In this document: in pieces, positions 1 through 64,000 of the stretch
Layout: each line of letters starts with the position of its first letter
Position numbering within the stretch: position 1 is the first letter of the stretch
Origin: a virus
Length of the DNA: 64,000 bases
IMG/VR virus record: IMGVR_UViG_3300021964_000013
Direction: 5' to 3' (one strand)
Notes under the pieces: generated by a model
Databases searched by the model: none
Told to the model about the DNA's origin: nothing
Seen by the model: only the letters and a program-made list of their open reading frames with translations
Position numbers and translations under genes: made by a program

Positions 1-342
1 CAAGAATTTATCGATTACATAGAGCAACCCATTAAAGTTGGTGACGTGATTTACTATCCTATAGTTCTCAAAGAGGAGGAGGAATTTAAAGTCGAGGGAC
101 ATATAATGAAAAATTGTATGGGTAATCAATTTAATCATGGTATCGCATCAATATTCATATCACTAAGAAAGGGTAAGAAATGGGTCGATGTCCAATATCG
201 TAAGGGTGAAAAGACAATGTCATATGGTAAAGCCAACTCACCTGTACCATCTGACTTTAATGGTGCAGTAAACGTACTTACAAAAAGGATGAAGAAATAC
301 AAAGAAATCAAATGGGTTAAGGAAAAATACGATTTGATTTAG
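1..342 (+). CDS. 5'-truncated protein, PcfJ-like C-terminal domain
   Basis: Frame is open from base 1. The 'EGHIMKNCMG' motif resembles the PcfJ-like E(G)xxMxHCV motif. Confidence 0.45.
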   Translation, partial: QEFIDYIEQPIKVGDVIYYPIVLKEEEEFKVEGHIMKNCMGNQFNHGIASIFISLRKGKKWVDVQYRKGEKTMSYGKANSPVPSDFNGAVNVLTKRMKKYKEIKWVKEKYDLI

Positions 343-362
343 TCGAATTTTTTTCATATATT
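334..362 (+). promoter_or_regulatory. TTGAY-N18-TATATT promoter (putative middle class)
   Basis: TTGAT 334-338, TATATT 357-362. The same motif and spacing recur at six other intergenic sites. Confidence 0.7.
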
Positions 363-367
363 TTAGT

Positions 368-529
368 ATGCAAGAAAAAGAATCAAAAACTAATTGGCAC
401 TTTTGGATGAGTATGATCAAATCATTTATTCGAATGGGTGCTGCGATGTATTTAATGATGTCATCCTTTTTTTGGGCGGGGGCATTATTTATTGTTGCCG
501 AGATACTCGGAGTATTAGAAGAAATTTAA
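368..529 (+). CDS. Small membrane protein (53 aa; not in ORF track)
   Basis: Hand translation MQEKESKTNWHFWMSMIKSFIRMGAAMYLMMSSFFWAGALFIVAEILGVLEEI. It follows the promoter and abuts iscA. Confidence 0.7.
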   Translation: MQEKESKTNWHFWMSMIKSFIRMGAAMYLMMSSFFWAGALFIVAEILGVLEEI

Positions 530-530
530 T

Positions 531-860
531 ATGGTAGACATTACAGAAACAGCGTTAGAAAAACTTATCTCATTAATGATGGAGGGTGGTATAACACCTG
601 AAACACATAATTTACGTGTTGGGGTAAAAGGTGGTGGATGTAGTGGATTGCAATATGAAATGGACTTTGACGATGTGATCAATGAAGGTGATAATGTTTT
701 CGATCTTGACGCGATTAAGATTGTAGTTAATAAACCATCACTACTTTATTTGGCAGGAACTGTCTTAGATTATCAGGGTGGACTGAACGGTAAGGGATTC
801 GAATGGATAAACCCAAACGCATCAAGAACCTGTGGATGTGGTGAAAGTTTTAGTCTATGA
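531..860 (+). CDS. iscA: A-type Fe-S cluster carrier (IscA/HesB family)
   Basis: GGGCSG and C-terminal CGCGESF motifs. Confidence 0.95.
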   Translation: MVDITETALEKLISLMMEGGITPETHNLRVGVKGGGCSGLQYEMDFDDVINEGDNVFDLDAIKIVVNKPSLLYLAGTVLDYQGGLNGKGFEWINPNASRTCGCGESFSL

Positions 861-1264
861 GTGACAAACCACAAAAATATCCTGATAATATAGTTTGGAA
901 CGAAGAGGAGGGGTTTAACGCGAGTAAACTTCCATATGCATCTAACGTTGGCGCACCCTCAATTAAAATGGATGATGTGGGTGGATGGAAAAGTAGACAA
1001 GTTGTTAATGTCAACCATCAAATCAAAACAAAATTTGAAGAGTTAAGGGAGGAGTATAATAAGTTGGTTGATGAATACAATTGGAATCAACTTATCTATA
1101 AATCTAAGTATTCTTTCACCCCCGTAATAGGTCATATCTATCATCTTTACATGAATAAGAAGGATGAAGTATTCCTGTCCTTAATAAGTCCCGATGAGTG
1201 GAACCAACAGTTCGTAGGTTCATTCCAATTAGATTCCACAGAAAAATGGATTAAAGTTTCTTAA
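857..1264 (+). CDS. DUF2452-like protein
   Basis: 'LPYASNVGAPSI' and 'FTPVIGHIYHLY...FLSLISPDEW' match this Bacteroidota family as I recall it. Confidence 0.65.
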   Translation: MSDKPQKYPDNIVWNEEEGFNASKLPYASNVGAPSIKMDDVGGWKSRQVVNVNHQIKTKFEELREEYNKLVDEYNWNQLIYKSKYSFTPVIGHIYHLYMNKKDEVFLSLISPDEWNQQFVGSFQLDSTEKWIKVS

Positions 1265-1268
1265 AGGA

Positions 1269-1275
1269 TATTTAT
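1269..1275 (+). promoter_or_regulatory. TATTTAT putative late promoter
   Basis: Same heptamer lies shortly upstream of the starts at 1280, 1796, 5196, 8886, 9218, 13860 and 18991(-). Confidence 0.6.
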
Positions 1276-1279
1276 CTAT

Positions 1280-1771
1280 ATGTTGATATCCGAAGAAATC
1301 AAGCGTATAAGTCAATTAATGGAAGTTAAGTCCGTCAATCGCCCTGACCTACAGGGTGAGATGGATGAAATCCAAAGAGTGACTCAATACCTTAATAGGG
1401 AAGAAGGTTTCCACGTTAAGGTGAATGAGTTAGTTGATCTATTCGATAAATCAACAGAATCCACTTTATCTGATGATGTATGGTCTAAATTAGAAAACAC
1501 CGAATCAAATGAAATTAAGAAGGGTGATATGGATTCAGTCTACGACGTGGCAAAAAAGTATAATAAAAGTAATCCCGATAAATTAAAATCTAAGTTTGAG
1601 GATGGTACATATAAAAGACCACTAATCCTCAAGTTCAATAATAGATATCATTTGGTTGCTGGAAACACAAGATTATGTACTGCGGCGGCAATGGGGTTAA
1701 ACCCTAAGGTTTTCATTGGTACTTTAAGTACAGAAGATCAAATGGATACCGATAACAATTCGGATAAATAA
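1280..1771 (+). CDS. ParB/Srx-like domain protein with N-terminal 'ISEEIKRI..LM' motif
   Basis: 'RPLIL...YHLVAGNTRL' is a ParB-N-type GxxR motif. Confidence 0.55.
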   Translation: MLISEEIKRISQLMEVKSVNRPDLQGEMDEIQRVTQYLNREEGFHVKVNELVDLFDKSTESTLSDDVWSKLENTESNEIKKGDMDSVYDVAKKYNKSNPDKLKSKFEDGTYKRPLILKFNNRYHLVAGNTRLCTAAAMGLNPKVFIGTLSTEDQMDTDNNSDK

Positions 1772-1795
1772 AGTATTTATATATAAAAGAATTCC

Positions 1796-3196
1796 ATGGA
1801 AGAGTTAAGTAAGAAAGATATTTTAACATTAATTGGTGAAAACCTCACCACGGTTAGACATGCGGGGTATAAAGGATTCGATGAGGGTGTTGATTTAGAG
1901 GAGATGCCTCAGAAACCCGAAGACTTCCCAAAGAACGCACCTGACCCAACTAAACCAACAAAAAGATCAAAAGGCGTTGTTCCTAAGTGGACAAGATTAT
2001 ATGAAGCCGATGAAGAAGGTAAATTAGTTGAGCACGTAGGTTGGTACCATTTCGATCAGGCGAATGAAATTGCCACACCAATTATATTCACATGTGAATG
2101 GGATGAAATGATTCAAAGACATCCTGATTTAGTAAGTAAATTGAAGGAACAGTTTGGTGAAGTCAAATTTGCCAATGACGTATGTCCCGCATACGAGCCG
2201 GGTAGGAAGAAAGGTAATTTAGTTATACAACCCATACCGGGTGATGAGGGGTCAACCATGGACATTGAAGGTAACCCATATATTCCGAGTGAAGAAAAGG
2301 TAACTTACACAAGAGAGAAAATCAATAGAACTTTTAATGGAATATTAAAAGATGAAATCCAAAATGATCAAGATTTAATAAATGGTTTAAAGAAATTGAG
2401 TTTACCTCAAATTGTTATTGATGATACTAAACACAGGAATTCTTATAGTACCGTCAATAATGATGAGATATCTTTTCAATCACATAACATCCATTTATAT
2501 GAAACACAGAAACAATTCATCAAGGATGTTACTACGGCTGTTAGAACAAAGGATTTAGATCAAATCCCAACAAAAGATAATAAATCATTAAGAAGGTTAT
2601 ATAATACAAGATACACTAATTGGTCTAAAACAAGATTTACTCAATCCTCGGGTTATGGTAAAACACCTGTTTTCCAATTAGATCAAGGTGATTTCCCTAA
2701 TGATAAAACTTTTGAGGTTATGGTGTCGTCTGATGTTAAAATTACGGGTAAGTCAACGGACAAAAATGAAAATGGAGAGGTTACCCAATGGCAGTGGGAT
2801 ATCGAATACTTAGTGGAATACGCTAAGAAAGCACCAACAGATAGGGTGGCAAGAAAAATGATTAAAGACGGTGAGATTAATAAGACGGTTGTTGTTGATT
2901 TAAGTGAACCTAAGAAGTTCGACGGAGAAACGGAATTAAGTGATAGTGGTAGGATTGTTGGCGGAGACACCGGTGATCAACACCCATTAACCGATATTAA
3001 CGTTGTAGAAGGTTTAAAACAAGTTATTTCAGAATTTAAAGAAGAATTATTAAGTACTAACCCAACAACATCTATTAGAAGGGCAGTTACTAAAATTGAA
3101 GATTTAGGTGGTGAAAGAGCATTAAGAACAAGACCACAATTAAACGAAGACGACATTAGAGATTTAGTAAAGAAAACAATTAGAGAAAATAAATAA
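1796..3196 (+). CDS. Hypothetical protein, possibly virion-associated
   Basis: 466-aa ORF with TATTTAT upstream and C-terminal 'LNEDDIRDLVKKTIRE'. Confidence 0.6.
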   Translation: MEELSKKDILTLIGENLTTVRHAGYKGFDEGVDLEEMPQKPEDFPKNAPDPTKPTKRSKGVVPKWTRLYEADEEGKLVEHVGWYHFDQANEIATPIIFTCEWDEMIQRHPDLVSKLKEQFGEVKFANDVCPAYEPGRKKGNLVIQPIPGDEGSTMDIEGNPYIPSEEKVTYTREKINRTFNGILKDEIQNDQDLINGLKKLSLPQIVIDDTKHRNSYSTVNNDEISFQSHNIHLYETQKQFIKDVTTAVRTKDLDQIPTKDNKSLRRLYNTRYTNWSKTRFTQSSGYGKTPVFQLDQGDFPNDKTFEVMVSSDVKITGKSTDKNENGEVTQWQWDIEYLVEYAKKAPTDRVARKMIKDGEINKTVVVDLSEPKKFDGETELSDSGRIVGGDTGDQHPLTDINVVEGLKQVISEFKEELLSTNPTTSIRRAVTKIEDLGGERALRTRPQLNEDDIRDLVKKTIRENK

Positions 3197-3215
3197 ATAA
3201 AACCACCTAAAGATT

Positions 3216-3243
3216 AAAACCCGACCATGTGTCGGGTTTTTTT
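3216..3243 (+). terminator. Rho-independent terminator
   Basis: AAAACCCGAC-CATGT-GTCGGGTTTT followed by a T-tract. Confidence 0.85.
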
Positions 3244-3257
3244 ATACCATAATTTAT

Positions 3258-3286
3258 TTGACAAATATTAAAAAATTACGTATATT
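3258..3286 (+). promoter_or_regulatory. TTGAC-N18-TATATT promoter
   Basis: Directly after the terminator and before ORF 3306. Confidence 0.7.
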
Positions 3287-3305
3287 GATATCAAAACCGT
3301 AAATA

Positions 3306-3509
3306 ATGTTAAGTTTTCTTAGAGACGAGTGGATAAAGAACCCAAAGTATTCAAAATGGAGTGGCAGGAGATGTACCTATCATAAATGTGAATGTGATAA
3401 ACCTAAATTGGTCGAATTGTGGGACCAAGACAGTTGTATTAGGGGAAGGATAGATACGGTGGTATGTACCAAATGTGATAGAGTAAGTACGTTTAAAATA
3501 ATAAGATAA
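3306..3509 (+). CDS. Small Cys-rich (Zn-ribbon-like) protein
   Basis: CxC and CxxC motifs. Confidence 0.5.
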   Translation: MLSFLRDEWIKNPKYSKWSGRRCTYHKCECDKPKLVELWDQDSCIRGRIDTVVCTKCDRVSTFKIIR

Positions 3510-4000
3510 TGGGAACAAACTATTACAGAATCCCGTCCGCGGACGAGGTAAAGAAGAAAAGAGACATCTTAGTTGTTCAGGTTGAAACTATGGAGTTAAA
3601 CCCGAGTGACGTTGAAGGTGGGTTTAGATTTATCAGTCCCAATAAAGATTGGGAGTGGTTCAGTCCGTGGGATATGTTCATGAAAGATATGAACGTCCAC
3701 TTAGGTAAACGGAGTATGGGGTGGAAGTTCTGTTGGAATTTTCATGATAACAAGTACTACTCAAATAAAGAAGAACTTATTGAGTTCATCAAGTCAGGTA
3801 GAGTTGTTGATGAATATGGGGAGGAAATGTTAGTTGATGAATTCTTAGAGATGTCGTTTAATTGGGGAGAACCCGATGGATTGGTTGTGGATGAGGAATA
3901 TTACAAGAATAACGAAAGGTTATCATACTTTAATGATCCTAAATATTACGATAGAATAATTGATGGACTAAGAGTCTCATCATCAACCGAATTTACTTGA
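3509..4000 (+). CDS. Phage hypothetical protein
   Basis: 'MGTNYY...HLGKRSMGWKF...DEYG' looks like a widespread phage family. Confidence 0.65.
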   Translation: MGTNYYRIPSADEVKKKRDILVVQVETMELNPSDVEGGFRFISPNKDWEWFSPWDMFMKDMNVHLGKRSMGWKFCWNFHDNKYYSNKEELIEFIKSGRVVDEYGEEMLVDEFLEMSFNWGEPDGLVVDEEYYKNNERLSYFNDPKYYDRIIDGLRVSSSTEFT

Positions 4001-4665
4001 TTATGATAACACTATTTGAAAATTACGATCAAATGTCGGAGTACACCGCATCTTTAGTTGCGGAGGAAGTAACGAACAACCCTAACCTACGTTTAGGTTT
4101 ACCCACAGGATCAACACCGATTGGGATGTATAAAAATCTTATACAATTTGGTTTAGATTGGTCTAATGTAGAAACATATAACTTGGATGAGTATGAAGGG
4201 ATTAGTCATAGTCACCCCGAATCATATCACATGTACATGAATAAGAACCTATTCTTACATGTGAACTTAAAGAAGGAGAATATCCACTTTCCTGATGATC
4301 AATATGATAAAACCATATCGGGGTTTGGAGGATTGGACTTAACAATATTGGGTATAGGTCACAATGGTCACATTGCATTTAATGAACCCGGTTCTTCAGT
4401 AACCTCGAGAACAAGAAAAGTCAAACTCACTGAAGAGACAATAAATACCAACAGTAGGTTCTTTGATTCAATTAATGAAGTACCTAAGAAAGCATTCACT
4501 ATGGGAATGAAAACCATCAGAGAATCAAAGAAGATCATTTTAATTGCCAATGGTCAAGATAAGTGGGATATACTCAATGAATGTTTTAACGGTGAACTAA
4601 ATAAGGACAGACCTGCGAGTATATTACAGACACACCCAAACATCCAAGTATTCTATGCCGGTTAA
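3997..4665 (+). CDS. nagB: Glucosamine-6-phosphate deaminase
   Basis: LGLPTGSTP, NLDEY and LGIGHNGHIAFNEPG motifs. Confidence 0.95.
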   Translation: MIMITLFENYDQMSEYTASLVAEEVTNNPNLRLGLPTGSTPIGMYKNLIQFGLDWSNVETYNLDEYEGISHSHPESYHMYMNKNLFLHVNLKKENIHFPDDQYDKTISGFGGLDLTILGIGHNGHIAFNEPGSSVTSRTRKVKLTEETINTNSRFFDSINEVPKKAFTMGMKTIRESKKIILIANGQDKWDILNECFNGELNKDRPASILQTHPNIQVFYAG

Positions 4666-5170
4666 TAAATTAATGGTTGTTGCACACCCCGACGATGAAA
4701 CCTTATTCGGTGGGGGTGAACTACTAAAACACCAAGGAGAGTACAAGGTGGTTTGTTTAGATTACGGTAATCATTTGGTTAGACACAAAGAATTTATTTG
4801 TGCAATGGAAGAATTGGGAGTAACTAAATGGGAACATTGGGATGGTGAACCCTACAAATCCTCAACCGCATATAATGAGTCTATCTTAATACCAAGAATA
4901 GAAAGAGTCTTAAACGAGAAGAATTGGGAAAGGGTTGTCACACACAATCAAGGTGGTGAGTACGGACACTATAGACATATTGGAACCCACAATGTTATGA
5001 GTCGTTTATGTCCCGATAAGTTATGGGTTTTTGATACGTGTTCAGACAAACCCCTTGGTGAAGAGATAAAACGTATGAAGGGTCACGTTCTTAAAACATG
5101 TTACCCATCACAAGAACAGGTCTTAAGGTGGTTTAATTGGGGTTGTGAGAGGATAAAGAAATACAACTAA
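4655..5170 (+). CDS. PIG-L/LmbE family N-acetylglucosaminyl deacetylase
   Basis: AHPDDE and GEYGHxxH metal-binding motifs. Confidence 0.85.
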   Translation: MPVNKLMVVAHPDDETLFGGGELLKHQGEYKVVCLDYGNHLVRHKEFICAMEELGVTKWEHWDGEPYKSSTAYNESILIPRIERVLNEKNWERVVTHNQGGEYGHYRHIGTHNVMSRLCPDKLWVFDTCSDKPLGEEIKRMKGHVLKTCYPSQEQVLRWFNWGCERIKKYN

Positions 5171-5195
5171 AGTAATTAATTAGATATTTATTATT

Positions 5196-5471
5196 ATGGG
5201 TATAGATTTTTTAAAAATCATTGAAGCATTTAAGATCAAAATAAGTCCAAGTGAGAGTCAGAAAGAACTCGCACAGAAGAGATTGGATATTTGTTCTACG
5301 TGTGAATTTAGAAGAGGCGACATAGACTCCAATTTAACTTCATGTGGGAAATGTGGGTGTTTCATATATGGTAAAATATTTACTAATGAGTATGATGCGT
5401 GCCCCGAGGGTAAATGGTCAGAAATAGATAAACCCTATTTTAAAATTAAAGAAACAAAAACATTAATATGA
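5196..5471 (+). CDS. Cys-rich small protein (DUF6171-like)
   Basis: RLxICxxC...CxxCGC...CPxGKW pattern. Confidence 0.6.
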   Translation: MGIDFLKIIEAFKIKISPSESQKELAQKRLDICSTCEFRRGDIDSNLTSCGKCGCFIYGKIFTNEYDACPEGKWSEIDKPYFKIKETKTLI

Positions 5472-7072
5472 AGGCAGTCTTATTAGGTAACGACTTTATA
5501 AAGGACACTGACGGTACCTTTAAAATGTTAGAGACAAATACAAATCTTGCATTACCATTAAAACCAATTGCAAGTTATATAAATAAGGATGTATTAGATC
5601 AGTTCTTATTAGATAACGATATAACTGACATCGATCTAATTATACCTTCGGTAGGTATTGCCTCTTCCATTGACTATGATAACTCAGAATTATCTCATTC
5701 CACATTCCACTCCTACATAATTCAAAATTATGGTGAAACTTACAATGTTAGGACATGGACAACGAAGGGTGATAACATACCAACCGTGGAAGACGGACCG
5801 AACAAACTAATAATTAGAATTTCTTATGATACTAATGCGTTAGTTGACGATACATACTGTAGAGATAATTTTAATTTTCTAAAGTTAATGTACGATTCGA
5901 ATTCCAATTCCATACCCTCAACCTATTTTAATGATGGAGGTGATTTAACAATTGATGGTATTGGTACCTCTTTTAGGGATAACGGTAATTACCCTAACCT
6001 AATAATAAAAAAGAGATATCCAACAACAGACTACTTAGAATATCCCAAAGTTTTAAAAGTCACCACACCACAAGAACTTATCGATATAAAAAATTCATTA
6101 TCCTCCGATGAATTACTACAAGAATATATTGTAAATACCAATGATTTGTTGGAAGGTAAAACAAAAACATATAGACATTTATCTTTAGTTTATGGTTCTG
6201 ATTTATCTGTCTTAGATTTGTTTGAACCTTATGTTCATACAAACAAAGTTGCTCTTTCAGAAACTATTGATTATGTGGGTAATGAAATCCAAGTTTGGGA
6301 AAGACCTAAACTATTGCAGAAAATAGGAAATTATGAATACAATAATAGTTTACACGGCGATTCAAATGACACGGTAATATTAAGTGATGGTACGACCACC
6401 ACTTTAGGATCTCTTAGTGTTGGTGATGAAGTGAAGTCTTTGGATATATACAGTCTTCCCGATGAGGAAATGTCCTATAATAGTTGGAGTGGTGTAGAAA
6501 GTGACGTATTTAATAACACTATACCTACAACTTCTTCTGTAATTGGCAAGATTTCAAAACCATTAGGTTTATTCGTAAATGTTTTAGGTTTTGATAATGG
6601 TTTAACTATTTCGAATGTAAAAAAGACGATCATCCTTACAAAAACATCAGAAGGAAATATAAAGTTTACAACATTTGGTAGACTAAATGTGGGATCCCAA
6701 GTCGTTTTCGGGAGTCTGAGTGATGACTCTTTATCCACCGCAACCGTGACCTCAATTAACTATGAATTTAAATATTTGGTCGCTAACAGTGTTGACGTTG
6801 AGGATAAAGATGTCTATTTAGTTTTAGATGATCAGACTAACCCCATGTATTATACAATACACCATAATGCTAAGGGGATTCCATCAGAGAATTGTGCGTG
6901 TTGGATGAAAGAAAATGAATGGGATGATTGTATATGTGAACAACCCTGTATTTTTGACCCGGGGGAATGTGAATTTAGTCCATTTTTTATCGATTGTTGC
7001 CAAAGTGCTCCGAATTGTAATGGGATGTATACTAATTCCTTCGCAGCGAATCCTTGTGGTGAAGCAAAATAA
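5468..7072 (+). CDS. Circularly permuted ATP-grasp + Hint domain + C-terminal 10-Cys peptide
   Basis: ATP-grasp motifs GxDF...G..KMLETNT, IIKK and LLQEYI. Hint motifs 'TVILSDG...LSVGDEVKS' and terminal 'HHN' (Asn467). Confidence 0.65.
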   Translation: MKAVLLGNDFIKDTDGTFKMLETNTNLALPLKPIASYINKDVLDQFLLDNDITDIDLIIPSVGIASSIDYDNSELSHSTFHSYIIQNYGETYNVRTWTTKGDNIPTVEDGPNKLIIRISYDTNALVDDTYCRDNFNFLKLMYDSNSNSIPSTYFNDGGDLTIDGIGTSFRDNGNYPNLIIKKRYPTTDYLEYPKVLKVTTPQELIDIKNSLSSDELLQEYIVNTNDLLEGKTKTYRHLSLVYGSDLSVLDLFEPYVHTNKVALSETIDYVGNEIQVWERPKLLQKIGNYEYNNSLHGDSNDTVILSDGTTTTLGSLSVGDEVKSLDIYSLPDEEMSYNSWSGVESDVFNNTIPTTSSVIGKISKPLGLFVNVLGFDNGLTISNVKKTIILTKTSEGNIKFTTFGRLNVGSQVVFGSLSDDSLSTATVTSINYEFKYLVANSVDVEDKDVYLVLDDQTNPMYYTIHHNAKGIPSENCACWMKENEWDDCICEQPCIFDPGECEFSPFFIDCCQSAPNCNGMYTNSFAANPCGEAK

Positions 7073-7092
7073 ATTTATTAGATCAAAAAAAT

Positions 7093-7239
7093 ATGTCAAA
7101 CAATAATCAAAATACAACTTATAATACTTTAAGAGAAATAACATCTCTTGTTAGTAAGGTGACTGATACAAATGACACCTCATCAATTAAAAGTTTGAGT
7201 AGTCAATTTGCACAAAACATAATCAACAAACACTCATAA
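7093..7239 (+). CDS. Small Ser/Thr/Asn-rich protein (48 aa; not in ORF track)
   Basis: MSNNNQNTTYNTLREITSLVSKVTDTNDTSSIKSLSSQFAQNIINKHS fills the gap between the neighbouring genes. Confidence 0.6.
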   Translation: MSNNNQNTTYNTLREITSLVSKVTDTNDTSSIKSLSSQFAQNIINKHS

Positions 7240-7240
7240 A

Positions 7241-7867
7241 GTGAGATTATGTATCTTAACACAACCGAGGACTTCATCTACGAATTTATCTTTTCTTCTC
7301 GGTCGTTTGTCAGGATATGAAGTTTACAATGAACCATTTCATGGTCATCACGGTATTAAAAAATACCTAACAGAGCCCTTTACAAAAGATGATAACATCA
7401 TTCTAAAGGAAATGCCATTCTTCCACCAACCATTCGGTGTGGAGGGTAGTGACCAATTCTTTGAATGGTCTCAACAGAACTTCGACAAGGTAATATATCT
7501 TCTACGTAGAGATACTCAAAAACAGAGTGAAAGTTTCTGTTATAGATTAATCCTCTCCAATGAAGACCCAAATACCAAATGGCACGACCAAAAGGAGTAC
7601 GATATGAGTATCGTTCCCCTAAAAAAAATCCAATACGAGAAGGAACGTATGGACCAAAGGAATGAAATGTTCATAAATAACTCATCCATTCATTCCAACC
7701 CTTTATTCTACTATGAAGACCTAATCATTAATGAAGGTAATAACGAGAATATGATAAAATTAATTAATTACGTTGGTTTATCATTCGACAAGAACATCGT
7801 TAGAACCTACTACGGCATCAATAAAAAGTGTAGAGTAAACAGGAAAAAAACAAACACTTTGATTTAA
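7241..7867 (+). CDS. Sulfotransferase-like protein (Stf0-type)
   Basis: PRTSST 5'-PSB loop, NEPF, 'LLRRD..Q..S' 3'-PB motif, YYEDL. Confidence 0.7.
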   Translation: MRLCILTQPRTSSTNLSFLLGRLSGYEVYNEPFHGHHGIKKYLTEPFTKDDNIILKEMPFFHQPFGVEGSDQFFEWSQQNFDKVIYLLRRDTQKQSESFCYRLILSNEDPNTKWHDQKEYDMSIVPLKKIQYEKERMDQRNEMFINNSSIHSNPLFYYEDLIINEGNNENMIKLINYVGLSFDKNIVRTYYGINKKCRVNRKKTNTLI

Positions 7868-7887
7868 TAAAATATTTTTCGTATATT
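7859..7887 (+). promoter_or_regulatory. TTGAT-N18-TATATT promoter
   Basis: Exact motif and spacing, 6 nt before ATG 7894. Confidence 0.7.
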
Positions 7888-7893
7888 ATACTC

Positions 7894-8157
7894 ATGAAGA
7901 ATATTGATAAACTACATGAGATGTATCCGGAAATTGAACTACTTCAAGCGGACGGATTTGACGATGCAATCATAGGATTGGAACCTTTATCGGGAAAAGT
8001 AATCTATGATATTGATAGGATGGTTGGTGTCTTGGTTGAAGAGGGTCTTTCCTCCGAAGAGGCCATAGAATACTTAGATTTCAATGTATTAAATGCGTAT
8101 GTGGGTGAGAATACACCACTATACATTCAAACAATTGACGATGATGGATTTATATAA
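7894..8157 (+). CDS. Conserved phage hypothetical protein
   Basis: 'ADGFDDAIIG...EEAIEYLDFN...YVGENTP' family pattern. Confidence 0.7.
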   Translation: MKNIDKLHEMYPEIELLQADGFDDAIIGLEPLSGKVIYDIDRMVGVLVEEGLSSEEAIEYLDFNVLNAYVGENTPLYIQTIDDDGFI

Positions 8158-8356
8158 TTCTTACGAGAAGGCAATGAAAGTCATTGATAGTTGTGAGAAC
8201 GACATTCAAATGAAAGGTGCGATAACTTATTGTCACCTATTTAAGGATCAATTCATTAGATTAGGGGGTGATGAAACACTCATTAATGTATACCACAGTA
8301 ACTTAATAAAACATATTAACTATAAGATAAATGAGAGTTATAGGTACGTCAATTAA
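8141..8356 (+). CDS. Hypothetical protein
   Basis: ORF track; start moved to the ATG overlapping the upstream gene. Confidence 0.5.
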   Translation: MMDLYNSYEKAMKVIDSCENDIQMKGAITYCHLFKDQFIRLGGDETLINVYHSNLIKHINYKINESYRYVN

Positions 8357-8873
8357 AGATTGTTACGTCCTTCAGTGGGACAAGTTTAATGACCGGAGAG
8401 GTTACTTCCAAGTACCCTTTAACCAAGATATTTTTAATGAAGTTACGGATTTGGATTTCAATATAGTCCAAGAGAATGAATCGTACTCCAAAAAGAATGT
8501 TATAAGAGGATTACATTTCCAAAAACCACCTTACGAACAAGCCAAATTAGTTAGATGTACTTACGGTGAGGTAACCGATGTTATCGTAGATATAAGAAAA
8601 GAGTCTCCAACCTATGGTAGAGTAGTCACTGTTAAATTGAATGGTGGGGATTGTAAATCAGTATTTGTACCTCGGGGTTGTGCACACGGATTCTCAACCC
8701 AAACAAAGGCAATATTCAATTATAAGGTCGATAACGTTTATAATAAAGAGAGTGAAGGAGGTATTATCTATAATGACCCTAATCTAAACATCGATTGGGG
8801 TGTAAATAAGAAACCTAAAATATCAGAAAAGGATTTGGAACTACCCTTTTTCAAAGACTTAGATATTTATTAA
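8331..8873 (+). CDS. rmlC: dTDP-4-dehydrorhamnose 3,5-epimerase
   Basis: DxRGYF, QENES, IRGLHFQ, QAKLVRC, DIRKESPTYG and AHGF motifs. Confidence 0.95.
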   Translation: MRVIGTSIKDCYVLQWDKFNDRRGYFQVPFNQDIFNEVTDLDFNIVQENESYSKKNVIRGLHFQKPPYEQAKLVRCTYGEVTDVIVDIRKESPTYGRVVTVKLNGGDCKSVFVPRGCAHGFSTQTKAIFNYKVDNVYNKESEGGIIYNDPNLNIDWGVNKKPKISEKDLELPFFKDLDIY

Positions 8874-8885
8874 TAAAAGAATATT

Positions 8886-9161
8886 ATGTCAAAAGTCGTA
8901 AAGATCACACAGGAAGATCTCGAAAGAATAGTAGAGAATATAGTTAAAGAACAGGAAGAGTGGAAAGGTTCTATGGATCCTGAGATCATGCAAATGGGTC
9001 AACAAGGTCCTGAGGAATTTGGAGATGAACCTGAGGATTTAGGTCCTGAGGATGATTCCACGGCGGTACCACTACGTTTAGGTAAAGATGAGGAAGGTAA
9101 TTACTTTGTCTTTCAAGACGACGGGAGTGATAACCCAAAGATCTTTAAGATCAATAGATAA
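8886..9161 (+). CDS. Small acidic protein with 'KITQEDLERIVENIVKE' motif
   Basis: TATTTAT at 8864-8870 upstream. Confidence 0.6.
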   Translation: MSKVVKITQEDLERIVENIVKEQEEWKGSMDPEIMQMGQQGPEEFGDEPEDLGPEDDSTAVPLRLGKDEEGNYFVFQDDGSDNPKIFKINR

Positions 9162-9169
9162 TTCAATCG

Positions 9170-9191
9170 CCCCACGATCGTGGGGTTTTTT
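9170..9191 (+). terminator. Rho-independent terminator
   Basis: CCCCACG-AT-CGTGGGG followed by a T-tract. Confidence 0.7.
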
Positions 9192-9217
9192 ATTTAATTT
9201 TTCAGGTATTTATAGTT

Positions 9218-10036
9218 ATGAAATTAACCCATTTATTCGAGGGACTTACTCGTGATAAAATACAAGCAATCCATAAAAAGAACCCATCATTCTTTAGCAA
9301 TGAAAGGTACTTTAAACATGGCGTTGAAGGTGGGGTACATGATTTCGTGTGGGAATTAGAACCCGATGATTTAAGTAGATACATTGATGGGGATTTCACC
9401 ATCAGGAGATATAAAAATAAAGAAGGTAGGGACGTTCACATAGGTTTATTTGAAACCATACTTTCAGGAGATACTTGGGATCTTTGGGATTGTAATTCTT
9501 ACGATGGTGATTGGGAATCTGCGTTAGATTACCACATCAATTCTGAAAATGAAGAAAGGATTAAACAAATACTACATAAAATCATAACTGATGAGGGTAA
9601 GGACCCTGAGGAATATTCCGACCTCACATTACAAGATATGATCATGGAAGTTGACGAGGACCGTGTCATTGTTGATGCATTAAGAGATTCAATTTGTTCT
9701 GCGGAGGCGGATAGTTATCACAATTACATACATGATCAACTAAAAAGTGCATGTGAGGAATATGGTGAGGTGGTTGAGTTTAATGATCGTGGTGTTCATA
9801 TTAAAATAGATTTTAAAAACTTCATTGAAAGTATTTTTGATAAGGATTACATGAGGGATGAAGATGTTATCGATGGTTTGGATAGATGTGAATATGACTC
9901 TGAATGTTTTTTTGAGGAGATGTTAGATCCATATGGTGAAAAACCAAAGTTCCAAAGTGATGATAGATGGTACCCTGATATAGACGATAAAAACTTCAAC
10001 ATGATTTTGGAGGATAGATTATACGAGATTGGATGA
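9218..10036 (+). CDS. Acidic hypothetical protein
   Basis: 272-aa ORF with TATTTAT at 9207-9213. Confidence 0.65.
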   Translation: MKLTHLFEGLTRDKIQAIHKKNPSFFSNERYFKHGVEGGVHDFVWELEPDDLSRYIDGDFTIRRYKNKEGRDVHIGLFETILSGDTWDLWDCNSYDGDWESALDYHINSENEERIKQILHKIITDEGKDPEEYSDLTLQDMIMEVDEDRVIVDALRDSICSAEADSYHNYIHDQLKSACEEYGEVVEFNDRGVHIKIDFKNFIESIFDKDYMRDEDVIDGLDRCEYDSECFFEEMLDPYGEKPKFQSDDRWYPDIDDKNFNMILEDRLYEIG

Positions 10037-11838
10037 AACTAATTGAAACGGTATATGATTTATTATTGGAGGCGGCTCCCGAACAGATATATCAGAAATA
10101 TTATTCAGATATTGATAGGTCGACCTTCCTACGTATTATCCAATTAGATCCTCGAACAAAAGTAAAACACGAAAAAGAAAACGGAATTAAGAAGATCGGT
10201 AGGTACGCCAAAGTACTTTTAAAAATGCATAAGGAGGGTAATCTAAAATCTGAAGATCACCCAAAGGCAAAAGATTATCTTACACTTGTTTATAAACACA
10301 ACGTATCGGTAGACATCAGTAAAGTAAAAACTTTAGGGGACCTGTTTACTTTAGTTGAGAAGTATTATTCACAGAGTACCAATAAAAACGTTTTTGATTT
10401 AATCAACGTCTTAGACGACAACGATTACGACTTATTACTGAGTGGTGATAAGTGGATCATATACAAACCCAAATCCGAAAAGGGTGCGTCATATTTAGGG
10501 ACAGGTACTGAATGGTGTACCGCTTGGGGTCCTTATTCAACAAACGAGAAATACAGAGACCGAAAAAACCATTTTAGTTCACATAGTGATAGAGGACCAC
10601 TTTATGTTATCTTAAATAGGGATGACAGTAATAAGAAATACCAATTCCACTTTGAAACTAAACAATATATGGATAGGAACGATAGGAAGATAGACACGGG
10701 GGACTTCTTAGAAAGTAACCCTGAGGTCTGTAAGTTCTTCTTCCCATCTTTATATGATGATACCGAAGTAAGTGATTTGGAAATGGAAAGGATTGGTGTG
10801 TTGAATAGACCCCAAACCGCAAAACTTATTGAGCGTTCTGTAGGTGAAACAGATAATAGGATAGTTGAGACTTTAGTTAATGATGAAGGGGATGAGTTAA
10901 TCTCTAAAATGAAATCATTCATAACAGACCCAAACCTTGAATCTTTGGATTATGATTATAGGTTGGATCGACTCGAGTTCTCCTTATCTGATATTGGAAA
11001 TTATAATTGGGGTAATATTGAAGCTTGTAGGGAAACCTTAAGTCGTTATAGGTACGATTCAGATCCGTATGCTGATCACTCTGAAAGATTAAGATATGAC
11101 ATAACGGAAATGGATGAGGATTACCAAAAGGAACAAATAGAACCACTCCTTAAGAAATATTACGATGAGGTGGTACTCTTACCCAAAGTTAATTCCTATG
11201 AAAGATATAGGGAATTAATCAATGATTATTGGGACGACATAGTAAACGATTTTGCTGACGAATATGCTTACTTGAATGAAGGGACTGTAAGGGATGCTTC
11301 TGAAACAGAGTTAAATGCAATTGAAAGATTCATATCCATTGATGATAATCTAATACAAGTACCTACATCCCACTTAGCCCTTTTTATACACAAAGAAAAA
11401 TTAAAAGAACTTTCAGATATTGAGAGTTTATTCGAGGCATATATTGAAAGTCACAATCTCGCTTATGAGTATGAAGACCCCATGTACAATATAAATTTAG
11501 AGAATCCTTCATTGAAAGATATGACCTCCCATTTCGAGGGATACACCAAAAAGATAGAGGATGATTTAAATCAGGATCCCGAATGTTTAGAGAATAAAGA
11601 CAGACTTGCGAAACTAAGAAAAGAGTTATTCAATGGAGGTAATAACTTTAGTCGTGATGATCTTAGAATTGAGATTAGAGGTGGTTACGATTGTGAGAAA
11701 GAAGGTGTTCCTGTAATCGTAAACTACTTAAAAGAAAAGAATCCTAATGTCAGTAATTGGGTGAGATGGTCAGGACATTTAAGTGTCGATCGCATCTCAG
11801 AATACATCACCAACGAAAGACTCTTCGAAAATAATTAA
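10033..11838 (+). CDS. Large-phage conserved protein (GTxWCT / YQFHFE motif family)
   Basis: 'LGTGTEWCTA...GPLYVI...KYQFHFETKQYMD'. Confidence 0.65.
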   Translation: MKLIETVYDLLLEAAPEQIYQKYYSDIDRSTFLRIIQLDPRTKVKHEKENGIKKIGRYAKVLLKMHKEGNLKSEDHPKAKDYLTLVYKHNVSVDISKVKTLGDLFTLVEKYYSQSTNKNVFDLINVLDDNDYDLLLSGDKWIIYKPKSEKGASYLGTGTEWCTAWGPYSTNEKYRDRKNHFSSHSDRGPLYVILNRDDSNKKYQFHFETKQYMDRNDRKIDTGDFLESNPEVCKFFFPSLYDDTEVSDLEMERIGVLNRPQTAKLIERSVGETDNRIVETLVNDEGDELISKMKSFITDPNLESLDYDYRLDRLEFSLSDIGNYNWGNIEACRETLSRYRYDSDPYADHSERLRYDITEMDEDYQKEQIEPLLKKYYDEVVLLPKVNSYERYRELINDYWDDIVNDFADEYAYLNEGTVRDASETELNAIERFISIDDNLIQVPTSHLALFIHKEKLKELSDIESLFEAYIESHNLAYEYEDPMYNINLENPSLKDMTSHFEGYTKKIEDDLNQDPECLENKDRLAKLRKELFNGGNNFSRDDLRIEIRGGYDCEKEGVPVIVNYLKEKNPNVSNWVRWSGHLSVDRISEYITNERLFENN

Positions 11839-11856
11839 TATTTTTTTTGATATTTT

Positions 11857-11887
11857 TTTGGATATCATGATTTTTTTATTATCTTTG
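11857..11887 (+). promoter_or_regulatory. Bacteroidota primary-sigma promoter (-33 TTTG / -7 TAnnTTTG)
   Basis: TTTG 11857-60, 19-nt spacer, TATCTTTG 11880-87. Confidence 0.8.
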
Positions 11888-11907
11888 TTTAGATAAAAGT
11901 AGAAATT

Positions 11908-12195
11908 ATGACATTTGAGGAAATTAAATTCACCCCAAACCCACACGGTGGTTGGTCTTCACGAACCAAAATAAACAACACAATATCAGTCTCTGTTGTT
12001 TGTGGATTATTTGCGTATTGTGCACCAAGAGAGAACCTATCAAACCCACTTGAATATGGTCTGTACGAGATTGCGGTTTTTAAAGACAATGAATTTACTC
12101 GAGAATACTTTAGTGAAGACCATGACGATGATGTGATGGGGTTTGTTACTAAGGAAGATGTAATGTCAATCATTAATAAAATCAAAGAATCATGA
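11908..12195 (+). CDS. Hypothetical protein
   Basis: 'GLYEIAV...DDVMGF' phage-family pattern; follows the promoter. Confidence 0.6.
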   Translation: MTFEEIKFTPNPHGGWSSRTKINNTISVSVVCGLFAYCAPRENLSNPLEYGLYEIAVFKDNEFTREYFSEDHDDDVMGFVTKEDVMSIINKIKES

Positions 12196-12303
12196 TACCA
12201 CGTTTTGAAGATTTGAATCCCAAACTACAGGGGTTCTTTATTGGAGTTGGAGTAACACTATTGACGGTGTTTGTAACAGGTATGTACTTAACACATTTCT
12301 ACC

Positions 12304-12891
12304 ATGGTTAAAACAGAGAACAGAATTGATCTTTTAACTGAGACATTCCACAATAAGTTGGAATTGGATAAGTTATATTCTCGAAGTGAGATTGAAGATC
12401 TCATGGACAAAAAGATGGATTACTATTACAATGTTACTGCGTTGACATATAATAGATGGAATAAAGGGATGAACTTTGTTTGTCCCCTATTAGAACATAC
12501 GGATAGAGGTACCTATAGATATTTAGGTGCCGACTATCCTTACAATGGTATTCTAAGTCATTTCCCACAAGGACAGTACGAAGAATATATTATAGGTAAA
12601 TGGGATAATGGTGTGCTTAAGTTCACCAACCCAAACATTAGATCCTTTAAGGATTGGGTCAAATCAGATGATAACGGGGAACGTATGGTGTCCGTAGGTT
12701 CCAAGGTCACTGTTTTAAGAGGAGGACACAAAGAGTTTAAATTCCTTTTATCTGATGAGAGTGGTGGGATAACCGATGGTTATGGTCACGTCTCAACAGA
12801 AAGTAAACTTGGACAACTAATCAAAGGAACCACAAAGGGTTCTACGTTTGAGTTTGGGGGATTGACACACGAAGTTATTTCAATAGAATAG
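12304..12891 (+). CDS. Protein with GreA/GreB C-terminal-like domain
   Basis: 'VSVGSKVTV...VSTESKLGQLIKG...G..F...EVISIE' resembles the Gre C-domain (ISxxSPLGxALxG). Confidence 0.55.
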   Translation: MVKTENRIDLLTETFHNKLELDKLYSRSEIEDLMDKKMDYYYNVTALTYNRWNKGMNFVCPLLEHTDRGTYRYLGADYPYNGILSHFPQGQYEEYIIGKWDNGVLKFTNPNIRSFKDWVKSDDNGERMVSVGSKVTVLRGGHKEFKFLLSDESGGITDGYGHVSTESKLGQLIKGTTKGSTFEFGGLTHEVISIE

Positions 12892-12892
12892 T

Positions 12893-13381
12893 ATGGTACT
12901 TTTTGATAATTTAAAATTTAGAATATATTGTGACATGGATGGGGTCCTCGTGGATTTCGACAAAGGTTACAGTCAACTACCCGGTGCGTTAGAGCTTGAT
13001 GGTACTTACCAAAGTACTGAAGAGTTTTGGGCACCAATTAATAAGGCGGGAAAGGACTTTTGGGAAAGTTTGGATTGGATGCCCGATGGTAAACGATTGT
13101 GGGATTATATCAATGAATATTACCCTGTAATTCTCTCATCACCTTCCCGACGTGGTTACGGATCGAGAGAAGGTAAGAAGAATTGGGTTGAGAAGGAGTT
13201 ACCGGGAGTACCACTTCTTTTAGAGTACTCTTTTAATAAGAGGAAACACGCATCACCAAACCATATATTGATTGATGATAGAGAAAGTAACATCGAACAA
13301 TGGGTTGAGAGTGGAGGTATTGGAATACTTCACACCTCGGCAAAAGAAACTATAATAGAACTTAATAAGTTAGGGTTATGA
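12893..13381 (+). CDS. 5'(3')-deoxyribonucleotidase (HAD family)
   Basis: DMDGVL, ILSSP and ILIDD motifs. Confidence 0.85.
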   Translation: MVLFDNLKFRIYCDMDGVLVDFDKGYSQLPGALELDGTYQSTEEFWAPINKAGKDFWESLDWMPDGKRLWDYINEYYPVILSSPSRRGYGSREGKKNWVEKELPGVPLLLEYSFNKRKHASPNHILIDDRESNIEQWVESGGIGILHTSAKETIIELNKLGL

Positions 13382-13824
13382 ACACAATAACAATGAATGG
13401 GAGTTTGATGAGTATTAAACCCTCGCAGTGGTTAAATTTCGGATACGCTTTATCAACCGTAGTGGGTCTTTTGATCCACCCTATCTTAGGTGGTATTGTG
13501 GGACTCTACCTCCTATGGAAGGTCTTAGAGGTATATTTCCTAAGGTGGGACATCACCAACGATTCAATCATTGAAAGGGAAGGCGTACTGAACGTAACTA
13601 TGGATGAGATTCACCTATTTAGAATTAAGGATGTCCATCTATACCAACCACTTTTGTATAGAATCGTGGGTATCTCCAAACTGTCTTTGGTTACATCTGA
13701 TAAGACAAGACCGATACTCGTCCTTAATGGAATTAAAGACGGTAAGCGTAAACGTGAAATGTTTAAGAAACTAACACTGAGTAGTCGTAAGTCTCAGGGG
13801 GTTAGGGAATTTGACTTTAGGTAA
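13378..13824 (+). CDS. Membrane protein with bacterial PH domain
   Basis: Two TM segments plus 'GVL...DEIxLFRIKDV...Q..L.RI.GI'. Confidence 0.7.
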   Translation: MNTITMNGSLMSIKPSQWLNFGYALSTVVGLLIHPILGGIVGLYLLWKVLEVYFLRWDITNDSIIEREGVLNVTMDEIHLFRIKDVHLYQPLLYRIVGISKLSLVTSDKTRPILVLNGIKDGKRKREMFKKLTLSSRKSQGVREFDFR

Positions 13825-13842
13825 AATTTTCCTTATATTTAT
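13811..13842 (+). promoter_or_regulatory. TTGAC-N18-TATATT promoter overlapping TATTTAT
   Basis: Both motifs are present before ATG 13860. Confidence 0.65.
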
Positions 13843-13859
13843 CTTAGAAAGAGGGACTT

Positions 13860-14045
13860 ATGAAATACTTAAAGTCAGTAAATTCTTACATAGATGAATC
13901 GACAGGTTTAGTTTATACATGTGTCTCTGATGAGTGTAGAGACACAGATGAGGGTCACCACCTCAATGAAATGAAAGAGGAGTGGTGGGATCGATTAGAT
14001 TCCCACGACATGTCAAGGATAGATATTAACGGTGGTTTATTTTAA
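13860..14045 (+). CDS. Hypothetical protein
   Basis: ORF track; promoter upstream. Confidence 0.55.
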   Translation: MKYLKSVNSYIDESTGLVYTCVSDECRDTDEGHHLNEMKEEWWDRLDSHDMSRIDINGGLF

Positions 14046-14048
14046 TGA

Positions 14049-14456
14049 ATGGTTGAAATTTTAAAAAATAACGGTAACATGAAGTTTGCCTTAATTGCTC
14101 ATGACAACAAGAAAGCGGATCTTGTTGCGTTTGTAATGAAACGATTGGATTTCTTTAACAGGGAAGATATTGATATTGTAACCACCGGTACAACAGGTAA
14201 ACACTGTGAACATGCGGGTATCGATAAAGTAGAAAAGGTACATTCAGGACCTTTAGGTGGTGATGCCGAGATTGGTGCGATGGTGACAAGGGGAGAGATA
14301 ACGGGAGTTATATTCTTCAGAGATCCATTAGACAAACACCCACATGATGTCGACATTAATATGTTAATGAGATTATGCGATGTACATAATGTACCACTTG
14401 CAACCAACTATAAGACCGCAAGTATTATGGTCAAATGGTTTAAACTAAACTCATAA
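14049..14456 (+). CDS. mgsA: Methylglyoxal synthase (start may be 14079)
   Basis: ALIAHDxKK, TGTTG, SGPLGGD, FFRDPL..HPH..D and LATN motifs. Confidence 0.95.
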   Translation: MVEILKNNGNMKFALIAHDNKKADLVAFVMKRLDFFNREDIDIVTTGTTGKHCEHAGIDKVEKVHSGPLGGDAEIGAMVTRGEITGVIFFRDPLDKHPHDVDINMLMRLCDVHNVPLATNYKTASIMVKWFKLNS

Positions 14457-14458
14457 AA

Positions 14459-15082
14459 ATGAAAAGTAAGTTCGAAATAAAAGACAACATAACATTTGGT
14501 GAAAAGGTAAAATCTTTTTTCAAATCACTTTTATTTTGGAGAGGAAGGAAGAAAGGGATGATTCATACTCGTAATTTAATGTGGAGTGATCTACGTTACA
14601 TATTTTTCCCTAAAGACTTTGCGGAGAAGTATGGTTACTTAGGCACATCTGTTTGGAATGAGGAGAGTAGATACTATAAAGCATTACTACCACTCGTGTT
14701 AACATTAGACTATGAGGCAAAACCAAAATGGTGCCCACGTTGGTTTCTTCGTTTCCTTCATGTCTTTGGTAATGATAGAAGTATCGTGAGAGTGAGAAAT
14801 AGATTTTGGAGTAATCTAAGTAATAAACTCACCAAAGGTATTATGTTCGTGGATTGGAAAACGAAATGGACTGATTATGATTTACGAATCTCAGTTCACG
14901 CACCAAGTCATATTCAAGACTTGGCCCAAGCCATTGAAGAACACTTTTATTCTGAGGGTAGACAAAAAGAGTTGGCCGTACAGATAAAAGAACTTGATCC
15001 TGATGCTCGTATTATTTGGGGTAGTATCAGTAGATTGGAAAAACAATTAGAAGAGTTGAGTATAAACAACAAAAAAAATTGA
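14459..15082 (+). CDS. Hypothetical protein
   Basis: 207-aa ORF in operon context. Confidence 0.6.
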   Translation: MKSKFEIKDNITFGEKVKSFFKSLLFWRGRKKGMIHTRNLMWSDLRYIFFPKDFAEKYGYLGTSVWNEESRYYKALLPLVLTLDYEAKPKWCPRWFLRFLHVFGNDRSIVRVRNRFWSNLSNKLTKGIMFVDWKTKWTDYDLRISVHAPSHIQDLAQAIEEHFYSEGRQKELAVQIKELDPDARIIWGSISRLEKQLEELSINNKKN

Positions 15083-15163
15083 ATTGTAGATAATAAACAA
15101 CAAAAATATGAAACCAACTTATAGAAATAGGTTGGTTAAAATAGAATTAACTACGAATAGAAA

Positions 15164-15448
15164 ATGTCAAAGAGATTAAGTAGACAGGAAAAAATGAACA
15201 TCTTCGTTGTTGATGTGATCAACAAAATGTTTGAGATTGCAGGTCATGACGTGACCTATGAAGACATCAAAGATAGAGAGGATGATTGGTACACCCAATG
15301 GACTATGACCATGGAACAAAGTGATCAATGGAAAGAGTGGGGTGTTGAGGAAATTAGAAAAAGATTCCGATATAATAAGAAGTGGGCAGAAAAAGAAATG
15401 GGAATGATCACTCTTATGTGGGGTTTAAAATTTAGTGACTTTAAATAA
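15164..15448 (+). CDS. Hypothetical protein
   Basis: ORF track. Confidence 0.6.
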   Translation: MSKRLSRQEKMNIFVVDVINKMFEIAGHDVTYEDIKDREDDWYTQWTMTMEQSDQWKEWGVEEIRKRFRYNKKWAEKEMGMITLMWGLKFSDFK

Positions 15449-15454
15449 TAAGTT

Positions 15455-15850
15455 ATGGATACAATAAAAAAACACACTAATCGTTACGGTGATGTGTACA
15501 CCTTTACACTTTTAGAAGATGGTAACATTCAATGGAGTGGGGAGTTTAAGCATTGTCGATTTGGTTGGCCAAACGACTATACACAATCCTTATTTGAATA
15601 CCTGAGAGATACGGGTAAATCAATCACGCTTGAGGAGTATAAAAAGTTGGTACACAAATATGATAACGAGAAGGGTGAGTACGTACTCAAGGATGACAGG
15701 TACAGAAAATTAGTTACTTCCATCCGTGGTAAAATTAATATGGTCGATCCGAGTGGTGGACCATACCTTACAGAAGGAATGGAATTTATGGGTAAAACCA
15801 TAAAAGAATTTAAGTCAAACGAAAACGGTTATTTAATTATTACATCATGA
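15455..15850 (+). CDS. Hypothetical protein
   Basis: 'NRYG...MVDPSGGPY' pattern. Confidence 0.6.
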   Translation: MDTIKKHTNRYGDVYTFTLLEDGNIQWSGEFKHCRFGWPNDYTQSLFEYLRDTGKSITLEEYKKLVHKYDNEKGEYVLKDDRYRKLVTSIRGKINMVDPSGGPYLTEGMEFMGKTIKEFKSNENGYLIITS

Positions 15851-16377
15851 GGCTAAAGAAGTTTAAAGTAATCCAAAAGAATGGGATGTCACATCCCACA
15901 CTATTCGATACTATTGGTGAAGCAATAAAGACCGTAGGAATCAAAAATGTTCAGAAATTTGTTGAGGTTGAAGATCCGAAATCTAAGGGTAAACCCGACG
16001 TAATAAAGGGTGATGAGATGTTGGTCATTAGTAAAAGAAGTAATGAGGATCTTGAAAAGTCACTTCAGTGTGGTTATACGGTTACCTACAATAAACCCAA
16101 CTTGGAAAAAGTATATCGAGGAATGACAGTTTTGGAAACGTCTGAGGATCGTGTCCTTGTTGGTAAGTTTAAGGACCTAACCAATTGGGATCCTGCGGTT
16201 CATAAAGATTACATCCCACCGGGTTATAGACCCGATAAGGATTGGGAATGGGCAATCTTTAATACAGACGCTGAGATTGTGGACCGAGCGAAGTTAGAAG
16301 AAGAAATAGGTAGAATACCGGGTGTTCAAGGTGGTATTGGTTATCACACACCCATAAAGAAAAAACAGAATGTTTGA
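15847..16377 (+). CDS. Hypothetical protein
   Basis: ORF track; ATGA overlap with the upstream gene. Confidence 0.6.
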   Translation: MRLKKFKVIQKNGMSHPTLFDTIGEAIKTVGIKNVQKFVEVEDPKSKGKPDVIKGDEMLVISKRSNEDLEKSLQCGYTVTYNKPNLEKVYRGMTVLETSEDRVLVGKFKDLTNWDPAVHKDYIPPGYRPDKDWEWAIFNTDAEIVDRAKLEEEIGRIPGVQGGIGYHTPIKKKQNV

Positions 16378-16448
16378 GTATCTATTTAATCTAATCTTAG
16401 GTGGTTCATTCTTCCTCATGACAATCTTTATAATTAAATTTTTAAAAG

Positions 16449-16724
16449 ATGGAAAAGGAGATAAATAAAATGTTCCGTCAACAAAGGAACTTACTATTAG
16501 TGCTTGGGTTATTCGCGATCGCAACATTTACACTGTTGACCGGTTTTATAACGATCCCAAAACAAAACAAAACAATGGTTAGTGGTGACATGACATGGGA
16601 AGAAATGTACTATGACATGAAAAAACAAAGAGACTCAATGGAAGTTGAGAGAGATGAGTTTGAAAGAAAATTTGAGGAGTCTGTTGGATATTGGCAGCAA
16701 TGTGAAACCAAGATAAATCAATAA
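16449..16724 (+). CDS. Single-TM coiled-coil protein
   Basis: Hydrophobic N-terminal segment followed by a charged helix. Confidence 0.55.
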   Translation: MEKEINKMFRQQRNLLLVLGLFAIATFTLLTGFITIPKQNKTMVSGDMTWEEMYYDMKKQRDSMEVERDEFERKFEESVGYWQQCETKINQ

Positions 16725-16725
16725 A

Positions 16726-17220
16726 GTGCAAACCTTTCTACCATACCCCGACTTTAAAAAATCCTTAAGAGTCTTGGATGATAAGAGATTAGGGAAACAA
16801 AGAGTTGAAGCGTATCAGATCATATCGGCGATTACGGGTAGACCACGTAAAGACGGTAAACCTTACAAAGGTTGGATTAATCATCCATGTACTGTTATGT
16901 GGAGAGACTACGTCAACGCATTAAAGTTGTACTATAACGATTGTATTGACGAGTGGGTCAGTAGGGGTTTTAGAAATACAATGGATTATGAAACTATTGT
17001 AGGTGATTTTACACTACCACCATGGGTTGGATTCGAGGATTTCCACTCATCCCATAGATCTAACTTACTTAGAAAGGATTTAGAATACTACTCTAAGTTT
17101 AATTGGTCGGAAAACCCTGAAGATCCTTATGTTTGGTTGGATAAAGAAGGTAGATGGTACAAACAAATGGTGGGTAAAAACCTGAAGGATTATTACCAAC
17201 CACAAAAAAATTACAAATAA
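16726..17220 (+). CDS. Pyrimidine-dimer DNA glycosylase/DenV-like (MSMEG_6728 family)
   Basis: MQTFLPY...LDDKRLGKQRVEAYQI...GWxNHP..MW...SHRSNLLRKD. Confidence 0.85.
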   Translation: MQTFLPYPDFKKSLRVLDDKRLGKQRVEAYQIISAITGRPRKDGKPYKGWINHPCTVMWRDYVNALKLYYNDCIDEWVSRGFRNTMDYETIVGDFTLPPWVGFEDFHSSHRSNLLRKDLEYYSKFNWSENPEDPYVWLDKEGRWYKQMVGKNLKDYYQPQKNYK

Positions 17221-17221
17221 T

Positions 17222-17252
17222 TTTGTGATATCATAAAAAATACTTACATTTG
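17222..17252 (+). promoter_or_regulatory. Bacteroidota primary-sigma promoter
   Basis: TTTG-N19-TACATTTG. Confidence 0.8.
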
Positions 17253-17270
17253 TATTAGAATATTAATAAA

Positions 17271-17549
17271 ATGAACATGAAAAAGGTATTTTTTATTTTG
17301 AGTTTGGTGTTACTAACCGTTTCATGTGTTAGTGAGAAACCGATGGTTGTTGTCGATGCGAATGGCGAGTGTTTCCCCACAATCGAGAATATTAACCAAA
17401 TGTATATGAAACGAACCGAAACAGGGTTAAATTATGTTTGGTTCAACTGTGAATGGGTTACCCGAGCCCAACGAGATTCTTTGTCTCTAATCGAGAATGA
17501 ACGTATTTTTGAGGAATTAATCTTAATGTACGATTCGGTCCCTAATTAG
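17271..17549 (+). CDS. Small lipoprotein
   Basis: Signal peptide with lipobox TVSC. Confidence 0.7.
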   Translation: MNMKKVFFILSLVLLTVSCVSEKPMVVVDANGECFPTIENINQMYMKRTETGLNYVWFNCEWVTRAQRDSLSLIENERIFEELILMYDSVPN

Positions 17550-18991
17550 GTATTAACCTCTTTAGGTAATTCATTACCACAGAGGTCGGTGGTTAAGATA
17601 GTTTTCTGATCCATCGACCCTCTTACCATTTTAGCATTAGGTTGTCCCGTATACCTTTTATCCCCATTTTTACCGGTGATATATACCGAAGGTACATTCG
17701 AGTGAGATCCTTTATTAAATAGAGCCCTATACGGTCCTGTTGAACCGACTAAAGGTTTTAATGATATAACTAACCTATCTTTAATTGGTGCTTGTTCAAC
17801 AATGGTCTTAGCCTTTTGATTGTCTAAGAAGAATGTTTGTGATCTCTTACCACCCTTTTTACCATCACTTTTCCTACCTTCTATTTTACTAAGGAGGGCG
17901 ATAGGACTTTTGGTTGTCTCAACATCACCCATAGTTCTACCAACATAAGGTTTTAACCTACTATCTATTCCCGCCATTTCATCGGTAATTACTGATTTAG
18001 GGTCGTAAACTATCTTACCATCAAAATCAATTTTATCGATGTAAAGTTCAAAGAGACCTCGGGTTCTAAATGTAGAAGAAGTATAACCAAGTTCTGTTAT
18101 TGATTTAGTACCGTCAAGTCCAAGTTCGGGGATATTGGGTTTAAAATCACTCGATTTTGTGATTGTCCTTTCCCTTCTTTGATCAAGTAACTCTTTATTG
18201 TGTTTCTGATATATTTTTTGGTAATTTTTTAATTGTCTAATCTTAGCTCGATTGGTTTGATAAATCCTTCCCTTAACATTGAATGTTTTGTCGAAGGATT
18301 CGTAGTTGGTGATGTCATTTGTTGAGTTATTTAAGTTCGCAACACCAAGAGGTACATCATTCACAAGGACTTGGAATACCGCCTCATCGCAATCATGACC
18401 CGTCGTATCATATGCGATAACTATCTTCATACCAATAAGACATTCATAACTCGCCTCTGCTGATATCACTAATTTAACAAACTGTTCTTCTTTGTATTTT
18501 GGATCATCAGCTTTATCCTTTCCTGAGGTATAGGATGTCGAACCCAACACAGTCTCGGTTGGTAGGAAAGTCGGAGGGTTTTGAAGTTCTTTCCTTTGAA
18601 GGTAGTTATCCAATAACCTTTGAATTGAACGACCCCTTAATTCTGAAAGAACCTTCGGTTCCAACTTACAATTATCACTGAAATCACCTTCCTTACATCT
18701 TTCTCTGTCATAGTTAGTTACACGAGATTCTCCAGCAACAACCTTAATAGTTAATTGTGCGTTTGGATTCTGATTAATAAACTGATTTAACTCCCCAAAA
18801 TTAGATTTCATTTCCGCAACCATTTGGGATGTTAACTTGTATTTACCCGAATCAAAGGTTGCCCCCAAATCAATAGAGATTGATCTTGTACCGCTGGTGT
18901 TAGGTTGTTCCTGTTGTTGCTCGTTGATTAATCCTAATTTATATCCACCAATTAACCTTTTAATCTGTGACTCATCTAACTGTATTTTCAT
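17546..18991 (-). CDS. OmpA-C-like domain protein with 'LDESQIKRLI' N-terminal motif
   Basis: Start reassigned to ATG 18991. 'FDSGKYKL...TIKVVAGES...LSELRGRSI..LL' is OmpA-like. TATTTAT on the - strand at 19011-19017. Confidence 0.55.
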   Translation of the reverse strand: MKIQLDESQIKRLIGGYKLGLINEQQQEQPNTSGTRSISIDLGATFDSGKYKLTSQMVAEMKSNFGELNQFINQNPNAQLTIKVVAGESRVTNYDRERCKEGDFSDNCKLEPKVLSELRGRSIQRLLDNYLQRKELQNPPTFLPTETVLGSTSYTSGKDKADDPKYKEEQFVKLVISAEASYECLIGMKIVIAYDTTGHDCDEAVFQVLVNDVPLGVANLNNSTNDITNYESFDKTFNVKGRIYQTNRAKIRQLKNYQKIYQKHNKELLDQRRERTITKSSDFKPNIPELGLDGTKSITELGYTSSTFRTRGLFELYIDKIDFDGKIVYDPKSVITDEMAGIDSRLKPYVGRTMGDVETTKSPIALLSKIEGRKSDGKKGGKRSQTFFLDNQKAKTIVEQAPIKDRLVISLKPLVGSTGPYRALFNKGSHSNVPSVYITGKNGDKRYTGQPNAKMVRGSMDQKTILTTDLCGNELPKEVNT

Positions 18992-19041
18992 ATCTAAAAT
19001 GTGTATTTCTATAAATATCAAGAAAAATAATAACATTTTTT

Positions 19042-19071
19042 TTTGATATAATAAATTCTTTCTTATCTTTG
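19042..19071 (+). promoter_or_regulatory. Bacteroidota primary-sigma promoter
   Basis: TTTG-N18-TATCTTTG. Confidence 0.75.
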
Positions 19072-19094
19072 TGTAGAATTTTAAACATAAAGAC

Positions 19095-20366
19095 GTGAAA
19101 AAATTATTAGATTATCTTGTTTTAGTTTTGATTGTTGGTTTGATGATGTTTCTCTCATCATGTGAGAAAGACTATATTGAACCTTTGGATGATTCCATCG
19201 TAATCGAGGAACCATCGGAGGTAGACACTACGTGGAACCCCATAGAATTTGAGGATATCGATCCTTTCCTCTCAACCCCCGCTGAAGATGCTCATAGAGT
19301 CGTTAATGTGGTGGTGATAAACTATATACCCACAAAAGATAAGGGACAAACTCTTGACCAATACACCTTTCCATGGAGAGGAAACAACGGTCAATTAGAT
19401 ATGGATTTACCTGTGAGTGAATATAAGAAGTGGTTACTCACATCAACCATTAGAACAAAATTTGCCTTCGAAGAAGGTACTAAGTTCAGGGGATATAAGA
19501 GTAATTCAAGACCTTCAGTTGGTATAAAGGTATTGAAGTATATTAATGTATATGAAATGCCGAAGATTGAAAGACAAATGCCATCAAACCTATTCGCGGT
19601 AGATAGTACCGAAGGTTATTTCCCCGACTATAATAAATTATTTGCGGATATAGGTATGGACACCTTGGTTAATAATCACGATGTCAAGGAGGTTTGGTTT
19701 AATAGGAAATCGTTGGCGGTCCCTGAATCAAATATGTCAAGTCCAAGTTCGGGGGACATCAGTAACCCATACTTCGGTTCAAGTCAATATGGTTTTAATA
19801 ATACCATTGACGAATATGATTTACCTATCTATGATAAAACCTATGTGGTTTACTCTCATTGGATGCATAACTCATACGATAAGAACTTACACGTAAGGGG
19901 TCACCAAGTAGAGGCACAAATGAATCAAGTGGATGGTAATGATTTTATTTGGGGTAAGTTTAAAGGACAAGTGAATACCTCCGATGGAAGAACAAGAGGT
20001 TGTGGGACCGTACACCTCCCACCTAATGCGACTTCGGGTTATCAATATAATAACACACACTATATCTTATCAGATATTGAGGATTGGAATCCTGAAGGTA
20101 CGGGACAACAGACCGAAGTGAATAATAGTAATTGGGTAAAGAACTACACCATCAACTACAATTTCCCAACTTCAACTTATCATGGTGAGGTACAAAGGAA
20201 TGTAGTTGGTAATGATCCTGAGGGTGGATGGTTAATGTATTGGTACCAATCAATACCCGGCTACGATAATGGTATTGAATATGGTGATAAAGAACTCAAA
20301 AACTTTTGGGATGTGATCTATGATTGGGATTACCATTTTACAAACGACAAGGACTTATTAAAATAA
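19095..20366 (+). CDS. Lipoprotein, probably surface-exposed
   Basis: Lipobox LSSC followed by EKD and an acidic stretch; contains an HxxGHxxE motif. Confidence 0.7.
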   Translation: MKKLLDYLVLVLIVGLMMFLSSCEKDYIEPLDDSIVIEEPSEVDTTWNPIEFEDIDPFLSTPAEDAHRVVNVVVINYIPTKDKGQTLDQYTFPWRGNNGQLDMDLPVSEYKKWLLTSTIRTKFAFEEGTKFRGYKSNSRPSVGIKVLKYINVYEMPKIERQMPSNLFAVDSTEGYFPDYNKLFADIGMDTLVNNHDVKEVWFNRKSLAVPESNMSSPSSGDISNPYFGSSQYGFNNTIDEYDLPIYDKTYVVYSHWMHNSYDKNLHVRGHQVEAQMNQVDGNDFIWGKFKGQVNTSDGRTRGCGTVHLPPNATSGYQYNNTHYILSDIEDWNPEGTGQQTEVNNSNWVKNYTINYNFPTSTYHGEVQRNVVGNDPEGGWLMYWYQSIPGYDNGIEYGDKELKNFWDVIYDWDYHFTNDKDLLK

Positions 20367-20377
20367 ATCATAACAAA

Positions 20378-20602
20378 ATGTTACTAACGTTTATCAGATG
20401 GGGTTTGAGGTTACACTCGGTGTTTCACATATTCGAGTTTGTTACCGCAATCTACGAATCGGCCTACATTACAGCAGTAATCGCATTCATGTCCGCTCTC
20501 ATACAATACTTAGGTAGTGTGTACTTACCAAAGGAACATATCCATGTCGGTGGTTTTATTCCTGACATCCATGAGAATTGTGATAATGAAAAAAAATCGT
20601 GA
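20378..20602 (+). CDS. Small membrane protein
   Basis: Hydrophobic segments; start reassigned. Confidence 0.5.
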   Translation: MLLTFIRWGLRLHSVFHIFEFVTAIYESAYITAVIAFMSALIQYLGSVYLPKEHIHVGGFIPDIHENCDNEKKS

Positions 20603-20607
20603 TAAAG

Positions 20608-20638
20608 TTTGTATATTCAAACAAAATCATTAAATTTG
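20608..20638 (+). promoter_or_regulatory. Bacteroidota primary-sigma promoter
   Basis: TTTG-N19-TAAATTTG. Confidence 0.75.
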
Positions 20639-20659
20639 TATTAATATTAAAACATTATA

Positions 20660-21208
20660 ATGAAAACATTAGTTATTCATCCTAAAGATTCGACCACACA
20701 TTTCTTAGACATTGTCTACAGAAATATAGATGACCTAACACTCATCACCGGTGGTGTCAGTAAGGATTATGTTATGGAACAAATCAAAACCCACGATAGG
20801 GTTATGATGATGGGACATGGATCACCCGGTGGTCTATTTGCCGTGGGTCAATTTGACCAAACAAGAGGTTTTATTATTGATCACGAGTGTGTTGAGTTAC
20901 TTAAAGAGAAGGATAATTCAGTCTTTATTTGGTGTAACGCTGATCAATTCGTGGAGAGATATGACCTTAAAGGTTTTTACACGGGTATGTTTATCAGTGA
21001 AGTGGGTGAAGCCATGTATTGTGGTTTACCTGAAACCGAACAACCTGAAGTGGATGAATCCAACTATTCCTTTGTGGAGATCATGGGTGAGTGTATTGAC
21101 CACGACCCTAAGACCATTCACTTTGTTGCAAAAGAAAGATATGGTAAATTGGTTGACCATAACCCTGTTGCAAAGTACAATCACGAACGTTTATATGTTA
21201 ATTTTTAA
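20660..21208 (+). CDS. Possible caspase/gingipain-fold Cys peptidase
   Basis: Hydrophobic strand-GHG (MMMGHGS) and strand-Cys (VFIWC) dyad pattern. Confidence 0.4.
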   Translation: MKTLVIHPKDSTTHFLDIVYRNIDDLTLITGGVSKDYVMEQIKTHDRVMMMGHGSPGGLFAVGQFDQTRGFIIDHECVELLKEKDNSVFIWCNADQFVERYDLKGFYTGMFISEVGEAMYCGLPETEQPEVDESNYSFVEIMGECIDHDPKTIHFVAKERYGKLVDHNPVAKYNHERLYVNF

Positions 21209-21211
21209 GTT

Positions 21212-21718
21212 ATGTTAGAGATCACATTTATTATTTTATTTGTTGTGGGTGCCGCCTATATTATCTACAACCACAACCCATACGTGGGATTCCAAAAACT
21301 GTATCTGAATCAAATGTCAGAACCGTTGACAACGAACATCATAGATACTTCGTATAATCTATTGTCTAATACACACGGAGTAAAAAAACCCGTCTTTAAA
21401 CTTGCCAACCTTTCAGGCGCGAATTCAAAGACACATAATATAGCAGACGGGGCTACTGTGTATGGTAGTTATGATGCCAATACCAAACTGATATTGATTG
21501 ATAGACAACGTATGTTGTCGGATAATGTTAATTGGGAAGAGTTCCTTTCAACAATTACTCATGAGTTTGGTCATTATGTTGATGACGTTTCTCACAATTT
21601 AAACCTTGGAAATACTATATCAGAGATACTTGAGAATCGAGCTGAGAAGTTTGCCGAGGATAATCTTAAAAAAGTCAGTAAAGAAGTTTTAAAAGTATAC
21701 TACAATGAAAAAGTATAG
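21212..21718 (+). CDS. Membrane-anchored zincin-like metallopeptidase
   Basis: N-terminal TM, THEFGH and a downstream ExxAExFA. Confidence 0.7.
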   Translation: MLEITFIILFVVGAAYIIYNHNPYVGFQKLYLNQMSEPLTTNIIDTSYNLLSNTHGVKKPVFKLANLSGANSKTHNIADGATVYGSYDANTKLILIDRQRMLSDNVNWEEFLSTITHEFGHYVDDVSHNLNLGNTISEILENRAEKFAEDNLKKVSKEVLKVYYNEKV

Positions 21719-22337
21719 GTTAGAGGTTTATGGTTGGGAGATGGAGGCGATTGGTCACTCTATTACCGATGAACAAGTTGATCAGATTGTTCAAATCATG
21801 GAAGATAATGGTTACGAAGAACTATGGGAGTGTAGAAATAATGGGGATATAGAAGATGCGGATGTCATTCCTGACATATATAACCCCGACCTCTTCCATG
21901 TGAGTCGGGCATTGGATAATGGCACTACTTTCTATGTTGTACGAGATGAGAACGATGAGATTATTTTGGAGTTCGAACAGAAAGACTTAGGAGATCCTTA
22001 TGATATGTTGGGTGATGATGATGTCATTGAAAACAACTACCCTTATGAAGGTTATTTATGTATCCCCGAAATGATGGAGGGTGTGGATAATATCCTATTC
22101 ATTGCCGATGAGAATAAGGGTGGGATATGTGAGTTAACATTCGAAAGCGATGAGATACCTACACCTAAAGATTTCTGTATATTAAATGGTGATGTTGGGA
22201 CTCCCGATGGAGATTGGGACTTTATATCAAAATATTTCTATAAAGGTAAGGAGTTGGAAGAATGGGATGGTTTGGACAATAGGGGTAAAGCATCCACAGT
22301 TGAGATCTATCGGAAAGATGGTACTGTTATTCATTAA
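21705..22337 (+). CDS. Acidic hypothetical protein
   Basis: ORF track. Confidence 0.6.
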   Translation: MKKYRLEVYGWEMEAIGHSITDEQVDQIVQIMEDNGYEELWECRNNGDIEDADVIPDIYNPDLFHVSRALDNGTTFYVVRDENDEIILEFEQKDLGDPYDMLGDDDVIENNYPYEGYLCIPEMMEGVDNILFIADENKGGICELTFESDEIPTPKDFCILNGDVGTPDGDWDFISKYFYKGKELEEWDGLDNRGKASTVEIYRKDGTVIH

Positions 22338-22345
22338 ACGGGTAT

Positions 22346-22380
22346 AAAGGGTTGATTATTTCAACCCTTTTTTTTATATT
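22346..22380 (+). terminator. Terminator hairpin overlapping a TTGAT-N18-TATATT promoter
   Basis: AAAGGGTTGA-TTATT-TCAACCCTTT plus T-tract; TTGAT 22352-56, TATATT 22375-80. Confidence 0.75.
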
Positions 22381-22401
22381 TTATGTAGAAATACTAAAAA
22401 T

Positions 22402-22671
22402 ATGAATAGTAATGAATTTGTACATTGGTTAAAAGGTTTCATTGACGCCTGTGGTGTAGATCTATCGGTCACACAACTTAATAAGATCAAAGATAAGTTG
22501 GAGGAAACAAGTGAGGTATATTGTCCCCAACAAATAACACCAAGTCAACCTTATTCACCACCATGGACTATAGGGGATCAACCTTATGACCCCAACAAAA
22601 TATGGTATACCTCAAGTACGGGTACATCATCCTCCTCTTTTGGTACAGATTCGGAAGAATTTAAAAACTAA
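22402..22671 (+). CDS. Hypothetical protein
   Basis: 'EFVHWLKGF' phage-family pattern. Confidence 0.6.
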   Translation: MNSNEFVHWLKGFIDACGVDLSVTQLNKIKDKLEETSEVYCPQQITPSQPYSPPWTIGDQPYDPNKIWYTSSTGTSSSSFGTDSEEFKN

Positions 22672-22680
22672 ATTTTATAC

Positions 22681-23640
22681 ATGATAAGAACAGCAGAATG
22701 TGTATCTCCTATGCATCCCGATAAGATGTGTGATAGGATCTCAGATACACTATTAGATTTACACTTACAACAAGATGAGAACTCAAGATGTGCCATTGAA
22801 ACATGTGGTGGTATTGGACAAGTGTTCATTACGGGTGAGGTAACATCTAATGCATTGGTAAATGATGCAATGATTAAGAAGGTGGTGAAAGACATCACTA
22901 AGGATCCCGATATTCAGGTGACCATAAATTTGAATCAACAATCCCCTGAGATTGCGCAAGGTGTTGATATAGGAGGTGCTGGTGATCAAGGTATTATGAT
23001 TGGGTTTGCGTGTGAAGATAACGAGGAGTACCTTCCACAAGAATATTATTTGGCACGAGAACTCAATAAACACATCTATAGAACATATCCCTTCGATGGA
23101 AAGACCCAAATCACCTTAAATGGAAGTAAGGTTAGGGTGGTTTGTTCATTCCAAAACGCACCAAAAGAGATGTTGGAAGGTATGGTCACAGGATGGTTTA
23201 GGAGATATCCTGAGTACATCATAGAATCTCTGCATTGTAACCCCGCAGGTGATTGGAACATTGGTGGGTTTACTGCGGATGCAGGACTAACAGGTAGAAA
23301 ACTTGCGGTCGATAACTATGGACCAAGAGTTCCGATTGGCGGTGGCGCCTTTAGTGGTAAAGATTCGACTAAGGTTGATAGATCCGCGGCGTACATGGCA
23401 AGAAAGATTGCTGTTGACTACTGTAAACTATATGGTGGTGACACCTATGTTACTTTGGCATATGCTATTGGATACGACCAACCACTACAGGCAACTGTTG
23501 TGTGTGGGGATCACGTCATGGAGATAGAGGGTTACGACCTATCTCCTCAAGGTATCATAAAATTCCTTGACTTAAAGAAACCGATCTTCGGAAAGACCGC
23601 TGAATTTGGTCACATGGGATGTGGTTTTAATTGGGAATAG
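22681..23640 (+). CDS. metK: S-adenosylmethionine synthetase
   Basis: HPDK, GAGDQG, DAGLTGRK and GGGAFSGKD..KVDRS motifs. Confidence 0.95.
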   Translation: MIRTAECVSPMHPDKMCDRISDTLLDLHLQQDENSRCAIETCGGIGQVFITGEVTSNALVNDAMIKKVVKDITKDPDIQVTINLNQQSPEIAQGVDIGGAGDQGIMIGFACEDNEEYLPQEYYLARELNKHIYRTYPFDGKTQITLNGSKVRVVCSFQNAPKEMLEGMVTGWFRRYPEYIIESLHCNPAGDWNIGGFTADAGLTGRKLAVDNYGPRVPIGGGAFSGKDSTKVDRSAAYMARKIAVDYCKLYGGDTYVTLAYAIGYDQPLQATVVCGDHVMEIEGYDLSPQGIIKFLDLKKPIFGKTAEFGHMGCGFNWE

Positions 23641-23671
23641 TTGATTTTTTCAAATATAAAATGTATATTTG
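23641..23671 (+). promoter_or_regulatory. Hybrid promoter TTGAT-N18-TATATTTG
   Basis: Satisfies both the TATATT and the TAnnTTTG consensus. Confidence 0.7.
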
Positions 23672-23703
23672 GAGTATCATAATAAGAATTAATATTTAAA
23701 AAC

Positions 23704-23871
23704 ATGAGTGCAAAACAAGAAATTTTCGAACAAATTCAGTCTCACTATGATGCGTTTGTGGAGAACCACAACGCAACCACAAAGGCGGGAGCAACAAGAG
23801 CAAGAAAACACATTGGTGAAATCAAGAAACTTGTTACTGATTACAGAAAAGCATCAGTATCAGAATCTTAA
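23704..23871 (+). CDS. Histone H1-like (Hc1 family) protein, 55 aa (not in ORF track)
   Basis: MSAKQEIFEQIQSHYDAFVENHNATTKAGATRARKHIGEIKKLVTDYRKASVSES; KAxxxRARK...RKxS motif. Confidence 0.75.
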   Translation: MSAKQEIFEQIQSHYDAFVENHNATTKAGATRARKHIGEIKKLVTDYRKASVSES

Positions 23872-23948
23872 GGTACGTGGAATCCAAATAGGTCACACAC
23901 TCTTCGGAGTATACTAATAGTGTGTTCGAAAGGTGAAACGATACCTTA
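23869..23948 (+). ncRNA. Candidate structured RNA
   Basis: Outer stem TAAGGTA/TACCTTA, inner CACAC/GTGTG and an ACTC-TTCG-GAGT hairpin. Confidence 0.4.
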
Positions 23949-23952
23949 CTAA

Positions 23953-23986
23953 AAACCCCACAGAAATGTGGGGTTTCTTGTTTTTT
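23953..23986 (+). terminator. Rho-independent terminator
   Basis: AAACCCCACA-GAAA-TGTGGGGTTT followed by a T-rich tail. Confidence 0.85.
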
Positions 23987-24006
23987 AACATTTTTTTTGG
24001 TAATTA

Positions 24007-24037
24007 TTGAAATACTAAAGAATATTTTTTATATTTG
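24007..24037 (+). promoter_or_regulatory. Hybrid promoter TTGAA-N18-TATATTTG
   Basis: Motif directly upstream of small ORFs. Confidence 0.65.
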
Positions 24038-24057
24038 TAGTATAAAGTCATGAAATT

Positions 24058-24222
24058 ATGAATTATATTGAGATTGTAAAAAACTTGGAACAAATTAAAA
24101 CTCTTTGTGAAGAGGACTCTCCCATGATTGCATCCCAACGATTGGGGTGGTTAATAAACGACATCAAAGAACACCAAAACAGACTTACGTTTTGGGATGT
24201 ATTAACAGGTAAGAAGTCATGA
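24058..24222 (+). CDS. Small hypothetical protein (54 aa)
   Basis: Hand translation MNYIEIVKNLEQIKTLCEEDSPMIASQRLGWLINDIKEHQNRLTFWDVLTGKKS. Confidence 0.5.
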   Translation: MNYIEIVKNLEQIKTLCEEDSPMIASQRLGWLINDIKEHQNRLTFWDVLTGKKS

Positions 24223-24871
24223 AAATTGAATTTAATTGGGGTAGGATAATTAAGATTGTAATAATCTTATACATACTTTCTCGTCTCGCACGAATTATAG
24301 TAAACGAGTTCGTGTTATGAGGAACTTCAATAACAGTGATATAGGATACCCCGATCCCGAATGGTTGGACAACAAACAGGGATTTAAATCTAATGAAGAA
24401 CATGGAGAAGACAAGATACCAATTCATGAGGATCGCAATGGCGAGACTAAAAAGTAAGTACCCCTTCAAACCTCAACGACGTGCGATCGCATCCAAAATG
24501 TGGGTAAGGTATATTGAACGTATAGATTTTAACTTTGGATCATTAGAGGGGGAACTTCTTTGATTATGTTAAAACCTAAATTATATTGGACATCCAATGG
24601 AAAAATTTTTGATAATTATGAAGACGCTCTTGAAGAGAGTAAGAAAAATCCACAGACACTTGATTTGGTTAGAGAACCAAAGGATGAAATGTGCAATAGA
24701 GACCGGTAGTGTCGACCCACTACTATAACCAAATAGATGGGGAGGAGTTTTTATTATTAATTTAAATTTTAAAACGAAATGGTTATTCGTTCCTCCCCAC
24801 TATAATACACAAAATAAGGGTAAACGACCATATTGTATGCAAATACATATAACCTTTAACACCAAAGAGAG

Positions 24872-25129
24872 ATGAAATATTATTGGACAACTAAAGATGG
24901 TACAAAGTTCGATGTGGATGAAATGTCTACCGACCACCTAAGAAATGCATTGAAGATGATTCTTCGCAACTTAGATACTGCTAAGTCTAAGACTAAACCA
25001 ATGGGTAACATTGAATACCAATTCCAAGAGGCTGAGTGGAGAGATTGGGAGAATGAGCAAGAAGAGGATATACATCCCGATAGTGCCTATGGGCAATGGA
25101 TGAAACGATTTAACACCAAAGAGAGATGA
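24872..25129 (+). CDS. Cassette 1 hypothetical protein
   Basis: Starts and ends in the repeat; 'WTTKDG..FDVDEMSTDHLRN'. Confidence 0.7.
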   Translation: MKYYWTTKDGTKFDVDEMSTDHLRNALKMILRNLDTAKSKTKPMGNIEYQFQEAEWRDWENEQEEDIHPDSAYGQWMKRFNTKER

Positions 25130-25362
25130 AAACACCAATGCAAGAGTTGATTGAGATAATCAAGAAGCGTCAAGAAGATGATGAGGCAATGCCGTTTATG
25201 TACAATGATAAGATAATTGCGTTGGCAGAACAAATGCTTGAGAAAGAGAAAGAGGTGATGTCACAAGTTTACGCTGATGGTGGTGATTGGGATGAAGTTC
25301 CACAACCACGATTTGAAAACTACTACAACGAAACCTTTAAAACAAAGAGAAATGAAACTTAA
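25126..25362 (+). CDS. Cassette 2 (MKTPMQELIE family)
   Basis: Paralogue of 26257-26499. Confidence 0.7.
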   Translation: MKTPMQELIEIIKKRQEDDEAMPFMYNDKIIALAEQMLEKEKEVMSQVYADGGDWDEVPQPRFENYYNETFKTKRNET

Positions 25363-25588
25363 GAGCGTAGAATTTTTGATGCAACAATTGTTTGACCCCT
25401 CTTGGAAGGAAGGGATAGAAATCCAAAACAAGTGGTTTAAAACAGCAAAAGATATGCATAAGAATGAGATTAAGAATGCTTACAATCAAGGAAAATACGA
25501 TACAGAAGACATAGAACGTGGAGGTATGCCTAACTTTCTAACATTTGAAGATTACTACAACGCAACCTTTAATACCGGAGAAAAATGA
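25352..25588 (+). CDS. Cassette 3 (SVEFL...AK.MHK.EI..AY...YYN.TF family)
   Basis: Start reassigned to the repeat ATG at 25352. Confidence 0.7.
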   Translation: MKLKSVEFLMQQLFDPSWKEGIEIQNKWFKTAKDMHKNEIKNAYNQGKYDTEDIERGGMPNFLTFEDYYNATFNTGEK

Positions 25589-25755
25589 AAAGACTAATCA
25601 GTATGCTAACAATGAAGAGAACGCTTAAAACTTCTTTTAGAGATGCCGTAAGTGGTGAACAAGTTTTCTTCTACAAAGACAAGTATGGCGTAGAGTGGAT
25701 GGCTAACTATCCGTACTATCCGTTTAAGTTTAGAACCAAAACAAACGACAAATGA
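25585..25755 (+). CDS. Cassette 4 (56 aa; not in ORF track)
   Basis: MKRLISMLTMKRTLKTSFRDAVSGEQVFFYKDKYGVEWMANYPYYPFKFRTKTNDK, with ATGA overlaps at both ends. Confidence 0.65.
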   Translation: MKRLISMLTMKRTLKTSFRDAVSGEQVFFYKDKYGVEWMANYPYYPFKFRTKTNDK

Positions 25756-26006
25756 AAAACTTATTTAAAAGAAAACCAAGAAGAACACTATCAGAGGTAA
25801 GTGCAGAATTTGCAAAAAAAGTCCCACTTCCCCCTAATAATACTATAGATAGAAAAATAGAAATGACAAGACAAGAATTATTAAACCAAGTAGCAGAAAA
25901 ACTTGAGAGATGTGAGTACACACCAATAGTAACTGAAAAAGAGGAGATGCAGATTTGGGCGATGTTGCTCAATGAAGTTTATGAAGAAATCTTTAACACC
26001 AAATAA
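25752..26006 (+). CDS. Cassette 5 hypothetical protein
   Basis: Ends in the repeat-encoded IFNTK. Confidence 0.6.
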   Translation: MKNLFKRKPRRTLSEVSAEFAKKVPLPPNNTIDRKIEMTRQELLNQVAEKLERCEYTPIVTEKEEMQIWAMLLNEVYEEIFNTK

Positions 26007-26024
26007 TGAAAACACCAAAGAAAG

Positions 26025-26150
26025 ATGAGAGAGATACTACTTGATATGTACGAGAAACTTTGGAACGCTGACAAGGACAAGTGGACTTGGAATGTGATAC
26101 TGAAGGACACGCTTGAGAAATTAGAGACCAAAGATGATACAGAACGATAG
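26025..26150 (+). CDS. Cassette 6 (41 aa; not in ORF track)
   Basis: MREILLDMYEKLWNADKDKWTWNVILKDTLEKLETKDDTER, starting at a repeat ATG. Confidence 0.55.
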   Translation: MREILLDMYEKLWNADKDKWTWNVILKDTLEKLETKDDTER

Positions 26151-26256
26151 GGTTTTGTGTCTTTAATAGAACATTATGTCAAGTAAACTGCACAAGATGC
26201 TTGACACCTTTAACGACAGAGGGACATTGATGTCCCTCTGTGAAAACAAAAGAGAA

Positions 26257-26499
26257 ATGAAAACACCAATGCAAGAGTTGATTGAGCAACTCAATGAATT
26301 AGAAGCAAAGTTAACCTCATTAGAGGATGCAATGTATCGTGGAGGCGTAAGAAACGCTAAACGATTAGCAGAGGAACTACTTAAGAAAGAGAAAGAAATC
26401 ATCTGCAACGCCTTTAGTGATGCACAACACGGAGCAGTTGAGTCAAGATGGACTGCTGAAGAATACTTTGAAGAAACCTTTAACACCAAAGAGAGATGA
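26257..26499 (+). CDS. Cassette 7 (MKTPMQELIE family)
   Basis: First 30 nt are identical to cassette 2; ends TFNTKER. Confidence 0.7.
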   Translation: MKTPMQELIEQLNELEAKLTSLEDAMYRGGVRNAKRLAEELLKKEKEIICNAFSDAQHGAVESRWTAEEYFEETFNTKER

Positions 26500-26678
26500 A
26501 AAAGTTTATAGTTTTTGCATTCAGCCAATACTACCCCGCAGGTGGTATGGATGATGTAGTAGGTAGTTTTGATTACTTTGAAGATGCTGAAGCCCTTGTT
26601 CAAAAGTATAAGGATGATGACTACTATGACCATTATCAAATCTTCAATGCTGTGACAAGGGAGTGGAAAATATATTAA
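26496..26678 (+). CDS. Cassette 8 hypothetical protein
   Basis: 'F...YYPAGGMDD..GSF' phage-family pattern. Confidence 0.65.
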   Translation: MKKFIVFAFSQYYPAGGMDDVVGSFDYFEDAEALVQKYKDDDYYDHYQIFNAVTREWKIY

Positions 26679-26690
26679 CACCAAAGAGAG

Positions 26691-26918
26691 ATGAAAGCTA
26701 TCTTAGAGTTTAATCTTCCAGAAGACCAATCTGACTTTGATTTAGCGGTCAATGGTGCTAAAGCACAAGTAGCTCTTTGGGAAATGGACCAATGGTTACG
26801 AGCACAGTGTAAGTATATGCCTGACGATGAATACAGTAAGGATAAATACGAAACATTTGTGAAGTGCAGAGGCCAGCTCCGTGAGATTATGTTTGAGAAT
26901 GGATTAAAATTTGACTAA
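26691..26918 (+). CDS. Cassette 9 hypothetical protein
   Basis: 'MKAILEFNLPEDQ.DF' phage-family pattern. Confidence 0.7.
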   Translation: MKAILEFNLPEDQSDFDLAVNGAKAQVALWEMDQWLRAQCKYMPDDEYSKDKYETFVKCRGQLREIMFENGLKFD

Positions 26919-26930
26919 AAACAAAGAGAG

Positions 26931-27104
26931 ATGAAAACAAACTACGAAACCCAAAGAACAGTAGAAGGACGAGAAACTATTACTGAGATAGCTCGTTACG
27001 CGGCAAAGAACATGCTACGTACTAAAGGTAAATCAGATCACTACGCGAAAATCGTAGACGCTTGTAAAAGCGATCTAGCTACATACGGTTTTGAGCAAGA
27101 TTGA
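26931..27104 (+). CDS. Cassette 10 (57 aa; not in ORF track)
   Basis: MKTNYETQRTVEGRETITEIARYAAKNMLRTKGKSDHYAKIVDACKSDLATYGFEQD. Confidence 0.6.
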   Translation: MKTNYETQRTVEGRETITEIARYAAKNMLRTKGKSDHYAKIVDACKSDLATYGFEQD

Positions 27105-27229
27105 TATACTACTAGCAATATTAGTTGTAGTACCTTGGAATGCTTATCTTATATACAAGATGAGGAAAGACCGCACAGACTAAATACGATGCGGTACATA
27201 TAATAACAGTGTAATTTAATTATATCCAA

Positions 27230-28090
27230 TTGAGACAACTCAAAATTCAACAGCAGATTACGGTCCGAGAATCGAAATCTGTTACTTCCTATTTCAACGA
27301 TATCAACAAAGAGCCAATGGTTGAGCCAGACGAAGAGTCTGATTTAGCTATTAAAATTCAGCAAGGCGATAAAGCAGCTCTTCAAAGACTTATAAAAGCA
27401 AACCTCAGATTCGTAGTATCAGTTGCAAAGCAATACCAAAACAAAGGCTTAAATCTTGAAGACTTGATTAGTGAGGGTAATATAGGTTTAGTTAAAGCAG
27501 CAGAACGTTTTGATCACACTAAAGGCTTTAAGTTTATATCTTACGCAGTGTGGTGGATTAGACAATCTATAATGCACGCGCTTGGTGAATATAGTAGGCA
27601 AATACGTCTACCACAAAATCAAATAGGTCTGCTACGTAAAATCAATAGTGAAGTTATAGAGTTTATGCAACTCTATGATAGAGAGCCAACACCACACGAG
27701 TTGTCAGAAAAAATAGGCGAACCTATAGATAAAATCGAGTTTCTACTAAACAGTAATTTCAACGCTTCTAGCCTAGATGCTCCTTTAAGTAATGGTAGTA
27801 GTGATGATTTTAGTATGCACAATATACTTTCGTCAACCATAGAAACAGATAAGGAAGTGATGAGGCAGTCTTTATCCACTGATATCAACAAGATATTAGA
27901 CGAGTTACCTGAAAGACAGGCTTATATACTGAAGCGTACGTTTGGCATAGGTTGTGCTCACGCAGAAACTCTAGATGAGATAGGCGAAGAGCTAGGCATA
28001 AGCAGAGAACGTGTTCGTCAGATCAAAGACACAACAATTAGAAAAATAAAAGGCAAAGGTTGGGATAAAATTTTAATAGAATACTTATGA
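27230..28090 (+). CDS. RNA polymerase sigma factor, Bacteroidota RpoD/SigA-like (TTG start)
   Basis: MRQLKI, ANLRFVVSVAKQYQ, DLISEGNIGL..AAERFD.TKGFKFISYAVWWIRQSI, SRERVRQI. Confidence 0.95.
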   Translation: MRQLKIQQQITVRESKSVTSYFNDINKEPMVEPDEESDLAIKIQQGDKAALQRLIKANLRFVVSVAKQYQNKGLNLEDLISEGNIGLVKAAERFDHTKGFKFISYAVWWIRQSIMHALGEYSRQIRLPQNQIGLLRKINSEVIEFMQLYDREPTPHELSEKIGEPIDKIEFLLNSNFNASSLDAPLSNGSSDDFSMHNILSSTIETDKEVMRQSLSTDINKILDELPERQAYILKRTFGIGCAHAETLDEIGEELGISRERVRQIKDTTIRKIKGKGWDKILIEYL

Positions 28091-28701
28091 TAAATCTTTT
28101 AACTCAAAACCGTAAGCTAGTAAAAACAAGCAAGCTTTCTGGTTTTCGTGTAGTAAATTTCGGTATACCTGCTTACAAATCCACTACTGGTAAAGTGACA
28201 TGTCCATTTGCCGACGAATGTATAAAGTACTGCTACGCGCGCAAGGGCGCATTTAAATGGCCGAACGCTATCAACGCATACGAAAACAGATTACGTATTG
28301 CTAGAAGCCCCGATTTTGAGTCTCTGATGAACTCTTCAATCACATTAAACAATCCGCACTATGTTCGTGTCCATGATTCAGGCGATTACTTTTCAAAGCG
28401 TTATTTAGAGCGATGGTTTAACATTATGCGTAGCCATCCAAGTATTCGTTTTTACTCCTACACTAATAGTGTGTTATTAATGAAGCAATATAGTACTGAT
28501 ATGCCTCATAATTTCGACTTTATACTAAGTACCGATGGTAAACAACGCGAGCACGTAGATAAAGAAAACGATCGCCACGCGGTTATATTCAACACAGTTG
28601 AAGAATTAGAAGCTGCAGGTTATGTCAACGCCTCAGAAAACGATTTGCTAGCAACACGCTGGTTAAGCGACAATAAAAAAGTTGGTCTTATAAAACACTA
28701 A
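28087..28701 (+). CDS. Gene product 88 (GP88)-like protein
   Basis: CPFAxxCxxYCYA, VRVHDSGD and FYSYT motifs. Confidence 0.75.
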   Translation: MINLLTQNRKLVKTSKLSGFRVVNFGIPAYKSTTGKVTCPFADECIKYCYARKGAFKWPNAINAYENRLRIARSPDFESLMNSSITLNNPHYVRVHDSGDYFSKRYLERWFNIMRSHPSIRFYSYTNSVLLMKQYSTDMPHNFDFILSTDGKQREHVDKENDRHAVIFNTVEELEAAGYVNASENDLLATRWLSDNKKVGLIKH

Positions 28702-28707
28702 ACATCC

Positions 28708-28956
28708 ATGACAAGAGAAGAAATGCAAGAGCTAGCTAGGCTAGTTGTAAAGTATATGTTTGAAGAGATAGACTCTCAATCTAAAGCCAACGATAACCTA
28801 TTACGAGATATTATAGACAAAGACGATATCATCAAAGAGATCGAGCGCTTACAACATTTAGTGTTAGAGTGCGAGAAATCAGAGTCTTATGAAGAAGCTA
28901 TATTGTATATGGATAAAATAACAGCACTTGAAAATCTATTAAAATCTAAATTATGA
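28708..28956 (+). CDS. Hypothetical protein with UVR-like C-terminal coiled coil
   Basis: 'E.YEEA..Y.DKI..L'. Confidence 0.5.
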   Translation: MTREEMQELARLVVKYMFEEIDSQSKANDNLLRDIIDKDDIIKEIERLQHLVLECEKSESYEEAILYMDKITALENLLKSKL

Positions 28957-29165
28957 TAAAGATATTTTTAAGAAAAAGACGGCATGTTAGATTTGTACAT
29001 AGCCGCTTATATGATCTTAAGTATGAGATTCTTAACAAGTCATTGAAAATGACAGAAATTAAAGATGAGGATTTAGGCCATTTACTTGATGAGTTTCAAA
29101 CTATACAAAGTAAAGCTAGGCTATTTAAGAAGTATCAAAGACGTTTAAAATTGTTACGATTCTAA
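28953..29165 (+). CDS. Basic hypothetical protein
   Basis: ORF track. Confidence 0.55.
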   Translation: MIKIFLRKRRHVRFVHSRLYDLKYEILNKSLKMTEIKDEDLGHLLDEFQTIQSKARLFKKYQRRLKLLRF

Positions 29166-29168
29166 TAG

Positions 29169-29215
29169 TGTGACAATAGGGTGTTAATAGTAACTAGTAG
29201 GGGGCTAATGTCACA
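29169..29215. promoter_or_regulatory. Inverted repeat overlapping the HTH gene start (operator- or origin-like)
   Basis: TGTGACAATAG-N25-CTAATGTCACA, one mismatch. Confidence 0.5.
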
Positions 29216-29825
29216 TTCCAGATTGGATAGGCTTAATAGAATGAAGGTCGTATATCGTAAAGACCCTCACTCAGATAAACCAACAGAGGTTTACTGGTGG
29301 GGTAAGTTTTATGAATATGGTACACACCAATGCTTCGATCTATTTCGTAGTAAGGCTAAAATAACTACGTATAAGTCTTTAAAATGGCACAGCATCGTAC
29401 TTCGTTATCTTAATCAAGAGATGTCTGAAGATAATTTTAAGGATGTTTTATTTTACGTAGGTAATCCTTTAAATGATTTCATTACATTTGAGATAAGCGA
29501 GAATATTGTAAATGAGTTAATTACGGACTTACGTGGTTACGATTTAAGAATAGCACCAAAAAACAAATCAAGGAAAATTATATTTAATGACGGTGTCCCG
29601 CTTAGCATTAGTGAAAAGCTGAAAATCGTAGGTAGCTTAATCGGTAGAGGTAAACGCTTTACTGAAGAAGACATCTACGAGTCGATGCTATACATCCATG
29701 CTAACGGCGACAAAATTACGGTGAGAAAGATCGCGAGTACACTTGGTTGCTCAGATAGGACGATACATCGTAATATGAGTGATCAATTGAAAAATGAAAA
29801 AGATTTACTCAATGCGTCATTATGA
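29208..29825 (+). CDS. C-terminal HTH DNA-binding protein
   Basis: 'KITVRKIASTLGCSDRTIHRN'; start reassigned to ATG 29208. Confidence 0.7.
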   Translation: MSHSRLDRLNRMKVVYRKDPHSDKPTEVYWWGKFYEYGTHQCFDLFRSKAKITTYKSLKWHSIVLRYLNQEMSEDNFKDVLFYVGNPLNDFITFEISENIVNELITDLRGYDLRIAPKNKSRKIIFNDGVPLSISEKLKIVGSLIGRGKRFTEEDIYESMLYIHANGDKITVRKIASTLGCSDRTIHRNMSDQLKNEKDLLNASL

Positions 29826-30580
29826 AAAAATACAACCCGCGTACTTACTCCTCTTATAAAGAGAGTGTAAACGCAGCTAAAGCTAGGATAAGAAAAGAAA
29901 CACTAGCTAACTTAAACAGAGATGAAGTAATCACGATGTACCTACCTCTAGTCGAAAATCTCGCCAGAAAGTTCTCAACAAGCCAGCAAGCAAGCGGCGT
30001 GATGAGTCTAAATGATATGATACAAGAAGGTTCTATCGGCCTTATAATGTCATATGATACTATCAAGTGGGACAAGATTAAAGAAAGCCCAGATCCAGAA
30101 CGTACAATAAGATCTTTCTTTTCCAAAAGAATAAAAGGCGCGATTCGCAGAGCGATAGATAAAAACAGAGGTGATATACGTATACCAGAACATAAGCTAA
30201 ACGAGATTCGTAAAGACAACGGAAAAGACAAAAAGCTTATGCAGATGTTCTTTAACAGTATATTCTTGTCTATAGATGAGAAAGTAGAAAACGATGAAGA
30301 ATATGCACATCAAGTAATTGACACATCTAAGCCGTATACAATAAATAAGATAAACGACTACCTCATGGATCTCATGTCTAGAGTATTAGAAGAAAGAGAG
30401 TATGAGGTAATAAGGTTGTCTTACGGTTTAGACTGCGATAAGCATTCTGCAAAACAAATAGCTGAGATCGTCGGCATTAACGTTGATACCGCGCACGTAC
30501 GTGTGTCTCAGATTAAACGTAACGCACTGGAAAAATTAATGCAACGCGTAGATCGAAACATGTTATTGGAGTTCATGTAA
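29822..30580 (+). CDS. Divergent sigma-70 family factor
   Basis: YLPLVENLARKF, DMIQEG.IGL, IRIPEH and a region-4 'RVSQIK..AL.KL'. Confidence 0.85.
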   Translation: MKKYNPRTYSSYKESVNAAKARIRKETLANLNRDEVITMYLPLVENLARKFSTSQQASGVMSLNDMIQEGSIGLIMSYDTIKWDKIKESPDPERTIRSFFSKRIKGAIRRAIDKNRGDIRIPEHKLNEIRKDNGKDKKLMQMFFNSIFLSIDEKVENDEEYAHQVIDTSKPYTINKINDYLMDLMSRVLEEREYEVIRLSYGLDCDKHSAKQIAEIVGINVDTAHVRVSQIKRNALEKLMQRVDRNMLLEFM

Positions 30581-30593
30581 TTAAAAAACCAAA

Positions 30594-30667
30594 GCGCTTG
30601 TAGCTCAGCTGGATAGAGCATCTGCCTTCTAAGCAGACGGTCATAGGTTCGAATCCTATCAGGCGTA
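30594..30667 (+). tRNA. tRNA-Arg(TCT)
   Basis: Cloverleaf with acceptor GCGCTTG/CAGGCGT, anticodon arm TCTGC-CTTCTAA-GCAGA and GGTTCGAATCC T-loop; CCA is not encoded. Confidence 0.95.
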
Positions 30668-30683
30668 CTAAAATTAATAAATT

Positions 30684-31151
30684 ATGAAGTTAGAAGTTTT
30701 AAGATTTAGTAGTGAAAAAGACAGTACAAATGGGTTATTATTCGATGTCTCAGACGGGCGTTCATTCCTTTGTTACACCCTTGAAGACGAACACAGAGAC
30801 GAAAAAGTTATGGCTGAAACTAGAATCCCCGCAGGAACATACAGGATTACTCTCAGGACGACTGGAGGATTTCACGGAAGATATCTAAAAAAGTATGGCC
30901 AAGACTTTCACAAAGGAATGCTATGGGTACGCGATGTCCCTAATTTCGAGTATATTCTTATTCATACTGGTAATACTGATGAGCACACTGCTGGGTGTCT
31001 TATTGTTGGTGACAGTCAACAGGCCAATTTTGGCGAAAGCGATGGTTTTATTGGATCAAGCAATGCGGCTTATAAAAGAATATATCCTGCTATTGCTCAA
31101 GCACTTACGTCAGGTGAAGAAGTCGAAATAACATATATCGACTACGATTAA
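30684..31151 (+). CDS. DUF5675 family protein (possible cell-wall enzyme)
   Basis: CYTLE, TRIPAGTY and ILIHxGN...TxGCLIVG motifs. Confidence 0.75.
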   Translation: MKLEVLRFSSEKDSTNGLLFDVSDGRSFLCYTLEDEHRDEKVMAETRIPAGTYRITLRTTGGFHGRYLKKYGQDFHKGMLWVRDVPNFEYILIHTGNTDEHTAGCLIVGDSQQANFGESDGFIGSSNAAYKRIYPAIAQALTSGEEVEITYIDYD

Positions 31152-31205
31152 TTCTTCGAATTATTTTTGTATATTTATATTATAAAACAGTTAAATCAAA
31201 ATTCC

Positions 31206-31730
31206 ATGGGTAAATTACATGAGAAGTTATCTGCTATCCAGCAGGACTTTAAATCCAAAAAAAGCCGTTACAACAGTTTCGGAAAGTACAACTACAGAAG
31301 TGCTGAAGACATTCTTGAAGCACTAAAACCAGTCAATCTTGAATGGAATGTGTATTTCACGATTACAGAAGAGTTTATACCTGGTCAAGTACCTGTTATA
31401 GTATCTACCGCTACGATCTCTGATGGCGTAGATGAAATCTCAGCTAAAGCGGTTGTTGGTGTTGATCTACTACAAAAAGGTATGCAAACACCACAAGCAT
31501 TTGGCTCTGCAAGCTCTTACGGCAAAAAGTATGCATTGGGTAACTTACTACTCATTGATGACACCGCCGATGCAGATGCTACAAATAATCATAGCAAAAC
31601 AAAGCCTGAATTAAAAGGCGATGATCTAGAAAAAGCAAAAAGTTACATTAAGAATGGTGGTAGCGTAGCTGCTATCAAGTCTAAGTACAGCTTATCGAAA
31701 GAAGTAGAACAACAACTCGCAACACTCTAA
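31206..31730 (+). CDS. ERF family ssDNA-annealing protein
   Basis: YxYRSAEDILEALKP and Q..GSASSYxKKYALxxLL.IDD..DAD. Confidence 0.9.
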   Translation: MGKLHEKLSAIQQDFKSKKSRYNSFGKYNYRSAEDILEALKPVNLEWNVYFTITEEFIPGQVPVIVSTATISDGVDEISAKAVVGVDLLQKGMQTPQAFGSASSYGKKYALGNLLLIDDTADADATNNHSKTKPELKGDDLEKAKSYIKNGGSVAAIKSKYSLSKEVEQQLATL

Positions 31731-31731
31731 G

Positions 31732-32472
31732 ATGACAAGAGAGGAAATAATCAACAAGTTAGACAAAGACGAACACTACTACGGTGAGTTTGGGCGTCAG
31801 TACTTAAGTAATTCAGATATCAAGACGTTGTTATCTAATCCACTAATGTTCAAGCAGCAAACCGAAAAAACTGTTCCAATGCTAATTGGTGGTTATTTCC
31901 ATACTCTTGTTTTAGAACCCGAGAAGTTAAAGTCCTTCAAAGTTATAGAGTCATCAACTCGCAATACTAAAATGTATAAAGAGATAAGCGAAGGTGAGTT
32001 ATGCATGCTTCAGAAAGAAGCGGACATGTGTGAACTTATGTCAGAAGCTCTTCTTGAAAACACTGTTTGTAGAGAGATGATTAGAGGTACTGGTAACTCA
32101 AACATTGAGTACGAAGTACCTGGTATAAAAGAAGTTGAAGGCAAGATGTGGAAGGGTAAGGCTGATATACTCAACCATGATCTTGAACTAATTGTAGATA
32201 TTAAAACGACTTCTGACTTGAATAAGTTTAGAAAGTCCGCTTATACCTACAATTATGACTCACAGGCCTATATATACAAAAAGATGTTTGGTTATGATAT
32301 GGTATTTATAGCCATAGACAAAAACAACTATCAAATAGGCGTGTACGATTGCTCTGATAACTTTTTAATCAGTGGTCACGACAAGGTTGTTAGAGCTATC
32401 GAAGCGTATGAGTTGTTCTATGAGAACGACAATTTTGATCCTAAACAGTATTTTATTAACGAAACACTTTAA
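31732..32472 (+). CDS. PD-(D/E)XK exonuclease (RecE/DUF3799-like)
   Basis: LSNS, G..FH..VLEP, KGKAD...DIKTT and Y..QAYIY motifs. Confidence 0.85.
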   Translation: MTREEIINKLDKDEHYYGEFGRQYLSNSDIKTLLSNPLMFKQQTEKTVPMLIGGYFHTLVLEPEKLKSFKVIESSTRNTKMYKEISEGELCMLQKEADMCELMSEALLENTVCREMIRGTGNSNIEYEVPGIKEVEGKMWKGKADILNHDLELIVDIKTTSDLNKFRKSAYTYNYDSQAYIYKKMFGYDMVFIAIDKNNYQIGVYDCSDNFLISGHDKVVRAIEAYELFYENDNFDPKQYFINETL

Positions 32473-32476
32473 AACC

Positions 32477-32788
32477 ATGGCAGGTATTATTAAAGCGTCA
32501 ATTGACTTGACAAAAATCCCGAAAGAAAAAATAGTAGACGGGAAAAAAGGTAAGTACATCAATATCGTAGTTAACGTAAACAACGATGTAGATCAATTTG
32601 GTAACCAAGCGTCTGTTGTAGTAGACCAAACTAAGGATGAGCGTGCTGCTAAAGCAGCTAAGACGTACTTAGGTAATGGTAAGATCGTATGGTCAGATGG
32701 CCAATTTCCAGATCCAGCACCTTACGATAACTCACACAATGGTGCACCAAAACCAGTAGCACAACCAGCGGACGACTTGCCATTCTAA
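32477..32788 (+). CDS. Single-stranded DNA-binding protein (putative)
   Basis: Follows ERF and the exonuclease; acidic DDLPF tail; start reassigned. Confidence 0.7.
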   Translation: MAGIIKASIDLTKIPKEKIVDGKKGKYINIVVNVNNDVDQFGNQASVVVDQTKDERAAKAAKTYLGNGKIVWSDGQFPDPAPYDNSHNGAPKPVAQPADDLPF

Positions 32789-32791
32789 TAA

Positions 32792-34504
32792 ATGCAAGTA
32801 CATACGACCGAGATTAACGGATTTGAAATCAATGAATTCAACCGTTATAATCTTGAGACCGGTAAGACACAGGGGGTTTGTCCTCTGTGCTCTGCCGATC
32901 GAAAGAAAGAGAATCAGAAGAAAGCTTGTGCTTCTTATGATTGGGAACGCGGTCTCGGAACTTGCCACAATTGCAACGAAACATTCCAACTACACACTTT
33001 TAAGCGTAAAGGTTCTGCAACAAAGGTCTATGTAAGACCTGAGCCAGAACAAATAAGCCCAGTAAGTGAAAAAGTTGAGACCTGGTTTAGCAAAAGAGGT
33101 ATAAGTGTCAACACCTTGAGTAACTTAAAAGTTACATCTGGTGATGAGTTTATGCCTCAAACAGGTAAGACCGAGAGCGTAATAAAGTTTAACTACTTCA
33201 TAGCCAGTGCTTTAATAAACATAAAGTACCGAGACGGCCGTAAGAACTTTAAACTTTATAAAGGCGCTGAGAAGGTATTCTACAATCTAGACAGCATAGC
33301 TAATACCAACGAGTGTGTTATAGTTGAGGGCGAAATGGACGTTCTCAGTTTACACGAAGCGGGTATTAAAAACGTTGTGTCAGTGCCTAATGGCGCTACA
33401 ATTGGAAATAATAACCTTGATTACCTTGATAACTGTATTGATTACTTTGTTGACAAGGAGAAGATTATTATTGCCGTAGACAACGACGAAGCTGGCCAAG
33501 CGTTACAAGCAGAACTTGTACGTAGACTAGGTGCTGAAGTATGTTACATAGCGGATTTTGAACCCTGCAAGGATGCTAATGAGTACTTAATTAAGTACAC
33601 GCCAGAGGAATTAGCAGAGGTTATAACAAAAGCCAAACCTGTACCGTTAGAAAACGTAACAACATTTAGAGACATTGAAGATGATGTCATAGACTTTGTT
33701 GAGAACGGTTTTAAACCTGGGTACCAAGTGGGTTTAGATAACTTTGATAACATATTCAGTACTTATACAGGTCAGTTTATAACCGTAACTGGTATACCGT
33801 CAAGCGGTAAATCAGACTGGGTAGATCAAATGTGTGTTGGTTACAACCGTAACTATGGTTGGAAAACAGCATACGCGTCACCGGAAAACACTCCTACATA
33901 CCTACACGCTCACAAGCTTGTAAGAAAACTATGGGGTGGTATGCCTCAAAGAGCAGACGTTGGTTCAGAAAACTGGAAAAGAGTTACTGAGCATGTCAAC
34001 GACAACTTCTTTTTTATAGATATGGAGAGATATAGCCTTGATTCTATATTAAAAAAAGGAGCTGAGCTTGTTAAGCGAAAAGGTATAAAATGCTTAGTAA
34101 TTGACCCTTACAATAAAGTAAGAGACCTCAGCGGTAACATGAGTGACGTAAACATGTATACGATGGAGTACTTGACAAAAATCGAGATCTTCGCAAAAAA
34201 GTATGATGTTTTAGTTATCATTGTAGCTCACCCAACTAAAATGTACAAAGACCAACAGGGTAATATTGAAGAACCCACTATGTACAATATTAAAGGAGGT
34301 GGTGAATGGTACGACGCGAGTTATCACGGTTTGCTAGTACACAGGAACTACGAGCTAAAAACAGTTAAGGTTAAAGTACTGAAGGTAAAATTTCAGAATT
34401 TGGGTGAAAATGGCGCTGAGGCACACTTCAAGTGGGAGGCGAACTCAGGCCTGTATCAACCAATGCCTGATATAAATGAGCAAGCACTTCCTTGGGAAAG
34501 TTAA
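32792..34504 (+). CDS. DNA primase-helicase (T7 gp4/Twinkle-like)
   Basis: Zn finger CPLC...CHNC, TOPRIM EGEMD/DND, Walker A GIPSSGKS, VIDP and AHP. Confidence 0.93.
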   Translation: MQVHTTEINGFEINEFNRYNLETGKTQGVCPLCSADRKKENQKKACASYDWERGLGTCHNCNETFQLHTFKRKGSATKVYVRPEPEQISPVSEKVETWFSKRGISVNTLSNLKVTSGDEFMPQTGKTESVIKFNYFIASALINIKYRDGRKNFKLYKGAEKVFYNLDSIANTNECVIVEGEMDVLSLHEAGIKNVVSVPNGATIGNNNLDYLDNCIDYFVDKEKIIIAVDNDEAGQALQAELVRRLGAEVCYIADFEPCKDANEYLIKYTPEELAEVITKAKPVPLENVTTFRDIEDDVIDFVENGFKPGYQVGLDNFDNIFSTYTGQFITVTGIPSSGKSDWVDQMCVGYNRNYGWKTAYASPENTPTYLHAHKLVRKLWGGMPQRADVGSENWKRVTEHVNDNFFFIDMERYSLDSILKKGAELVKRKGIKCLVIDPYNKVRDLSGNMSDVNMYTMEYLTKIEIFAKKYDVLVIIVAHPTKMYKDQQGNIEEPTMYNIKGGGEWYDASYHGLLVHRNYELKTVKVKVLKVKFQNLGENGAEAHFKWEANSGLYQPMPDINEQALPWES

Positions 34505-34505
34505 C

Positions 34506-34727
34506 ATGGGTACATACGAATTTACAGCAGCAGAATATAACGCTAGAACTTGGTGCAACAAGAATAACATTTGGATGACACCAGTTGCTAAGAATACTAA
34601 ACAATGGTATATCGAAGTTAGGGTTAATGGTGATTCGCGTATGTCGCCAGTTACTTACGGTAAAGACGAAATATGGAGAAAATGTTTTGAATTCTACATG
34701 TTCTACTACAAAAAACTAAACAAATGA
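34506..34727 (+). CDS. Hypothetical protein
   Basis: ORF track; start reassigned. Confidence 0.55.
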   Translation: MGTYEFTAAEYNARTWCNKNNIWMTPVAKNTKQWYIEVRVNGDSRMSPVTYGKDEIWRKCFEFYMFYYKKLNK

Positions 34728-35368
34728 AAGACAGATTTTGGGACGCTAACGAAGCGTTTGAGTACTACTTGGATAAAATACGGCAGTTTGGCTGGAAAAC
34801 AGAGGTTGGTACTAAAAAAATAAGCAACGTTGGGTTTTATATAACCAATCCAGCTAAAAACGAAATAAAAACTCCAGAACGTAAATGGAGTAAAGAGTAT
34901 GCGGAAGCCGAATGGCAATGGTACTTATCCGGTGATCGTCAAGTATCTAAACTAGGCGAGATATATGGTAAAGTTCCAGTAATATGGCAAAAAATGGCCA
35001 ATAGCGTTGGTGATGTCAACTCGAATTATGGTTGGCAATGGCAACGCGAGCATCAAATTGATTATGTTGTATCAGAGCTTAAAGCAAACCCTAATAGTAG
35101 AAGAGCGGCTATAAGTATATACGATGGTAAAGAGTGGCCAACTTACAGAAAAGATACTCCCTGTACCTTTGCTATACACTTTTCCATTGCGTCGGGCCGC
35201 TTAAACATGACCGTTATGATGCGTTCTAATGATCTCTGGTTTGGTTTCTGTAACGATCAGTACTGTTTTTCAGAACTACAAAAATTAATAGCAGAGAGAC
35301 TGAGTATACCAATAGGTGAATACTACCACTTTGTATGCGACTTACACTTATATGAACAACACTTCTAA
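34724..35368 (+). CDS. thyA: Thymidylate synthase (short phage type)
   Basis: YG, SRRA, PC, MRSND..FG..ND and LHLY motifs. Confidence 0.85.
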   Translation: MKDRFWDANEAFEYYLDKIRQFGWKTEVGTKKISNVGFYITNPAKNEIKTPERKWSKEYAEAEWQWYLSGDRQVSKLGEIYGKVPVIWQKMANSVGDVNSNYGWQWQREHQIDYVVSELKANPNSRRAAISIYDGKEWPTYRKDTPCTFAIHFSIASGRLNMTVMMRSNDLWFGFCNDQYCFSELQKLIAERLSIPIGEYYHFVCDLHLYEQHF

Positions 35369-35372
35369 AATT

Positions 35373-36140
35373 ATGTATTATATTTATCATATACCTGGTA
35401 AAAAGATTGGCGTGGCGCGTAATCTTAAATACAGGGTAACGCTAATGCAGGGTTACAAGACCGGTGAATACGAAGTTCTTGATCAAAGTGAAGATATTGA
35501 TTACATATCTGACCGCGAGATAGAACTTCAAAAGGCTTATGGCTATAAGGTCGATCCTGTGCTTTATAAAAATCTTTTTAAATCATCTAAAACAACAAAA
35601 GCCATGATCACATTCAGTAGTCAAACAACGACGTTCCCATTCCCAAAGAAAGAACTAAGAACCAGTTTGGTACCATATATTGGACATATGTGGGAAACAG
35701 AAGACGGTTTATTAGAAATAAACAGTAAGACAATTGACTGGATCGCTAAAAACGCGTGTAAGTCGATGTTTAACGAGGATAAAAGTTATATTTATAATAA
35801 AGCATTTGCTGAGTACTTGCAAGAGCAAGAAAACGAAGGCATCGATATTTTTGATAACATACGCCAGTGGGCAAGCGAAAGAGGCTTGTACGACAAAGGT
35901 GATGTAAAGACGCAGTACGTAAAGTTAATGGAAGAAGCTGGCGAGCTCGCGCAATCTATTATCAAGAGTGATGATGCTGAGTTTATCGATGCTATTGGTG
36001 ACATTGTTGTGGTCTTAACTAATCTAGCTCACTTAGGTGGTGTCAAGATCGAAGACTGTATTCAATCTGCTTACAATGAGATTAGCAACAGAAAGGGCGC
36101 TATGGTTAATGGTTCATTCGTAAAACAAGAATCATTATGA
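35373..36140 (+). CDS. MazG-like NTP pyrophosphohydrolase with N-terminal GIY-YIG-like region
   Basis: KLMEEAGELA...DAIGD..VVL; N-terminal YYIYHI.GKKIG. Confidence 0.75.
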   Translation: MYYIYHIPGKKIGVARNLKYRVTLMQGYKTGEYEVLDQSEDIDYISDREIELQKAYGYKVDPVLYKNLFKSSKTTKAMITFSSQTTTFPFPKKELRTSLVPYIGHMWETEDGLLEINSKTIDWIAKNACKSMFNEDKSYIYNKAFAEYLQEQENEGIDIFDNIRQWASERGLYDKGDVKTQYVKLMEEAGELAQSIIKSDDAEFIDAIGDIVVVLTNLAHLGGVKIEDCIQSAYNEISNRKGAMVNGSFVKQESL

Positions 36141-36379
36141 GACAGAAGATAATTAACTTCCGCGATCCCGTTGTCGAAAAAGTAGTCGACAAGTTTGTTG
36201 ATAGATCAGATGTAGGTTACGTTAAATACGGTAAGACGCTAGATGAAGAGAGACGTACAAAAGTCAAAGACTTAGCAGATTACTTGAACGATGTCCAGGA
36301 AGAACTAATGGATGCCATATTGTATATTCAAGCTGCTAGAGATGAAATTAAAGACCTAGCAAATGAAAAAGAAGAGTAG
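36137..36379 (+). CDS. Hypothetical protein (G..KYG.TLD...QEELMDA.LY family)
   Basis: Motif pattern, possibly an all-alpha NTP-PPase fold. Confidence 0.6.
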   Translation: MRQKIINFRDPVVEKVVDKFVDRSDVGYVKYGKTLDEERRTKVKDLADYLNDVQEELMDAILYIQAARDEIKDLANEKEE

Positions 36380-36848
36380 TAAAAGAGGTCCTGTAAGAGC
36401 TAAAAAAGTAGAGTACGACGGTATAAAGTTTCAAAGTGGCCTAGAAAAGTACATGTACATGGCTCTTAAAAAAGCAGATATATCATGCCGTTATGAGATC
36501 GAAAGCTTTACTCTTATAGATGGATTTAATTTTAAAAACAAATCATACGAAAGACAGTCAAATGGTAAGGGAGAATATACTGAGAGAGGCAATAAAAAGA
36601 TACGTCCAATCACCTACACACCGGACTTCACAGGTCCAGGATTCATCATCGAGTGTAAAGGAAGAGCAAACGAATCATTCCCAATTAGATGGAAATTGTT
36701 CAAGCGATACGTCGCTTTAAAAATGCCAGGAGTTACATTGTATAAACCTCAAAATCAAAAAGAATGCGACAAAACGGTAGAACTGATACTCATAAAAAGA
36801 AGAGTTCAGCAGACCATGCTTCTAAAGGATACAAGACAAGACAAATAG
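36363..36848 (+). CDS. Endonuclease (T7 endonuclease I/DUF1064-like)
   Basis: FxSxLE, YTPDF and IIECKG motifs. Confidence 0.8.
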   Translation: MKKKSSKRGPVRAKKVEYDGIKFQSGLEKYMYMALKKADISCRYEIESFTLIDGFNFKNKSYERQSNGKGEYTERGNKKIRPITYTPDFTGPGFIIECKGRANESFPIRWKLFKRYVALKMPGVTLYKPQNQKECDKTVELILIKRRVQQTMLLKDTRQDK

Positions 36849-36933
36849 ACAGGTATGTTAAGTGGTGTATCAATACCAAAGGATACGTGAGATATAGAGA
36901 CATTATTAACCAAGTAGAAAAATACAAGCTACA

Positions 36934-37119
36934 GTGAAAGAAACATATTGGGAGATATCCTTTGGTACTTACCCAGGTATATTACTGGGATTTAGAACAT
37001 ATCAAGAAGAGGATGAAGTTAAATGGGATGGTGATCCTGCTGTAATGACAGAGCGCAACCACGTTTTATACATTCCTTTCGTAGATATGTGTATTAGAAT
37101 AATAACCCTTCAAAAGTAA
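36934..37119 (+). CDS. Hypothetical protein
   Basis: ORF track. Confidence 0.55.
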   Translation: MKETYWEISFGTYPGILLGFRTYQEEDEVKWDGDPAVMTERNHVLYIPFVDMCIRIITLQK

Positions 37120-37123
37120 AAAA

Positions 37124-37225
37124 ATGACAGACGATTTCGAAGACTTCGTAGACATGCTTGAACAAGCAGAACAACCAACTTGCAGTTTCGACAACCCTGA
37201 AGATTGCGAAGCTTGTGGGTCATAG
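37124..37225 (+). CDS. 33-aa peptide resembling the redox C-terminal tail of ribonucleotide reductase (not in ORF track)
   Basis: MTDDFEDFVDMLEQAEQPTCSFDNPEDCEACGS. Confidence 0.65.
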   Translation: MTDDFEDFVDMLEQAEQPTCSFDNPEDCEACGS

Positions 37226-37314
37226 TAAAAAAAGAGATCAAATCAAGCGCGCAACTGAACCTAAAAAATGGTGTGCAAAAGAACCTAAAGAGTGTAACTG
37301 CAAAAGAAGTTGTG

Positions 37315-37485
37315 ATGAGAGATAATAGAGTTGATAGTATACTACATGAGTTAGCTATACTACACAGTGGTCTCGGTACTGATTCAACCGAGAGAGAGAA
37401 AGAAACGGTTTTAAATAAAGAAAACTACCTAAGAAAAAAGATAGCAGAAATAGATAAAGATTTAGAAGAAAGACTTTTTCCTTAA
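37315..37485 (+). CDS. Small hypothetical protein
   Basis: Start reassigned to ATG 37315 (MRDNRVDSILHELA...). Confidence 0.55.
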   Translation: MRDNRVDSILHELAILHSGLGTDSTEREKETVLNKENYLRKKIAEIDKDLEERLFP

Positions 37486-37549
37486 ATCTTTATTGTTACA
37501 TTAGTGGAGTCATTGCTCCCAATGGTTTTTGATTAAACACTGTTTTTCT

Positions 37550-37593
37550 AAAAGTGGTATGTGCAGATTTTGCATGTACCACTTTTTATTTTT
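37550..37593. terminator. Hairpin/terminator where the early (+) and late (-) arms converge
   Basis: AAAAGTGGTA...TACCACTTTT stem followed by a T-tract. Confidence 0.6.
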
Positions 37594-38149
37594 CAGTGGC
37601 ATACTTAACACCCATTATGGTTCCAACTATACTAAACGAATTAGTTAGCAGTATACCAAACAGATTAGACCAAGTACTTTCTATTATCTTAGAATCATAA
37701 CCCTGGTACAAGACAAACATATATAACAAAGATGTTATAACACCTACGCCCACAATAACTCCTAATGCAAGCTTAACAATAATACCTACTAACTCAAACT
37801 GAGTTTTCTTTTGCATGACCTCTAAGTCATTTAGAGCCTCATCTCTTAAACTTTCAGCTGCTTTTTTAGCATCTTCAAGTTCTTCCATCTTATCCTGTAG
37901 ATCTGATAAGAGAGCTTTATTTAATACGTTAGCTTCTTCAAGCTCTTTGTTCTGAGCCTGTACCTGCTTAGTAATGTCTAAACGCTTACGTCTTTGAGCT
38001 AAGTCTTTTCTTTTACACTCTTCAATGTAGTCTTTAACTTCATCATCAGTAGTCTTAGCCAGCAGCTTAACAAAGTTTCCTTCTATGAAAACTTTCTTAG
38101 ACTTGGCTTTAAGTATAGCTTCCTTTACCGTGTCTTTAGAACTAATCAC
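37586..38149 (-). CDS. Coiled-coil protein with two C-terminal TM helices
   Basis: Long charged heptad region, then two hydrophobic helices. GTG start at 38149 overlaps the upstream stop (alternative start 38167). Confidence 0.75.
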   Translation of the reverse strand: MISSKDTVKEAILKAKSKKVFIEGNFVKLLAKTTDDEVKDYIEECKRKDLAQRRKRLDITKQVQAQNKELEEANVLNKALLSDLQDKMEELEDAKKAAESLRDEALNDLEVMQKKTQFELVGIIVKLALGVIVGVGVITSLLYMFVLYQGYDSKIIESTWSNLFGILLTNSFSIVGTIMGVKYATEK

Positions 38150-38312
38150 CGCAGCAGTGTATTTCACAACTATCCAAGTAGGTATTATCAGGATTACCGT
38201 TAGTTACATATCCTGTTTCATACTCTTTAGTATTACTATTAACTAAAAAACCAGCTAAACCTACAAGCAAGAAGAATATAATAGCAACCCTAAATTCTAT
38301 AATCAGTTTCAT
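38142..38312 (-). CDS. Exported or membrane-anchored micropeptide (56 aa; not in ORF track)
   Basis: MKLIIEFRVAIIFFLLVGLAGFLVNSNTKEYETGYVTNGNPDNTYLDSCEIHCCGD; TAATG overlap with the receiver gene. Confidence 0.7.
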   Translation of the reverse strand: MKLIIEFRVAIIFFLLVGLAGFLVNSNTKEYETGYVTNGNPDNTYLDSCEIHCCGD

Positions 38313-38749
38313 TATCTATATACCTTAAAAGAATTTGTTTTATTTACATAGCCTTCGTAATCCTTATGAAACTCCTCAAGTCTTGGTTCAATATCATCAG
38401 ACTTGATAATCCAGAACTGAGCCCCTACTTCTTTAGCTTTTTGTATTTCCTCTTCATCAGAGCTGCTAGATATAATGCCAATAACACAGCCGTTACCATA
38501 GTCCTGGTTGATCTTACGTATCATTTCAATGCCATCAAAGCTTGATCCAATGATATTAAGATCTACAAAAACACACTGTGGTCTTTCGTGATCTGGATCA
38601 TCTGGAAACCATGCTTTAAATTTTCTGTCAGCTTCGTCTGAGCTGTCTAATGACTCTATAGAGAGCGCTATATCTAACATGCTACAGGCATCTTCAAATA
38701 CCAGGTGAAATAGATTCTCATCATCTATTAGCATCAATGTGTCGATCAT
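38312..38749 (-). CDS. Single-domain response regulator (receiver)
   Basis: LIDD acidic pair, VFVDLNI phospho-Asp, ISSS and IIKS conserved Lys. Confidence 0.9.
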   Translation of the reverse strand: MIDTLMLIDDENLFHLVFEDACSMLDIALSIESLDSSDEADRKFKAWFPDDPDHERPQCVFVDLNIIGSSFDGIEMIRKINQDYGNGCVIGIISSSSDEEEIQKAKEVGAQFWIIKSDDIEPRLEEFHKDYEGYVNKTNSFKVYR

Positions 38750-39645
38750 ATCTTTATGTATACTTTTGTACCGTTATCTTGTTTCTCAGCAAACACACTG
38801 AAGCCGTGTTCTTTTAATATTTCAATAGATATATTAAGTCCAAGCCCTGTGCCACTTTCTTTTTGTCCTTCTTTTCTAGCATAAGGTTTACTAAGTTCAA
38901 TAAACTCTTCACCTCTTAACCCTCTACCATTATCCTCTACTACAATGTAAGAACCACCGTGGTAGCTTGCTTGTAGATATATTTTTATCCACTTAGTAGC
39001 AGAGTCGTTATATTTTAAACCGTTTCTAATAAAATTATCTATAGCAGTACAAAATAAAGCTTCATTAACATCCAGACCAATAGGTAAATCACCTGATAAT
39101 AAAACCTGATTTTTATAAGCCGTAAGCTTTAGATAGTCTTCTAGTATAAACTTTATATTACAGGTTTTTTTGTTTAACTGAGCATTCTCTTTAACTAGAT
39201 TAGTGAATTCATAGACACCAGCATAAACTTTTTGCGCGTGATACAAGCCATCTTCGATTAGCTTTAATGGAGAGGCTATTCTAAGCTCTTTAACGATGTC
39301 TTCGTTGAGTCTACGGTTCAAAGACTTGATACCTCTAGGTAAATAAGTATTGATACCGCTATGCATGTCATGTCTAATGATCTTAGCAGCGTGTTCTAAG
39401 TAAATGTTTTTCTTGCTAAGATCTTGTTTGATAGATTCTTTATTAGCTAGAAACTCTTTTACTACTAAAAAGAAAGGTGGCATAAAGGCAATAACCGATA
39501 GCCACTCAAAGTAATGTGTAAATGTAGAATGATGTATGTATTTAAAAACTACTAAAGTTTTAAACACAAAAAACGTAAGCATTATTACTGTAGAGCACAA
39601 CAAGCATATCCTAGAACGTATAGATATACCATCAAGTACGGACAT
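38746..39645 (-). CDS. Sensor histidine kinase (two TM helices)
   Basis: H-box RHDMHS, N-box NFIRNGLKY, G1 EDNGRG and G2 GTGLGL. Confidence 0.93.
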   Translation of the reverse strand: MSVLDGISIRSRICLLCSTVIMLTFFVFKTLVVFKYIHHSTFTHYFEWLSVIAFMPPFFLVVKEFLANKESIKQDLSKKNIYLEHAAKIIRHDMHSGINTYLPRGIKSLNRRLNEDIVKELRIASPLKLIEDGLYHAQKVYAGVYEFTNLVKENAQLNKKTCNIKFILEDYLKLTAYKNQVLLSGDLPIGLDVNEALFCTAIDNFIRNGLKYNDSATKWIKIYLQASYHGGSYIVVEDNGRGLRGEEFIELSKPYARKEGQKESGTGLGLNISIEILKEHGFSVFAEKQDNGTKVYIKI

Positions 39646-39800
39646 TATGCCTTATTTTTATTAAGATAATACCATCTCTGAAGAGTGTATCCTATAGATA
39701 TCACTAAAAGCAAAACTTTTAGCGCTGTTTCTAAATTTGACATGCTTATACCTAGTGCCGATAAGTTTATAACGTAAAGTTTAGCGTCTTGTGCATTCAC
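39645..39800 (-). CDS. Small membrane protein, holin candidate (51 aa)
   Basis: GTG start; hydrophobic helices and a basic C-tail; lies at the end of the structural operon. Confidence 0.5.
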   Translation of the reverse strand: MNAQDAKLYVINLSALGISMSNLETALKVLLLVISIGYTLQRWYYLNKNKA

Positions 39801-39804
39801 TGTT

Positions 39805-42800
39805 TTATCTTTTTCTAGATCTTGATCTACTTCTAGATCTCGATCTTGTTCTTGATTTAGTTTCTTTTGTATCAACACCTATCTGGTAATCAGGCCAGCC
39901 TAGGAACATTAATATCTGCTCATATGTTTTAAACTCACCTTCAAGATCTACAGAGTTAAGTATATTTTCATACTTCTGCATAAGCCTGTCTAGTGGCACA
40001 TTCGATGCTACCGATGTACCAACAGCCATAGCTTTTAAGAAGTTTGTGTCACTAAGCATTTCTAAAGTACCCAAGTTTTCTTTAGATTTTTGTAAGTAAT
40101 AACCAACACTCTTAATCTTGTTCAGCTTCGAACCAATAGATGGCGCTATATTAGCTGCTTCAAACGCTAGCATTTCAAAGTCAGGGTTAGGTCTGCCAGA
40201 TCTCTCTACAAACTCAACGCCTACATTTTTAATTACAGACATAATGTGACCTCTAATACCAGCACCGCGTAAAAATGAATCAAGCATACCATTAACTAGC
40301 TTGAACTCATCAGATTTAACCAATCTCTCTTCGTCATCGTCAGAAAAACCAATAAGTGTGCCTAATAAAGCGCTCTGTAAAGACACGAACAAAGCGTGTT
40401 GCGCCATACCGTAGTAAGCTATTCTAGACATTGAAACAGCAGCACTACCTCTTTTGTTCTTTAAGTTACTAAGCTCTTTCTTGATTATCCTGTCATACTG
40501 GGACTGAGTGTTAGCAAACGTCAATAGAAGTCTACCACCAAGGCTAGCTTGCTGAGCGCTAATTCTGTCAGGTCTAGACGACTGTTGTGATTCTTCTGTT
40601 TTATTTCTAAAATCAATAAACGCTCTTGCTTCAGCTTCTTCTTGTGTTAAACCTTGCTTTAAATACTCGTTAACATAGTTTCTGTAGTAAGGAGCACCAC
40701 CCATTACAATAGCTAAGCTATCCGCGATTTGTGTTGGCATAAAGCCTTTTGATAGTAACCAACCTACGGCCGCTTTAAACTTGTTTGTAGCATTTTTAGT
40801 TGCATCAACGAGTTCAGCTTCATTGATGTCGATTTTAAGACCCTCACGACGCTCTCTCATGTAGTTGGAGTTGACCAATGTCATTACATCAGACCAGAAC
40901 TGCTTTTGATTAGCGTACGCTGTGCCTGCTTTCAGCACGTTGTTAGGACCAGCGGCTTCAATATAGTTTGTAAACGAGATTAACTGCAATACAGCTGATC
41001 TAGTGTTAGCAAACATAACAACACCAACAGAACCATTTAACCAGTTCATGATGTTATTAGTAAACTGTGAGTCACCTGTTTCTAACCTGTTTCTACCCGT
41101 TTTCATTCTGGTGATTATGTTATCAAGAGACTTGATATAATCCTCACCAAATGCTGCTCTCATTTTGTTTTTATTCTTCTCGTTAAAGATAAAATCAACG
41201 TTTCTATTCCACTCTTCTAAGTATTTCTTTCTACTGTTCTTTTTCAAAGAGTCGATGATGTCACCTATAATACCACCAGAGTTCCAGTTTTTACCAGGTT
41301 CTACGTGACCGTGAAGATCAGTAATTTTCATTATCTCAATAGCGGCTTCTCTAGCCATACCATCTTTAACGACAAATGCTTGAGCTTGCTTTATTTCGTT
41401 TTCAGATATACCAGATATGTCATAACCTTTTCTACTCCATATGTATATTCTGATAGCGTTTTCAACACTCATACCAGGGAAAGCATCAGCTTTTAACTGC
41501 TTAAACAAGGGCTTAAACGTCTTCTTGATATCACGGTACTGCCTGATCATTCTAACTCTTTCAGCTGAGTAGTTGTTCACACCTTCATAGTAAGGCTCTA
41601 ACAAGTACTCTTCAAAGAAAGATATATGCTTTTGTGATTGATCACCTTTACCAACGAGATAGTTTTCTATAAGACCTCTGTAATCGTCGTGTGACGGTGG
41701 TACAAAGAATACATTTTTATTCTTATCTCTACCCAGTTGTTTCGATGCTACCTCAGAGAATTCTGTTTTAGCGTTTAAACCAGTAACATCTTCAAGTATA
41801 CTGTTAAACTCAGCATCTAGATCAGCAGCAAGCCTATTCAACCTTTCTTCCTCTTCTGCTTTAGCTATCTTTTCGGGATCTTGGCTGATAGTCCCTGTCT
41901 CTTCTATTTCCTCCTTTAGATTCTCTAAGAATTTCTTTACCTCTTGTTCCTTGTCTTTTAGAGATTTTTTATCTTGGTTAGACATGTCATCTTTAGAAAA
42001 ATTACCAAGATTATCTATTAAGTTCTGTATGTTTCTACCAACACTTCTGTTGTAGTCTAAAGAAACTAAAGCAGAGTGATCTATAGTTACTGCGTCTCCG
42101 TTTTCTTTGTAAATCTCAATGTTATTAGAACCTTGTTTACCTACCGGTACTCTAGATATTCTAGACAAGAAGGTAGGCTCTACGTTGTTTCTAAAATGAG
42201 GCATAACAACACCTTGTTTAGCCAAGAGTTTTTTAGCGTACGCTTTAGAGACTTGTACGGTTACGAAGTCATCTAGTATATCTATAGACGAGTTGTCTTT
42301 TCTAGGGTTTGTTACAACGTTGGCTAAATAACCAGATAAATACTTAGTTGGTATAGAATACATCAACGACTTAGGTGTTGATTTTTCAAGTACCATGTTT
42401 ACCCCAAACCTAGAAGCTTTACCTATAATAGGGTTTTTAGCTTCAAATACTGTATCGAATATAAAAGCAACTTCTTCTCTAGTTAAATTACCATTAGCAT
42501 AAAGTGCTTTTACTTTATAGAAGCTGTCTTTTAGTTTGTTTTTTAAAGTCAAAGGATCTAAGCTCACACTTTCGTTAAGAACACTTAACACGTCGTTATC
42601 AAAAACCTTTTCAAGAACGTTGACTTTAGCTTCGTTAGATATAGTGTTTTCACTGACGTTTAGCAAGCTCTTATGTCCTTCGTTTAAAACAGTGTTTTGA
42701 GCTATGTTAAACAAGTTATCAGCAAGAGAATCAGTGAACTCTGCTTCAACAGCTTTATGTGTTCTTAATCTAACAGTATCGATGTTTCTAGCGATATTAG

Positions 42801-45800
42801 CAAAGTCTAAAGCTAATTGTCTAGAAAGAACAACAGCGCTAGCCTCGTTCAACCATGGGTATTCTTTAGCAAAAGTATTTACAAGGTTGTTTGTCAATGC
42901 TATTCTAAGCTGACCCAATTGCTTATCACGCATCATGTTAGGCATGAGCTTGTAAGGAGCAATGCCATCTTTAAATGCTTTAAGTAAAGGATCTGGGTTT
43001 TGCATGATTAGCTCAGCCATACGTAAACCACCCATTCCAGCGTCTAAAGCGTTAGCACTAAACTTCATTAATGGGTCACGTTCAATTAAGTATGCTACCC
43101 TACCTATAACTTGGTTTTCTTCAACCACATCAGCGTTTTTCTCAATCATGCGCTCGTACATGTCGATGACTCTACCCTCAACAGGGTTGCCTTCTAAATC
43201 GTAGAACTGCTGGTTAGGGTTTTGCATAACTTCAAGAGTAGCATCGAGACCAAGGTCTATAGACATAGCTTCAGCTAAAACTCTTTTATGCTCATGTGGC
43301 ATGTTTCTACTTCTACCGACACGTGTTGGGTCTAAGTAGTTTAACCACTCTTCTTTTGTTGGGTAACGTCTTTGTACTTTGTTTACACCTGAGTAAGCGT
43401 CTCTAATGCCTAACATCCTAGACTCTTCAGCTGTGTAGCGTATTACATTGCCCTTAGCGTCTTTTTGGAACTCATATAAAACTCCGTTTAATGCAGGGAA
43501 TTTTCTAAGTGTGTTAAGGCTTAATTCTTCTTGAATCCAACCTTGGTTCTTAGAAGCCCACTCAATAAACTTAGCTGATCGTGTTGGGAACTTTTCAAGC
43601 ATGGTCTTGTATATAAGACCCTTGTATGCTTCAAACAAGTACGACCTAAACAAGCTTGGTTTCCATTTTTTAGTAGACATCAAATCAGGAGACAAGCTCA
43701 GCGTTCTAGTAACGACGCCCCTGATCTTGTTCATCTCTTGTGGTTCTAAACCTAACTTTCTTCTAATTCTACTGAACTCACCTAGTGAAGCTGGTTTATC
43801 AATAGCTTCTTCTATACTTTGCTCGTCACTTACAGATGGACCACCACCAGCGAGATCATCAACGTTAGTATTGAAGGTTTCACCTAGGTATTTGTTTTTT
43901 ATAGAAGCAGCTCTTAAAGCAAAGTACTTGTTGATATAAGCAGCTAATGGCACTCCTTTATCAGGGTTGTAACTCATTACTATACCGACCAATCCCTCTA
44001 CATCCTGTATAGCCGCGTCTTCTATTAAGTCTTTATCGAGTTGCCACCCAGGTAACGTGTCCCAGTTACCACGTATGGCTATTTTACGAAACATAGGTCT
44101 ATACATTTCACCTATTTCGTATACCGCAGCTACACCTTGCTCATCCCATAATCTCTGAACCTCAGCGCTCATTTCTTGCTGAGCTTTAGTAGGGCCTCTT
44201 TTTTTATCTTCAAACTCGTTTGCGGAGTCCATGTCTTCAGCAGCTAGCCAACCCTTAGAGTTTTTATCTACTTGAAGTAAAACACCTTTGCCACCGTACT
44301 CAGCAAACTGTCTCTGTGCTTTAGTTGACTTTCCTTTTACAATAGAATTATTGTAGTCCCTGACAAAGTTAAACACATCTTTACCGGTGTTAAACTCAAT
44401 GTTCTTGAGACCCAAGTCCTGCATTATTCTTCTTATAAAGTCTCCTATTTTCTCAAAGAAACTCTGGTCGTAAGTAACTCTTCCAGTTAACAAAGAATCA
44501 GATAGTACAGTGATAAACTCTTCTAAGTTTCTAGGATCAAAAGTTACGTCAGACATAGAAGCTAGCTTGTTAAACTGTTCTATGTTTTTGTTTGCTTTTT
44601 TAAATAACTCTTCTGCAGTGTACTTTTTGCCTAGTAAAGTATATGTTTGGTAAACTCTCATCCTAGACCTCCAGTTGTCTAGGTCTTTTATTTTTCCAGA
44701 ATCTTCTAGTTCTAGCAAATAATTGTTTAAAGCACCTACTGTTTGTTTTAAAGCGTCTGTATTGATCTTACTTTTACCATCTTTTAGTGCCGTAAAAGTA
44801 TTGTGCAAAACAGCATGTAAGACCTCATGGCTACCAGTTGTAACGTTTCCAGAAGCTATAGAGCCTTGCGCGTTGACAATGATTTTACCTTTAGTTGTAA
44901 ATACACCTGGTTTTCTTTTTAACTCGCCTTCAACGTAGTCTAGTTCTTCTTTAGTCGGGTTGTTTATACCTCTATCTTTTAAAACCTCAACAGCGTATTG
45001 TCTAGTGTTTTCAGCAACAACAACATTATCACCAACAATTTCTAGATCAGCAAAAGCTTTTACCGCGTTGTTCAGGTTAGCATTGAACTCTTCCATAGAG
45101 ACTAGTTCAAAGTTCGCGTCAACAACTTGAGATTTTAAAGTGTTTGATTTTTTAACTAAATCGCTTTTGTTGTGGTTTAAATCGATGTTCTTTATTTCAG
45201 CGGCGTGTTGCTCTTCGGTTATAGAACCCTCTTTCAACTGAGTGTTTAACACATCGATTTGCTGCTTTCTTATAGACTCTAGGTCTTTTACTTTTTTACC
45301 ATCCTCAGAGCTTTGGAAATCAGATAGCTTTTTTTCAGCGTCGTTCTTATTGTACTCAGCATCCATTAACTTCGACTTCTGATCGCTACTCATTGACCTG
45401 TCAAAGTTCTGAGAGCTCATCATGAAATTATCGAGCTGCTGCTTTTTTTCCTCGTATGCTTCTTTTGTTATAACACCGTCTTGAAGGTCCTTGTTTAATC
45501 TAGCAATATTGTGTTGATGAAACTCTCTTAGACCTTTTATATCTAGTTTTCCAGCAGCTACAGCATAAGCATTTGAAGCTTCAGTTATCGTAGATGACGT
45601 TACATTACCGCTAAATGGTAATAACGAACCCATGATAAACCCAGCTCCACCACCTTGTATGTAGTTTTCTCTAATATATTCACCTACTGTTACGTCACTA
45701 GCAGCTTGTTGAAACACCTCAGTCATCATCTCGTCAAAACCACCTCTTACAGATGTTAATCCGTTTTTAGACTGTTGCTTTAACCAGTGTTTAAATTGTC

Positions 45801-47364
45801 CTTTGACTAGAGACGCAGCGTTTTGCCTAGCGCCTTGTTTCAGAACGCTCATACCTAAAGACTTACCTAAGACAGATGATGCACCAACGTACTCAGCAGC
45901 ACCACTAACGAAACCAACGCCCATAGCACTATTAAATATTTCGTTATTCATATCCTCTTCAACAACCCTCATTAATTGGTCAATGCTAGGCTGGAGTGTA
46001 TTGTATTTTACTTTAGCTTGTTTTTGTACTTGTCTTAAGTAGTTATCACCGGCCATTTGAGCTGCTGGTAATGTACCGAAGGTTAATATTGCAGACAACA
46101 TCTGTGGAAGCTGTTCAGAGACAATTGTTTTAAGCGTCTGTAAGGACTTACCAGACTCTAATACATCTCTTACATCAGCGTGGCCAAAATGAGACTCTAG
46201 AGCTTGTCTTTCGAATATTAGTTCTAGGTCTTGCTTTTGGTTTTCGCGGCCATCTTCAATGATTTTTTTAGCTTGCTCTTGAGCTTCACCCCAAGTGCCT
46301 TTTTTAGTATAGCCTGATGCTGCCGGGTGGAAACCATCTTGTTTTGGCACCATGAAAGCACCTTTGTTGTTAAAGTAACCTACAGTGTTGTCATCCCAGC
46401 CTTGCTCTTCGGCTAACTTCTGGTTTACCTGGTACTGTCTTTCTACTTGTAAGTAATCAGCTGTGCCTAAACCACCGGCCTTGACAGAAGTACCCATACC
46501 ATGTATGCTTTTATACACACCTCTAAAAAGTGTTGGCATGTTTTGGTAACCTAGCTTCATAGCGCCTCTGATATGCGCTTTATTTACTAAATCAATAATA
46601 GTATTGTCAACTACATAGTTGTCGTAATCAGCTTTATGGCTATCACCAATAAGCTCTTGGTATGTAGATATACGTTTCTGTATGTCTGGATCAGCAAAAA
46701 TCGTCTGATTTATAAGCTTAGAGTATTCTCTTTGCGCTTTTTCAAGCTCTTCTTGAGAAATGTCCTCTATCTCCATGTCTTTAAACGGAGCCATTATGCT
46801 TGAAAGACCCTCTTGAAGATCAGTCTGCTTGTTATCTAACGTTTGAGATATCATGCCTTGTAACTTCTCATCCTTCGTTACAACAGCATTAAGCGTCTCG
46901 TTGTTAAAGTCGTCTATTATAACTTCGTCACCGTAGGGCAAAACAGGACCATAAGGTGTGTTTTTTAATTTACGAGAAGCTTTTCTACCCTTAAACTCTT
47001 CTTGAGTTCGCCTCTTCATATCTTGATAATCAGAGTCGTCGGGTATGAGTATAGGTTTTCTAGAAACACCCATATACTTTTCTTCTTCTTGCGGTACTTT
47101 GCCTAAAGTAGAAGGGTCGAATATAGGGTTACCAAATTCATCAGTCTCTTGTGATTCCGAAGAACCAGCTTCCGAAGACAAATCCGTAGCGGGCTTTTGA
47201 TTTGGGCTTTCTGTGGTCTCGCCCTCTACCACGCCCTGTTGCTTTCCCTCGTCTAAAGGTTTTAAACCAGCGTTAGCAACGTAGTCTTCAATAGATAAAC
47301 CGCTTTCATCAGCGGCTTTTTGAACCTCTTCAAGAGAATACTGTTGTCCTTCGTATTCAAACAT
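39805..47364 (-). CDS. Giant internal virion/ejection polyprotein (2519 aa)
   Basis: Position after the tail and ejection genes; HEVLH zincin motif; sigma region-2-like segment; C-terminal RS repeat. Confidence 0.75.
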   Translation of the reverse strand: MFEYEGQQYSLEEVQKAADESGLSIEDYVANAGLKPLDEGKQQGVVEGETTESPNQKPATDLSSEAGSSESQETDEFGNPIFDPSTLGKVPQEEEKYMGVSRKPILIPDDSDYQDMKRRTQEEFKGRKASRKLKNTPYGPVLPYGDEVIIDDFNNETLNAVVTKDEKLQGMISQTLDNKQTDLQEGLSSIMAPFKDMEIEDISQEELEKAQREYSKLINQTIFADPDIQKRISTYQELIGDSHKADYDNYVVDNTIIDLVNKAHIRGAMKLGYQNMPTLFRGVYKSIHGMGTSVKAGGLGTADYLQVERQYQVNQKLAEEQGWDDNTVGYFNNKGAFMVPKQDGFHPAASGYTKKGTWGEAQEQAKKIIEDGRENQKQDLELIFERQALESHFGHADVRDVLESGKSLQTLKTIVSEQLPQMLSAILTFGTLPAAQMAGDNYLRQVQKQAKVKYNTLQPSIDQLMRVVEEDMNNEIFNSAMGVGFVSGAAEYVGASSVLGKSLGMSVLKQGARQNAASLVKGQFKHWLKQQSKNGLTSVRGGFDEMMTEVFQQAASDVTVGEYIRENYIQGGGAGFIMGSLLPFSGNVTSSTITEASNAYAVAAGKLDIKGLREFHQHNIARLNKDLQDGVITKEAYEEKKQQLDNFMMSSQNFDRSMSSDQKSKLMDAEYNKNDAEKKLSDFQSSEDGKKVKDLESIRKQQIDVLNTQLKEGSITEEQHAAEIKNIDLNHNKSDLVKKSNTLKSQVVDANFELVSMEEFNANLNNAVKAFADLEIVGDNVVVAENTRQYAVEVLKDRGINNPTKEELDYVEGELKRKPGVFTTKGKIIVNAQGSIASGNVTTGSHEVLHAVLHNTFTALKDGKSKINTDALKQTVGALNNYLLELEDSGKIKDLDNWRSRMRVYQTYTLLGKKYTAEELFKKANKNIEQFNKLASMSDVTFDPRNLEEFITVLSDSLLTGRVTYDQSFFEKIGDFIRRIMQDLGLKNIEFNTGKDVFNFVRDYNNSIVKGKSTKAQRQFAEYGGKGVLLQVDKNSKGWLAAEDMDSANEFEDKKRGPTKAQQEMSAEVQRLWDEQGVAAVYEIGEMYRPMFRKIAIRGNWDTLPGWQLDKDLIEDAAIQDVEGLVGIVMSYNPDKGVPLAAYINKYFALRAASIKNKYLGETFNTNVDDLAGGGPSVSDEQSIEEAIDKPASLGEFSRIRRKLGLEPQEMNKIRGVVTRTLSLSPDLMSTKKWKPSLFRSYLFEAYKGLIYKTMLEKFPTRSAKFIEWASKNQGWIQEELSLNTLRKFPALNGVLYEFQKDAKGNVIRYTAEESRMLGIRDAYSGVNKVQRRYPTKEEWLNYLDPTRVGRSRNMPHEHKRVLAEAMSIDLGLDATLEVMQNPNQQFYDLEGNPVEGRVIDMYERMIEKNADVVEENQVIGRVAYLIERDPLMKFSANALDAGMGGLRMAELIMQNPDPLLKAFKDGIAPYKLMPNMMRDKQLGQLRIALTNNLVNTFAKEYPWLNEASAVVLSRQLALDFANIARNIDTVRLRTHKAVEAEFTDSLADNLFNIAQNTVLNEGHKSLLNVSENTISNEAKVNVLEKVFDNDVLSVLNESVSLDPLTLKNKLKDSFYKVKALYANGNLTREEVAFIFDTVFEAKNPIIGKASRFGVNMVLEKSTPKSLMYSIPTKYLSGYLANVVTNPRKDNSSIDILDDFVTVQVSKAYAKKLLAKQGVVMPHFRNNVEPTFLSRISRVPVGKQGSNNIEIYKENGDAVTIDHSALVSLDYNRSVGRNIQNLIDNLGNFSKDDMSNQDKKSLKDKEQEVKKFLENLKEEIEETGTISQDPEKIAKAEEEERLNRLAADLDAEFNSILEDVTGLNAKTEFSEVASKQLGRDKNKNVFFVPPSHDDYRGLIENYLVGKGDQSQKHISFFEEYLLEPYYEGVNNYSAERVRMIRQYRDIKKTFKPLFKQLKADAFPGMSVENAIRIYIWSRKGYDISGISENEIKQAQAFVVKDGMAREAAIEIMKITDLHGHVEPGKNWNSGGIIGDIIDSLKKNSRKKYLEEWNRNVDFIFNEKNKNKMRAAFGEDYIKSLDNIITRMKTGRNRLETGDSQFTNNIMNWLNGSVGVVMFANTRSAVLQLISFTNYIEAAGPNNVLKAGTAYANQKQFWSDVMTLVNSNYMRERREGLKIDINEAELVDATKNATNKFKAAVGWLLSKGFMPTQIADSLAIVMGGAPYYRNYVNEYLKQGLTQEEAEARAFIDFRNKTEESQQSSRPDRISAQQASLGGRLLLTFANTQSQYDRIIKKELSNLKNKRGSAAVSMSRIAYYGMAQHALFVSLQSALLGTLIGFSDDDEERLVKSDEFKLVNGMLDSFLRGAGIRGHIMSVIKNVGVEFVERSGRPNPDFEMLAFEAANIAPSIGSKLNKIKSVGYYLQKSKENLGTLEMLSDTNFLKAMAVGTSVASNVPLDRLMQKYENILNSVDLEGEFKTYEQILMFLGWPDYQIGVDTKETKSRTRSRSRSRSRSRKR

Positions 47365-47380
47365 TGTAATTAGTTTTTAT

Positions 47381-48820
47381 TTATTGTACAGGACCCAGAC
47401 TACCAGGTGTGGATTGCGGACCTACGTTTATTACAGGTAAAACCGGTTTGTTCTTTTCAACATTCATTATAGCAGCGTCAGTTGTGGCATCGTTACCAAA
47501 CTTACTCTGTATAATAGCTGATGTTAGATCTTTTTGAGTAGACTCATCGTATGGGTCTACAACATAGTAGTCCTTATCGGTTATAATTAACATGTCACCA
47601 GGAGAGTACTCTGACTCTAGAAAATCATTTATATCACTTTTAGAGTAACCTATCTTAGATAATGCATCTACAGCTGAAGCTCCACCGCCGCCGCCTATAT
47701 AAGTAGCATTTAAAACGGTTTCATTAACGTATTTAGCACCTATCAAAGGTTTAGTATCGCCATCCATTATCTTACCCATGTACTCTCTACCTAAATCAGA
47801 GCGATCTTTAGCGTCTACTTGCCTAAGCTCTGCGGCTGTCATATTAGAAGCCGTTGTTAATCCAGCTGCTTTTTGCTTTTCAGCTAAACTTATTGATCGG
47901 CTTATTGACCTAGAGTCTGCTCTATTTTCTTTAGATATTACCGCTTGGTAACCAGACTGTGCTGATTCTCTCAACACATTCATATAGCTATTAATAACAA
48001 ACTGTTCTAGTTCTTCTTGTCTTTCTGGGTTTTCAAGTAAGTCAATATCTTGAACACCAAGTCCACCAGGTATAATATGGTCGTCAGTAGCCATAGATAA
48101 AACAGCATCTCTTCCTCCTTTTTTAATTTGTTGTTGAAGCTGCATTCTAACCATCTGCTCTCTACCTTTATCCATAGGAGCACCTGACTGGTACAATTGA
48201 TCACTTAAGTTTAGTATCTTGGTAGCTGTCTCGTGGTCTTTGTAATGGTACTTTGGCACATCATCTAGTGTAGCACCTTCACCATATACTAACCTACCTG
48301 TTTCACCAATACCAAAAGGCACTTGATCTGTAGTTATGTTAGCTATAAAGTCGATGTCTTCTGGCTTGTTACCATTAGATATCATACCATTATCAAAGTC
48401 CTCTATAGCTTGGTACTTTAACTCTTTTAATCTTTCAAAATCAGCATTAAGATTAGAAAAAGACTGAGTTATAGAGTTCATTTTATCAACAGCCTCCATG
48501 TATATAGGAGAATCTGGGCTATTGCCAGAAGCTAGCTTTGCGTTTTCAAAGAATTCATTGCGTGCGTTGATCAACCACTTGTTCACGTCACCACGCATAG
48601 ACTGAGGCACCTTTTCGATATCCACGTTAGCGGGCATGTTATCGATGTAAGACCCCATTTTAGCTTCAGCCTGTTTCTTAAGCTGCCTACGGTAGTTCAT
48701 TTCAACATCAGCTTCTTGGCTAGCTTGCATTACTGCAGCTGCGCCAGAACCCTGTGTTGGTTGACCTACATAACTTCTAGCTGCGTATCCAGCTCCTTTT
48801 ATTAAATTCGCGTCTGCCAT
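47381..48820 (-). CDS. Putative internal virion protein
   Basis: Synteny and helical composition. Confidence 0.55.
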   Translation of the reverse strand: MADANLIKGAGYAARSYVGQPTQGSGAAAVMQASQEADVEMNYRRQLKKQAEAKMGSYIDNMPANVDIEKVPQSMRGDVNKWLINARNEFFENAKLASGNSPDSPIYMEAVDKMNSITQSFSNLNADFERLKELKYQAIEDFDNGMISNGNKPEDIDFIANITTDQVPFGIGETGRLVYGEGATLDDVPKYHYKDHETATKILNLSDQLYQSGAPMDKGREQMVRMQLQQQIKKGGRDAVLSMATDDHIIPGGLGVQDIDLLENPERQEELEQFVINSYMNVLRESAQSGYQAVISKENRADSRSISRSISLAEKQKAAGLTTASNMTAAELRQVDAKDRSDLGREYMGKIMDGDTKPLIGAKYVNETVLNATYIGGGGGASAVDALSKIGYSKSDINDFLESEYSPGDMLIITDKDYYVVDPYDESTQKDLTSAIIQSKFGNDATTDAAIMNVEKNKPVLPVINVGPQSTPGSLGPVQ

Positions 48821-48829
48821 TTCTAAAAA

Positions 48830-49483
48830 TTATTGGTCAATACCAAATATAGAGTTAGTTAAAGGTCCTCTACCATCTGTTTTAGTAACGTAATCACGGT
48901 AAGCCCCAATACCAGCGCTTCCCAGTTGTCCTAGACCTTGGAAAACTTGGTTTGTAGCTTGATCTCTAGCTGCTCTAGATTCACCAAGTGCTTGCTGCGC
49001 CATACCGAGCTCTGTACCAGCTTGCTCTCTCTGCATTTGCTGAGACAAGTAGTCGCCTTTACGCTCCATGCTCTGTATACTCATAGCACCTTGAGCGGCA
49101 GCTTGTTGGTTAGCGGCCTCTTGGTTACCAATACGAGCGCCAGCTTGTAAAGCATTTTGGGACTGTTGGTTAGCCATAGCTTGAGCTAGTGAAGCAATAC
49201 CGCTACCACCAGCCGCACCTGAAAGTTGGTTCATAGTGTTAGCCATGCCCTGCTGTTGCTGCTGAGCGATGAAATCAGCTTCTTGCTGATTAACAGTGAG
49301 ATCCTCCATGGGGTTCTCCATGTTCGCGTACGGATTTGTAGTATCAAGGTTTTGATAGTTAGCCATCGTGCGGTTGAAATCAGACTGAGCTTGTTTCATC
49401 TCTGATCTTCTTCTTTTTCTACCGTACAGTGTCTGACCTATGTTTAATAACCCAGCCGCCGCTAAATATGCTGGTATTGCCAT
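48830..49483 (-). CDS. Putative ejection/pilot protein
   Basis: Gln/Ala/Gly-rich helical protein with a hydrophobic N-terminus, typical of podovirus ejection proteins. Confidence 0.6.
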   Translation of the reverse strand: MAIPAYLAAAGLLNIGQTLYGRKRRRSEMKQAQSDFNRTMANYQNLDTTNPYANMENPMEDLTVNQQEADFIAQQQQQGMANTMNQLSGAAGGSGIASLAQAMANQQSQNALQAGARIGNQEAANQQAAAQGAMSIQSMERKGDYLSQQMQREQAGTELGMAQQALGESRAARDQATNQVFQGLGQLGSAGIGAYRDYVTKTDGRGPLTNSIFGIDQ

Positions 49484-49515
49484 AACTTATTTTCTTAAAT
49501 TATTATTACATGTAG

Positions 49516-52500
49516 TTAGCTACTGACAAATATTTCAGAGTTAACTGCGAATAGTTCTTTATTAGTTCCCGTTGTGTTAGTCATTTTAACCGATGCGTAG
49601 TAGCCAACTAATCCAGAAGTGTTGATCTGACTGTTTTTAGCAAAGAACACGAAATCACCATCTTCTATGCTAGTACCACCATTATCATAGTCTATACCTT
49701 CCGTGTTGTTCACGTCTACATAGTACTGTCCACCTGTAGCTCCAGTATCAGCACACGTACCTATCTTGTAAATATTACCATTTGATTTCTGGTAAAAAAC
49801 AATATCATCAGCCGCTTCTTGTAAAGATACATTTATCTCGTTATTAAATATTAGCCTCATTGTAGGTGTAACTGTACCTACTATATCTAAGGTATCTATA
49901 CCTTGAACTGAAAACTCACTTGTATCTAAAGAACCAGACTGGGTGTTGTTGTCCCAAGCATCTTGTCTACCTCTAATATAATTATAATATATTCCCTCTT
50001 TGTTTTTCCAAGTAACTACTTCACCGTCTTGCTGATCAGTATCTACAGTAGCCGTCCAGCCAGAATCACCCTCGTAAGAAAGCGTCTTAAAGTTCTTGAT
50101 TCTAGAAGCCTCATCGTTATGTAGTAGAGTTACTGATGTGTCGTACTGAATACCGTAGTAGTTAGCTCTAGTATTGTTAGTGTGAGCGTATATATTACCG
50201 TTTTTAAAAGTATAGTACACTGAGTTAAGCGAAACACCTGTCTCAGGTACAAAGCTTAATCTAGTCGACCAACCATCTACGCTTTCTTTAAAAGCTAATG
50301 TCTCGCCGTTAACAGTTACATTGTAAGACGACATGTCTTCGTTAAAAGAACCGTGTATCGCGCCAGAGTGTGCTGTTAGAGCGTCTGTAATAAAGTCTGA
50401 CATACCTTTAGATGCTACATCAGTGATACCGTCTCTAGACAGTCTTATAACAGCTCTTCTAGATTTGTCTACGAAGTATGCTCTAAAACCAAAGCTTACA
50501 AAAGACTCTGGATTCTTAGATATACCATACTCACCAACATAAGGAGTCGATTGACCCAATACCCTATTTGTAGATACAAGGTTAGCATTACCATCCGCAT
50601 TGTAAAGCGCATCTTTATTAGCGAGTACTCTAAATACTTTATCCTCACAAAGAACAATAAGATCAGTGTCTCTAGCGTGAAGTTTTTGTATTGTACCATA
50701 TATTGGGTTGAGGTCTTTTGTTATTTTCTCCGCGGTGTTAAACTGGTTAAGGTTGTTCACTCCAGATGTGGAGTTGAATATACCACTGTAAATCATACCG
50801 TGGCCTCTTCTCTCTTGAGAGTAAACCTCTTCAATGGTACTAGAAGCTTTAACACCTTTACCCATTGTCTTGGCGTTGAAGTCGTCTCTAATTCTATTAG
50901 ATTCAACACCGTTGCCAAAAGAGTACACATTGAAGTAATCTAACACTTGCTCTGTTTGCAACTGAGCGATTGGTATTGCTTCTGTAGCTTCGAAGAATAT
51001 ATCTAGATCAATAGCCTCGTTTGGTTCAACTTCAAAAACAGTAGGGTTAGGAGAACTAAGTGTAATAGTGTTCTCATCAAAAACTATAGGTAATAACCTT
51101 TTTCTTTTAGATATCCTTACAGCATCAGCTGTAAAGTCCTCATCAGTAAAAGGTGTAGTCATTTTTATGTTCCAGTAGTAACCTGTTTCATCGTCAGTGT
51201 CTCCAGAAGACAATGGTTGCCTGTCGTAACTACCTTTTGTAACAGTGTCTACAATATATAGTGAGCTCCAAGAGTTATCAGTGCTATTTTGGAACTGAAT
51301 CACATCACCACTGCTAATAGCCGCATCGAATGCATTACCGTTAGTGCCAAAGTCTATATTATTGCTGTCGTATGGTGCAAAGTAGAAACCAAACAAGTCA
51401 GAACCAATTGTTGGCTGACCATGTGAGTCGATGCTTGGTTGAGCGTTAGCGTGTTCTTCCCAAGCAAACATATCTAGAGTAGCAGGTGGCGTGTCGGTAG
51501 CGTCTGGATCATCAGACAGTGTGTTCTGTATATAAGGAACTCTCTTTAAACCGTCTTGCTCATAATCACTAGGGTCATTTGTAAAGTTGTATATAACACT
51601 TTCTTCAAATAGAACATCTCTGTTGATCTTAACAAAGAATCTTCCCTGGTATTCTTTTCTAGCTTCTTTTTCTTTTTTGTATACCTCTACAGTGAAATTA
51701 TCAGAGCTAGAAAGACTTTGTATAAAACCAACATCAGTTAGTTTTTCTTTTGTTGTTATCTCGTAGCAATCATGTGAATCACCAGTATAACCACCTCTTT
51801 CTATCTCGTAAAACTGGCTAACATTGGTACCTCTTCTAAATCTTATGTAAGAATCGTAATCAAAGGACTCAAAGAACTCTGGATTTTCAGCTGATGTTGG
51901 TCCTTCAAACTTGAACGTCTTTAAGTTGTTAGCGACTGGAGTATCAGAACCTTTAACCACTTCTGAGCCCGTGTTGTAGACTCTTTTTATAGAAACAGCA
52001 TCTGGTACTTCATTCTGTATATCTAAGATCTTGTATCTAGAAGGCGATATAACAGGCTCATCTGAGTTGTGTTTTTTCTTAAGTGTAAGGAAGTCTCCCT
52101 CCTGCACTTTATTACGCTCAGCACTTGGCATAGACAACCAAACAGTACCGTCTGAATCATCAGCATAGTACCTATCAAGTACGATGTTGTAGTATTCATT
52201 AGATATGTCCTTAACGTAGTATTTAAAATGCGTTGCCCAAGAAGGAGCGTCTTGACCAGACTCAGCTTTTATTCTATTAACCTTGCTTGATTTGTCTATG
52301 TCTACTTTTATAGTAGAGTAGTCATTCGTAAAAACAGGTGTTTCTCTACCGTTAGTATCTAAATAAACAATACCTATTTGGTAGTTTCTCAAAGATTTTA
52401 CACTTGACTCAGGTGTTTTAACACTTGTTATAGAGTTAGACTGTAAGCTAACTGTAATATCAGCTTCATCAGTGATGTTGTAACCCTGAACGTAGTTACC

Positions 52501-53796
52501 ATACACAAGCCTATTACCTATAACCTCTTGAGATTTAGCTTTTAACGGAACGTTGTCATATGCTCTTAGTAACTGGCTAGATTCCACTAGGTTACTAATC
52601 AGCTCTGATGTTATAGAGTAATTTGTTCTTGTAGTAGGTATAGACTCAACCTTGTACACGTTGGGTGATGAAGAGTCTTTATATAAAATATCTATATACT
52701 CTACGTCGGCTGGTGGTGTTTCAAACCCGCTTATGGTCAATCGCCTTAGGTTGTTTATCATGCCGGTATTATACGCGTTCATAGATATATACCTAAAATC
52801 ACCGGGTACAAAAACAGCATTAGTCCAAGGTGAAAAACCAGAGACTTCGCCATCAACATATCTCCATCTGTAAGCAAATCTAGGAAAAGACAATTCAAAC
52901 ATTGGTCTTTCTTCTTCAAGAATACACTTCCATGTGTACTCTATAGATTTTATATCAGACGATATAGACTGTATAGTACCAGTAACAAACCTTAGTAAAG
53001 CACCAGTTATAGAAACAACTTCTATTCTAACCTGGTACTCATCTTCGTAGTTGTTATCGTTTATCTCACTAGCTGTCAGTACGATGATATCACCAGCGTT
53101 CCAGTTAGGAGAATCACTTACAGTAAAAGATATAGAGCTACCTACTTCTCTAGGCACTTTGCTGCCGCCATAAAGCTCTGTAAAGTCTTGTTGAGTGGTT
53201 ACGTAGTTCAAGCCAGAACCAACACCAGATCTAGTAGTTGAAGAAGCCACATAGTGTGGCCTTTCGTTTGGTTTTTTCTTTATAACAGTAATATCTGAAG
53301 CTATAAAGTCTCTACCATATACAGTCGTTTGGTCTTGACCAGTTTGGTTTGTACCGGACTTAAATCTTGATATTAGTATTTTTCTAGGCTCATTAAGATC
53401 ATCTGTCCACATGAGCATACCATCGAACACGTTTACGCCAGTGATTAAGTTGCCGATGCTGAAGTTTAATACACTGTTGTAATCCACTATAACAAAAGAT
53501 ACAACCTCGTTTGACTCATTGTACTCTAAAACAAAGTCACCTTCGTCTGCGGTTACAAACCAATATATCTTATTATTCTGTGTGTCTTTTACATTACCAA
53601 TGCAGGTAGCGTTTGTAAAGTTAAACGAAGACTTAGCTGTGTTGCCAAGTACACTTTCTATTGCTCCTACATCAGAACCCTCAGAGTTACTAACCTGTAC
53701 GTTCAGTGCATCTCTGTACTGACCGTTAGGCACAAGCCTCTCATCAAGGTCTTTATTCATTTTACCTGATGTGAAAACGCGCTTTAATTCTGGCAT
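49516..53796 (-). CDS. Tail nozzle/stabilisation protein
   Basis: N-terminal 'GKMNKDLDERL.PNGQYRDALN', beta-rich sequence, 'YGISKNPES'. Confidence 0.75.
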   Translation of the reverse strand: MPELKRVFTSGKMNKDLDERLVPNGQYRDALNVQVSNSEGSDVGAIESVLGNTAKSSFNFTNATCIGNVKDTQNNKIYWFVTADEGDFVLEYNESNEVVSFVIVDYNSVLNFSIGNLITGVNVFDGMLMWTDDLNEPRKILISRFKSGTNQTGQDQTTVYGRDFIASDITVIKKKPNERPHYVASSTTRSGVGSGLNYVTTQQDFTELYGGSKVPREVGSSISFTVSDSPNWNAGDIIVLTASEINDNNYEDEYQVRIEVVSITGALLRFVTGTIQSISSDIKSIEYTWKCILEEERPMFELSFPRFAYRWRYVDGEVSGFSPWTNAVFVPGDFRYISMNAYNTGMINNLRRLTISGFETPPADVEYIDILYKDSSSPNVYKVESIPTTRTNYSITSELISNLVESSQLLRAYDNVPLKAKSQEVIGNRLVYGNYVQGYNITDEADITVSLQSNSITSVKTPESSVKSLRNYQIGIVYLDTNGRETPVFTNDYSTIKVDIDKSSKVNRIKAESGQDAPSWATHFKYYVKDISNEYYNIVLDRYYADDSDGTVWLSMPSAERNKVQEGDFLTLKKKHNSDEPVISPSRYKILDIQNEVPDAVSIKRVYNTGSEVVKGSDTPVANNLKTFKFEGPTSAENPEFFESFDYDSYIRFRRGTNVSQFYEIERGGYTGDSHDCYEITTKEKLTDVGFIQSLSSSDNFTVEVYKKEKEARKEYQGRFFVKINRDVLFEESVIYNFTNDPSDYEQDGLKRVPYIQNTLSDDPDATDTPPATLDMFAWEEHANAQPSIDSHGQPTIGSDLFGFYFAPYDSNNIDFGTNGNAFDAAISSGDVIQFQNSTDNSWSSLYIVDTVTKGSYDRQPLSSGDTDDETGYYWNIKMTTPFTDEDFTADAVRISKRKRLLPIVFDENTITLSSPNPTVFEVEPNEAIDLDIFFEATEAIPIAQLQTEQVLDYFNVYSFGNGVESNRIRDDFNAKTMGKGVKASSTIEEVYSQERRGHGMIYSGIFNSTSGVNNLNQFNTAEKITKDLNPIYGTIQKLHARDTDLIVLCEDKVFRVLANKDALYNADGNANLVSTNRVLGQSTPYVGEYGISKNPESFVSFGFRAYFVDKSRRAVIRLSRDGITDVASKGMSDFITDALTAHSGAIHGSFNEDMSSYNVTVNGETLAFKESVDGWSTRLSFVPETGVSLNSVYYTFKNGNIYAHTNNTRANYYGIQYDTSVTLLHNDEASRIKNFKTLSYEGDSGWTATVDTDQQDGEVVTWKNKEGIYYNYIRGRQDAWDNNTQSGSLDTSEFSVQGIDTLDIVGTVTPTMRLIFNNEINVSLQEAADDIVFYQKSNGNIYKIGTCADTGATGGQYYVDVNNTEGIDYDNGGTSIEDGDFVFFAKNSQINTSGLVGYYASVKMTNTTGTNKELFAVNSEIFVSS

Positions 53797-53799
53797 TTT

Positions 53800-54666
53800 C
53801 TAGTGTTTTATTTGTTTAGACTTGCCTCTTAGAGTTTGTGTTAGCTCTTCTAGTTTAATGTTAGACAAACGAAGTTTAGCCTGTCTCTTAGCGGCGAATC
53901 TCTCTCTTTTAAACCTAGCAACGATGTACTCAGGCGTGTTAGCTCTAGTGGCTAGTATAGCGTGAGCAACGTGTTTATACACAGCTTCTTCTACAAACTT
54001 ATGTACCTTCATCTCAGCATCTGTAGCTACAGAATCACTAATATACTTTAACGTGATTGTTTTACCAACCATCTCAGAACCAAAGTGAATCTTGCTTTTG
54101 ATCTCGTCGATGTAGAACGTACCGTTGATCTGTGCGTGTTGAGGATCAATACCAAACCTGCTGCCATACGTAGCGTCGAACTCTGGAGCGTCATCATCAG
54201 CTGTATTGTCTGTCGTAGCTGTTTTAAACTTGCCCCATGTATCTGAATCAGAAGCCAAAAGTAAATTACCGCTACCATCAAAAGTGTAGTCGTAATTAGA
54301 AGCTTGTAAAATAGCGCTAGGGTTAGATGTTTTAGAGGCAGGGTATATAATTCTTTCAATACCAGCATCGTCAACCCAAGTCATCTTAACGTAGTTAACA
54401 TAATCATGAGGCAACACCATAGTTAAAGAAGGTGGTATCTCTATCTCTTGAGCCTTGTGAGACCTTAATGTATCATAGCTCAACTCCTGCAAAGCCCTGT
54501 GAGCGTGAAACGCTACATCAGTTCTTTTAATCTTAGAGATAATTTTATCCTCACCAACGTAAGCAATAATAAAGTTATTGATGAGATCTTGTATGCTTAC
54601 AAACTGATACCCTCCAAAGTCGGACCCAGTGTAGTAATCTTCTTGTGTTCCGTTAAATAATCCCAT
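53800..54666 (-). CDS. Tail ring/adaptor protein
   Basis: 'LPHDYVNYVK' and synteny. Confidence 0.6.
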   Translation of the reverse strand: MGLFNGTQEDYYTGSDFGGYQFVSIQDLINNFIIAYVGEDKIISKIKRTDVAFHAHRALQELSYDTLRSHKAQEIEIPPSLTMVLPHDYVNYVKMTWVDDAGIERIIYPASKTSNPSAILQASNYDYTFDGSGNLLLASDSDTWGKFKTATTDNTADDDAPEFDATYGSRFGIDPQHAQINGTFYIDEIKSKIHFGSEMVGKTITLKYISDSVATDAEMKVHKFVEEAVYKHVAHAILATRANTPEYIVARFKRERFAAKRQAKLRLSNIKLEELTQTLRGKSKQIKH

Positions 54667-54669
54667 CTA

Positions 54670-55362
54670 TTATTGTTTTTCTTCTTGTGTATCCCTAATT
54701 TCTTCTTGAACAGCCAGTTGGTATATACTAAGGTCTCTAACTTCAACCCCGCACAACGCTAGTATGTTAATCACTAGATCAGTTTCTTCAGATGGGTGTA
54801 GTTCAAAGTCTTGTGAACCAGTAGCTTTGTACTGTGCGTTACCTGCTACAGTCTGGTAGTTCCAAATAACTTTAGCTGGTTTTTTAATATAGTTCAAGCT
54901 TACGGTTTTAGTGTTGTCAAACTCATTGTTACCATACACTTTAAAACCACTATTATCTTTTACGTATATAGGTCTAACGTCAGTAGGCTTTGCTAGAGGC
55001 GCTTGAGCTATGTATAAGTATTCATTTTTGTTTACGCGCTCAACTTCTTTGTTGCTATACACAACTGTACCAACCCTGTAAAGATCAGATGGTGGTAAGA
55101 AATAACCCGCGCTGTAAGAGAGTGTAGCGGTTTTTTCAAACTCGCTTATTTTTTCATTTAGATTATCAAGCATGTCTGAGTACTCGGTATCATTACCGTG
55201 CATCCTACCAAACTGATTGATATCATAAAAGTATTGCTCGAACAAGTCGAGCTGTGCTTGATTGGCAAAAAGGTTGAACTCCTCAGGTGTTACATAACCT
55301 CTTTGTTCTTTGTTAAGGATAGCTAGTACCCTTTGATATACAGTATCTACACTTATTGCCAT
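54670..55362 (-). CDS. Tail ring/adaptor protein
   Basis: 'NKEQRGYVTPEEFN..ANQAQ', 'YIKKP' and synteny. Confidence 0.6.
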   Translation of the reverse strand: MAISVDTVYQRVLAILNKEQRGYVTPEEFNLFANQAQLDLFEQYFYDINQFGRMHGNDTEYSDMLDNLNEKISEFEKTATLSYSAGYFLPPSDLYRVGTVVYSNKEVERVNKNEYLYIAQAPLAKPTDVRPIYVKDNSGFKVYGNNEFDNTKTVSLNYIKKPAKVIWNYQTVAGNAQYKATGSQDFELHPSEETDLVINILALCGVEVRDLSIYQLAVQEEIRDTQEEKQ

Positions 55363-55375
55363 TTCTTATTGTTTT

Positions 55376-55413
55376 GTTGAAGGGGTGACCTATATTATAA
55401 ATCACCCCTCAAC
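55376..55413 (-). terminator. Intergenic hairpin
   Basis: GTTGA-AGGGGTGA...TCACCCC-TCAAC. Confidence 0.55.
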
Positions 55414-55416
55414 TAT

Positions 55417-56184
55417 TTATTTCAACCTTTTTTCGATGTTTTGGTAAATTTCAATACCATCATCGGTTTTAAAGAAGGCTGCAAGTGCTGAATATGGGTT
55501 TTCATCAAACGGCACAGTCATTACTTTTCTACCGTTGCTCGCCCAATTAAATGTTCTTTGATCATCAGCAAGTTTAATGATACCAGCTTCGACAGCTTTG
55601 ATACCAAAGTTTCTGATGTGAACGTTCTCATCGTTAGCTAGCTCAACAAACAAACCTGGGTTTCTCTTAGCAAACACCATAAGGTCTCTTCTGATCTCCT
55701 TAGAAGTCATCTCTGTAACTCTAGAACCGTATTCTACCCTTAAGATAGCTTCAGCGTTGTCAACATCCATCGCTGCGGCTAGGTTTAATGCTTCTAATTC
55801 TGCTTCGATGCCACCTAATTCATCTACAGCTTCTTTAACAGCGTCAAACTCTGAAAACAAAACATCCTTCAAAGGGTGATACATTGAAAGTAGTTTTTGT
55901 AAAGCTTGCTGCTGCTTCGGTACAAACAATGTACCATCTCTAAAAATAATATGAGCCAGGGTCACTGGACCTTCTTGCTCATCTGCAAAACAAGAACGCA
56001 TGTTAGTTGCGTATCTTAGTTCTCTCTGGTATCCTAACTCTTCGTCAAACCAGAGTAGTGGTCTTTTTTCTGTGTGACGCGATGGAACCGTCATCACGAT
56101 TGGTCTCTTGTTACCAATTAGATAGTATACTCTATCTTTCATTTCCCAGCCTACAGCTGGTTTTTCTTTAGCTTTCGTTGCCAT
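55417..56184 (-). CDS. Conserved protein downstream of the capsid gene
   Basis: 'RELRYATN' and synteny. Confidence 0.6.
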   Translation of the reverse strand: MATKAKEKPAVGWEMKDRVYYLIGNKRPIVMTVPSRHTEKRPLLWFDEELGYQRELRYATNMRSCFADEQEGPVTLAHIIFRDGTLFVPKQQQALQKLLSMYHPLKDVLFSEFDAVKEAVDELGGIEAELEALNLAAAMDVDNAEAILRVEYGSRVTEMTSKEIRRDLMVFAKRNPGLFVELANDENVHIRNFGIKAVEAGIIKLADDQRTFNWASNGRKVMTVPFDENPYSALAAFFKTDDGIEIYQNIEKRLK

Positions 56185-56214
56185 AATATAATTGTATAAA
56201 AAAAAGAGTAAGAA

Positions 56215-56240
56215 TTACCCCCGCCCGAAGACGAGGGTAA
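56215..56240 (-). terminator. Terminator after the major capsid gene
   Basis: - strand TTACCCTCGTC-TTCG-GGCGGGGGTAA followed by a T-rich tract. Confidence 0.8.
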
Positions 56241-56259
56241 AATCTCACAAAAATTACTC

Positions 56260-57681
56260 TTAGACAGTAGTGTCTTTGAACAATAAGAAGTTGTTAGCTC
56301 CTTGAACACACAAACATCTTTCAGATAGCATGTGTACGTTCATTTCATCAATGTCGCTAGTGTAGTTACCACCAACAGAACCAGTGATCCAAGACTTCAT
56401 ACGACGATCGTCAGCTTCAGAAGCTCTGTAACGAACGTGTAGGAATGGACGTTGGATGTTTTTACCTAGTGTTTGGTCGTAAACAGTAGAAACACCTGCT
56501 GGTACAAGAACACCGTCGATATCGCCAGTCAAACCGCGAGTTGCAGCGTCGTTCAAGTATTTCCAGTCAGTTTTGTAGAAGTCGTAAGAACCTCTGCGGA
56601 ATCCAGAGAAACCTAAGTTCAACGCCATGTCTTCGCTGTTTTCAAATACTCCGTAAGAAGTACCGCCAGAACCGTAAGAGTTAGCGCGAGCAAGCATGTT
56701 GTCGATAGCCAAGCTAGTACCACGATCTAAGAAAAGCATGTTTTCTTCGATAGCACCTTGCTTGTCAAGCTCTTGAAGAACTAGATCAAACTCAGCAAGA
56801 CCAGTCAAACCAGTAGCGTTGTTGAAGTCGTGATCGTTAAACTGAAGACCTCTGCTTTCGATAGCAGCGAACAAACCTTCAGTACCACGTACAGTCTGAG
56901 AAGCAGCATCGGTGATACCAGAAGCAGCTGTTACTTTCTCAGCTTCAACCATAGTCATTTCCAAGTAGTCTTCGAAACGTAGGCGAGTTTCGTGCTCAGA
57001 CTTCAAGTACCATAAGTAACCAGAAGTACCCAACTCAGAAGTAACCTCAACCCAACCGATCTGAGCAGTGTCAGAACCGTTGATGTTGTATTTGTCTTTC
57101 ATGATGATTGGAGAGTTGCTGAACTTTTGGAAACCTGCATCGATAGATCCAGACATTCCAGCAGCACCTTTACCAAACTCAGAACCAAACACGAATACTT
57201 TCAAGTCAGGGTTAGTACCTGAAGCAACGAAAGCAGCTGGCCAAGTGTCGCTATCGTATGGGTAAGCCTCGATGCTGTTAGTTGTAACAGACTTAACGAA
57301 AGCACGAACGGTAGTAACACCTACAGCAACGATAACAGTTTGGTTAGCGCGGATAGCGTGACCAGTGATGTTGATAGTGTTGTCAGTAGCGTCGTTGGCA
57401 GTAGCAATAACAGCGTCGTCGTAAGCAACGTGCAAACGGCCTTGTTCTGTCCATACAACTTCGTCAGAAGCCATTGGCATTTCAGCACCAACCATTCTCA
57501 AGAATGATGATACAGAACGGTTACCGTAGCGCTCTACTTCTTTTTCGTAAACCTCAGGCAAGAATTGCTTGGTGAAGTTAAAATCGTTGTCTCCAATAGA
57601 CAAGTAGTTCTTATCGAACAATGTTTTAGTGGGTGACGGTGTCAACCCTGCAGGGTATGCCCCTTGTGATGCAAAACTCAT
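56260..57681 (-). CDS. Major capsid protein
   Basis: Follows the scaffold gene; strongly biased codons; 'GTEGLFAAIE' and 'LGFSGF.RG.Y.F'. Confidence 0.85.
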   Translation of the reverse strand: MSFASQGAYPAGLTPSPTKTLFDKNYLSIGDNDFNFTKQFLPEVYEKEVERYGNRSVSSFLRMVGAEMPMASDEVVWTEQGRLHVAYDDAVIATANDATDNTINITGHAIRANQTVIVAVGVTTVRAFVKSVTTNSIEAYPYDSDTWPAAFVASGTNPDLKVFVFGSEFGKGAAGMSGSIDAGFQKFSNSPIIMKDKYNINGSDTAQIGWVEVTSELGTSGYLWYLKSEHETRLRFEDYLEMTMVEAEKVTAASGITDAASQTVRGTEGLFAAIESRGLQFNDHDFNNATGLTGLAEFDLVLQELDKQGAIEENMLFLDRGTSLAIDNMLARANSYGSGGTSYGVFENSEDMALNLGFSGFRRGSYDFYKTDWKYLNDAATRGLTGDIDGVLVPAGVSTVYDQTLGKNIQRPFLHVRYRASEADDRRMKSWITGSVGGNYTSDIDEMNVHMLSERCLCVQGANNFLLFKDTTV

Positions 57682-57699
57682 TTCTAAATGTGTTTAAGT

Positions 57700-58899
57700 T
57701 TATTTTCTAATTTTCACACGCAGTCTACCAGAATCATCTCCACTAATCGCTCTAACCTTAAAGCCGCCAACTTGAGTGGATTGCTCATGAGTACCTCTTG
57801 GACTCATATCAACATTCTTAGAACGTTGTGCGCTTTCCTTCATCGCGTCAGCTTTACCTTGTTGGTAAAAGTGATTAGCCACAGCATCTGCGTTCATTGC
57901 TGTAAACAAGGCTTTGTGATACCCCTTAGCATCTCCTATAGTACTGTCTTCTCCTAAAAACTTTTTAGTGAAATTACCTAGGTCGCTTTGTTGATCCTTA
58001 ACCTTACTAGCGTCATTAACATTAAATCGGTACTTCTTATCTCCAACCTCATATTCAAAACCTTTGAAGTTCTGGTTGAAAACTTGAGCGGTTTTATCCC
58101 TAAACACCGATGTCTGCTTTTCAGCTAGCTTGAGTGACTCTTCATTTTCCTTATTATAGCGATCGAAAAATTCAACCGCTTTCTGCTGTTCTGGCGTAAG
58201 CTTAGAACCAGCTTTAATATCATCGTAATACTTACCCTTCATTTCGTTCAAGTGTGACTTTGCACGCTGAACCTCTTCTTTGTAGAGTAACTTCTTACGT
58301 TTAATATCTCTATCGTCGTCTAGTTCGTCGTCGTACGAGTAACTGTCTTCGATCAAGAAATTAATCTCATCATCATCAAGGTGCGGTTTAGTCACCTTGT
58401 AGTATTCTCTAACAAGTTGTTGCTCGTCTAACGAATCAACATCTTGGTTTAATCTAACGTAATCCTCGAGAGTTCCACCAGTTTCGTTCATGAACTCAAC
58501 TAGCTTCTCGATGTTTTCAGGTAAATCAACGCTTACCTTTTCTTCTTTTGTTTCAGTAGGCTCAGGCTCTACCTCAACATTTTCAGCCTCTGTTTCTGTA
58601 ACTTCCTCTTCGTCTGTTACTTCTTCGAGCACCCGTACTTCTTGAGCGGGCTCTCCGTCATCTTGTACGGACTCATCTTCGCTGGGCTGTTGTACATCTT
58701 CGCTGGGCTCTTCCCGTACTTCGCTGGGCTCTGACACTGGCAGTTCATCGTCGGACACCCGCATCCCGGTTTGCTCGGCATTTTCGCTTTGTACATCTTC
58801 TTCTTGTTTAAAGTTTCTTAAATCAACTTTGATTACACCATCATCTTCGGCTTGAGCCTGAACTTTTTGTTCTTGGCTCACCATGTTTTCTTCTTCCAT
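57700..58899 (-). CDS. Scaffolding protein
   Basis: Very acidic N-terminal half; lies between portal and capsid genes. Confidence 0.7.
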   Translation of the reverse strand: MEEENMVSQEQKVQAQAEDDGVIKVDLRNFKQEEDVQSENAEQTGMRVSDDELPVSEPSEVREEPSEDVQQPSEDESVQDDGEPAQEVRVLEEVTDEEEVTETEAENVEVEPEPTETKEEKVSVDLPENIEKLVEFMNETGGTLEDYVRLNQDVDSLDEQQLVREYYKVTKPHLDDDEINFLIEDSYSYDDELDDDRDIKRKKLLYKEEVQRAKSHLNEMKGKYYDDIKAGSKLTPEQQKAVEFFDRYNKENEESLKLAEKQTSVFRDKTAQVFNQNFKGFEYEVGDKKYRFNVNDASKVKDQQSDLGNFTKKFLGEDSTIGDAKGYHKALFTAMNADAVANHFYQQGKADAMKESAQRSKNVDMSPRGTHEQSTQVGGFKVRAISGDDSGRLRVKIRK

Positions 58900-58935
58900 G
58901 TCTAAATAAAATATTAAAAGATACTATTAGTTATA

Positions 58936-61359
58936 TTACCTAGGTTCAAAATAACCTAATCCCATACTTCCGGTAAGCGTATCATTACCAGAGGATTCAA
59001 AATCTTTTGGTGGTTTATTGCTTTTTCTTTGATCAATTAGTTCACTTTGTTGGGTAGCTTGAATTTTTGTTCTTTTATCCTTCCTATCCTCCTTGTACTT
59101 TTCGTTTTCTTTTTTAGAACCAACGTCAATGTTTCTAAGTTGCATGTTATACTCAAACTCCTTAGCCATAAGCTCTTTCTTAATATTAGCCTCTGTTTGC
59201 AGTTTCTGCATATCAAGCTGGGACTGTAGTTGAGCAAGTTGAGCTTTTCCTTGAGAAATAACTTGTTGTTTCTGTGCTTCTGCTTGAGCCACAGCCTGTT
59301 GCGTTTGAGCGTTTGCCTGTGCTTGCGCTTGCATATTCTGCTGCGCGATCTGTTGATCTCTCTCCTGCTTTTTCTTTCTACGTAGCTTAAGCAATTGGTT
59401 TGCTAACTTAACGTTTTTAATTTCCCTAACATCGATAGCATCTTCCAAGTCAACAGACTGCTGCGCTAAAGCTTGCTGGATGTTGTTTTCAAGCATTTGC
59501 TTTTCTTCTTCATCTGGCGCAAGCTCAATAAAGATACCAAAATCGTGAAGGTGTAAATCGCTTAACTCACCTAGAATTTCTGTTTTATGTGCACCTATTT
59601 TATTTATAAGAGCGTCTTTCATTGGCGAGAACTCAATAACATCAGATATCATCAATGAAATACCTTCAGCGAGCTCAGCTGTCAAGAACAAGCTAGACTG
59701 TAAGATGTGTCTTGTCGCTGTATTAGAGTTAGCAGCGGCTAGCTTTTGCACACCAACCAAAGCGTGTTTATCAGGCATAGAACCGTCACGTGCCTCGTTA
59801 AGACCCGTAACATCACGGATCATCTGCAAGTAATAGTTGTATGTATTGATAAGTGCTTGTATTTTCTGGCCACCAGCAGCCGATGTCATCTCTTGAATAG
59901 GTACTTTACCTGGATTCATATCACCATCCGACGTGAATGACCTACCTATGATACTACCCGTTTGGAAGAACATATTAAGTGCTTCTTGTGGGTTGTAGTT
60001 TGTACCATTACCTAAATCAATTTCAGCCAAGCCATCAGCATCGATGTAAATACCATCCGGTACCATACGGGTCAACACTTGTTGTAGTTTCAAATGTGTT
60101 AGCTGAATCATATCAGCAAAACCAGTGATTCTTGATACTAGTGATTCAATGCGACCTTGGTACATTCTCGGTGCAACGAGGCTGTAGTTCATTTTAACCT
60201 TAGTGTCATCACTCTTAGGCCTCATCATGTTCTTAGCCATATCCCACTTAAGTAAGATATCAGTACCTAAAATCAAAGCACCTTCGTATAAAACCTCTAA
60301 AGACCTAGATACCTTGCTAAACTGACCTGCTAATTCAGCTGGTGGATCAAACTGATCGTCTTTTAGAATAACCTTGCTGGCGCCTGTAGCTGTTTCTTTA
60401 ACCTTGTAAACCTCATTCATGTAGGTTTTGTAGTTAAAGTAAAGTATTTGCACGGTGTTAGCGTCTATAGTGTGGTTGTTTCTAGGTGAGTTACTGTAGT
60501 GACCTCTATCGTAGATGCTTTTCTTTAGAATGTTATCTAACTGGTCATCAGTAAGATCTGGAAACTGCTTTTTAAGCTCGTTTACAGGTACGTTTTTAAC
60601 TTCACCTACGTAGTATATATCATCAAAGTATGGAGACTCAGAAAAAGAGTATACCATAGCAGATGGATCAACATACTCAACTTTAATACCCTCTGACTTG
60701 TTAAACGTGTTTTTGACACAAGCCATACCAAGAACAGTGAGATCATAGTTAAGCCTTTTTCTTATGTTTTCATACTTGTTATCTTCAAGTATAGTTCTAA
60801 TAGCTTGCTCTTCAGCGATCTCAACACCTTGCTTGTAGCTTAACTGCATGTGCAGCTCAAGCTCTTCCGTGCTGTCAGGTAAAGTTTGCTTTGGATTTTC
60901 GTACAAGCTAACACCAAAAGCCTGCTCAGCAAAATCTGATAGCTCTTTAGTTTGCATGTCTTTTAAAATAGACTCCATGTATTGTGTACGTTTTGATACA
61001 CCGTATGGATCCTGTGCAAATGCTTTTACATCATACGTTCTCTCTGAAATACCGTTTACAACGATATCAACAAATTTAGGTATGATAGGTACTGGTTTCC
61101 AGTCAAGGTTCAAGTATGATAGGTCACCATTGATGGATAATTCGTCTTTGTATTTTTGAATAGACTGCTCTCCACGAGCATACTGTCTTCTGTTGTGAAA
61201 CGTCTCCTGGTTACTGTGAAAACGGTATACACCACCATCTCTCTTAAACCATTCGTCTTCGATTGCCTTAGCAACTTTAAGCCCATATTCTGAACTTACT
61301 TTTTCTAAATCACTAGCAACTTGGCTAGGAAAATAACTCTTTACAACTGACTCAGCCAT
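58936..61359 (-). CDS. Portal protein
   Basis: 'PIIPKFVDIVVNG', 'IRDVTGLNEARDG', Gln-rich C-terminal barrel; follows terL. Confidence 0.85.
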   Translation of the reverse strand: MAESVVKSYFPSQVASDLEKVSSEYGLKVAKAIEDEWFKRDGGVYRFHSNQETFHNRRQYARGEQSIQKYKDELSINGDLSYLNLDWKPVPIIPKFVDIVVNGISERTYDVKAFAQDPYGVSKRTQYMESILKDMQTKELSDFAEQAFGVSLYENPKQTLPDSTEELELHMQLSYKQGVEIAEEQAIRTILEDNKYENIRKRLNYDLTVLGMACVKNTFNKSEGIKVEYVDPSAMVYSFSESPYFDDIYYVGEVKNVPVNELKKQFPDLTDDQLDNILKKSIYDRGHYSNSPRNNHTIDANTVQILYFNYKTYMNEVYKVKETATGASKVILKDDQFDPPAELAGQFSKVSRSLEVLYEGALILGTDILLKWDMAKNMMRPKSDDTKVKMNYSLVAPRMYQGRIESLVSRITGFADMIQLTHLKLQQVLTRMVPDGIYIDADGLAEIDLGNGTNYNPQEALNMFFQTGSIIGRSFTSDGDMNPGKVPIQEMTSAAGGQKIQALINTYNYYLQMIRDVTGLNEARDGSMPDKHALVGVQKLAAANSNTATRHILQSSLFLTAELAEGISLMISDVIEFSPMKDALINKIGAHKTEILGELSDLHLHDFGIFIELAPDEEEKQMLENNIQQALAQQSVDLEDAIDVREIKNVKLANQLLKLRRKKKQERDQQIAQQNMQAQAQANAQTQQAVAQAEAQKQQVISQGKAQLAQLQSQLDMQKLQTEANIKKELMAKEFEYNMQLRNIDVGSKKENEKYKEDRKDKRTKIQATQQSELIDQRKSNKPPKDFESSGNDTLTGSMGLGYFEPR

Positions 61360-63571
61360 AATCTTCTATTATCTGCGATCTTGAACCGCTATTTTTATAT
61401 CGTGCAATACCTAAATTTATTGTCCTTGTGCCTCTGTCAGCTATTGGTTTGTACAAATGTCTGTTGCAAGCCATAATTGCTAAACCTGAGCTAATAGAAG
61501 CATCGTATTTTGTACGCTTACTTATATCGAATCTACTCCAATCGTTAAGCGTCCTATTTAGATACATAGTACCATAGGTACCATCTTCTAAATAACCAAC
61601 ATGTTTCTCTATATACGTCTCGATAGCAGCAGCGTGTGCTTGCTTTATATCTTCGCTAGTGTTAGGAATACCACCAATCTCTTTTTCAGTAACTGATAGC
61701 TTGTTCCAAACTTTATCTGGCCTGTTCATTGAGAAACCTCTGTAACCTCTTTGTTTTAAAAAGTATAGAAACCTAGGTTTGTTATTCTCTGCTAAAACAG
61801 GCATACCGTAAAACACTAGTGCTTTTAATATATCTTCAAAGAAGATCTCAGCTGTTTTCGGCCTAGCAACGTATTCAAGAAAAAAGTGGTTCGGAGGTGC
61901 ATTTTCCATGGAAAACTTAGTTAAACCGTGTAGCGCACCATTTGAACCCTTACCATCAACTGTTCCACTGATATCGTAAGAGTCACATCCGAAAGCGCCA
62001 AGGTGTTCGTTTCCAGGATATTTTACCCCATTTTTTATAATCACTCGATTTTGCAGTTGTTTATCTGGAACCCAAGAAATTATAAACCTACCTTTAGGAT
62101 CTGGGCTAAAAAACACCTTAGTATCTTTAACACCGTTCTCCCAATGAAAAGAACCTCTAGTTATCAAACCGTCTCTTACAGAGCCCTCGTTGAAATCTAT
62201 TTGCTCATATATCTTAGCTAGATTAAATATACTGTTTTTGGTTTCATCCCTAAACGCATGTTCTTCTGTACGAGGAAACTGTCTATAGAATTCATTTAAA
62301 GCATCTTGGTCTTTTTTTAAACCTTCTGCTTCGTTTTCCCAGTTTTCAATAACACCGATGTCAATGTATTCTCCGAACGGTCCTTCAACCGATTCTTCAG
62401 GGGTGTCAAATACGGGATTACCATACTTGTCAATAAAGCCCTCGTAGTTCCATTCCATCGGTATAAACAAGCTGTACAAGCCAGATCTTGTTTGTCCATT
62501 TTTATTTCGTTCGGTGACGTCAGAGTCGTTGTACAACTTCTTGAAGTTATCACCTCCTTTATCTAGCGAGTTAGATGTTGACCCCATCATACACTTACCT
62601 ATAATCCTAGATCCAAGTCTAAGACAGGTCTTTGTAACACGCCAGTTATTAAGTATATTGTCAGGTCTTTCCCACTTACCACTTTCATCGTGAACGAGTA
62701 GTCTTAACTTTTCACCATCGTAAGAGTTATCACCTGTGTTTTTCCAGTCAATAGTAGTATCAAGACCTTCCAGTATTTCTTCGTCACTTTTCTTAATGTT
62801 CTTTCTAGTGAGTTTCGATGCTGGTACTCTATACGCAAGTTCAGACTTTGGTCTGTCCATACCATCTTGTATAGGCTTAAAAAAGAAAGGGTAGTTTACG
62901 GATATAGGTACAACCTTATCAGTAAACATCTTCTTTGCATCAGCACCAGATTTTGATAGTATACCAAATCTAGCGTCAGATGTTATAGTTGCTTGATTTA
63001 CGGTTTCAGAGCTGGACATGAAGCTAAAACCGCTACGTCTGTTTTTTAGATAGCACATGCCGTATGATCTGTGATCAGCTTTGCACGCCTCCCAAAATAT
63101 AAAGAACAATCTGTTAGCTTCCCTAAAATCAGGCTTACCAACATCAATCTTTGTCCATTGTAGGTACATATAGTGTGTACCGGTTATATAAGTTGGCTTA
63201 CCGTTGTTGTAAAACCAAAAGCCATTATCTCTTCTATTAAACTCTTCGTCTATATAGTCTTCCCAGACCTCCTTAAAATCATCCGGGTAATCTTTCCAAT
63301 CAAATACACTCTTTATGTTTTTAAGCTCCTTAGGATAGTCTAATGACATCCATCTGTCCTCTTTAAACTTATGTGTGTTTGATTCTTTTGGTAAAGCTAT
63401 ACGTAGGTTTTGTATTTCGTATATCTCACCGATTTGACCAGTCTTACTGATAACAATAAAGTCAAACTCCTTATTGTAGCCGTACTTCCATTTTTTAGCG
63501 CGATTATATCTCTTAACCGTGCTTTCTTTTATAGGCTGTACAACCTTGTATAGAGTTTGTTCATACATCAT
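61352..63571 (-). CDS. terL: Terminase large subunit
   Basis: Walker A KNRRSGFS, Walker B LLVHDE, GSTSN coupling motif and nuclease GCDSYD. Confidence 0.9.
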   Translation of the reverse strand: MMYEQTLYKVVQPIKESTVKRYNRAKKWKYGYNKEFDFIVISKTGQIGEIYEIQNLRIALPKESNTHKFKEDRWMSLDYPKELKNIKSVFDWKDYPDDFKEVWEDYIDEEFNRRDNGFWFYNNGKPTYITGTHYMYLQWTKIDVGKPDFREANRLFFIFWEACKADHRSYGMCYLKNRRSGFSFMSSSETVNQATITSDARFGILSKSGADAKKMFTDKVVPISVNYPFFFKPIQDGMDRPKSELAYRVPASKLTRKNIKKSDEEILEGLDTTIDWKNTGDNSYDGEKLRLLVHDESGKWERPDNILNNWRVTKTCLRLGSRIIGKCMMGSTSNSLDKGGDNFKKLYNDSDVTERNKNGQTRSGLYSLFIPMEWNYEGFIDKYGNPVFDTPEESVEGPFGEYIDIGVIENWENEAEGLKKDQDALNEFYRQFPRTEEHAFRDETKNSIFNLAKIYEQIDFNEGSVRDGLITRGSFHWENGVKDTKVFFSPDPKGRFIISWVPDKQLQNRVIIKNGVKYPGNEHLGAFGCDSYDISGTVDGKGSNGALHGLTKFSMENAPPNHFFLEYVARPKTAEIFFEDILKALVFYGMPVLAENNKPRFLYFLKQRGYRGFSMNRPDKVWNKLSVTEKEIGGIPNTSEDIKQAHAAAIETYIEKHVGYLEDGTYGTMYLNRTLNDWSRFDISKRTKYDASISSGLAIMACNRHLYKPIADRGTRTINLGIARYKNSGSRSQIIEDYG

Positions 63572-63846
63572 CTAGACCTTTTTTCAGCAAAGCCAGAAAA
63601 AGATTTCTTTTGTTCTTTTTCTATAGGCTTATTCTCTAGCATAGCCTCTTCTTCAGTAATCTTGTTTAAGATCTCTAAAGCGTCTAGAATAGCTAGTTTT
63701 TTTGTGGCTGCAGCATTTTTCAACCTGTCCGCGGAAACATCATCTTCTGTCTTAGTAATAATAGGCTCTTCAGCAACTTTAATAAGTTCTTCAATAGCTT
63801 TACGACCAGCTCGGATTATATTCCTTTTTGTCTCCTTTATGTCCAT
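63568..63846 (-). CDS. Terminase small subunit (putative)
   Basis: Small helical protein directly upstream of terL. Confidence 0.5.
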   Translation of the reverse strand: MDIKETKRNIIRAGRKAIEELIKVAEEPIITKTEDDVSADRLKNAAATKKLAILDALEILNKITEEEAMLENKPIEKEQKKSFSGFAEKRSR

Positions 63847-64000
63847 AGTTTATGGTTATAGCTGCGGAGAGAACACGGTATAAACGTTCACCGTCTATAA
63901 CAAACTCATATTCACTCCGGGGTGTGAACCCTACAATGTCGCCCTGCTGCAGACCTTGCGCTTGTAGATCATCACCCAACATTTTCAATACACCTATATT
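63800..64000 (-). CDS. GroES-like protein, 5'-truncated by the window edge
   Basis: 'GLQQGDIVGF....EYEFVIDGERLYRV' resembles the GroES C-terminal half. Confidence 0.5.
   Translation of the reverse strand, partial: NIGVLKMLGDDLQAQGLQQGDIVGFTPRSEYEFVIDGERLYRVLSAAITINYGHKGDKKEYNPSWS

Follow-up and report, generated by a model that had tools for sequence, protein, structure and literature searches.

A phage protein combining a circularly permuted ATP-grasp domain, a Hint domain and a cysteine-rich tail: a candidate three-gene module for peptide release

Background

Can one phage gene encode an enzyme, a self-cleaving domain and the peptide that this domain sets free? The question is raised by an open reading frame of 534 codons (5468..7072, + strand) in a 64,000-nucleotide stretch of DNA, here called the window, which comes from an uncultured marine phage (IMG/VR record IMGVR_UViG_3300021964_000013). 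An earlier note, based on reading the letters of the window, had described the product as a fusion of an ATP-grasp ligase, a Hint domain and a peptide with 10 Cys, and had proposed that the peptide could be released and then ligated to a target such as a virion protein, or modified.

Results

Layout of the main protein

The ligase domain, a circularly permuted ATP-grasp, comprises residues 1-290 (5468..6337). Its motifs occur where the earlier note had placed them and in the permuted order: the set G7-N-D9-F, G16 and L21-E22-T-N24 comes first, and I179-I-K181-K and L216-L-Q-E219-Y-I follow. Residues 296-467 (6353..6868) form the Hint domain, for which cleavage at the C-terminal side only is predicted. 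The junction with the tail reads H465-H466-N467-A468; His466-Asn467 (6863..6868) is the predicted site of Asn cyclisation, and the scissile bond would lie between N467 and A468. The tail, residues 468-534 (6869..7069, with the stop codon next), ends in C-G-E-A-K. Inspection of the residues bore out the description of a 67-residue, 10-Cys tail that follows His-His-Asn and begins with Ala; the remaining 467 residues contain one Cys, giving 11 in all. Structure prediction, which had been suggested as a check, yielded both the ATP-grasp and the Hint fold with high confidence. Since both folds are confidently predicted and match solved structures, and since the layout is found in hundreds of phage homologues, the three-part arrangement is not due to chance.

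With the whole main protein as query, no match was obtained in Pfam (E up to 1) or PHROGs, nor by tblastn in 50,697 deposited phage genomes, and the BFVD viral structures gave weak, generic ATP-grasp matches only. A description of the fusion was not found in the literature on ATP-grasp, Hint, RiPP, phage and Cys-rich proteins. Thus, the ligase-Hint-Cys peptide layout with its two partner genes (see below) was found in none of the publications and family libraries searched. The microprotein gene, the zinc-ribbon gene and the variety of tail types are new with respect to the earlier note.

The ATP-grasp domain

The model of residues 1-290 (pLDDT 93.5) was matched by Foldseek with a probability of 1.00 (E 2e-5 to 1e-3) to YjfC/YgiC, glutathione synthetases and GspS, and VIA-align gave Z scores of 9.6-8.0 (for 215 superposed residues the rmsd was 4.2 A). 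CP_ATPgrasp clusters were among the neighbours in the ESM Atlas. In VIA-align the superposition of the permuted enzymes starts at model residue 1; for TTL and LysX, which are not permuted, it starts only at residues 48-53. Residues 9-33 match biotin carboxylase 274-297 and Ddl 256-280, the Mg-binding motif, segments located near the C-terminal end of the ATP-grasp domains of these two enzymes. The metal triad D9/E22/N24 is invariant in 118 sequences, has the spacing found in biotin carboxylase and Ddl, and aligns with E...E-x-N of biotin carboxylase. R117, D127, R236 and K181 are invariant or near-invariant in the family; in the sequence alignment at least 90% of the members have K181, and most have Q-E-Y at 218-220. 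The earlier assignment thus held, with the fold supported by the model, Foldseek and VIA-align and the Mg/ATP motifs conserved. Judged by its model, the domain is a circularly permuted ATP-grasp whose nearest relatives are YgiC/YjfC, glutathione synthetase and glutathionylspermidine synthetase, and it is likely to be an active ligase.

The fold and the permutation, with the Mg-binding strand motif first, are shared with E. coli YgiC and YjfC (7uk8, 7uk6), and likewise with the synthetase domain of GspS (2io7), eukaryotic glutathione synthetase (2hgs, 1m0w) and fungal Cp1B (9cjn). These permuted ligases align with Z scores of 9.6-7.4 over 205-238 residues, starting at residue 1, and have the Asp/Glu/Asn triad conserved. 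However, identity is only 8-11%, the phage domain has 290 residues in place of 370-480, and it carries a fused Hint domain and a separate microprotein predicted to lie over the back of the sheet. None of the Pfam models GSP_synth, GSH_synth_ATP and CP_ATPgrasp_1/2 matches the main protein (E up to 1), which indicates a separate family within the ATP-grasp superfamily. According to work cited in PMC12568646, YgiC and YjfC are peptide-spermidine ligases.

The Hint domain

The Hint domain was modelled with pLDDT >90. Foldseek matched it to inteins, the Hedgehog Hint and BIL domains (E 2e-7 to 1e-4, TM by target 0.65-0.79), and among PDB sequences the Hint profile found the KlbA intein (5e-6). Pfam Hint models including PF07591 (PT-HINT) did not match this Hint; the PF07591 matches in homologues sit on their extra canonical Hints. 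Compared with the canonical Hints of the same family, the block F His, an aid to Asn cyclisation in inteins, is replaced by an invariant Asp (D448), a feature that counts against cleavage.

The position of Cys1 is occupied by H296, which is variable among homologues, and the block B TxxH is absent. In contrast, His466-Asn467 is invariant in three family alignments (A1, A3, A5), and His-Asn is present in 182 of 207 homologues though the mean identity of the Hint domains is only ~25%. The +1 residue, A468 here, can be A, P, K, Y, I, V or others in the family, with no required Cys, Ser or Thr. As the block A Cys and the block B TxxH are lost, only C-terminal cleavage is still possible, and as there is no +1 nucleophile, cleavage and not splicing is to be expected. 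The domain therefore has, as the earlier note had read from the letters, a Hint fold that has lost Cys1 and kept His-Asn, and neither the N-terminal nor the +1 residue of a splicing intein is present. Cleavage between N467 and A468 is probable.

The Hint fold is shared with C-terminally cleaving Hint domains such as PT-HINT, BIL (2lwy, 6y75) and Hedgehog (1at0) domains (TM by target 0.71-0.79), and so is the placing of a terminal His-Asn ahead of a variable C-terminal cargo. The phage Hint differs from all of these by the lack of an N-terminal Cys/Ser/Thr and of TxxH, by the block F Asp and by ~26 extra residues; some homologues have a CBM-like insert. Its cargo, a small peptide rich in Cys, is not a toxin enzyme (no known toxin family matches the tail), and the upstream partner is an enzyme, not a secretion or filament module.

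The cysteine-rich tail

The tail (7.4 kDa, acidic, pI 4.05) has its Cys residues at positions 476, 478, 488, 490, 494, 501, 510, 511, 517 and 530. It was modelled with low confidence (pLDDT 54-67), and as a separate query it had no informative neighbour and no recognisable relative in the ESM Atlas. Of 140 short tails, 134 contain 6, 8, 10 or 12 Cys residues. A Lys is found within the last three residues of 137 of 182 tails. Apart from Cys and this terminal Lys no residue is conserved, and there is no Thr/Ser/Lys-Asp/Glu pattern. Identity to the homologue P0003 is 91% in the ATP-grasp domain, 92% in the Hint and 51% in the tail. Relative to locus L006, dN/dS was 0.06, 0.13 and 0.28, respectively, ratios that are rough because dS is near saturation. 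The short tails thus change at four to six times the rate of the enzyme. The suggestion that the tail might be hypervariable among homologues was thus substantiated, with an even number of Cys residues maintained despite the fast evolution.

Homologues and tail types

The family comprises 246 clusters at 50% identity and 324 IMG/VR loci. The module is present in hundreds of marine phages belonging to several lineages and is almost confined to phages: a profile search built on alignment A1 found 3 contigs among ~186,000 species genomes. What follows the Hint domain can be nothing, a Cys-rich region, a Cys-rich region with an S74-type self-cleaving chaperone, or 1-3 further canonical Hints.

In a clade of 634-667 residue proteins an intramolecular chaperone of the S74 type comes after the Cys region, and its Ser-Lys dyad motif begins right behind ...C-N-x-x-K. 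The profile matches the released GA-1 chaperone (3gud) from the first residue of the latter onwards; as the chaperone begins at that point, the mature end would be the same conserved Lys at which the tail in the window stops. S74 chaperones belong to phage tail spikes and fibres, such as the GA-1 neck appendage, and the clade shares with them a domain with a Ser-x4-Lys dyad. This domain is missing from the protein in the window, whose tail ends at the Lys preceding the chaperone in the homologues.

In other homologues the Cys region precedes a canonical Cys1 Hint, so that a Cys-rich peptide lies between a C-terminally cleaving and a canonical Hint. In the BUBL (BIL-UBL-BIL) loci of ciliates (BIL2, 6y75) a ubiquitin-like domain is flanked by Hints in the same order. 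The phage system differs in that the flanked peptide is not ubiquitin-like, in that the protein in the window has no second Hint, and in the addition of an ATP-grasp domain, which BUBL does not need. Two clades therefore have another self-cleaving module on the far side of the tail. The presence of such a module in one clade, the near-universal His-Asn and the hypervariable, even-Cys tail lend comparative support to the earlier idea that the tail is released as a separate product.

In ~4% of the homologues His-Asn is followed by no more than 5-11 residues, and ~10% have tandem Hints only. Ligase, Hint, microprotein and zinc-ribbon protein are all retained in these forms, so the tail is dispensable for the core function and cannot be the only substrate of the ligase. 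Within 5 kb of three tail-less or tandem-Hint loci (L086-L088), no separate Cys-rich gene was found besides that of the zinc-ribbon protein.

The microprotein

A gene for a 48-residue microprotein ending in N-K-H-S, a predicted ligase subunit, starts 21 nt 3' of the main reading frame (7093..7239, + strand). A homologous ORF of 25-52 codons lies 2-39 nt 3' of the main gene in ~80 of 86 loci, tail-less and tandem-Hint forms included. All 7 nucleotide differences between the microprotein genes of the window and of L006 are synonymous, as under purifying selection. Complex prediction for the microprotein and the ligase domain gave an ipSAE of 0.88 (best control 0.00), above a mark that 58 of 80 solved complexes but only 2 of 110 mismatched pairs attain, a calibration that holds only roughly here because custom alignments as well as ATP and Mg were used in the run. 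The pLDDT of the partner was 91-92, and three runs agreed in the contacts. In the predicted pose an amphipathic helix packs behind the catalytic sheet and one strand extends the sheet edge, with nearly the whole length of the microprotein taking part in the interface. These predictions suggest that the microprotein is a tightly bound small subunit wrapping the ligase domain. The location of the interface behind the sheet is subunit-like and says nothing about the substrate.

A role of the microprotein as a substrate that presents its C-terminus, in the manner of LysW or Pup, was also considered; the near-full-length interface predicted behind the catalytic sheet speaks for a subunit instead.

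The zinc-ribbon partner and the position of the module

Directly upstream, a 91-residue zinc-ribbon-like Cys protein is encoded (5196..5471, + strand); its stop codon and the start of the main gene overlap in the sequence ATGA. It is a constant partner: 64 of 67 unique loci have a homologue on the same strand no more than 4 kb away, either directly 5' of the main gene or directly 3' of the microprotein gene. R29, C33, C36, C50, C53, C55, K60, C69, P70 and W74 are invariant and the C-terminus (K-T/S-L/I-I/L) is conserved. The protein matches phrog_13558 (3e-10), shows weak matches to Rpb12/TFIIB zinc ribbons, and in 7 of 29 members a distant DUF6171 match was obtained (best 3.5e-5).

The main gene is located among non-structural genes of the + strand, and the structural module is on the - strand at 38-64 kb. 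The earlier proposal that the tail is ligated to a virion protein found no support in this arrangement, and with the gene so far from the structural module a virion-protein target is unlikely.

Discussion

Our reading of the locus is a phage-specific three-gene module, in which a two-subunit ligase carries a Hint domain that releases a disulfide-rich peptide; taken as a whole, we consider its chances to be evenly balanced. According to this scheme Asn467 would cyclise and break the N467-A468 bond, so that peptide 468-534 leaves with its amino terminus exposed; five disulfides would form once the peptide is outside the reducing cytoplasm. The ligase would make an amide through an acyl-phosphate. 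All of the nearest structural relatives work by activating a peptide at its C-terminal carboxylate, and therefore the phage enzyme probably does likewise. The favoured candidate substrate is the conserved C-x(2-4)-K end of the released peptide, which would be cyclised onto its own N-terminus or joined to another amine; an action of the ligase on the tail at all is possible, though less likely than not. The zinc-ribbon protein is the third constant partner. The most far-reaching version, a leaderless peptide maturation without a protease, in which the Hint frees the N-terminal end and the ATP-grasp with its microprotein activates the C-x(2-4)-K end and joins it to the new N-terminal end, to give a head-to-tail, cyclotide-like ring, or to a target amine, is rather unlikely. 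It would mean that phages carry a rapidly diversifying arsenal of peptides.

The retention of the ligase, microprotein and zinc-ribbon protein in tail-less and tandem-Hint homologues suits an explanation in which ligase and tail are functionally separate: the Hint frees an effector peptide that varies between homologues, much as in polymorphic toxins with PT-HINT domains, and the ligase with the microprotein has its substrate elsewhere, be it the conserved C-terminus of the zinc-ribbon protein, some host protein, or a small molecule (a polyamine or an amino sugar, for instance). We regard this combination as possible, though not probable. It agrees with the presence of the zinc-ribbon protein, with its conserved C-terminus, in 64 of 67 loci, and with the joining of peptides to spermidine by the nearest relatives (as cited in PMC12568646). 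A PIG-L deacetylase and a NagB-like enzyme are encoded near the main gene in the window and could expose sugar amines, but such sugar genes are not conserved neighbours at the other loci compared. Moreover, functional separation accounts neither for the constant fusion of ligase and Hint nor for the retention of His-Asn where there is almost nothing to release.

The loss of Cys1, TxxH and the block F His could also mean that the Hint is a dead scaffold, which stays uncleaved and keeps the Cys tail attached to the ligase, where it would serve for targeting and would bind zinc or be stabilised by disulfides. CxC, CC and CxCxxPC patterns are known in metal-binding proteins too, and synthesis takes place in a reducing cytoplasm. 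Nevertheless, His-Asn is the sole invariant pair in a domain of ~25% mean identity, Cys counts of 6 and 10 suit disulfide pairs better than Cys4 metal sites, and a second self-cleaving module stands beside the tail in two clades; a dead Hint is accordingly improbable. Least of all do we expect a graspetide-like RiPP system, in which the ATP-grasp would build side-chain ester or amide cross-links in the tail before or after its release. In microviridin-type systems an ATP-grasp enzyme is found next to a short variable peptide, and the phage layout recalls this. Graspetide systems are marked by an ATP-grasp of the MdnB/MdnC type and by a core peptide whose cross-link partners, Thr/Ser/Lys and Asp/Glu, are conserved. 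However, the closest folds are of the glutathione synthetase/GspS type, which act on alpha-carboxylates, the tails conserve Cys and the terminal Lys with no Thr/Ser/Lys-Asp/Glu pattern, and tail-less forms exist, all of which makes such cross-linking very improbable.

If, as in the reading that we prefer, the Hint cuts, and if the ligase acts on the peptide end, disulfide-rich peptides would be made from one gene and a microprotein gene, with no leader peptide, separate protease or export-coupled processing required. A tail that is hypervariable while its Cys frame is conserved marks molecules caught up in an arms race, and hosts or competitors may therefore be the targets of the peptides. As a tool, the enzyme pair might be used for peptide ligation or cyclisation. 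Read cautiously, the locus offers an ATP-grasp enzyme with a predicted 48-residue partner and a Hint with Asn chemistry only, both of which are unusual.

Genes for 2OG oxygenases, sulfotransferase-like proteins, APS kinase and halogenase-like proteins are frequent neighbours in the family, and under the leaderless scheme their products might further decorate the peptides. In the window the microprotein gene is followed by a gene for a 208-residue sulfotransferase-like protein (7241..7867, + strand). It is at most a candidate for a functional part of the module. The window copy has no match in Pfam. The family is present in 33 of 67 unique loci, its profile matches NodH sulfotransferase at 0.006, and Sulfotransfer_1 and Sulfotransfer_3 each match 2 of 28 members.

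Domain structure and distribution of the main protein

The main ORF (5468-7072, + strand) encodes 534 residues, and the ATP-grasp, Hint and tail motifs named in the earlier note were all found in it at their places. The tail (residues 468-534, nt 6869-7069, + strand) contains 10 Cys, compared with one in residues 1-467. Most likely, the Hint domain cuts once, at N467|A468, freeing a fast-evolving peptide predicted to be disulfide-rich. Comparison of the whole protein with Pfam, PHROGs and deposited phage genomes gave no match, and a literature search for an ATP-grasp-Hint fusion found no paper describing one. A word-seeded search detected 82 relatives, and an exhaustive HMMER search yielded 246 clusters at 50% identity. 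There were 324 family loci in IMG/VR, on contigs as long as 333 kb, and only three in approximately 186,000 species genomes, every one on a MAG contig. The family is essentially viral and spread over several phage lineages.

Hint domain

The Hint fold lacking Cys1, as proposed earlier, was recovered by structure prediction. The Hint portion of the second model had pLDDT > 90 and matched mini-inteins, the Hedgehog Hint and BIL domains (TM by target 0.65-0.79), and the family profile matched intein sequences (best 5e-6). Motifs were compared by alignment to the canonical Hints found farther downstream in some homologues. The Cys1 position varies (H296 in the window protein), the block B TxxH is missing, and the block F His is replaced by an invariant Asp (D448), but the block G His-Asn is retained (182/207 homologues). 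No conserved nucleophile follows His-Asn at the +1 position anywhere in the family, which excludes splicing and N-terminal cleavage by this Hint. Judged from these motifs, C-terminal Asn cyclisation would be the sole chemistry remaining to it. In homologues P0007-P0018 (loci L007-L015) a CBM_4_9-type insert of 150 aa (PF02018 in some clusters) lies inside the Hint, at the place that homing endonucleases occupy in inteins.

Cysteine-rich tail

The earlier suggestion that the tail might be hypervariable among homologues was borne out. Between the window protein and its homologue P0003, identity was 91% in the ligase domain and 92% in the Hint, but 51% in the tail. In comparison with the related locus L006, where dS is near saturation, dN/dS was 0.06 (ligase), 0.13 (Hint) and 0.28 (tail), rising to 0.40 when the Cys residues of the tail were omitted. 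Among 140 tails of at most 90 residues, 134 had 6, 8, 10 or 12 Cys, and in 137/182 proteins Lys was among the last three residues (background Lys frequency 5%). The structure model of the tail was weak (pLDDT 54-67), and no relatives of the tail were found.

Canonical Hints (Cys1...His-Asn), one to three in number, are present in some homologues. In a clade of 634-667 aa an S74-type intramolecular chaperone is present, whose Ser-x4-Lys motif begins directly past ...C-N-x-x-K; the profile aligns to the released GA-1 chaperone 3gud from its residue 1 (E 0.0098). In this clade the Cys-rich peptide would be cut at both sides and would end at the same Lys at which the window protein terminates. Of the comparative observations, this arrangement speaks most strongly for the Cys-rich segment being a separate product. 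Two or three canonical Hints in series, joined through linkers of just 1-5 residues without intervening cargo, were observed in P0208, P0217 and P0202 (locus L086).

A few homologues end 5-11 residues past His-Asn. Because tail-less homologues exist, the tail cannot be the only substrate of the ligase. The constant fusion to a Hint whose cleavage would expose a new amine on the tail peptide, together with the conserved terminal Lys, suggests that ligase and tail release are coupled.

Ligase domain and microprotein

The permuted ATP-grasp fold seen earlier in the motif order was upheld by an AlphaFold2 model (118-sequence alignment, pLDDT 93.5). To our knowledge, all characterised enzymes of the permuted GSH-synthetase/GspS/YgiC branch activate the terminal carboxylate of a peptide. 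The top Foldseek matches in the PDB were YjfC/YgiC, glutathione, homoglutathione, glutathionylspermidine and trypanothione synthetases, two CP_ATPgrasp structural-genomics entries and Cp1B; non-family Atlas neighbours were CP_ATPgrasp, glutathione synthetase and YgiC clusters. VIA-align superposed the model on permuted enzymes with Z 9.6-8.0 and rmsd 4.1-5.1 A over 203-238 residues. These alignments started at residue 1, whereas those with the non-permuted TTL, TTLL6 and LysX started only at residues 48-53, confirming that the model shares the circular permutation of the former enzymes. D9, E22 and N24 show no variation in the family alignments and line up with the E...E-x-N motif through which biotin carboxylase and Ddl bind metal; R117, D127 and R236 are also invariant, and K181 almost so. 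PMC12568646, citing Pederick et al. 2023, describes YgiC and YjfC as peptide-spermidine ligases.

At about 80 of 86 loci an ORF of 25-52 aa lies 2-39 nt 3' of the main gene; the window copy is at 7093-7239 (+ strand). These microproteins form one sequence family, whose C-terminal helix is conserved and amphipathic and ends in K-x-K-H-(L/S/M) or variants, and the ORF is retained also beside tail-less and tandem-Hint main genes. All seven substitutions between the window and L006 copies are synonymous. When the full-length main protein, ATP, Mg and the microprotein were modelled together in three runs, ipSAE was 0.87-0.88 against 0.00 for the best control. The mark used was reached by 58/80 solved complexes and 2/110 mismatched pairs, a calibration that holds only approximately here, given the custom alignments and the ligands included. 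The microprotein had pLDDT 91-92, and contacts were consistent between runs. The predicted interface comprises microprotein residues 1-47 and main-protein residues 6-37, 65-71, 125-148 and 228-284, together with a small number of residues in the Hint. Contact residues 8, 10, 18, 235 and 237 are interleaved with D9 and R236, both catalytic, so that the helix is placed on the opposite sheet face. The modelled complex fits a role of the microprotein as a structural subunit of the ligase rather than a substrate. These results support the prediction that the ATP-grasp domain is active in amide ligation and has the microprotein as a subunit.

Genomic neighbourhood

The window DNA is that of a phage; within 56-64 kb the - strand encodes large terminase, portal and virion protein, and a primase-helicase gene is on the + strand. 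The nearest relatives of the terminase are from Flavobacterium, Cellulophaga and Tenacibaculum podophages, and PF25729, the C-terminal domain of the crAss-virus muzzle protein, was detected in a 1,426-aa ORF (49516-53796, - strand) at 7e-10. Next to it, a 2,519-aa ORF (39805-47364, - strand) has no Pfam match. On the basis of the muzzle domain and the terminase relatives, the phage was placed near the Flavobacterium/Cellulophaga crAss-like podophages.

The main gene is in the + strand non-structural block, where the module is bordered by genes for three further proteins: one similar to NagB/6-phosphogluconolactonase, a deacetylase of the PIG-L family and an RmlC-like epimerase (3997-5170 and 8331-8873, + strand). 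A sugar-amine-exposing deacetylase beside an amide ligase is reminiscent of the pathways to mycothiol and bacillithiol; at other family loci the sugar genes do not recur as conserved neighbours. A 67-aa ORF 2 kb upstream in the same block (3306-3509, + strand) has seven Cys, including CxC and CxxC, and is preceded by a promoter-like site (3258-3286). A terminator-like hairpin lies at 9169-9186.

A zinc-ribbon protein of about 90 aa is encoded on the same strand as the main gene in 64/67 unique loci (5196-5471 in the window, + strand), either immediately upstream of the main gene or immediately past the microprotein. Six of its Cys are invariant and its C-terminus is conserved; it is distantly similar to DUF6171 and the Rpb12/TFIIB zinc ribbons. 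By raw counts, 2OG-Fe(II) oxygenases were near 52 of the 67 loci and two sulfotransferase-like families near 43 and 33; SGNH-like and halogenase-like genes were frequent but non-universal neighbours. Two loci encode an APS kinase a few kb from the module (L005, 5150-5593; L088, 2851-3279) and also contain sulfotransferase-like, 2OG oxygenase, SET-domain and radical SAM genes. This combination hints at a gene island for sulfation and hydroxylation there.

Follow-up and report, generated by a model that had tools for sequence, protein, structure and literature searches.

A 33-aa phage gene encodes a micro-protein whose end is, on profile and pattern comparison, homologous to the C-terminal redox tail of NrdA, the large subunit of class Ia ribonucleotide reductase (RNR) of the eukaryote/Bacteroidota type. 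The ORF codes for protein, is conserved and is confined to phages. That an RNR-less phage should carry a free-standing copy of this tail had been proposed from the letters of the DNA, and the proposal is now supported by homology, by conservation across a whole family, by restriction to phages and by complete relatives that are free of RNR. We regard the micro-protein gene as a phage auxiliary gene of a new type, widespread in uncultured phages.

The gene lies in a 64,000-nucleotide stretch of viral DNA, which as a whole is referred to here as the window. It runs from an ATG at 37124 to a TAG at 37223-37225 and specifies an acidic product of 33 codons whose C-terminus is Cys-x7-Cys-x2-Cys-Gly-Ser, followed directly by the stop. 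A degenerate DNA pattern covering the last ten residues and the stop matched the window once and none of 100 shuffles. The start codon is 4 nt past the stop of a 61-aa ORF, and the gene is the last but one of a + strand operon that also encodes a primase-helicase, a thymidylate-synthase homologue (PF00303), a MazG fusion and a DUF1064 protein, so that its position near the end of a nucleotide-metabolism cluster, as given by the sequence-only reading, stands. The operon is closed by a terminator. The features of the region are as follows.

36363-36848, + strand: DUF1064 gene (PF06356), the anchor for 80 syntenic loci.
36934-37119, + strand: 61-aa ORF upstream of the micro-protein gene, a synteny marker by virtue of homologous small ORFs in relatives.
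37124-37225, + strand, stop included: 33-aa tail-mimic micro-protein gene, supported by ORF reading, phmmer and viral contigs.
37127-37165, + strand: predicted amphipathic helix, residues 2-14, with the pattern F-x-x-[FW]-[VIL]-x-x-L, from AlphaFold2 and column conservation.
37178-37222, + strand: copy of the NrdA C-terminal redox tail, residues 19-33, from hhalign and identity to the NrdA end at locus L136.
37316-37485, + strand: 56-aa gene downstream of the micro-protein gene, a frequent neighbour recognised by HMM.
37550-37586, no strand assigned: terminator with a 17-bp stem, between converging + and - strand gene blocks.

The shared stop/start junction of a minigene array does not flank the micro-protein gene, and megablast of the region against GenBank phages gave no match. 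Elsewhere in the window (all + strand), the MazG domain occupies residues 203-260 of a 274-aa protein (35316-36140) whose N-terminal 190 residues have no Pfam match and are conserved at loci L008 and L082, and an S-adenosylmethionine synthetase and two sigma-70-family factors are encoded at 22681-23640, 27230-28090 and 29822-30580. Within the window, tblastn with NrdA matched the tail alone and Pfam searches of the large ORFs yielded no RNR, in agreement with the earlier statement that none is present; as the window is part of a larger genome, this holds for the window only. No ORF with a thioredoxin or glutaredoxin motif was found in the window either.

The relationship of the peptide to NrdA was supported by several comparisons. 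When the peptide family was aligned by hhalign to an alignment of 40 NrdA C-termini, the two profiles matched with a probability of 98.1% (E 8.7e-14) over 28 columns at 61% identity, both reaching the last residue. In a scan of one genome per prokaryote species, 116 of 119 ORFs retrieved by a DNA pattern for the tail were the 3' ends of NrdA genes of ~790-850 aa, which came from Bacteroidota and Bdellovibrionota. The NrdA end at L136 is identical to the peptide in 14 of the last 15 residues, two huge-phage NrdA genes share the ending, and alignments to PDB entries revealed the same motif at the end of human RRM1 (3hnc) and, with small changes, of yeast Rnr1 (1zyz). In common with these NrdA/R1 tails, the peptide has a CxxC within its last six residues, at a true C-terminus, preceded by the Cys-x7 spacing and by Asn-Pro-acidic-acidic. 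Taken together, the pattern scan, the RRM1 and Rnr1 ends and the profile comparison confirm both the original observation, an unannotated acidic ORF with an NrdA-like tail, and its background, that NrdA proteins of the eukaryote/Bacteroidota type end in a similar tail. By contrast, the remainder of the peptide is unlike NrdA: with 33 aa it has no Pfam match (PF02867 included), no barrel and nothing of the ~800-aa enzyme, but possesses a helix and a Glu-Gln-Pro hinge of its own, and tblastn matches to NrdA were confined to the last 21 residues. The NrdA tail is the only detectable homology of the peptide, in which the final 15-20 residues of the enzyme are copied, the CxxC pair and the upstream Cys among them.

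The tail itself varies among both the phage peptides and the cellular enzymes. Most family members have Asn after the first Cys, where NrdA has Ser. In Flavobacteriaceae-like NrdA proteins (Lutimonas, Lutibacter, Polaribacter, Flavobacterium) the first tail Cys is absent and the CxxC-Gly-Ser is kept, as at the 3' ends of L092, L101, L112, L114, L116, L126, L141, L164 and others; the three-Cys NrdA tail seen in the peptide occurs in Cytophagales, Schleiferiaceae, Cryomorphaceae, Crocinitomicaceae and Bdellovibrionota. This distribution of three-Cys and two-Cys enzymes may hint at the hosts of the peptide-bearing phages. A minority of the family (L051, L053, L057, L082, L347, L349-L351 and L356-L358) has Cys-x6-Cys-x2-Cys spacing. 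No x6-spaced NrdA end with Gly-Ser was present in 121 sampled Bacteroidota genomes, and the Pseudomonas aeruginosa NrdA (PDB 5im3) has x6 spacing. In three bacterial MAG or draft contigs (L098, L104 and L127), an NrdA-type tail follows an in-frame stop, in ORFs of 14, 18 and 138 aa; these short ORFs lack the helix of the peptide and are likely nrdA frameshifts or assembly errors.

The distribution of the gene is consistent with its being a functional family. A phmmer search of 1.84 billion representatives returned 28 clusters (50% identity) at E < 1e-3, comprising proteins of 33-85 aa, all of whose matches extended to their own C-terminus; no full-length NrdA aligned to the peptide. In IMG/VR, a peptide-specific DNA pattern identified at least 119 viral contigs, and each of the 119 matches listed is a free-standing ORF of ~32-75 aa ending with the tail, so that the stand-alone phage homologues suggested by the earlier reading do exist. 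The corresponding ESM Atlas clusters, with 191, 87 and 71 members, are all annotated 'hypothetical' and lack Pfam assignments. A search with a 40-aa homologue produced no candidates for longer relatives, and the peptide pattern was present in 0 of 401 sampled Bacteroidota genomes.

Among the matches listed, 111 distinct coding versions were distinguished, in which synonymous change is saturated while the residues are kept. The median pairwise dN/dS was 0.17, at saturated dS, a value biased downward because a regular expression selected the sequence set; conservation nevertheless extends to columns outside that selection, and four codons occur at each of the invariant Pro and Gly columns. These comparisons indicate that the micro-protein family is under purifying selection. 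The strong conservation, in an ORF that is intact in all 119 contigs listed and in unrelated contexts that include crAss-like phages, is difficult to reconcile with the idea that the gene is a non-functional remnant of a deleted nrdA.

The family spans unrelated phage backbones. In the lineage of the window, the primase-helicase at L208 is 90% identical to that of the window; a second DUF1064 phage clade carries the peptide at L051, L053, L057 and L082; a lineage of ~31 kb has it in 34 of ~38 close relatives, ~2 kb upstream of a helicase; and it is also present on crAss-like contigs. The neighbours of the peptide vary by lineage; among them are lysis enzymes, a helicase, a glycosyltransferase and proteins without assignment. 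An HMM built from 17 downstream neighbours detected 69 loci, among them the window (E 4e-22) and some loci that lack the peptide, and the 56-60-aa downstream family it describes is found at L082 (5860-6069) and L208 (4637-4840) as well as in two DUF1064 records, G020 and G023, that have neither RNR nor peptide. As peptide-less loci carry it too, the 56-aa gene was discarded as an obligate partner.

The variability of these surroundings, with lysis genes and a helicase as neighbours and not nucleotide enzymes, is one argument for a role away from RNR, in which the peptide would serve as a handle on host thioredoxin, recruiting it for another phage process or titrating it, or would be a small factor that works through its thiols or binds metal; its three conserved Cys and acidic composition would suit such a role. 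However, the similarity to NrdA includes positions other than Cys (Asn-Pro-acidic-acidic and the Gly-Ser end; E 9e-14), in bacterial genomes the motif almost always marks an NrdA end (the 116 of 119 above), and no partner gene is conserved beside the peptide, so we regard a role outside RNR as unlikely. The layout of a helix followed by a Cys-rich end also resembles the leader and maturase-modified core of a RiPP-type precursor. Across the 119 loci listed, neighbour clustering with Pfam searches of the top clusters revealed no recurring thioredoxin, glutaredoxin, radical-SAM enzyme or other maturase, and no cyclase, protease or transporter recurred near the peptide, while the supposed core is the NrdA tail and not a known RiPP core. 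A RiPP precursor is thus very improbable, and the peptide was not assigned to that class.

The presence of the peptide was then compared with that of phage-encoded RNR. The RNR large subunit (PF02867) was found in 0 of 47 peptide-bearing phage records, of which 15 are at least 90% complete, some with terminal repeats, and neither the small subunit (PF00268) nor glutaredoxin (PF00462) was found in the 26 larger ones (0/26 in each case). By contrast, 24 of 26 peptide-less records of the DUF1064 lineage carry PF02867. In the 31-kb lineage PF02867 was present in 0 of 18 records, with or without the peptide, so that the anticorrelation between peptide and RNR is informative in one lineage only. Gene order within that DUF1064 lineage defines the relationship further. 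At L008, the DUF1064 gene is followed by two small ORFs, nrdB, nrdA and converging lysis genes, whereas in the window, at L082 and at L208 it is followed by the same two small ORFs, the peptide, the 56-aa gene and converging genes; homologues of the 61-aa ORF stand directly upstream of the peptide at L082 and upstream of nrdB at L008. The peptide therefore occupies the slot of nrdB-nrdA in the DUF1064 lineage.

This shared slot is what could make the peptide appear to be debris of nrdA. The NrdA proteins of those relatives, however, have another, shorter tail with a CxxC at their end (the NrdB proteins have an acidic Phe/Trp motif there), and because of this difference the peptide is not a leftover of that nrdA. 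In addition, tblastn with full NrdA proteins found no further NrdA-like sequence in the window, and the conserved helix cannot be placed in NrdA. Together with the intact ORFs and the evidence for selection, these data led us to reject the remnant hypothesis, which is the least credible of the explanations considered; the possibility, left open from sequence alone, that relatives would expose a deleted nrdA was not borne out, though nrdB-nrdA do share the slot there.

Since the genome continues past the window, the peptide might alternatively be a tail split off from an RNR that lacks one and is encoded in another part of the same genome. At the family level such a split gene is excluded by complete or near-complete peptide-bearing genomes that contain neither the large nor the small RNR subunit, and the nearest relative records, G036 (41 kb) and G001 (36 kb), also have no RNR, although G001 does not span the locus; for this genome, too, we consider it highly improbable. 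A phage-encoded reductant as partner of the peptide was likewise rejected: no glutaredoxin was present, and weak thioredoxin-fold matches proved to be signal-peptide proteins in the lysis module. One such lysis-module protein, of ~117 aa, occurs in several peptide-bearing phages (L082, 7779-8132, - strand; G036, 13002-13127; and six further records); the L082 version carries a signal peptide, matches the thioredoxin fold weakly and contains no cysteine, and the protein is probably not redox-active. As the peptide-bearing records lack a phage RNR, the target of the peptide must be a host component.

The sequence-only reading had recognised the tail and missed the conserved N-terminal helix, which makes up half of the protein. 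AlphaFold2, run with the family alignment, predicted a helix at residues 2-14 (pLDDT 86-88) followed by a flexible tail (pLDDT 56-75); one helix and a flexible tail do not constitute a thioredoxin or glutaredoxin, whose fold takes at least 75 aa and has its CxxC at the N-terminus of a helix, and there was no match to PF00085 or PF00462. The family consensus consists of an acidic start with F-x-x-[FW]-[VIL]-x-[ED]-L, a near-invariant Glu-Gln-Pro hinge and the tail, and the helix is as conserved as the tail. It could not be placed in register in NrdA, and we infer that it may be a docking element. Within it, Asp-Asp-Phe-Glu-Asp-Phe-Val (37130-37150 of the window) resembles the Glu-Asp-Phe-Glu-Asp-Ile-Trp with which the relatives' NrdB proteins end (L008, 5907-6875, and 36 other loci). 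The helix could mimic an R2 tail, or the likeness could be due to chance in acidic sequence. A chimera of NrdB tail and NrdA tail was considered and set aside, as the likeness to the relatives' NrdB ends, though real, covers only a short segment, and its register differs from that of host NrdB ends. Herpesvirus and mammalian R2 C-terminal peptides block R1-R2 assembly, and they share a short acidic-aromatic segment with the peptide; the motif of the micro-protein, however, is internal, helical and without a free carboxylate, and its spacing is unlike that of host NrdB ends.

A role for such a peptide is suggested by the way in which class Ia RNR is regenerated, its reduced tail swinging into the active site. 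At each turnover of R1 the active-site cysteines form a disulfide, which is reduced by the C-terminal Cys pair of a second R1 polypeptide; thioredoxin or glutaredoxin reduces the R1 tail but cannot itself reach the active site, electron delivery is rate-limiting, and a second reduction route raises activity ~threefold (PMC4078304). The phage peptide would enter at this re-reduction step of the host enzyme. Its helix would dock it on NrdA or on the reductant, making up for the low local concentration of a free peptide, host thioredoxin would charge its dithiol, and the charged peptide would act in trans to re-reduce the active site of host NrdA, so that a second shuttle could make host RNR faster in phages that have none of their own. 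Tentatively, and with somewhat less than even confidence, we thus prefer the idea that the micro-protein may act as an extra electron shuttle for host RNR over the idea that it is a decoy, on the indirect argument that it never accompanies a phage RNR and takes the place of one. It is conceivable, with about the same reserve, that a spare tail replaces a 3-kb nrdAB operon by a 100-bp gene and raises dNDP output.

The main alternative is the decoy, in which the peptide would compete with the NrdA tail for thioredoxin or glutaredoxin, or for the entrance of the active site, perhaps through a mixed disulfide, and so throttle host RNR, as Sml1 does in yeast; this might, for example, halt host replication while the phage uses salvaged host DNA. 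The homology and conservation data apply equally to this explanation, and a docking helix joined to a substrate-like tail is a classic competitive design. There are also two precedents. Sml1 (with Spd1, Hug1 and Dif1) belongs to a group of small eukaryotic proteins that bind R1, and its action has been proposed to block tail-mediated regeneration (Zhang et al. 2007, as cited in PMC6382339). These are cellular regulators or inhibitors, however, and not copies of the tail; they have no sequence relation to the peptide, which matches no Pfam family and so is not a member of theirs. In Neurospora, the C-terminal incompatibility domain of UN-24 is a C-terminal piece of R1 that acts in trans on another R1; it forms a complex with Rnr1 and is harmful (PMC3618301), although it is a 135-aa, artificially expressed piece of a full-length gene and not a gene that stands alone in nature. 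Against the decoy, an inhibitor of host RNR would be expected alongside a phage RNR with another kind of tail, and peptide and phage RNR co-occurred in 0 of the 47 records; RNR-less phages gain nothing obvious from reduced dNDP synthesis; and a peptide that stands in the nrdB-nrdA slot is more readily understood as a replacement for phage RNR than as an inhibitor. On balance, inhibition by a decoy seems possible but doubtful.

The extra-shuttle reading itself faces difficulties. Because the tail of NrdA is tethered, the peptide, being free, could contribute only by tight docking or by great abundance, and docking is suggested by the conserved helix alone. In yeast, an R1 C-terminal fragment supplied in trans (the UN-24 domain) did harm and was found in a complex with Rnr1 (PMC3618301). 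Furthermore, the tail has Asn for Ser in most members, and the x6 variants have no counterpart among the NrdA ends of the 121 Bacteroidota genomes, which may also speak against a direct stand-in for the host tail.

Whichever way the peptide acts, the phages that bear it probably influence how the host is supplied with DNA building blocks. The availability of DNA precursors is controlled by RNR, and phages often ensure it by encoding complete RNR operons; T4 NrdC thioredoxin and NrdH-type redoxins are phage-encoded reductants of RNR. As the peptide would be, these systems are devoted to dNDP supply, and in relatives nrdB-nrdA hold the very slot of the peptide, but there the phage supplies the enzyme or its reductant, whereas here it would supply only the shuttle between them. 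In full-text searches of the literature, neither an RNR tail encoded as a gene of its own nor a phage factor acting at the RNR re-reduction step was found described. If the shuttle reading is true, the gene would represent a new class of auxiliary metabolic gene, supplying a moving part of a host enzyme instead of the enzyme, and a far cheaper route to taking over dNDP supply than an RNR operon. It would also be a clear case of phage short-motif mimicry of a host enzyme and would offer, as a naturally occurring peptide, a probe of the re-reduction step in class Ia RNR of the eukaryote type, a step that is poorly understood in an enzyme that is a drug target. In either direction of effect, the family raises the question of whether the RNR tail can work, or be blocked, in trans.

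Follow-up and report, generated by a model that had tools for sequence, protein, structure and literature searches.

We find that a histidine kinase, a stand-alone receiver and a coiled-coil protein with two transmembrane (TM) helices form a conserved three-gene cassette in phages. Sequence comparison and predicted structures suggest that their products are probably a phosphorelay that gates a membrane effector, adjusting the timing of lysis to the state of the host. The cassette lies in a 64,000-nucleotide stretch of viral DNA (IMG/VR record IMGVR_UViG_3300021964_000013; hereafter the window), where the original prediction had grouped it with a holin-like gene of 51 aa and a micropeptide of 56 aa as a single five-gene module.

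We compared 80 viral loci from a kinase scan (cohort 1) with 80 from a receiver-alignment scan, many of them in jumbo phages (cohort 2). The order kinase, receiver, membrane protein was kept in all 77 informative loci of cohort 1, among very different flanking genes, and the TM hairpin followed the receiver in 77 of 79 loci of cohort 2. The conserved unit is these three genes and not all five: the peptide is present in 7 of 80 cohort-1 loci and in none of the 80 of cohort 2 (7/160 together), and no kinase or receiver was found within the flanks of 56 viral relatives of the 51-aa gene.

Locus and gene layout

The source genome is podovirus-like with converging arms, and the window covers most of it. 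A flavobacterial host is likely, because the major capsid candidate resembles proteins of the phages Flavobacterium elemo and Maribacter Panino and of Cellulophaga phages (44-52% identity); DNA of the window phage was also present in estuary and seawater samples. The five-gene stretch forms the extreme end of the minus-strand structural arm (Table 1). The open reading frames were confirmed as first described, joined by start/stop overlaps (from the 51-aa gene to the 187-aa gene, TAATG, ATGA, TAATG and an 8-nt overlap), and all five are under purifying selection, with dN/dS of 0.02-0.035 for the receiver, 0.04-0.08 for the 187-aa membrane protein, 0.2-0.37 for the peptide and about 0.2 for the holin-like gene; synonymous sites of the kinase are saturated. 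The longest open reading frame of the 187-aa gene begins at 38167, and its start is most likely the GTG at 38149, where close homologues of about 188 aa begin. Promoter scans gave chance-level results. The same junction between the 51-aa gene and the kinase was found on contigs from three independent samples, and in one RNA run a 239-nt contig was identical to the 5' part of the kinase, although it made up a small share and DNA carry-over is possible. Late-operon ends also gather unrelated accessory genes.

Table 1. Features of the cassette and its surroundings in the window.
Feature	Coordinates	Strand	Remarks
DUF5675 gene	30684..31151	+	Sole endolysin candidate found in the window; opposite strand, 6.4 kb off
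17-bp hairpin and T-run	37550..37586		Adjoins the final stop codon; probable terminator where the early and late arms converge
Membrane effector candidate, 187 aa	37586..38149	-	Core gene; helical N-domain, long coiled coil, two C-terminal TMs
Accessory exported or membrane-anchored peptide, 56 aa	38142..38312	-	Real gene, outside the core
Stand-alone receiver, 145 aa	38312..38749	-	Core gene; D63 is the phospho-acceptor; lacks an output domain
Sensor histidine kinase, 299 aa	38746..39645	-	Core gene; two TM helices, DHp domain with H92, catalytic ATP-binding domain
Holin-like gene, 51 aa	39645..39800	-	GTG start; lysis context, outside the core
Last gene of the structural arm, 2519 aa	39805..47364	-	Borders the slot filled by the cassette here and by an endolysin in two relatives

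Kinase and receiver

The kinase had been called complete from its H, N, G1 and G2 boxes, and the residues H92, D93, N204, N208, D238, G240, G242, G265, G267 and G269 proved invariant across 53 homologues. With a phospho-His helix and N, G1 and G2 boxes it is a class I kinase. Pfam matched HATPase_c (E 1.7e-12) and did not match HisKA, and the DHp domain was recognised from its motif and fold; the predicted structure resembles the HK853 and CpxA kinase cores over about 240 columns. The TM helices comprise residues 9-33 and 41 onward, leaving an outer loop of about 7 residues. Kinases with two TMs, an outer loop under about 25 residues and no extra sensor domain are defined as intramembrane-sensing, and the window kinase is of this kind. 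It has no PAS domain; many relatives insert one to three, and PAS domains are present in 42 of 72 kinases in cohort 2. Across the 53 kinases the TM/loop region contains two to four Cys (38 kinases) or three His (13 kinases) and never both, a pattern suggestive of a site for metal or thiol chemistry.

The receiver matched Response_reg (E 1.6e-8), and its acidic pocket, phospho-Asp, Ser/Thr switch and Lys (D9, D10, D63, S94 and K116) are invariant in 58 homologues, with a mean column identity of 87%. No output domain is present, in keeping with the stand-alone receiver first described. Lone receivers act through protein contact, and His-to-Asp phosphotransfer is established for such pairs. The motifs of both partners are intact and invariant in homologues, and the claim of a complete phage two-component pair holds. 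A survey of jumbo phages described a different receiver, cREC, which was never linked to kinases (PMC7824862).

In relatives a sixth gene of 62-66 aa with two TMs lies directly before the kinase (76 of 78 cohort-1 loci). We describe it as YgaP-like: PF11127 matched 22 of 45 members at E values up to 1, the best being 2e-5 and most falling below the family cut-off, and the protein has an invariant Cys. Compared with loci L002 and L003, the window is missing exactly this gene, which the window lineage has lost.

Membrane protein

In the predicted structure of the 187-aa protein (pLDDT 80), two short helices are followed by a long one that continues into TM1, and a short loop connects this to TM2, confirming the predicted coiled coil with two C-terminal TMs. 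TM2 is nearly invariant, and a continuous small/polar stripe along it (S158, N162, G165, T169, S173, G176 and G180) is fully so. Two TMs, a short basic C-tail and a polar face give the protein the topology of class II holins and pinholins; by sequence it belongs to no described holin family. The hairpin matched none of the holin families of Pfam, PHROGs and NCBIfam and no solved structure, fold searches with the protein returned generic helical hairpins only, and an Atlas feature search returned solely viral clusters without a family. The protein's own family comprises 5054 clusters at 90% identity, none of them annotated.

Searches with longer forms and with a profile showed that the membrane protein is built from two separable modules. 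The end of the coiled coil and the hairpin also occur behind one PAS domain, two PAS domains or a GAF domain; PAS-PAS-hairpin fusions were found at 80 viral loci, none of which has a receiver, a kinase or an N-domain. The N-domain and coiled coil, in turn, also head soluble histidine kinases whose genes immediately follow those of a kinase and a receiver homologous to the cassette pair (48% and 63%, respectively), an operon that occurs in metagenome contigs and in a Bacteroidota (Bacteroidetes) metagenome-assembled genome (MAG). Because the N-domain heads a second kinase in this cellular kinase-receiver operon, it travels with the receiver whatever the output. Several profile matches with odd partners (FecCD, SNF2, glycosyltransferase-like and TsaD-like) were set aside as apparent assembly chimeras.

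The N-domain thus tracks the receiver and the hairpin tracks lysis genes, from which we infer a path from kinase through receiver, N-domain and coiled coil to hairpin. That the relay would end at the coupled membrane protein or the holin had been suggested from the gene neighbourhood, and the fixed gene order and the domain shuffling make the membrane protein the likely output. Complex prediction for the receiver with residues 1-115 of the membrane protein gave a median of 0.23 (mark 0.32), a value given no weight on either side of the binding question.

Association with lysis genes

The cassette is optional and occupies a lysis slot, as two close relatives carry an endolysin there. The nearest record matches the giant gene upstream at 96% identity and has the start of an M15 endolysin at the cassette site (E 4e-12), and in L260 an Amidase_2 gene fills the same slot and the cassette is absent. 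The cassette is therefore best described as accessory and dispensable for lysis itself.

More widely, an endolysin lay within 2 kb in 51 of the 96 cassette loci with full flanks in both cohorts, compared with 0 of 55 for the same endolysin profiles around MazG in relatives of the window phage; this bears out the predicted link to lysis genes. The enzymes near the cassette are of five unrelated types (amidase, GH19, M15, DUF5675 and cluster c10), with profiles built from cohort 1 and with DUF5675 and c10 counted as putative endolysins. By cluster, the endolysin-adjacent fraction was 0.51, 0.47 and 0.33 at 90, 75 and 65% identity, and about half of the cassette loci have no recognised endolysin within 2 kb. 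In four jumbo genomes (290-430 kb), three of them picked knowing the adjacency and one not, the only GH19 gene lies 1.0, 2.1, 2.1 and 6.2 kb from the receiver; a fifth genome has no GH19 gene. For the kinase-free PAS-PAS-hairpin fusions, 53 of 57 loci had an endolysin no more than 2 kb away, many within 60 bp and of several enzyme types, with the qualification that the fusion loci share ancestry and collapse to 16 clusters at 90% and 6 at 85%. One GAF-hairpin fusion is likewise part of a lysis cluster. In other phages, DUF5675 homologues immediately precede the cassette. Endolysin adjacency of the 187-aa protein is thus seen family-wide; in the window the candidate is 6.4 kb away on the opposite strand.

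The holin candidates that accompany the cassette vary, and include the 51-aa type, a holin-4-like gene in 43 of 80 cohort-1 loci and an 83-aa TM gene. The 51-aa gene matched nothing in Pfam or PHROGs, and 47 of its 56 viral relatives sit directly upstream of an M15 endolysin, as expected of a small hydrophobic holin. It is plausibly a holin, as its original description as holin-like implied. The coupling to the kinase module that had been claimed for it was not generally supported, given its relatives and the finding that it adjoins the cassette in just 2 of 80 other loci.

The same topology and modularity would suit a membrane protein for envelope conflict, with a real relay serving superinfection exclusion or the killing of doubly infected cells, and with lysis neighbours that are simply fellow late membrane functions. 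Half of the loci lack a nearby endolysin, and separate holin candidates are usually present, as this reading would have it. We consider it unlikely, however, since the PAS fusions adjoin endolysins so often, so closely and with such varied enzymes, and since redox-type PAS inputs are better suited to reading the condition of the host than to noticing a second phage. PADLOC gave no match to the membrane protein, and SLATT was absent from the 25 most frequent Pfam hits of 78 members.

Alternatively, the receiver may target a host protein in a motility, envelope or cell-cycle circuit and so reprogram the host, the membrane protein being a scaffold or anchor. The receiver is far more conserved than its partners, and a cellular version exists in the Bacteroidota MAG, both of which would fit such a role. 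Nevertheless, among the loci examined the N-domain occurs only behind this receiver family and is absent where PAS replaces the relay, and the family is almost absent from 185,579 GTDB genomes, so that hosts show no obvious shared partner of this type. We regard a host target as quite unlikely.

Distribution

The genomes that carry the cassette span podovirus-like phages of 60 kb and jumbo phages of up to 480 kb; their hosts, where inferable, are Bacteroidota. The receiver-alignment scan gave at least 548 viral matches in IMG/VR and 5 among the GTDB genomes; the viral-type membrane partner accompanies three of these five. The cellular copies cluster together within the viral sequences in a quick tree of few columns with a midpoint root, from which we read no direction of transfer. 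A GTDB scan with a single membrane protein as query gave no match, and no INPHARED isolate had the receiver or the membrane protein. Around MazG-anchored relatives the cassette was within 2.5 kb in 0 of 71, most of which are not syntenic there, and the figure is not taken as a frequency. We found no published description of the cassette in the literature searched, which included few subscription journals.

It was conceivable from the outset that the cassette was a sporadic host-derived insertion at the operon end with no role in lysis. Its absence from the two close relatives and its GC content (32-37%, versus 38-45% in the core genes checked) are what an insertion would leave. But the excess of viral over cellular matches, the viral-type partner of most cellular copies and their nested position, together with strong purifying selection and lysis adjacency far above the control, make this very unlikely.

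The 56-aa peptide

The 56-aa peptide, originally picked out by its tail SCEIHCCGD, is a real and selected gene, and that tail proved to be one allele. In copies linked to the cassette only the final CGD and the upstream motifs YETGY and GNPDN are fixed. The family comprises 18 viral loci, 9 of which adjoin the cassette, where the peptide gene takes one of two positions, before the kinase or between the receiver and membrane-protein genes; the other 9 have no cassette gene in the available flanks, four of them with the full 3 kb downstream. Most homologues have a lipobox-like Cys, identified by eye, and the window copy has a plain hydrophobic segment. An Atlas feature search with the peptide gave no match.

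The peptide does not co-vary with the kinase loop. L009, which has no peptide, and L086, which has one, encode kinases that are 100% identical; the His-rich kinase loop is found with various peptide tails and also without a peptide, and Cys-type kinases, too, can have the peptide beside them. A 20.9-kb contig of the same phage has 162 other bases in place of the peptide's 165, the peptide-swapped strain being about 99% identical over the kinase side, and in two other runs loose ends at the peptide site translate to another known allele. Because the same kinase occurs with a different peptide or none, and the allele is swapped in a near-identical strain, peptide and kinase are ruled against as a ligand-receptor pair.

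Communication by peptide, as originally predicted, is not supported, for the same reasons. In agr- and com-like systems the peptide is always linked to the kinase, accompanied by a processing or export gene and a DNA-binding regulator; here the peptide is rarely present, and neither gene was found among the five genes or their common neighbours. Arbitrium pairs a propeptide with a cytoplasmic TPR receptor of the RRNPP type, and no TPR or RRNPP match was found among the five genes. It is highly improbable that the kinase senses the peptide as an exported signal: it is a selected, exported-type gene that adjoins the cassette in half of its viral loci, but most homologues look lipid-anchored rather than diffusible, and the kinase has an outer loop of about seven residues with which to receive it.

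Proposed mechanism

We propose that kinase, receiver and membrane protein would be produced late in infection and would act together as a self-contained phosphorelay. Its kinase may read host membrane state or redox/energy status and would phosphorylate the receiver on D63, as the intact motifs of the pair indicate. The receiver would then bind the N-domain of the membrane protein, a step suggested by the domain shuffling, and the coiled coil would relay the change to the TM hairpin, which may oligomerise or open and so shift the time of lysis.

The input is the weakest step of this scheme. The Cys/His pattern of the kinases and their Cys-bearing YgaP-like partner point to sensing of membrane or redox state rather than of a diffusible peptide. 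The PAS domains of one relative kinase and of one hairpin fusion have their best matches in 3ewk (which we take to be MmoS), Aer and NifL; the PAS domains of these proteins are FAD redox sensors. For the output, we moderately favour a trigger over a brake. Holins are triggered by loss of membrane potential, and a holin-like or depolarising hairpin could set off the phage's own holin. This preference rests on the movement of the cassette among phages with unrelated holins and on the invariance of TM2, which would be unexpected for a holin-specific antiholin.

A broader proposal, on which we are evenly divided, is that these are a widespread and so far undescribed group of sensor-gated lysis proteins, in which one conserved TM hairpin with an exchangeable input (a GAF domain, one or two PAS domains, or a domain that binds the receiver of a phage kinase) would turn host redox or energy state into an early or late burst in lytic aquatic phages. 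The N-domain would then be a new receiver-binding signalling domain.

Comparison with known systems

Burst size and what becomes of infected cells both depend on when lysis occurs, and Bacteroidota recycle algal carbon. To our knowledge, outside T4-type lysis inhibition, lysis time is treated as fixed by the holin allele. If the proposed mechanism is true, lytic phages make a regulated, host-state-dependent lysis decision without transcription, through a phosphorelay or a PAS sensor on a lysis membrane protein. The scale of the membrane-protein family and of the viral receiver loci would place such decisions in many uncultured phages, of Bacteroidota where inferable.

Several bacterial systems share parts of this architecture. 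The cassette pair has the fold and catalytic residues of HK853-type kinases and of the CheY, DivK and Spo0F-type single-domain receivers, whose output is by protein contact; it differs in being almost only viral and in having as dedicated partner an undescribed protein of N-domain, coiled coil and TM hairpin. Like the intramembrane-sensing LiaS and BceS-type kinases, the window kinase has two TMs, a very short outer loop and no cytoplasmic sensor domain, although LiaS/LiaF and BceS-type systems control transcription through DNA-binding regulators. As with the accessory membrane proteins of those systems, a small membrane gene accompanies the kinase, upstream of it, in cassette relatives; its YgaP-like product has an invariant Cys, and the window lacks it. 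LytSR is a bacterial two-component system that controls the holin-like proteins CidA and LrgA in response to membrane potential, acting through transcription. The cassette likewise would place holin-like proteins under two-component control; its receiver has no DNA-binding domain, however, and its control would be post-translational.

Among phages, the agr3 locus of the Clostridioides difficile phage phiCDHM1 encodes AgrB, AgrD and a histidine kinase with no response regulator (PMC3901668). It shares with the window a phage histidine kinase beside a small peptide gene, whereas the window has a cognate receiver and a membrane partner, no processing enzyme, and a dispensable peptide. In phiKZ, gp143 is an extra lysis-cassette gene whose cytoplasmic product shifts holin timing through the cytoplasmic domain of the holin (PMC12894885); we compare it with our cassette by description only, and the description includes no sensor or phosphorelay.

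A functional parallel may be T4 lysis inhibition, in which the antiholins RI and RIII bind the holin T directly upon superinfection (PMC11413866, PMC8385771). We found no sequence link to T, RI or RIII, and no RI- or RIII-family match in any of the five genes. As in our reading of the cassette, a phage-encoded path alters lysis time through membrane proteins. The T4 system does so without kinase, receiver or phosphorylation, whereas the inputs of the cassette look like host redox or membrane state.

Variation upstream of and within the kinase

Two small genes recur 5' of the kinase in the 80 viral loci recovered by the kinase scan (cohort 1). A YgaP-like gene encoding two TM segments and an invariant Cys lies immediately 5' of the kinase in 76 of 78 loci, and it stood directly before the kinase in none of the second cohort, recovered by the receiver scan; it has been lost from the window's lineage. 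Just 5' of this gene, 62/80 cohort-1 loci carry a micro-ORF of 35-40 aa (cluster c4), which matches no family and is missing from the window. At L152, the micro-ORF is apparently fused to the accessory 56-aa peptide.

The kinase sensor heads, of Cys and His types, seem on sequence comparison to have been exchanged through recombination, since the kinases L081:2668-3570 and L005:6001-6900 share 79% identity overall but 53% across the TM region. Six loci (L203, L207, L222, L236, L247, L251) have a paralogous kinase pair, one with PAS domains, 5' of a single receiver; genome G006 has two copies of the receiver.

Cellular and MAG occurrences

Cellular operons have the order kinase, receiver, then a kinase headed by the membrane protein's N-domain (L171:601-4755, L174:4100-7481). 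YceI precedes the operon in L171, and in L170 an AraC-type gene follows it. We found no published description of such a kinase cascade via a lone receiver. The viral-type cassette also occurs on MAG contigs from three different phyla (L173, for which the sequence was read, L175 and L176), which may be mis-binned phage DNA.

Large proteins and lysis-gene candidates

The 2519-aa protein of the window has no family match; it carries an HExxH motif around residue 845 and a C-terminal Arg/Ser repeat tail, also found in relatives.

Coordinates and features of selected genes
Gene	Location	Feature
2519-aa gene	window 39805-47364	last of structural arm
1426-aa protein	window 49516-53796	crassvirus muzzle C-terminal domain (PF25729, E 7e-10)
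c6 83-aa TM gene, example	L025:249-500	
c4 micro-ORF, example	L004:5706-5816	conserved in 61 other cohort-1 loci
YgaP-like two-TM gene, example	L007:5813-6001	

Near endolysins, an 83-aa TM gene belonging to no family (cluster c6) recurs in 40/80 cohort-1 loci and 68/80 kinase-free PAS-PAS-hairpin loci, and is a candidate unannotated holin. The window's own endolysin candidate, a DUF5675 gene, lies in the early arm (window 29822-31730), with a sigma-70-like factor on one side and an ERF recombinase on the other, whereas in other phages the DUF5675 gene sits beside the cassette.

Follow-up and report, generated by a model that had tools for sequence, protein, structure and literature searches.

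The giant open reading frame P0001 of this virus contains, as judged from predicted structures, a real and conserved look-alike of the RNA-polymerase-binding core of sigma factors, which adjoins a predicted zinc protease. In the ORF list and translation of the window, by which we mean the whole 64,000-nucleotide stretch analysed here (IMG/VR virus record IMGVR_UViG_3300021964_000013), P0001 occupies 39805..47364 on the minus strand and encodes 2519 aa with a mass of 285 kDa. Our preferred reading, to which we assign about even odds (roughly 0.5), is that this polyvalent-type putative virion cargo protein is ejected into the host and that its sigma-2 module docks on host RNA polymerase. The modules of P0001 follow one another in a conserved order, namely a lethal-factor-like zincin, the sigma-2 domain, a variable middle, a C-terminal domain that is strongly conserved, and lastly a basic tail. 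Homologues equal to it in length exist at 94% identity and, in the nearest viral record, at 97%; the 39 giant homologues range from 2071 to 3233 aa.

The sigma-2-like domain spans residues 1064-1165 (43870..44175, minus strand) and is equivalent to sigma regions 1.2 to 2.4. A sequence-only reading of the DNA had proposed a sigma-70 region-2-like domain at 43880-44170 (residues 1065-1162), in close agreement with the limits that we determined independently. The motif it had singled out, GLVGIVMSYNPDKGVPLAAY, lies where it was placed, at residues 1124-1143 of P0001 (43936..43995, minus strand), a segment that corresponds to the end of sigma region 2.2 together with region 2.3 and contains PLAAYIN. 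An AF2 model computed from 40 family sequences, with no sigma factor in the alignment and no templates, reached a pLDDT >90 over residues 1059-1159 and bears out the sigma-2 fold supposed from the sequence. Comparison of the domain with 48,161 PDB representatives by VIA-align placed T4 gp55 at the top (7d7d_F; Z 7.8, rmsd 3.0, 92 residues); after it come sigma28, sigma70, ShbA, sigma32, pro-sigmaK, SigE, RpoS, SigR and SigC. Of the first 26 rows, 20 are sigma factors (Z 5.6-7.8), as are 26 of 50. The first ~40 rows of a Foldseek search of the PDB are likewise sigma chains, and the matches returned from BFVD with the domain model are phage sigma factors. At the level of structural models, both the sigma-2 fold and its conservation in P0001 can be regarded as demonstrated. 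For a helical domain, VIA Z scores of 5-8 are modest values.

The phage also encodes two free-standing sigma factors with which the domain could be compared. The first, P0002, is a primary-type sigma factor of 286 aa (27230..28090, plus strand) that matches Pfam regions 1.2, 2, 3 and 4 and is ~50% identical to Bacteroidota RpoD/SigA; the second, of 252 aa (29822..30580, plus strand), is more divergent and matches phrog_351 (2e-23), while its Pfam scores are 27 bits for region 4 and 23.7 bits for region 2. The gapless 20-mer alignment to the sigma factor at 27230, from which the sigma resemblance had originally been argued, does exist and comprises six identities, but it does not rise above chance: BLASTP of the P0001 segment against this sigma factor gave E=0.87, and 37 of 667,500 gapless 20-mer windows scored at least as well in the real pair, against a mean of 47 in shuffles. 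What lifts the resemblance above chance is instead the conservation of the family and the predicted fold. Pfam Sigma70_r2 gave no sigma match in P0001 (E<=1) or in any of 40 members (E<=10). Among the NCBIfam families matched by 52 diverse members, 16 of 20 are sigma families (best E 2e-4). A PDB profile search had the N-terminal domain of SigE as its top match, in register (E 0.014), with FliA at E 0.19-0.95, and HMMER aligns the motif in register with both proteins. By hhalign, the domain family reached P 0.096 only against an alignment of 28 primary sigma factors, and P 0.002-0.007 against the family of the phage's second sigma factor, in an alignment that spans 72 region 2 columns. Every sequence match between the domain and sigma factors falls below the usual thresholds, yet the matches are consistent with one another.

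The chance-level pairwise match and the negative Pfam result, together with an uninformative fold search of the ESM Atlas and the fact that no single E-value passes a strict threshold, would all be expected if the sigma resemblance were accidental and AlphaFold2 and the aligners had placed an unrelated helical domain near sigma-2. Such an accident would have to account for the same family and the same register emerging from two PDB structure aligners and a viral structure library, and for the agreement of the NCBIfam matches of many members, the PDB profiles and the hhalign comparison with the phage sigma factor. A multi-member Pfam scan of the neighbouring 276 residues produced only scattered unrelated matches, which also speaks against chance, albeit as a weak control because Pfam missed the sigma-like domain too. 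Taken as a whole, we judge a coincidental resemblance to be very improbable.

Residues 1064-1165 are the best-conserved internal module of the P0001 family. The domain family comprises 301 metagenomic clusters (E<=1e-3), nearly all of them giant proteins among the matches listed, and the best 150 matches listed from a search of representative sequences are all family members. The motif is conserved in homologues, where it forms the most conserved part of the domain with PLAAYIN invariant, and a [YF]-x-P-x-x-G turn is conserved as well. With the register taken from the SigE and FliA matches, the alignment indicates that the family keeps the helix 2.2 pattern D..E.G..GL and that a family-invariant Tyr occupies the position of Y430 in sigma70. 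Y430, W433 and W434 are, in the numbering we assume, the region 2.3 aromatics of sigma70 used for melting of the -10 element; at the two Trp positions the family has Lys and a variable Y/F/Q/N, and the pair is thus not conserved. The Trp-Trp pair is also absent from many alternative sigmas.

The loss of this pair bears on a different explanation, in which the domain descends from sigma factors or has converged on them, makes no contact with RNA polymerase and serves as a helical scaffold or nucleic-acid-binding piece of a capsid-internal or ejectosome protein, for example by holding the genome end or organising cargo. Such a role would be in keeping with the lack of a detectable region 4, with which sigma factors recognise the -35 element and bind the beta flap: when regions 3 and 4 were sought with Pfam in the 276 residues after the domain in 40 members, no convergence on sigma or helix-turn-helix families emerged, and this stretch is without a confident fold in the AF2 prediction. 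It would also suit the basic tail and the remainder of P0001, which point to a DNA-associated internal protein, and the middling Z scores, which come easily to helical bundles. Furthermore, related phages differ far more in this domain than in the C-terminal domain. In five related near-complete genomes the sigma-2-like domain is clear in two, diverged in one (P 0.0017) and undetectable in two, whereas all five have both the C-terminal domain and the zincin-like region. However, conservation peaks where the domain corresponds to helix 2.2 and region 2.3, with which sigma factors contact core polymerase and DNA, and not across the hydrophobic core, and it is sigma factors rather than generic bundles that dominate the structural match lists. 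A scaffolding or nucleic-acid-binding role is therefore possible in our view, if unlikely. In the related genomes G005 and G006 a YDPS[KR]-type motif occurs at the expected place, but neither hhalign nor searches of the PDB bore out a sigma-like domain at that position.

The domain that precedes the sigma-2 module is a predicted zincin-like metallopeptidase (residues 716-1016; 44317..45219, minus strand), assigned from an HExxH motif with a downstream Glu and from its AF2 fold (pLDDT 91.5). HEVLH, already noted as a zincin motif upstream of the sigma-like domain in the same protein, is found at residues 846-850 (44815-44829, minus strand), and the predicted third ligand, E949 (44518-44520, minus strand), lies 99 residues past the second His, H850. 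All four residues, H846, E847, H850 and E949, are invariant in 90 sequences. VIA matched the model to anthrax lethal factor (1yqy_A, Z 6.2) and PPEP-2 (6fpc_A, Z 6.1, rmsd 4.3, 147 residues), with ArdC and many other zincins further down, and a Foldseek search with the domain model gave no significant match. In 110 of 135 long family members an HExxH motif occurs 150-450 aa upstream of the sigma-like domain. The invariant HExxH, the downstream Glu and the modelled fold resembling lethal factor and PPEP substantiate the zincin assignment, so that both the catalytic motif and, as a structural model, the zincin fold can be taken as established features of P0001.

The most conserved part of the family is the C-terminal domain (residues 1836-2500; 39865..41859, minus strand), which matches distant homologues with phmmer E-values of 1e-115 to 1e-170. 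Pfam found no match for this domain, and an ESM feature search gave nothing beyond viral hypotheticals and weak leads to LPD38/39. By its sequence, the protein ends in a basic Arg/Ser-repeat tail (residues 2501-2519; 39808..39864, minus strand); the tails of homologues differ in sequence and are equally rich in K/R. Pfam and PHROGs scans of the whole of P0001 yielded no sigma, peptidase or other family match, Pfam detected no domain in the N-terminal regions of nine family members, an ESM feature search with the middle region gave nothing, and no hydrophobic or membrane segment was found. A tblastn search of 50,697 phage records with the whole protein and with the domain of one distant member returned 0 matches.

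Gene order offers a separate line of evidence on the role of P0001. The gene is packed tightly behind structural genes, with 16 bp separating it from its upstream neighbour. Beyond two genes of 217 and 479 aa (47381..49483, minus strand), whose products have no family match in Pfam or PHROGs, lies a crassvirus-type muzzle-like tail protein of 1426 aa (49516..53796, minus strand), recognised by Pfam crAss_MUZ_C (7.3e-10, 39.6 bits, above cut-off) and by the virion structural protein family phrog_14478 (9e-161). This succession of muzzle, two small genes and giant gene reproduces the crAss001 order gp44, gp45, gp46 and gp47, in which the 217-aa and 479-aa genes are the positional equivalents of the cargo genes gp45 and gp46, and the products of all four crAss001 genes were detected in virions by mass spectrometry (PMC10172136). 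Distant family members have the same synteny, and in Elemovirus the protein encoded at the corresponding position bears the annotation 'structural protein'. The correspondence is one of position: P0001 has no sequence homology to crAss001 gp44-gp50 (family HMM scores negative), to the 3694-aa giant of Elemovirus or to the 1829-aa giant of Panino, and the D.D.D / DxDxD catalytic motif of double-psi beta-barrel RNA polymerases is absent from it. The P0001 gene thus occupies the slot for ejected cargo, and on synteny alone this marine Bacteroidota phage probably carries P0001 in its virion. The phage itself is best explained as a podophage that has a crassvirus-like tail and infects Flavobacteriia-type hosts.

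If P0001 were not packaged at all, it could be a polyprotein made late inside the cell whose sigma-2 module acts late, either in the manner of gp55 or together with the adjacent two-component genes. The gene does lie in a late operon with no terminator before the downstream kinase and receiver genes, and the protein that it matches best in structure, T4 gp55, is itself a late sigma factor. Nevertheless, the size of P0001, its zincin, its basic tail and its place directly after the muzzle and the two small genes fit the cargo slot of crassviruses and that of the Elemovirus giants annotated as 'structural protein', and two free sigma genes are already available for the later stages, which makes a purely intracellular late function improbable.

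Since the phage encodes sigma factors, it probably uses host polymerase. Bacteroidetes-type (host-type) promoter motifs occur upstream of at least four phage genes, and with these motifs and two free-standing sigma genes the phage has no strict need of a sigma that is delivered; early transcription may proceed without the module. The sequence-only reading had already suggested that an injected polyprotein could deliver a sigma-like module and so redirect host RNA polymerase ahead of phage gene expression, and the evidence supports this in part. In the reading that we prefer, P0001 would belong to the virion contents ejected along with the DNA into the cell, where its sigma-2 module, possibly freed by the protein's own zincin, would dock on the beta-prime clamp helices of host core RNA polymerase. 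It is on these helices that region 2.2 of sigma factors docks. The phage could thereby gain a hold on the polymerase before the expression of any phage gene, with one of two outcomes: the module, as a minimal sigma comparable to T4 gp55, might recruit polymerase to the incoming genome, or host sigma might be displaced from the polymerase. Packaging, ejection, cleavage and polymerase binding are the steps that we infer here. The most specific form of the proposal, a pre-made, virion-borne and zincin-cut sigma-2-only factor that loads polymerase or strips host sigma within seconds of ejection, is a tentative one and, as a whole, doubtful. Were the module to bind host polymerase, it would provide a simple mechanism of immediate takeover for marine Bacteroidota phages that form a large uncultured group (~300 protein clusters), and a third way to start phage transcription would stand beside host-sigma promoters and injected RNA polymerase.

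Giant proteins ejected by podophages can carry RNA polymerases (N4, crassviruses) or host-polymerase-modifying enzymes (T4 Alt), and the literature searched yielded no account of a virion that carries a polymerase-binding module of sigma type. P0001 resembles the cargo of crassviruses (crAss001; phi14:2 gp66) in genomic place, since its gene is the last large one and follows the muzzle gene and a pair of smaller genes. The crAss001 cargo consists of gp45, gp46 and the RNA-polymerase proteins gp47, gp49 and gp50 (PMC10172136), of which gp47 is comparable to P0001 in length (2341 versus 2519 aa); a part in transcription as infection begins is likewise proposed for both. P0001 differs from the crassvirus virion RNA polymerase in having neither the DxDxD motif nor similarity to gp44-gp50. 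It also resembles the polyvalent proteins (Iyer et al. 2017), for which delivery together with the DNA has been proposed, in its giant size and its several domains, among them a zincin of the lethal-factor type; 'jump-starting transcription' figures among the themes of that paper, zincin-bearing polyvalent proteins that do so are an established idea, and the word 'sigma' occurs in it 0 times (PMC5512222). P0001 departs from them in lacking a detectable Pfam LPD domain and in that its putative transcription module would, by its predicted fold, be a polymerase-binding factor and not a polymerase; if our reading holds, this would be a new effector class for polyvalent cargo proteins and would aid the annotation of giant 'hypothetical' genes in viromes. 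The zincin shares with anthrax lethal factor and the Pro-Pro endopeptidases (MEROPS M34) the HExxH plus downstream Glu, and these are its best structural matches, although the Z scores are modest. With Sigma70 region 2 (PF04542) of groups 3/4 (FliA/WhiG, SigK, SigE, SigI, ECF) the sigma-like domain has in common its predicted fold and weak, convergent, in-register matches, whereas it falls below the Pfam threshold, is without the Trp-Trp pair, has no detectable region 3 or 4 and is not free-standing. T4 gp55 is a free late sigma of 185 aa, made after infection, that has a sigma-2-like domain only and whose partners are gp33 and the sliding clamp gp45; the P0001 domain is instead buried in a 2519-aa putative virion protein and has no detectable sequence similarity to gp55. 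Nonetheless gp55 (7d7d chain F), a phage-borne minimal sigma with no region 4, is the closest structural counterpart of the modelled domain, matching 92 of its ~100 residues, and if our reading is correct, minimal sigma-2-only factors of this kind would be more widespread than thought.

The interval 43880-44170, in which a sequence-only reading had placed a sigma-70 region-2-like domain downstream of a zincin motif, lies within a single minus-strand ORF (39805-47364) encoding a giant protein of 2519 aa, P0001. Both motifs are where they had been reported, GLVGIVMSYNPDKGVPLAAY at residues 1124-1143 (window 43936-43995, minus strand) and HEVLH at residues 846-850 (44815-44829, minus strand). The product of the plus-strand ORF 27230-28090, to which the former had been likened, is a genuine sigma factor: Pfam matches regions 1.2, 2, 3 and 4 of a complete sigma-70 family protein, and it shares about 50% identity with primary sigma factors from Flavobacteriia and other members of the Bacteroidota. 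However, the pairwise match of GLVGIVMSYNPDKGVPLAAY to this protein, taken alone, is chance. BLASTP of P0001 residues 1000-1350 against the phage sigma factor scores the stretch at E=0.87, and the real protein pair yields 37 gapless 20-residue windows with at least as high a score, versus a mean of 47 with the shuffled giant protein. Pfam found no sigma domain in P0001.

Residues 1040-1400 retrieved 39 homologues, all giant (2071-3233 aa) and ranging from 94% to about 25% identity. In the distant ones, the sole internal segment to remain well aligned is residues ~1064-1195, coinciding with the interval first noted, and the motif is conserved, with P-L-A-A-Y-I-N invariant in the family alignment. 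In a profile search covering 1.84 billion representative proteins, 301 clusters matched at E<=1e-3 and 152 did so at E<=1e-30; almost all of the matches listed are 1800-3200 aa long. The family consensus (...FKPI..KIV.RR..APGFD..LLTDEIETG..GLL.LI..Y.PEKGVPLAAYINK.LP.RAI...) has the look of sigma regions 2.1 to 2.3, and the N-terminal helix of the domain, S..VQ.IY.E.G, resembles region 1.2. When 52 diverse family members were scanned singly against NCBIfam at E<=10, 16 of the 20 families matched were sigma families (SigK, SigI, FliA/WhiG, SigE, ECF, RpoH, RpoS, sigma70, sigma28; best E 2e-4). Against the PDB, the family profile scores best with the N-terminal domain of SigE (E 0.014), with FliA and SigK also among the matches, all in the expected register. 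With hhalign, the domain family aligned to the second phage sigma factor and its relatives over 72 columns spanning region 2 (P=0.002, 0.007), and to a primary-sigma alignment with P=0.096 only. A Pfam scan of family members gave no sigma match to the sigma-like region; nor did Pfam find region 3 or 4 in the next 276 residues of 40 members, only scattered unrelated matches, a weak control because Pfam also misses sigma in the sigma-like region itself.

Structure prediction, proposed earlier as a check, yielded a predicted sigma-2-like fold with match lists rich in sigma factors. Given a 40-sequence family alignment without templates or sigma sequences, AlphaFold2 modelled residues 1059-1159 as an all-helical domain with pLDDT above 90. 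Sigma chains fill the first ~40 rows of a Foldseek search of the PDB, though with non-significant E-values, partly because the query carried a disordered tail, and a Foldseek search of BFVD returned phage-encoded sigma factors for the domain model. Among 48,161 PDB representatives, the top VIA-align match is T4 gp55 (7d7d_F, Z 7.8, rmsd 3.0, 92 residues), followed by sigma28, a sigma70 fragment, ShbA, sigma32, pro-sigmaK, the SigE N-terminal domain, RpoS, SigR and SigC; sigma factors account for 20 of the top 26 rows and for 26 of 50. Z values of this size are modest for a helical bundle, and it is the make-up of the match lists for this predicted fold, not the Z values, that carries the argument. 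We consider it about 85-90% probable that the domain is a genuine but highly divergent member of the sigma-2 type, in support of the original claim of such a domain within a giant protein that is probably carried in the virion. It fails the curated Pfam test.

In sigma70 numbering, which we take to correspond through the alignment, the family retains the helix 2.2 pattern (D403 ... G408 .. G411-L412), an aromatic residue at 419, a basic one at 423, G424 and a hydrophobic one at 427. The tyrosine equivalent to Y430 is invariant, and the W433 and W434 positions hold lysine and a variable residue instead. Judged from the alignment, this pattern fits a conserved surface for protein-protein contact and perhaps the capture of bases; it does not establish promoter melting.

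Variation was followed in five near-complete IMG/VR genomes with the second sigma gene of this phage. The giant ORF with its conserved C-terminal domain occurs in all five (36-41% identity), and the zincin-like region in all three giant ORFs studied in detail. Two genomes clearly carry the sigma-like domain; in a third it has diverged but can still be recognised (hhalign P=0.0017 over 79 columns), and the remaining two show no detectable domain, only a YDPS[KR]-like motif. The module therefore evolves far more rapidly than the C-terminal domain, as might be the case for an effector directed at a host target, and it may be dispensable. In one 100%-complete related genome (G005) the giant gene is interrupted (L025, G005:C1:16500-27000), with a zincin-bearing 1420-aa frame and a 627-aa C-terminal domain in separate frames and a TAA between them. 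Two homologues, P0017 and P0020, have precomputed Pfam matches to zeta-toxin/CPT/AAA_33 P-loop kinase domains, so that variable parts of these giant proteins can house other effector modules.

The zincin claim was likewise borne out, by an invariant HExxH plus E949 and a lethal-factor/PPEP-like predicted fold. An HExxH motif precedes the sigma-like domain by 150-450 residues in 38 of the 39 homologues from the first search round and in 110 of 135 long family members; H846, E847, H850 and E949 are invariant and Y905 nearly so in a 90-sequence alignment. In the giant ORF of the related genome G004 (L023, 2625 aa) a zincin-like region is recognised (E 6e-11) and HExxH is found nowhere in the protein, so this peptidase may be inactive. 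The AlphaFold2 model of the zincin region (pLDDT 91.5) had no significant Foldseek match; its top VIA-align matches were anthrax lethal factor (Z 6.2), Certhrax and two Pro-Pro endopeptidases, PPEP-2 (Z 6.1, rmsd 4.3, 147 residues) and PPEP-3, with ArdC, an anti-restriction protein of plasmids, and numerous further zincins lower down.

The giant gene belongs to a minus-strand block in which terminase and portal genes are followed by PHROG 'virion structural' genes and a 1426-aa muzzle-like tail protein (49516-53796, minus strand; Pfam crassvirus muzzle C-terminal domain, 7.3e-10, above cut-off). Two genes (217 and 479 aa) come next, then the giant gene, with a 16 bp gap to its neighbour; this neighbourhood is retained in distant family members. 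The order matches that of crAss001, where muzzle gp44 is followed by cargo gp45, cargo gp46 and gp47 of 2341 aa, and where gp45, gp46, gp47, gp49 and gp50 were identified in virions by mass spectrometry (PMC10172136). The corresponding slot holds a 3694-aa 'structural protein' in Flavobacterium phage elemoF and a 1829-aa protein in Maribacter phage Panino. Since P0001 has no detectable sequence similarity to the crAss001, elemoF or Panino slot proteins, we infer its packaging in the virion from position, size and architecture. P0001 lacks a DxDxD motif and hydrophobic segments, and ends in a basic RS repeat, (SR)n (39808-39864, minus strand); distant homologues (P0006, P0010, P0013, P0024) carry other tails just as rich in K/R, which points to a conserved function based on charge, e.g. 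DNA contact in the capsid. The crAss_MUZ-type domain of the 1426-aa protein ties the Flavobacteriia podophages, whose portal relatives are Elemovirus, Cellulophaga phages and Maribacter phage Panino, to crassvirus tail architecture.

Besides 27230-28090, the phage encodes a second, divergent free sigma factor (29822-30580, plus strand, 252 aa; phrog_351 2e-23, Pfam region 4 passing its cut-off and region 2 narrowly missing it), which suggests a sigma cascade. The 214-aa protein encoded between them (29181-29825, plus strand), with weak C-terminal matches (2e-4) to SpoIIID-like/HTH_11 helix-turn-helix domains, is a candidate transcription regulator. The window contains 6 matches to the Bacteroidetes promoter consensus TTTG-N17-21-TAnnTTTG where 2.5 would be expected (6 of 100 shuffles give at least as many), four of them directly 5' of plus-strand genes (11857-11887, 17222-17252, 19042-19071 and 20608-20638, plus strand). 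Given the free phage sigma factors and these promoter-like matches, host sigma could begin transcription without any delivered factor. An S-adenosylmethionine synthetase with all three Pfam MetK domains is encoded at 22681-23640 (plus strand). A hairpin with a 17-bp stem, followed by a T-run (37550-37586) and placed exactly at the junction of the convergent plus- and minus-strand gene blocks, is likely a bidirectional terminator. Directly downstream of the giant gene, without a terminator between, lie genes for a histidine-kinase-type ATPase protein (299 aa) and a response-regulator receiver (145 aa; 37586-39645, minus strand).

For the sigma-like module itself, we infer a sequence in which the giant protein would be ejected from the virion into the host, cleave itself and dock on host polymerase, recruiting or blocking it. 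In the literature searched, we found no earlier account of phage proteins that are ejected and contain a sigma-like module. Iyer et al. tied the metallopeptidases of polyvalent proteins to the same zincin group (PMC5512222), the link found here for P0001, and the giant protein with its sigma-like module is a variant on this polyvalent cargo-protein theme.
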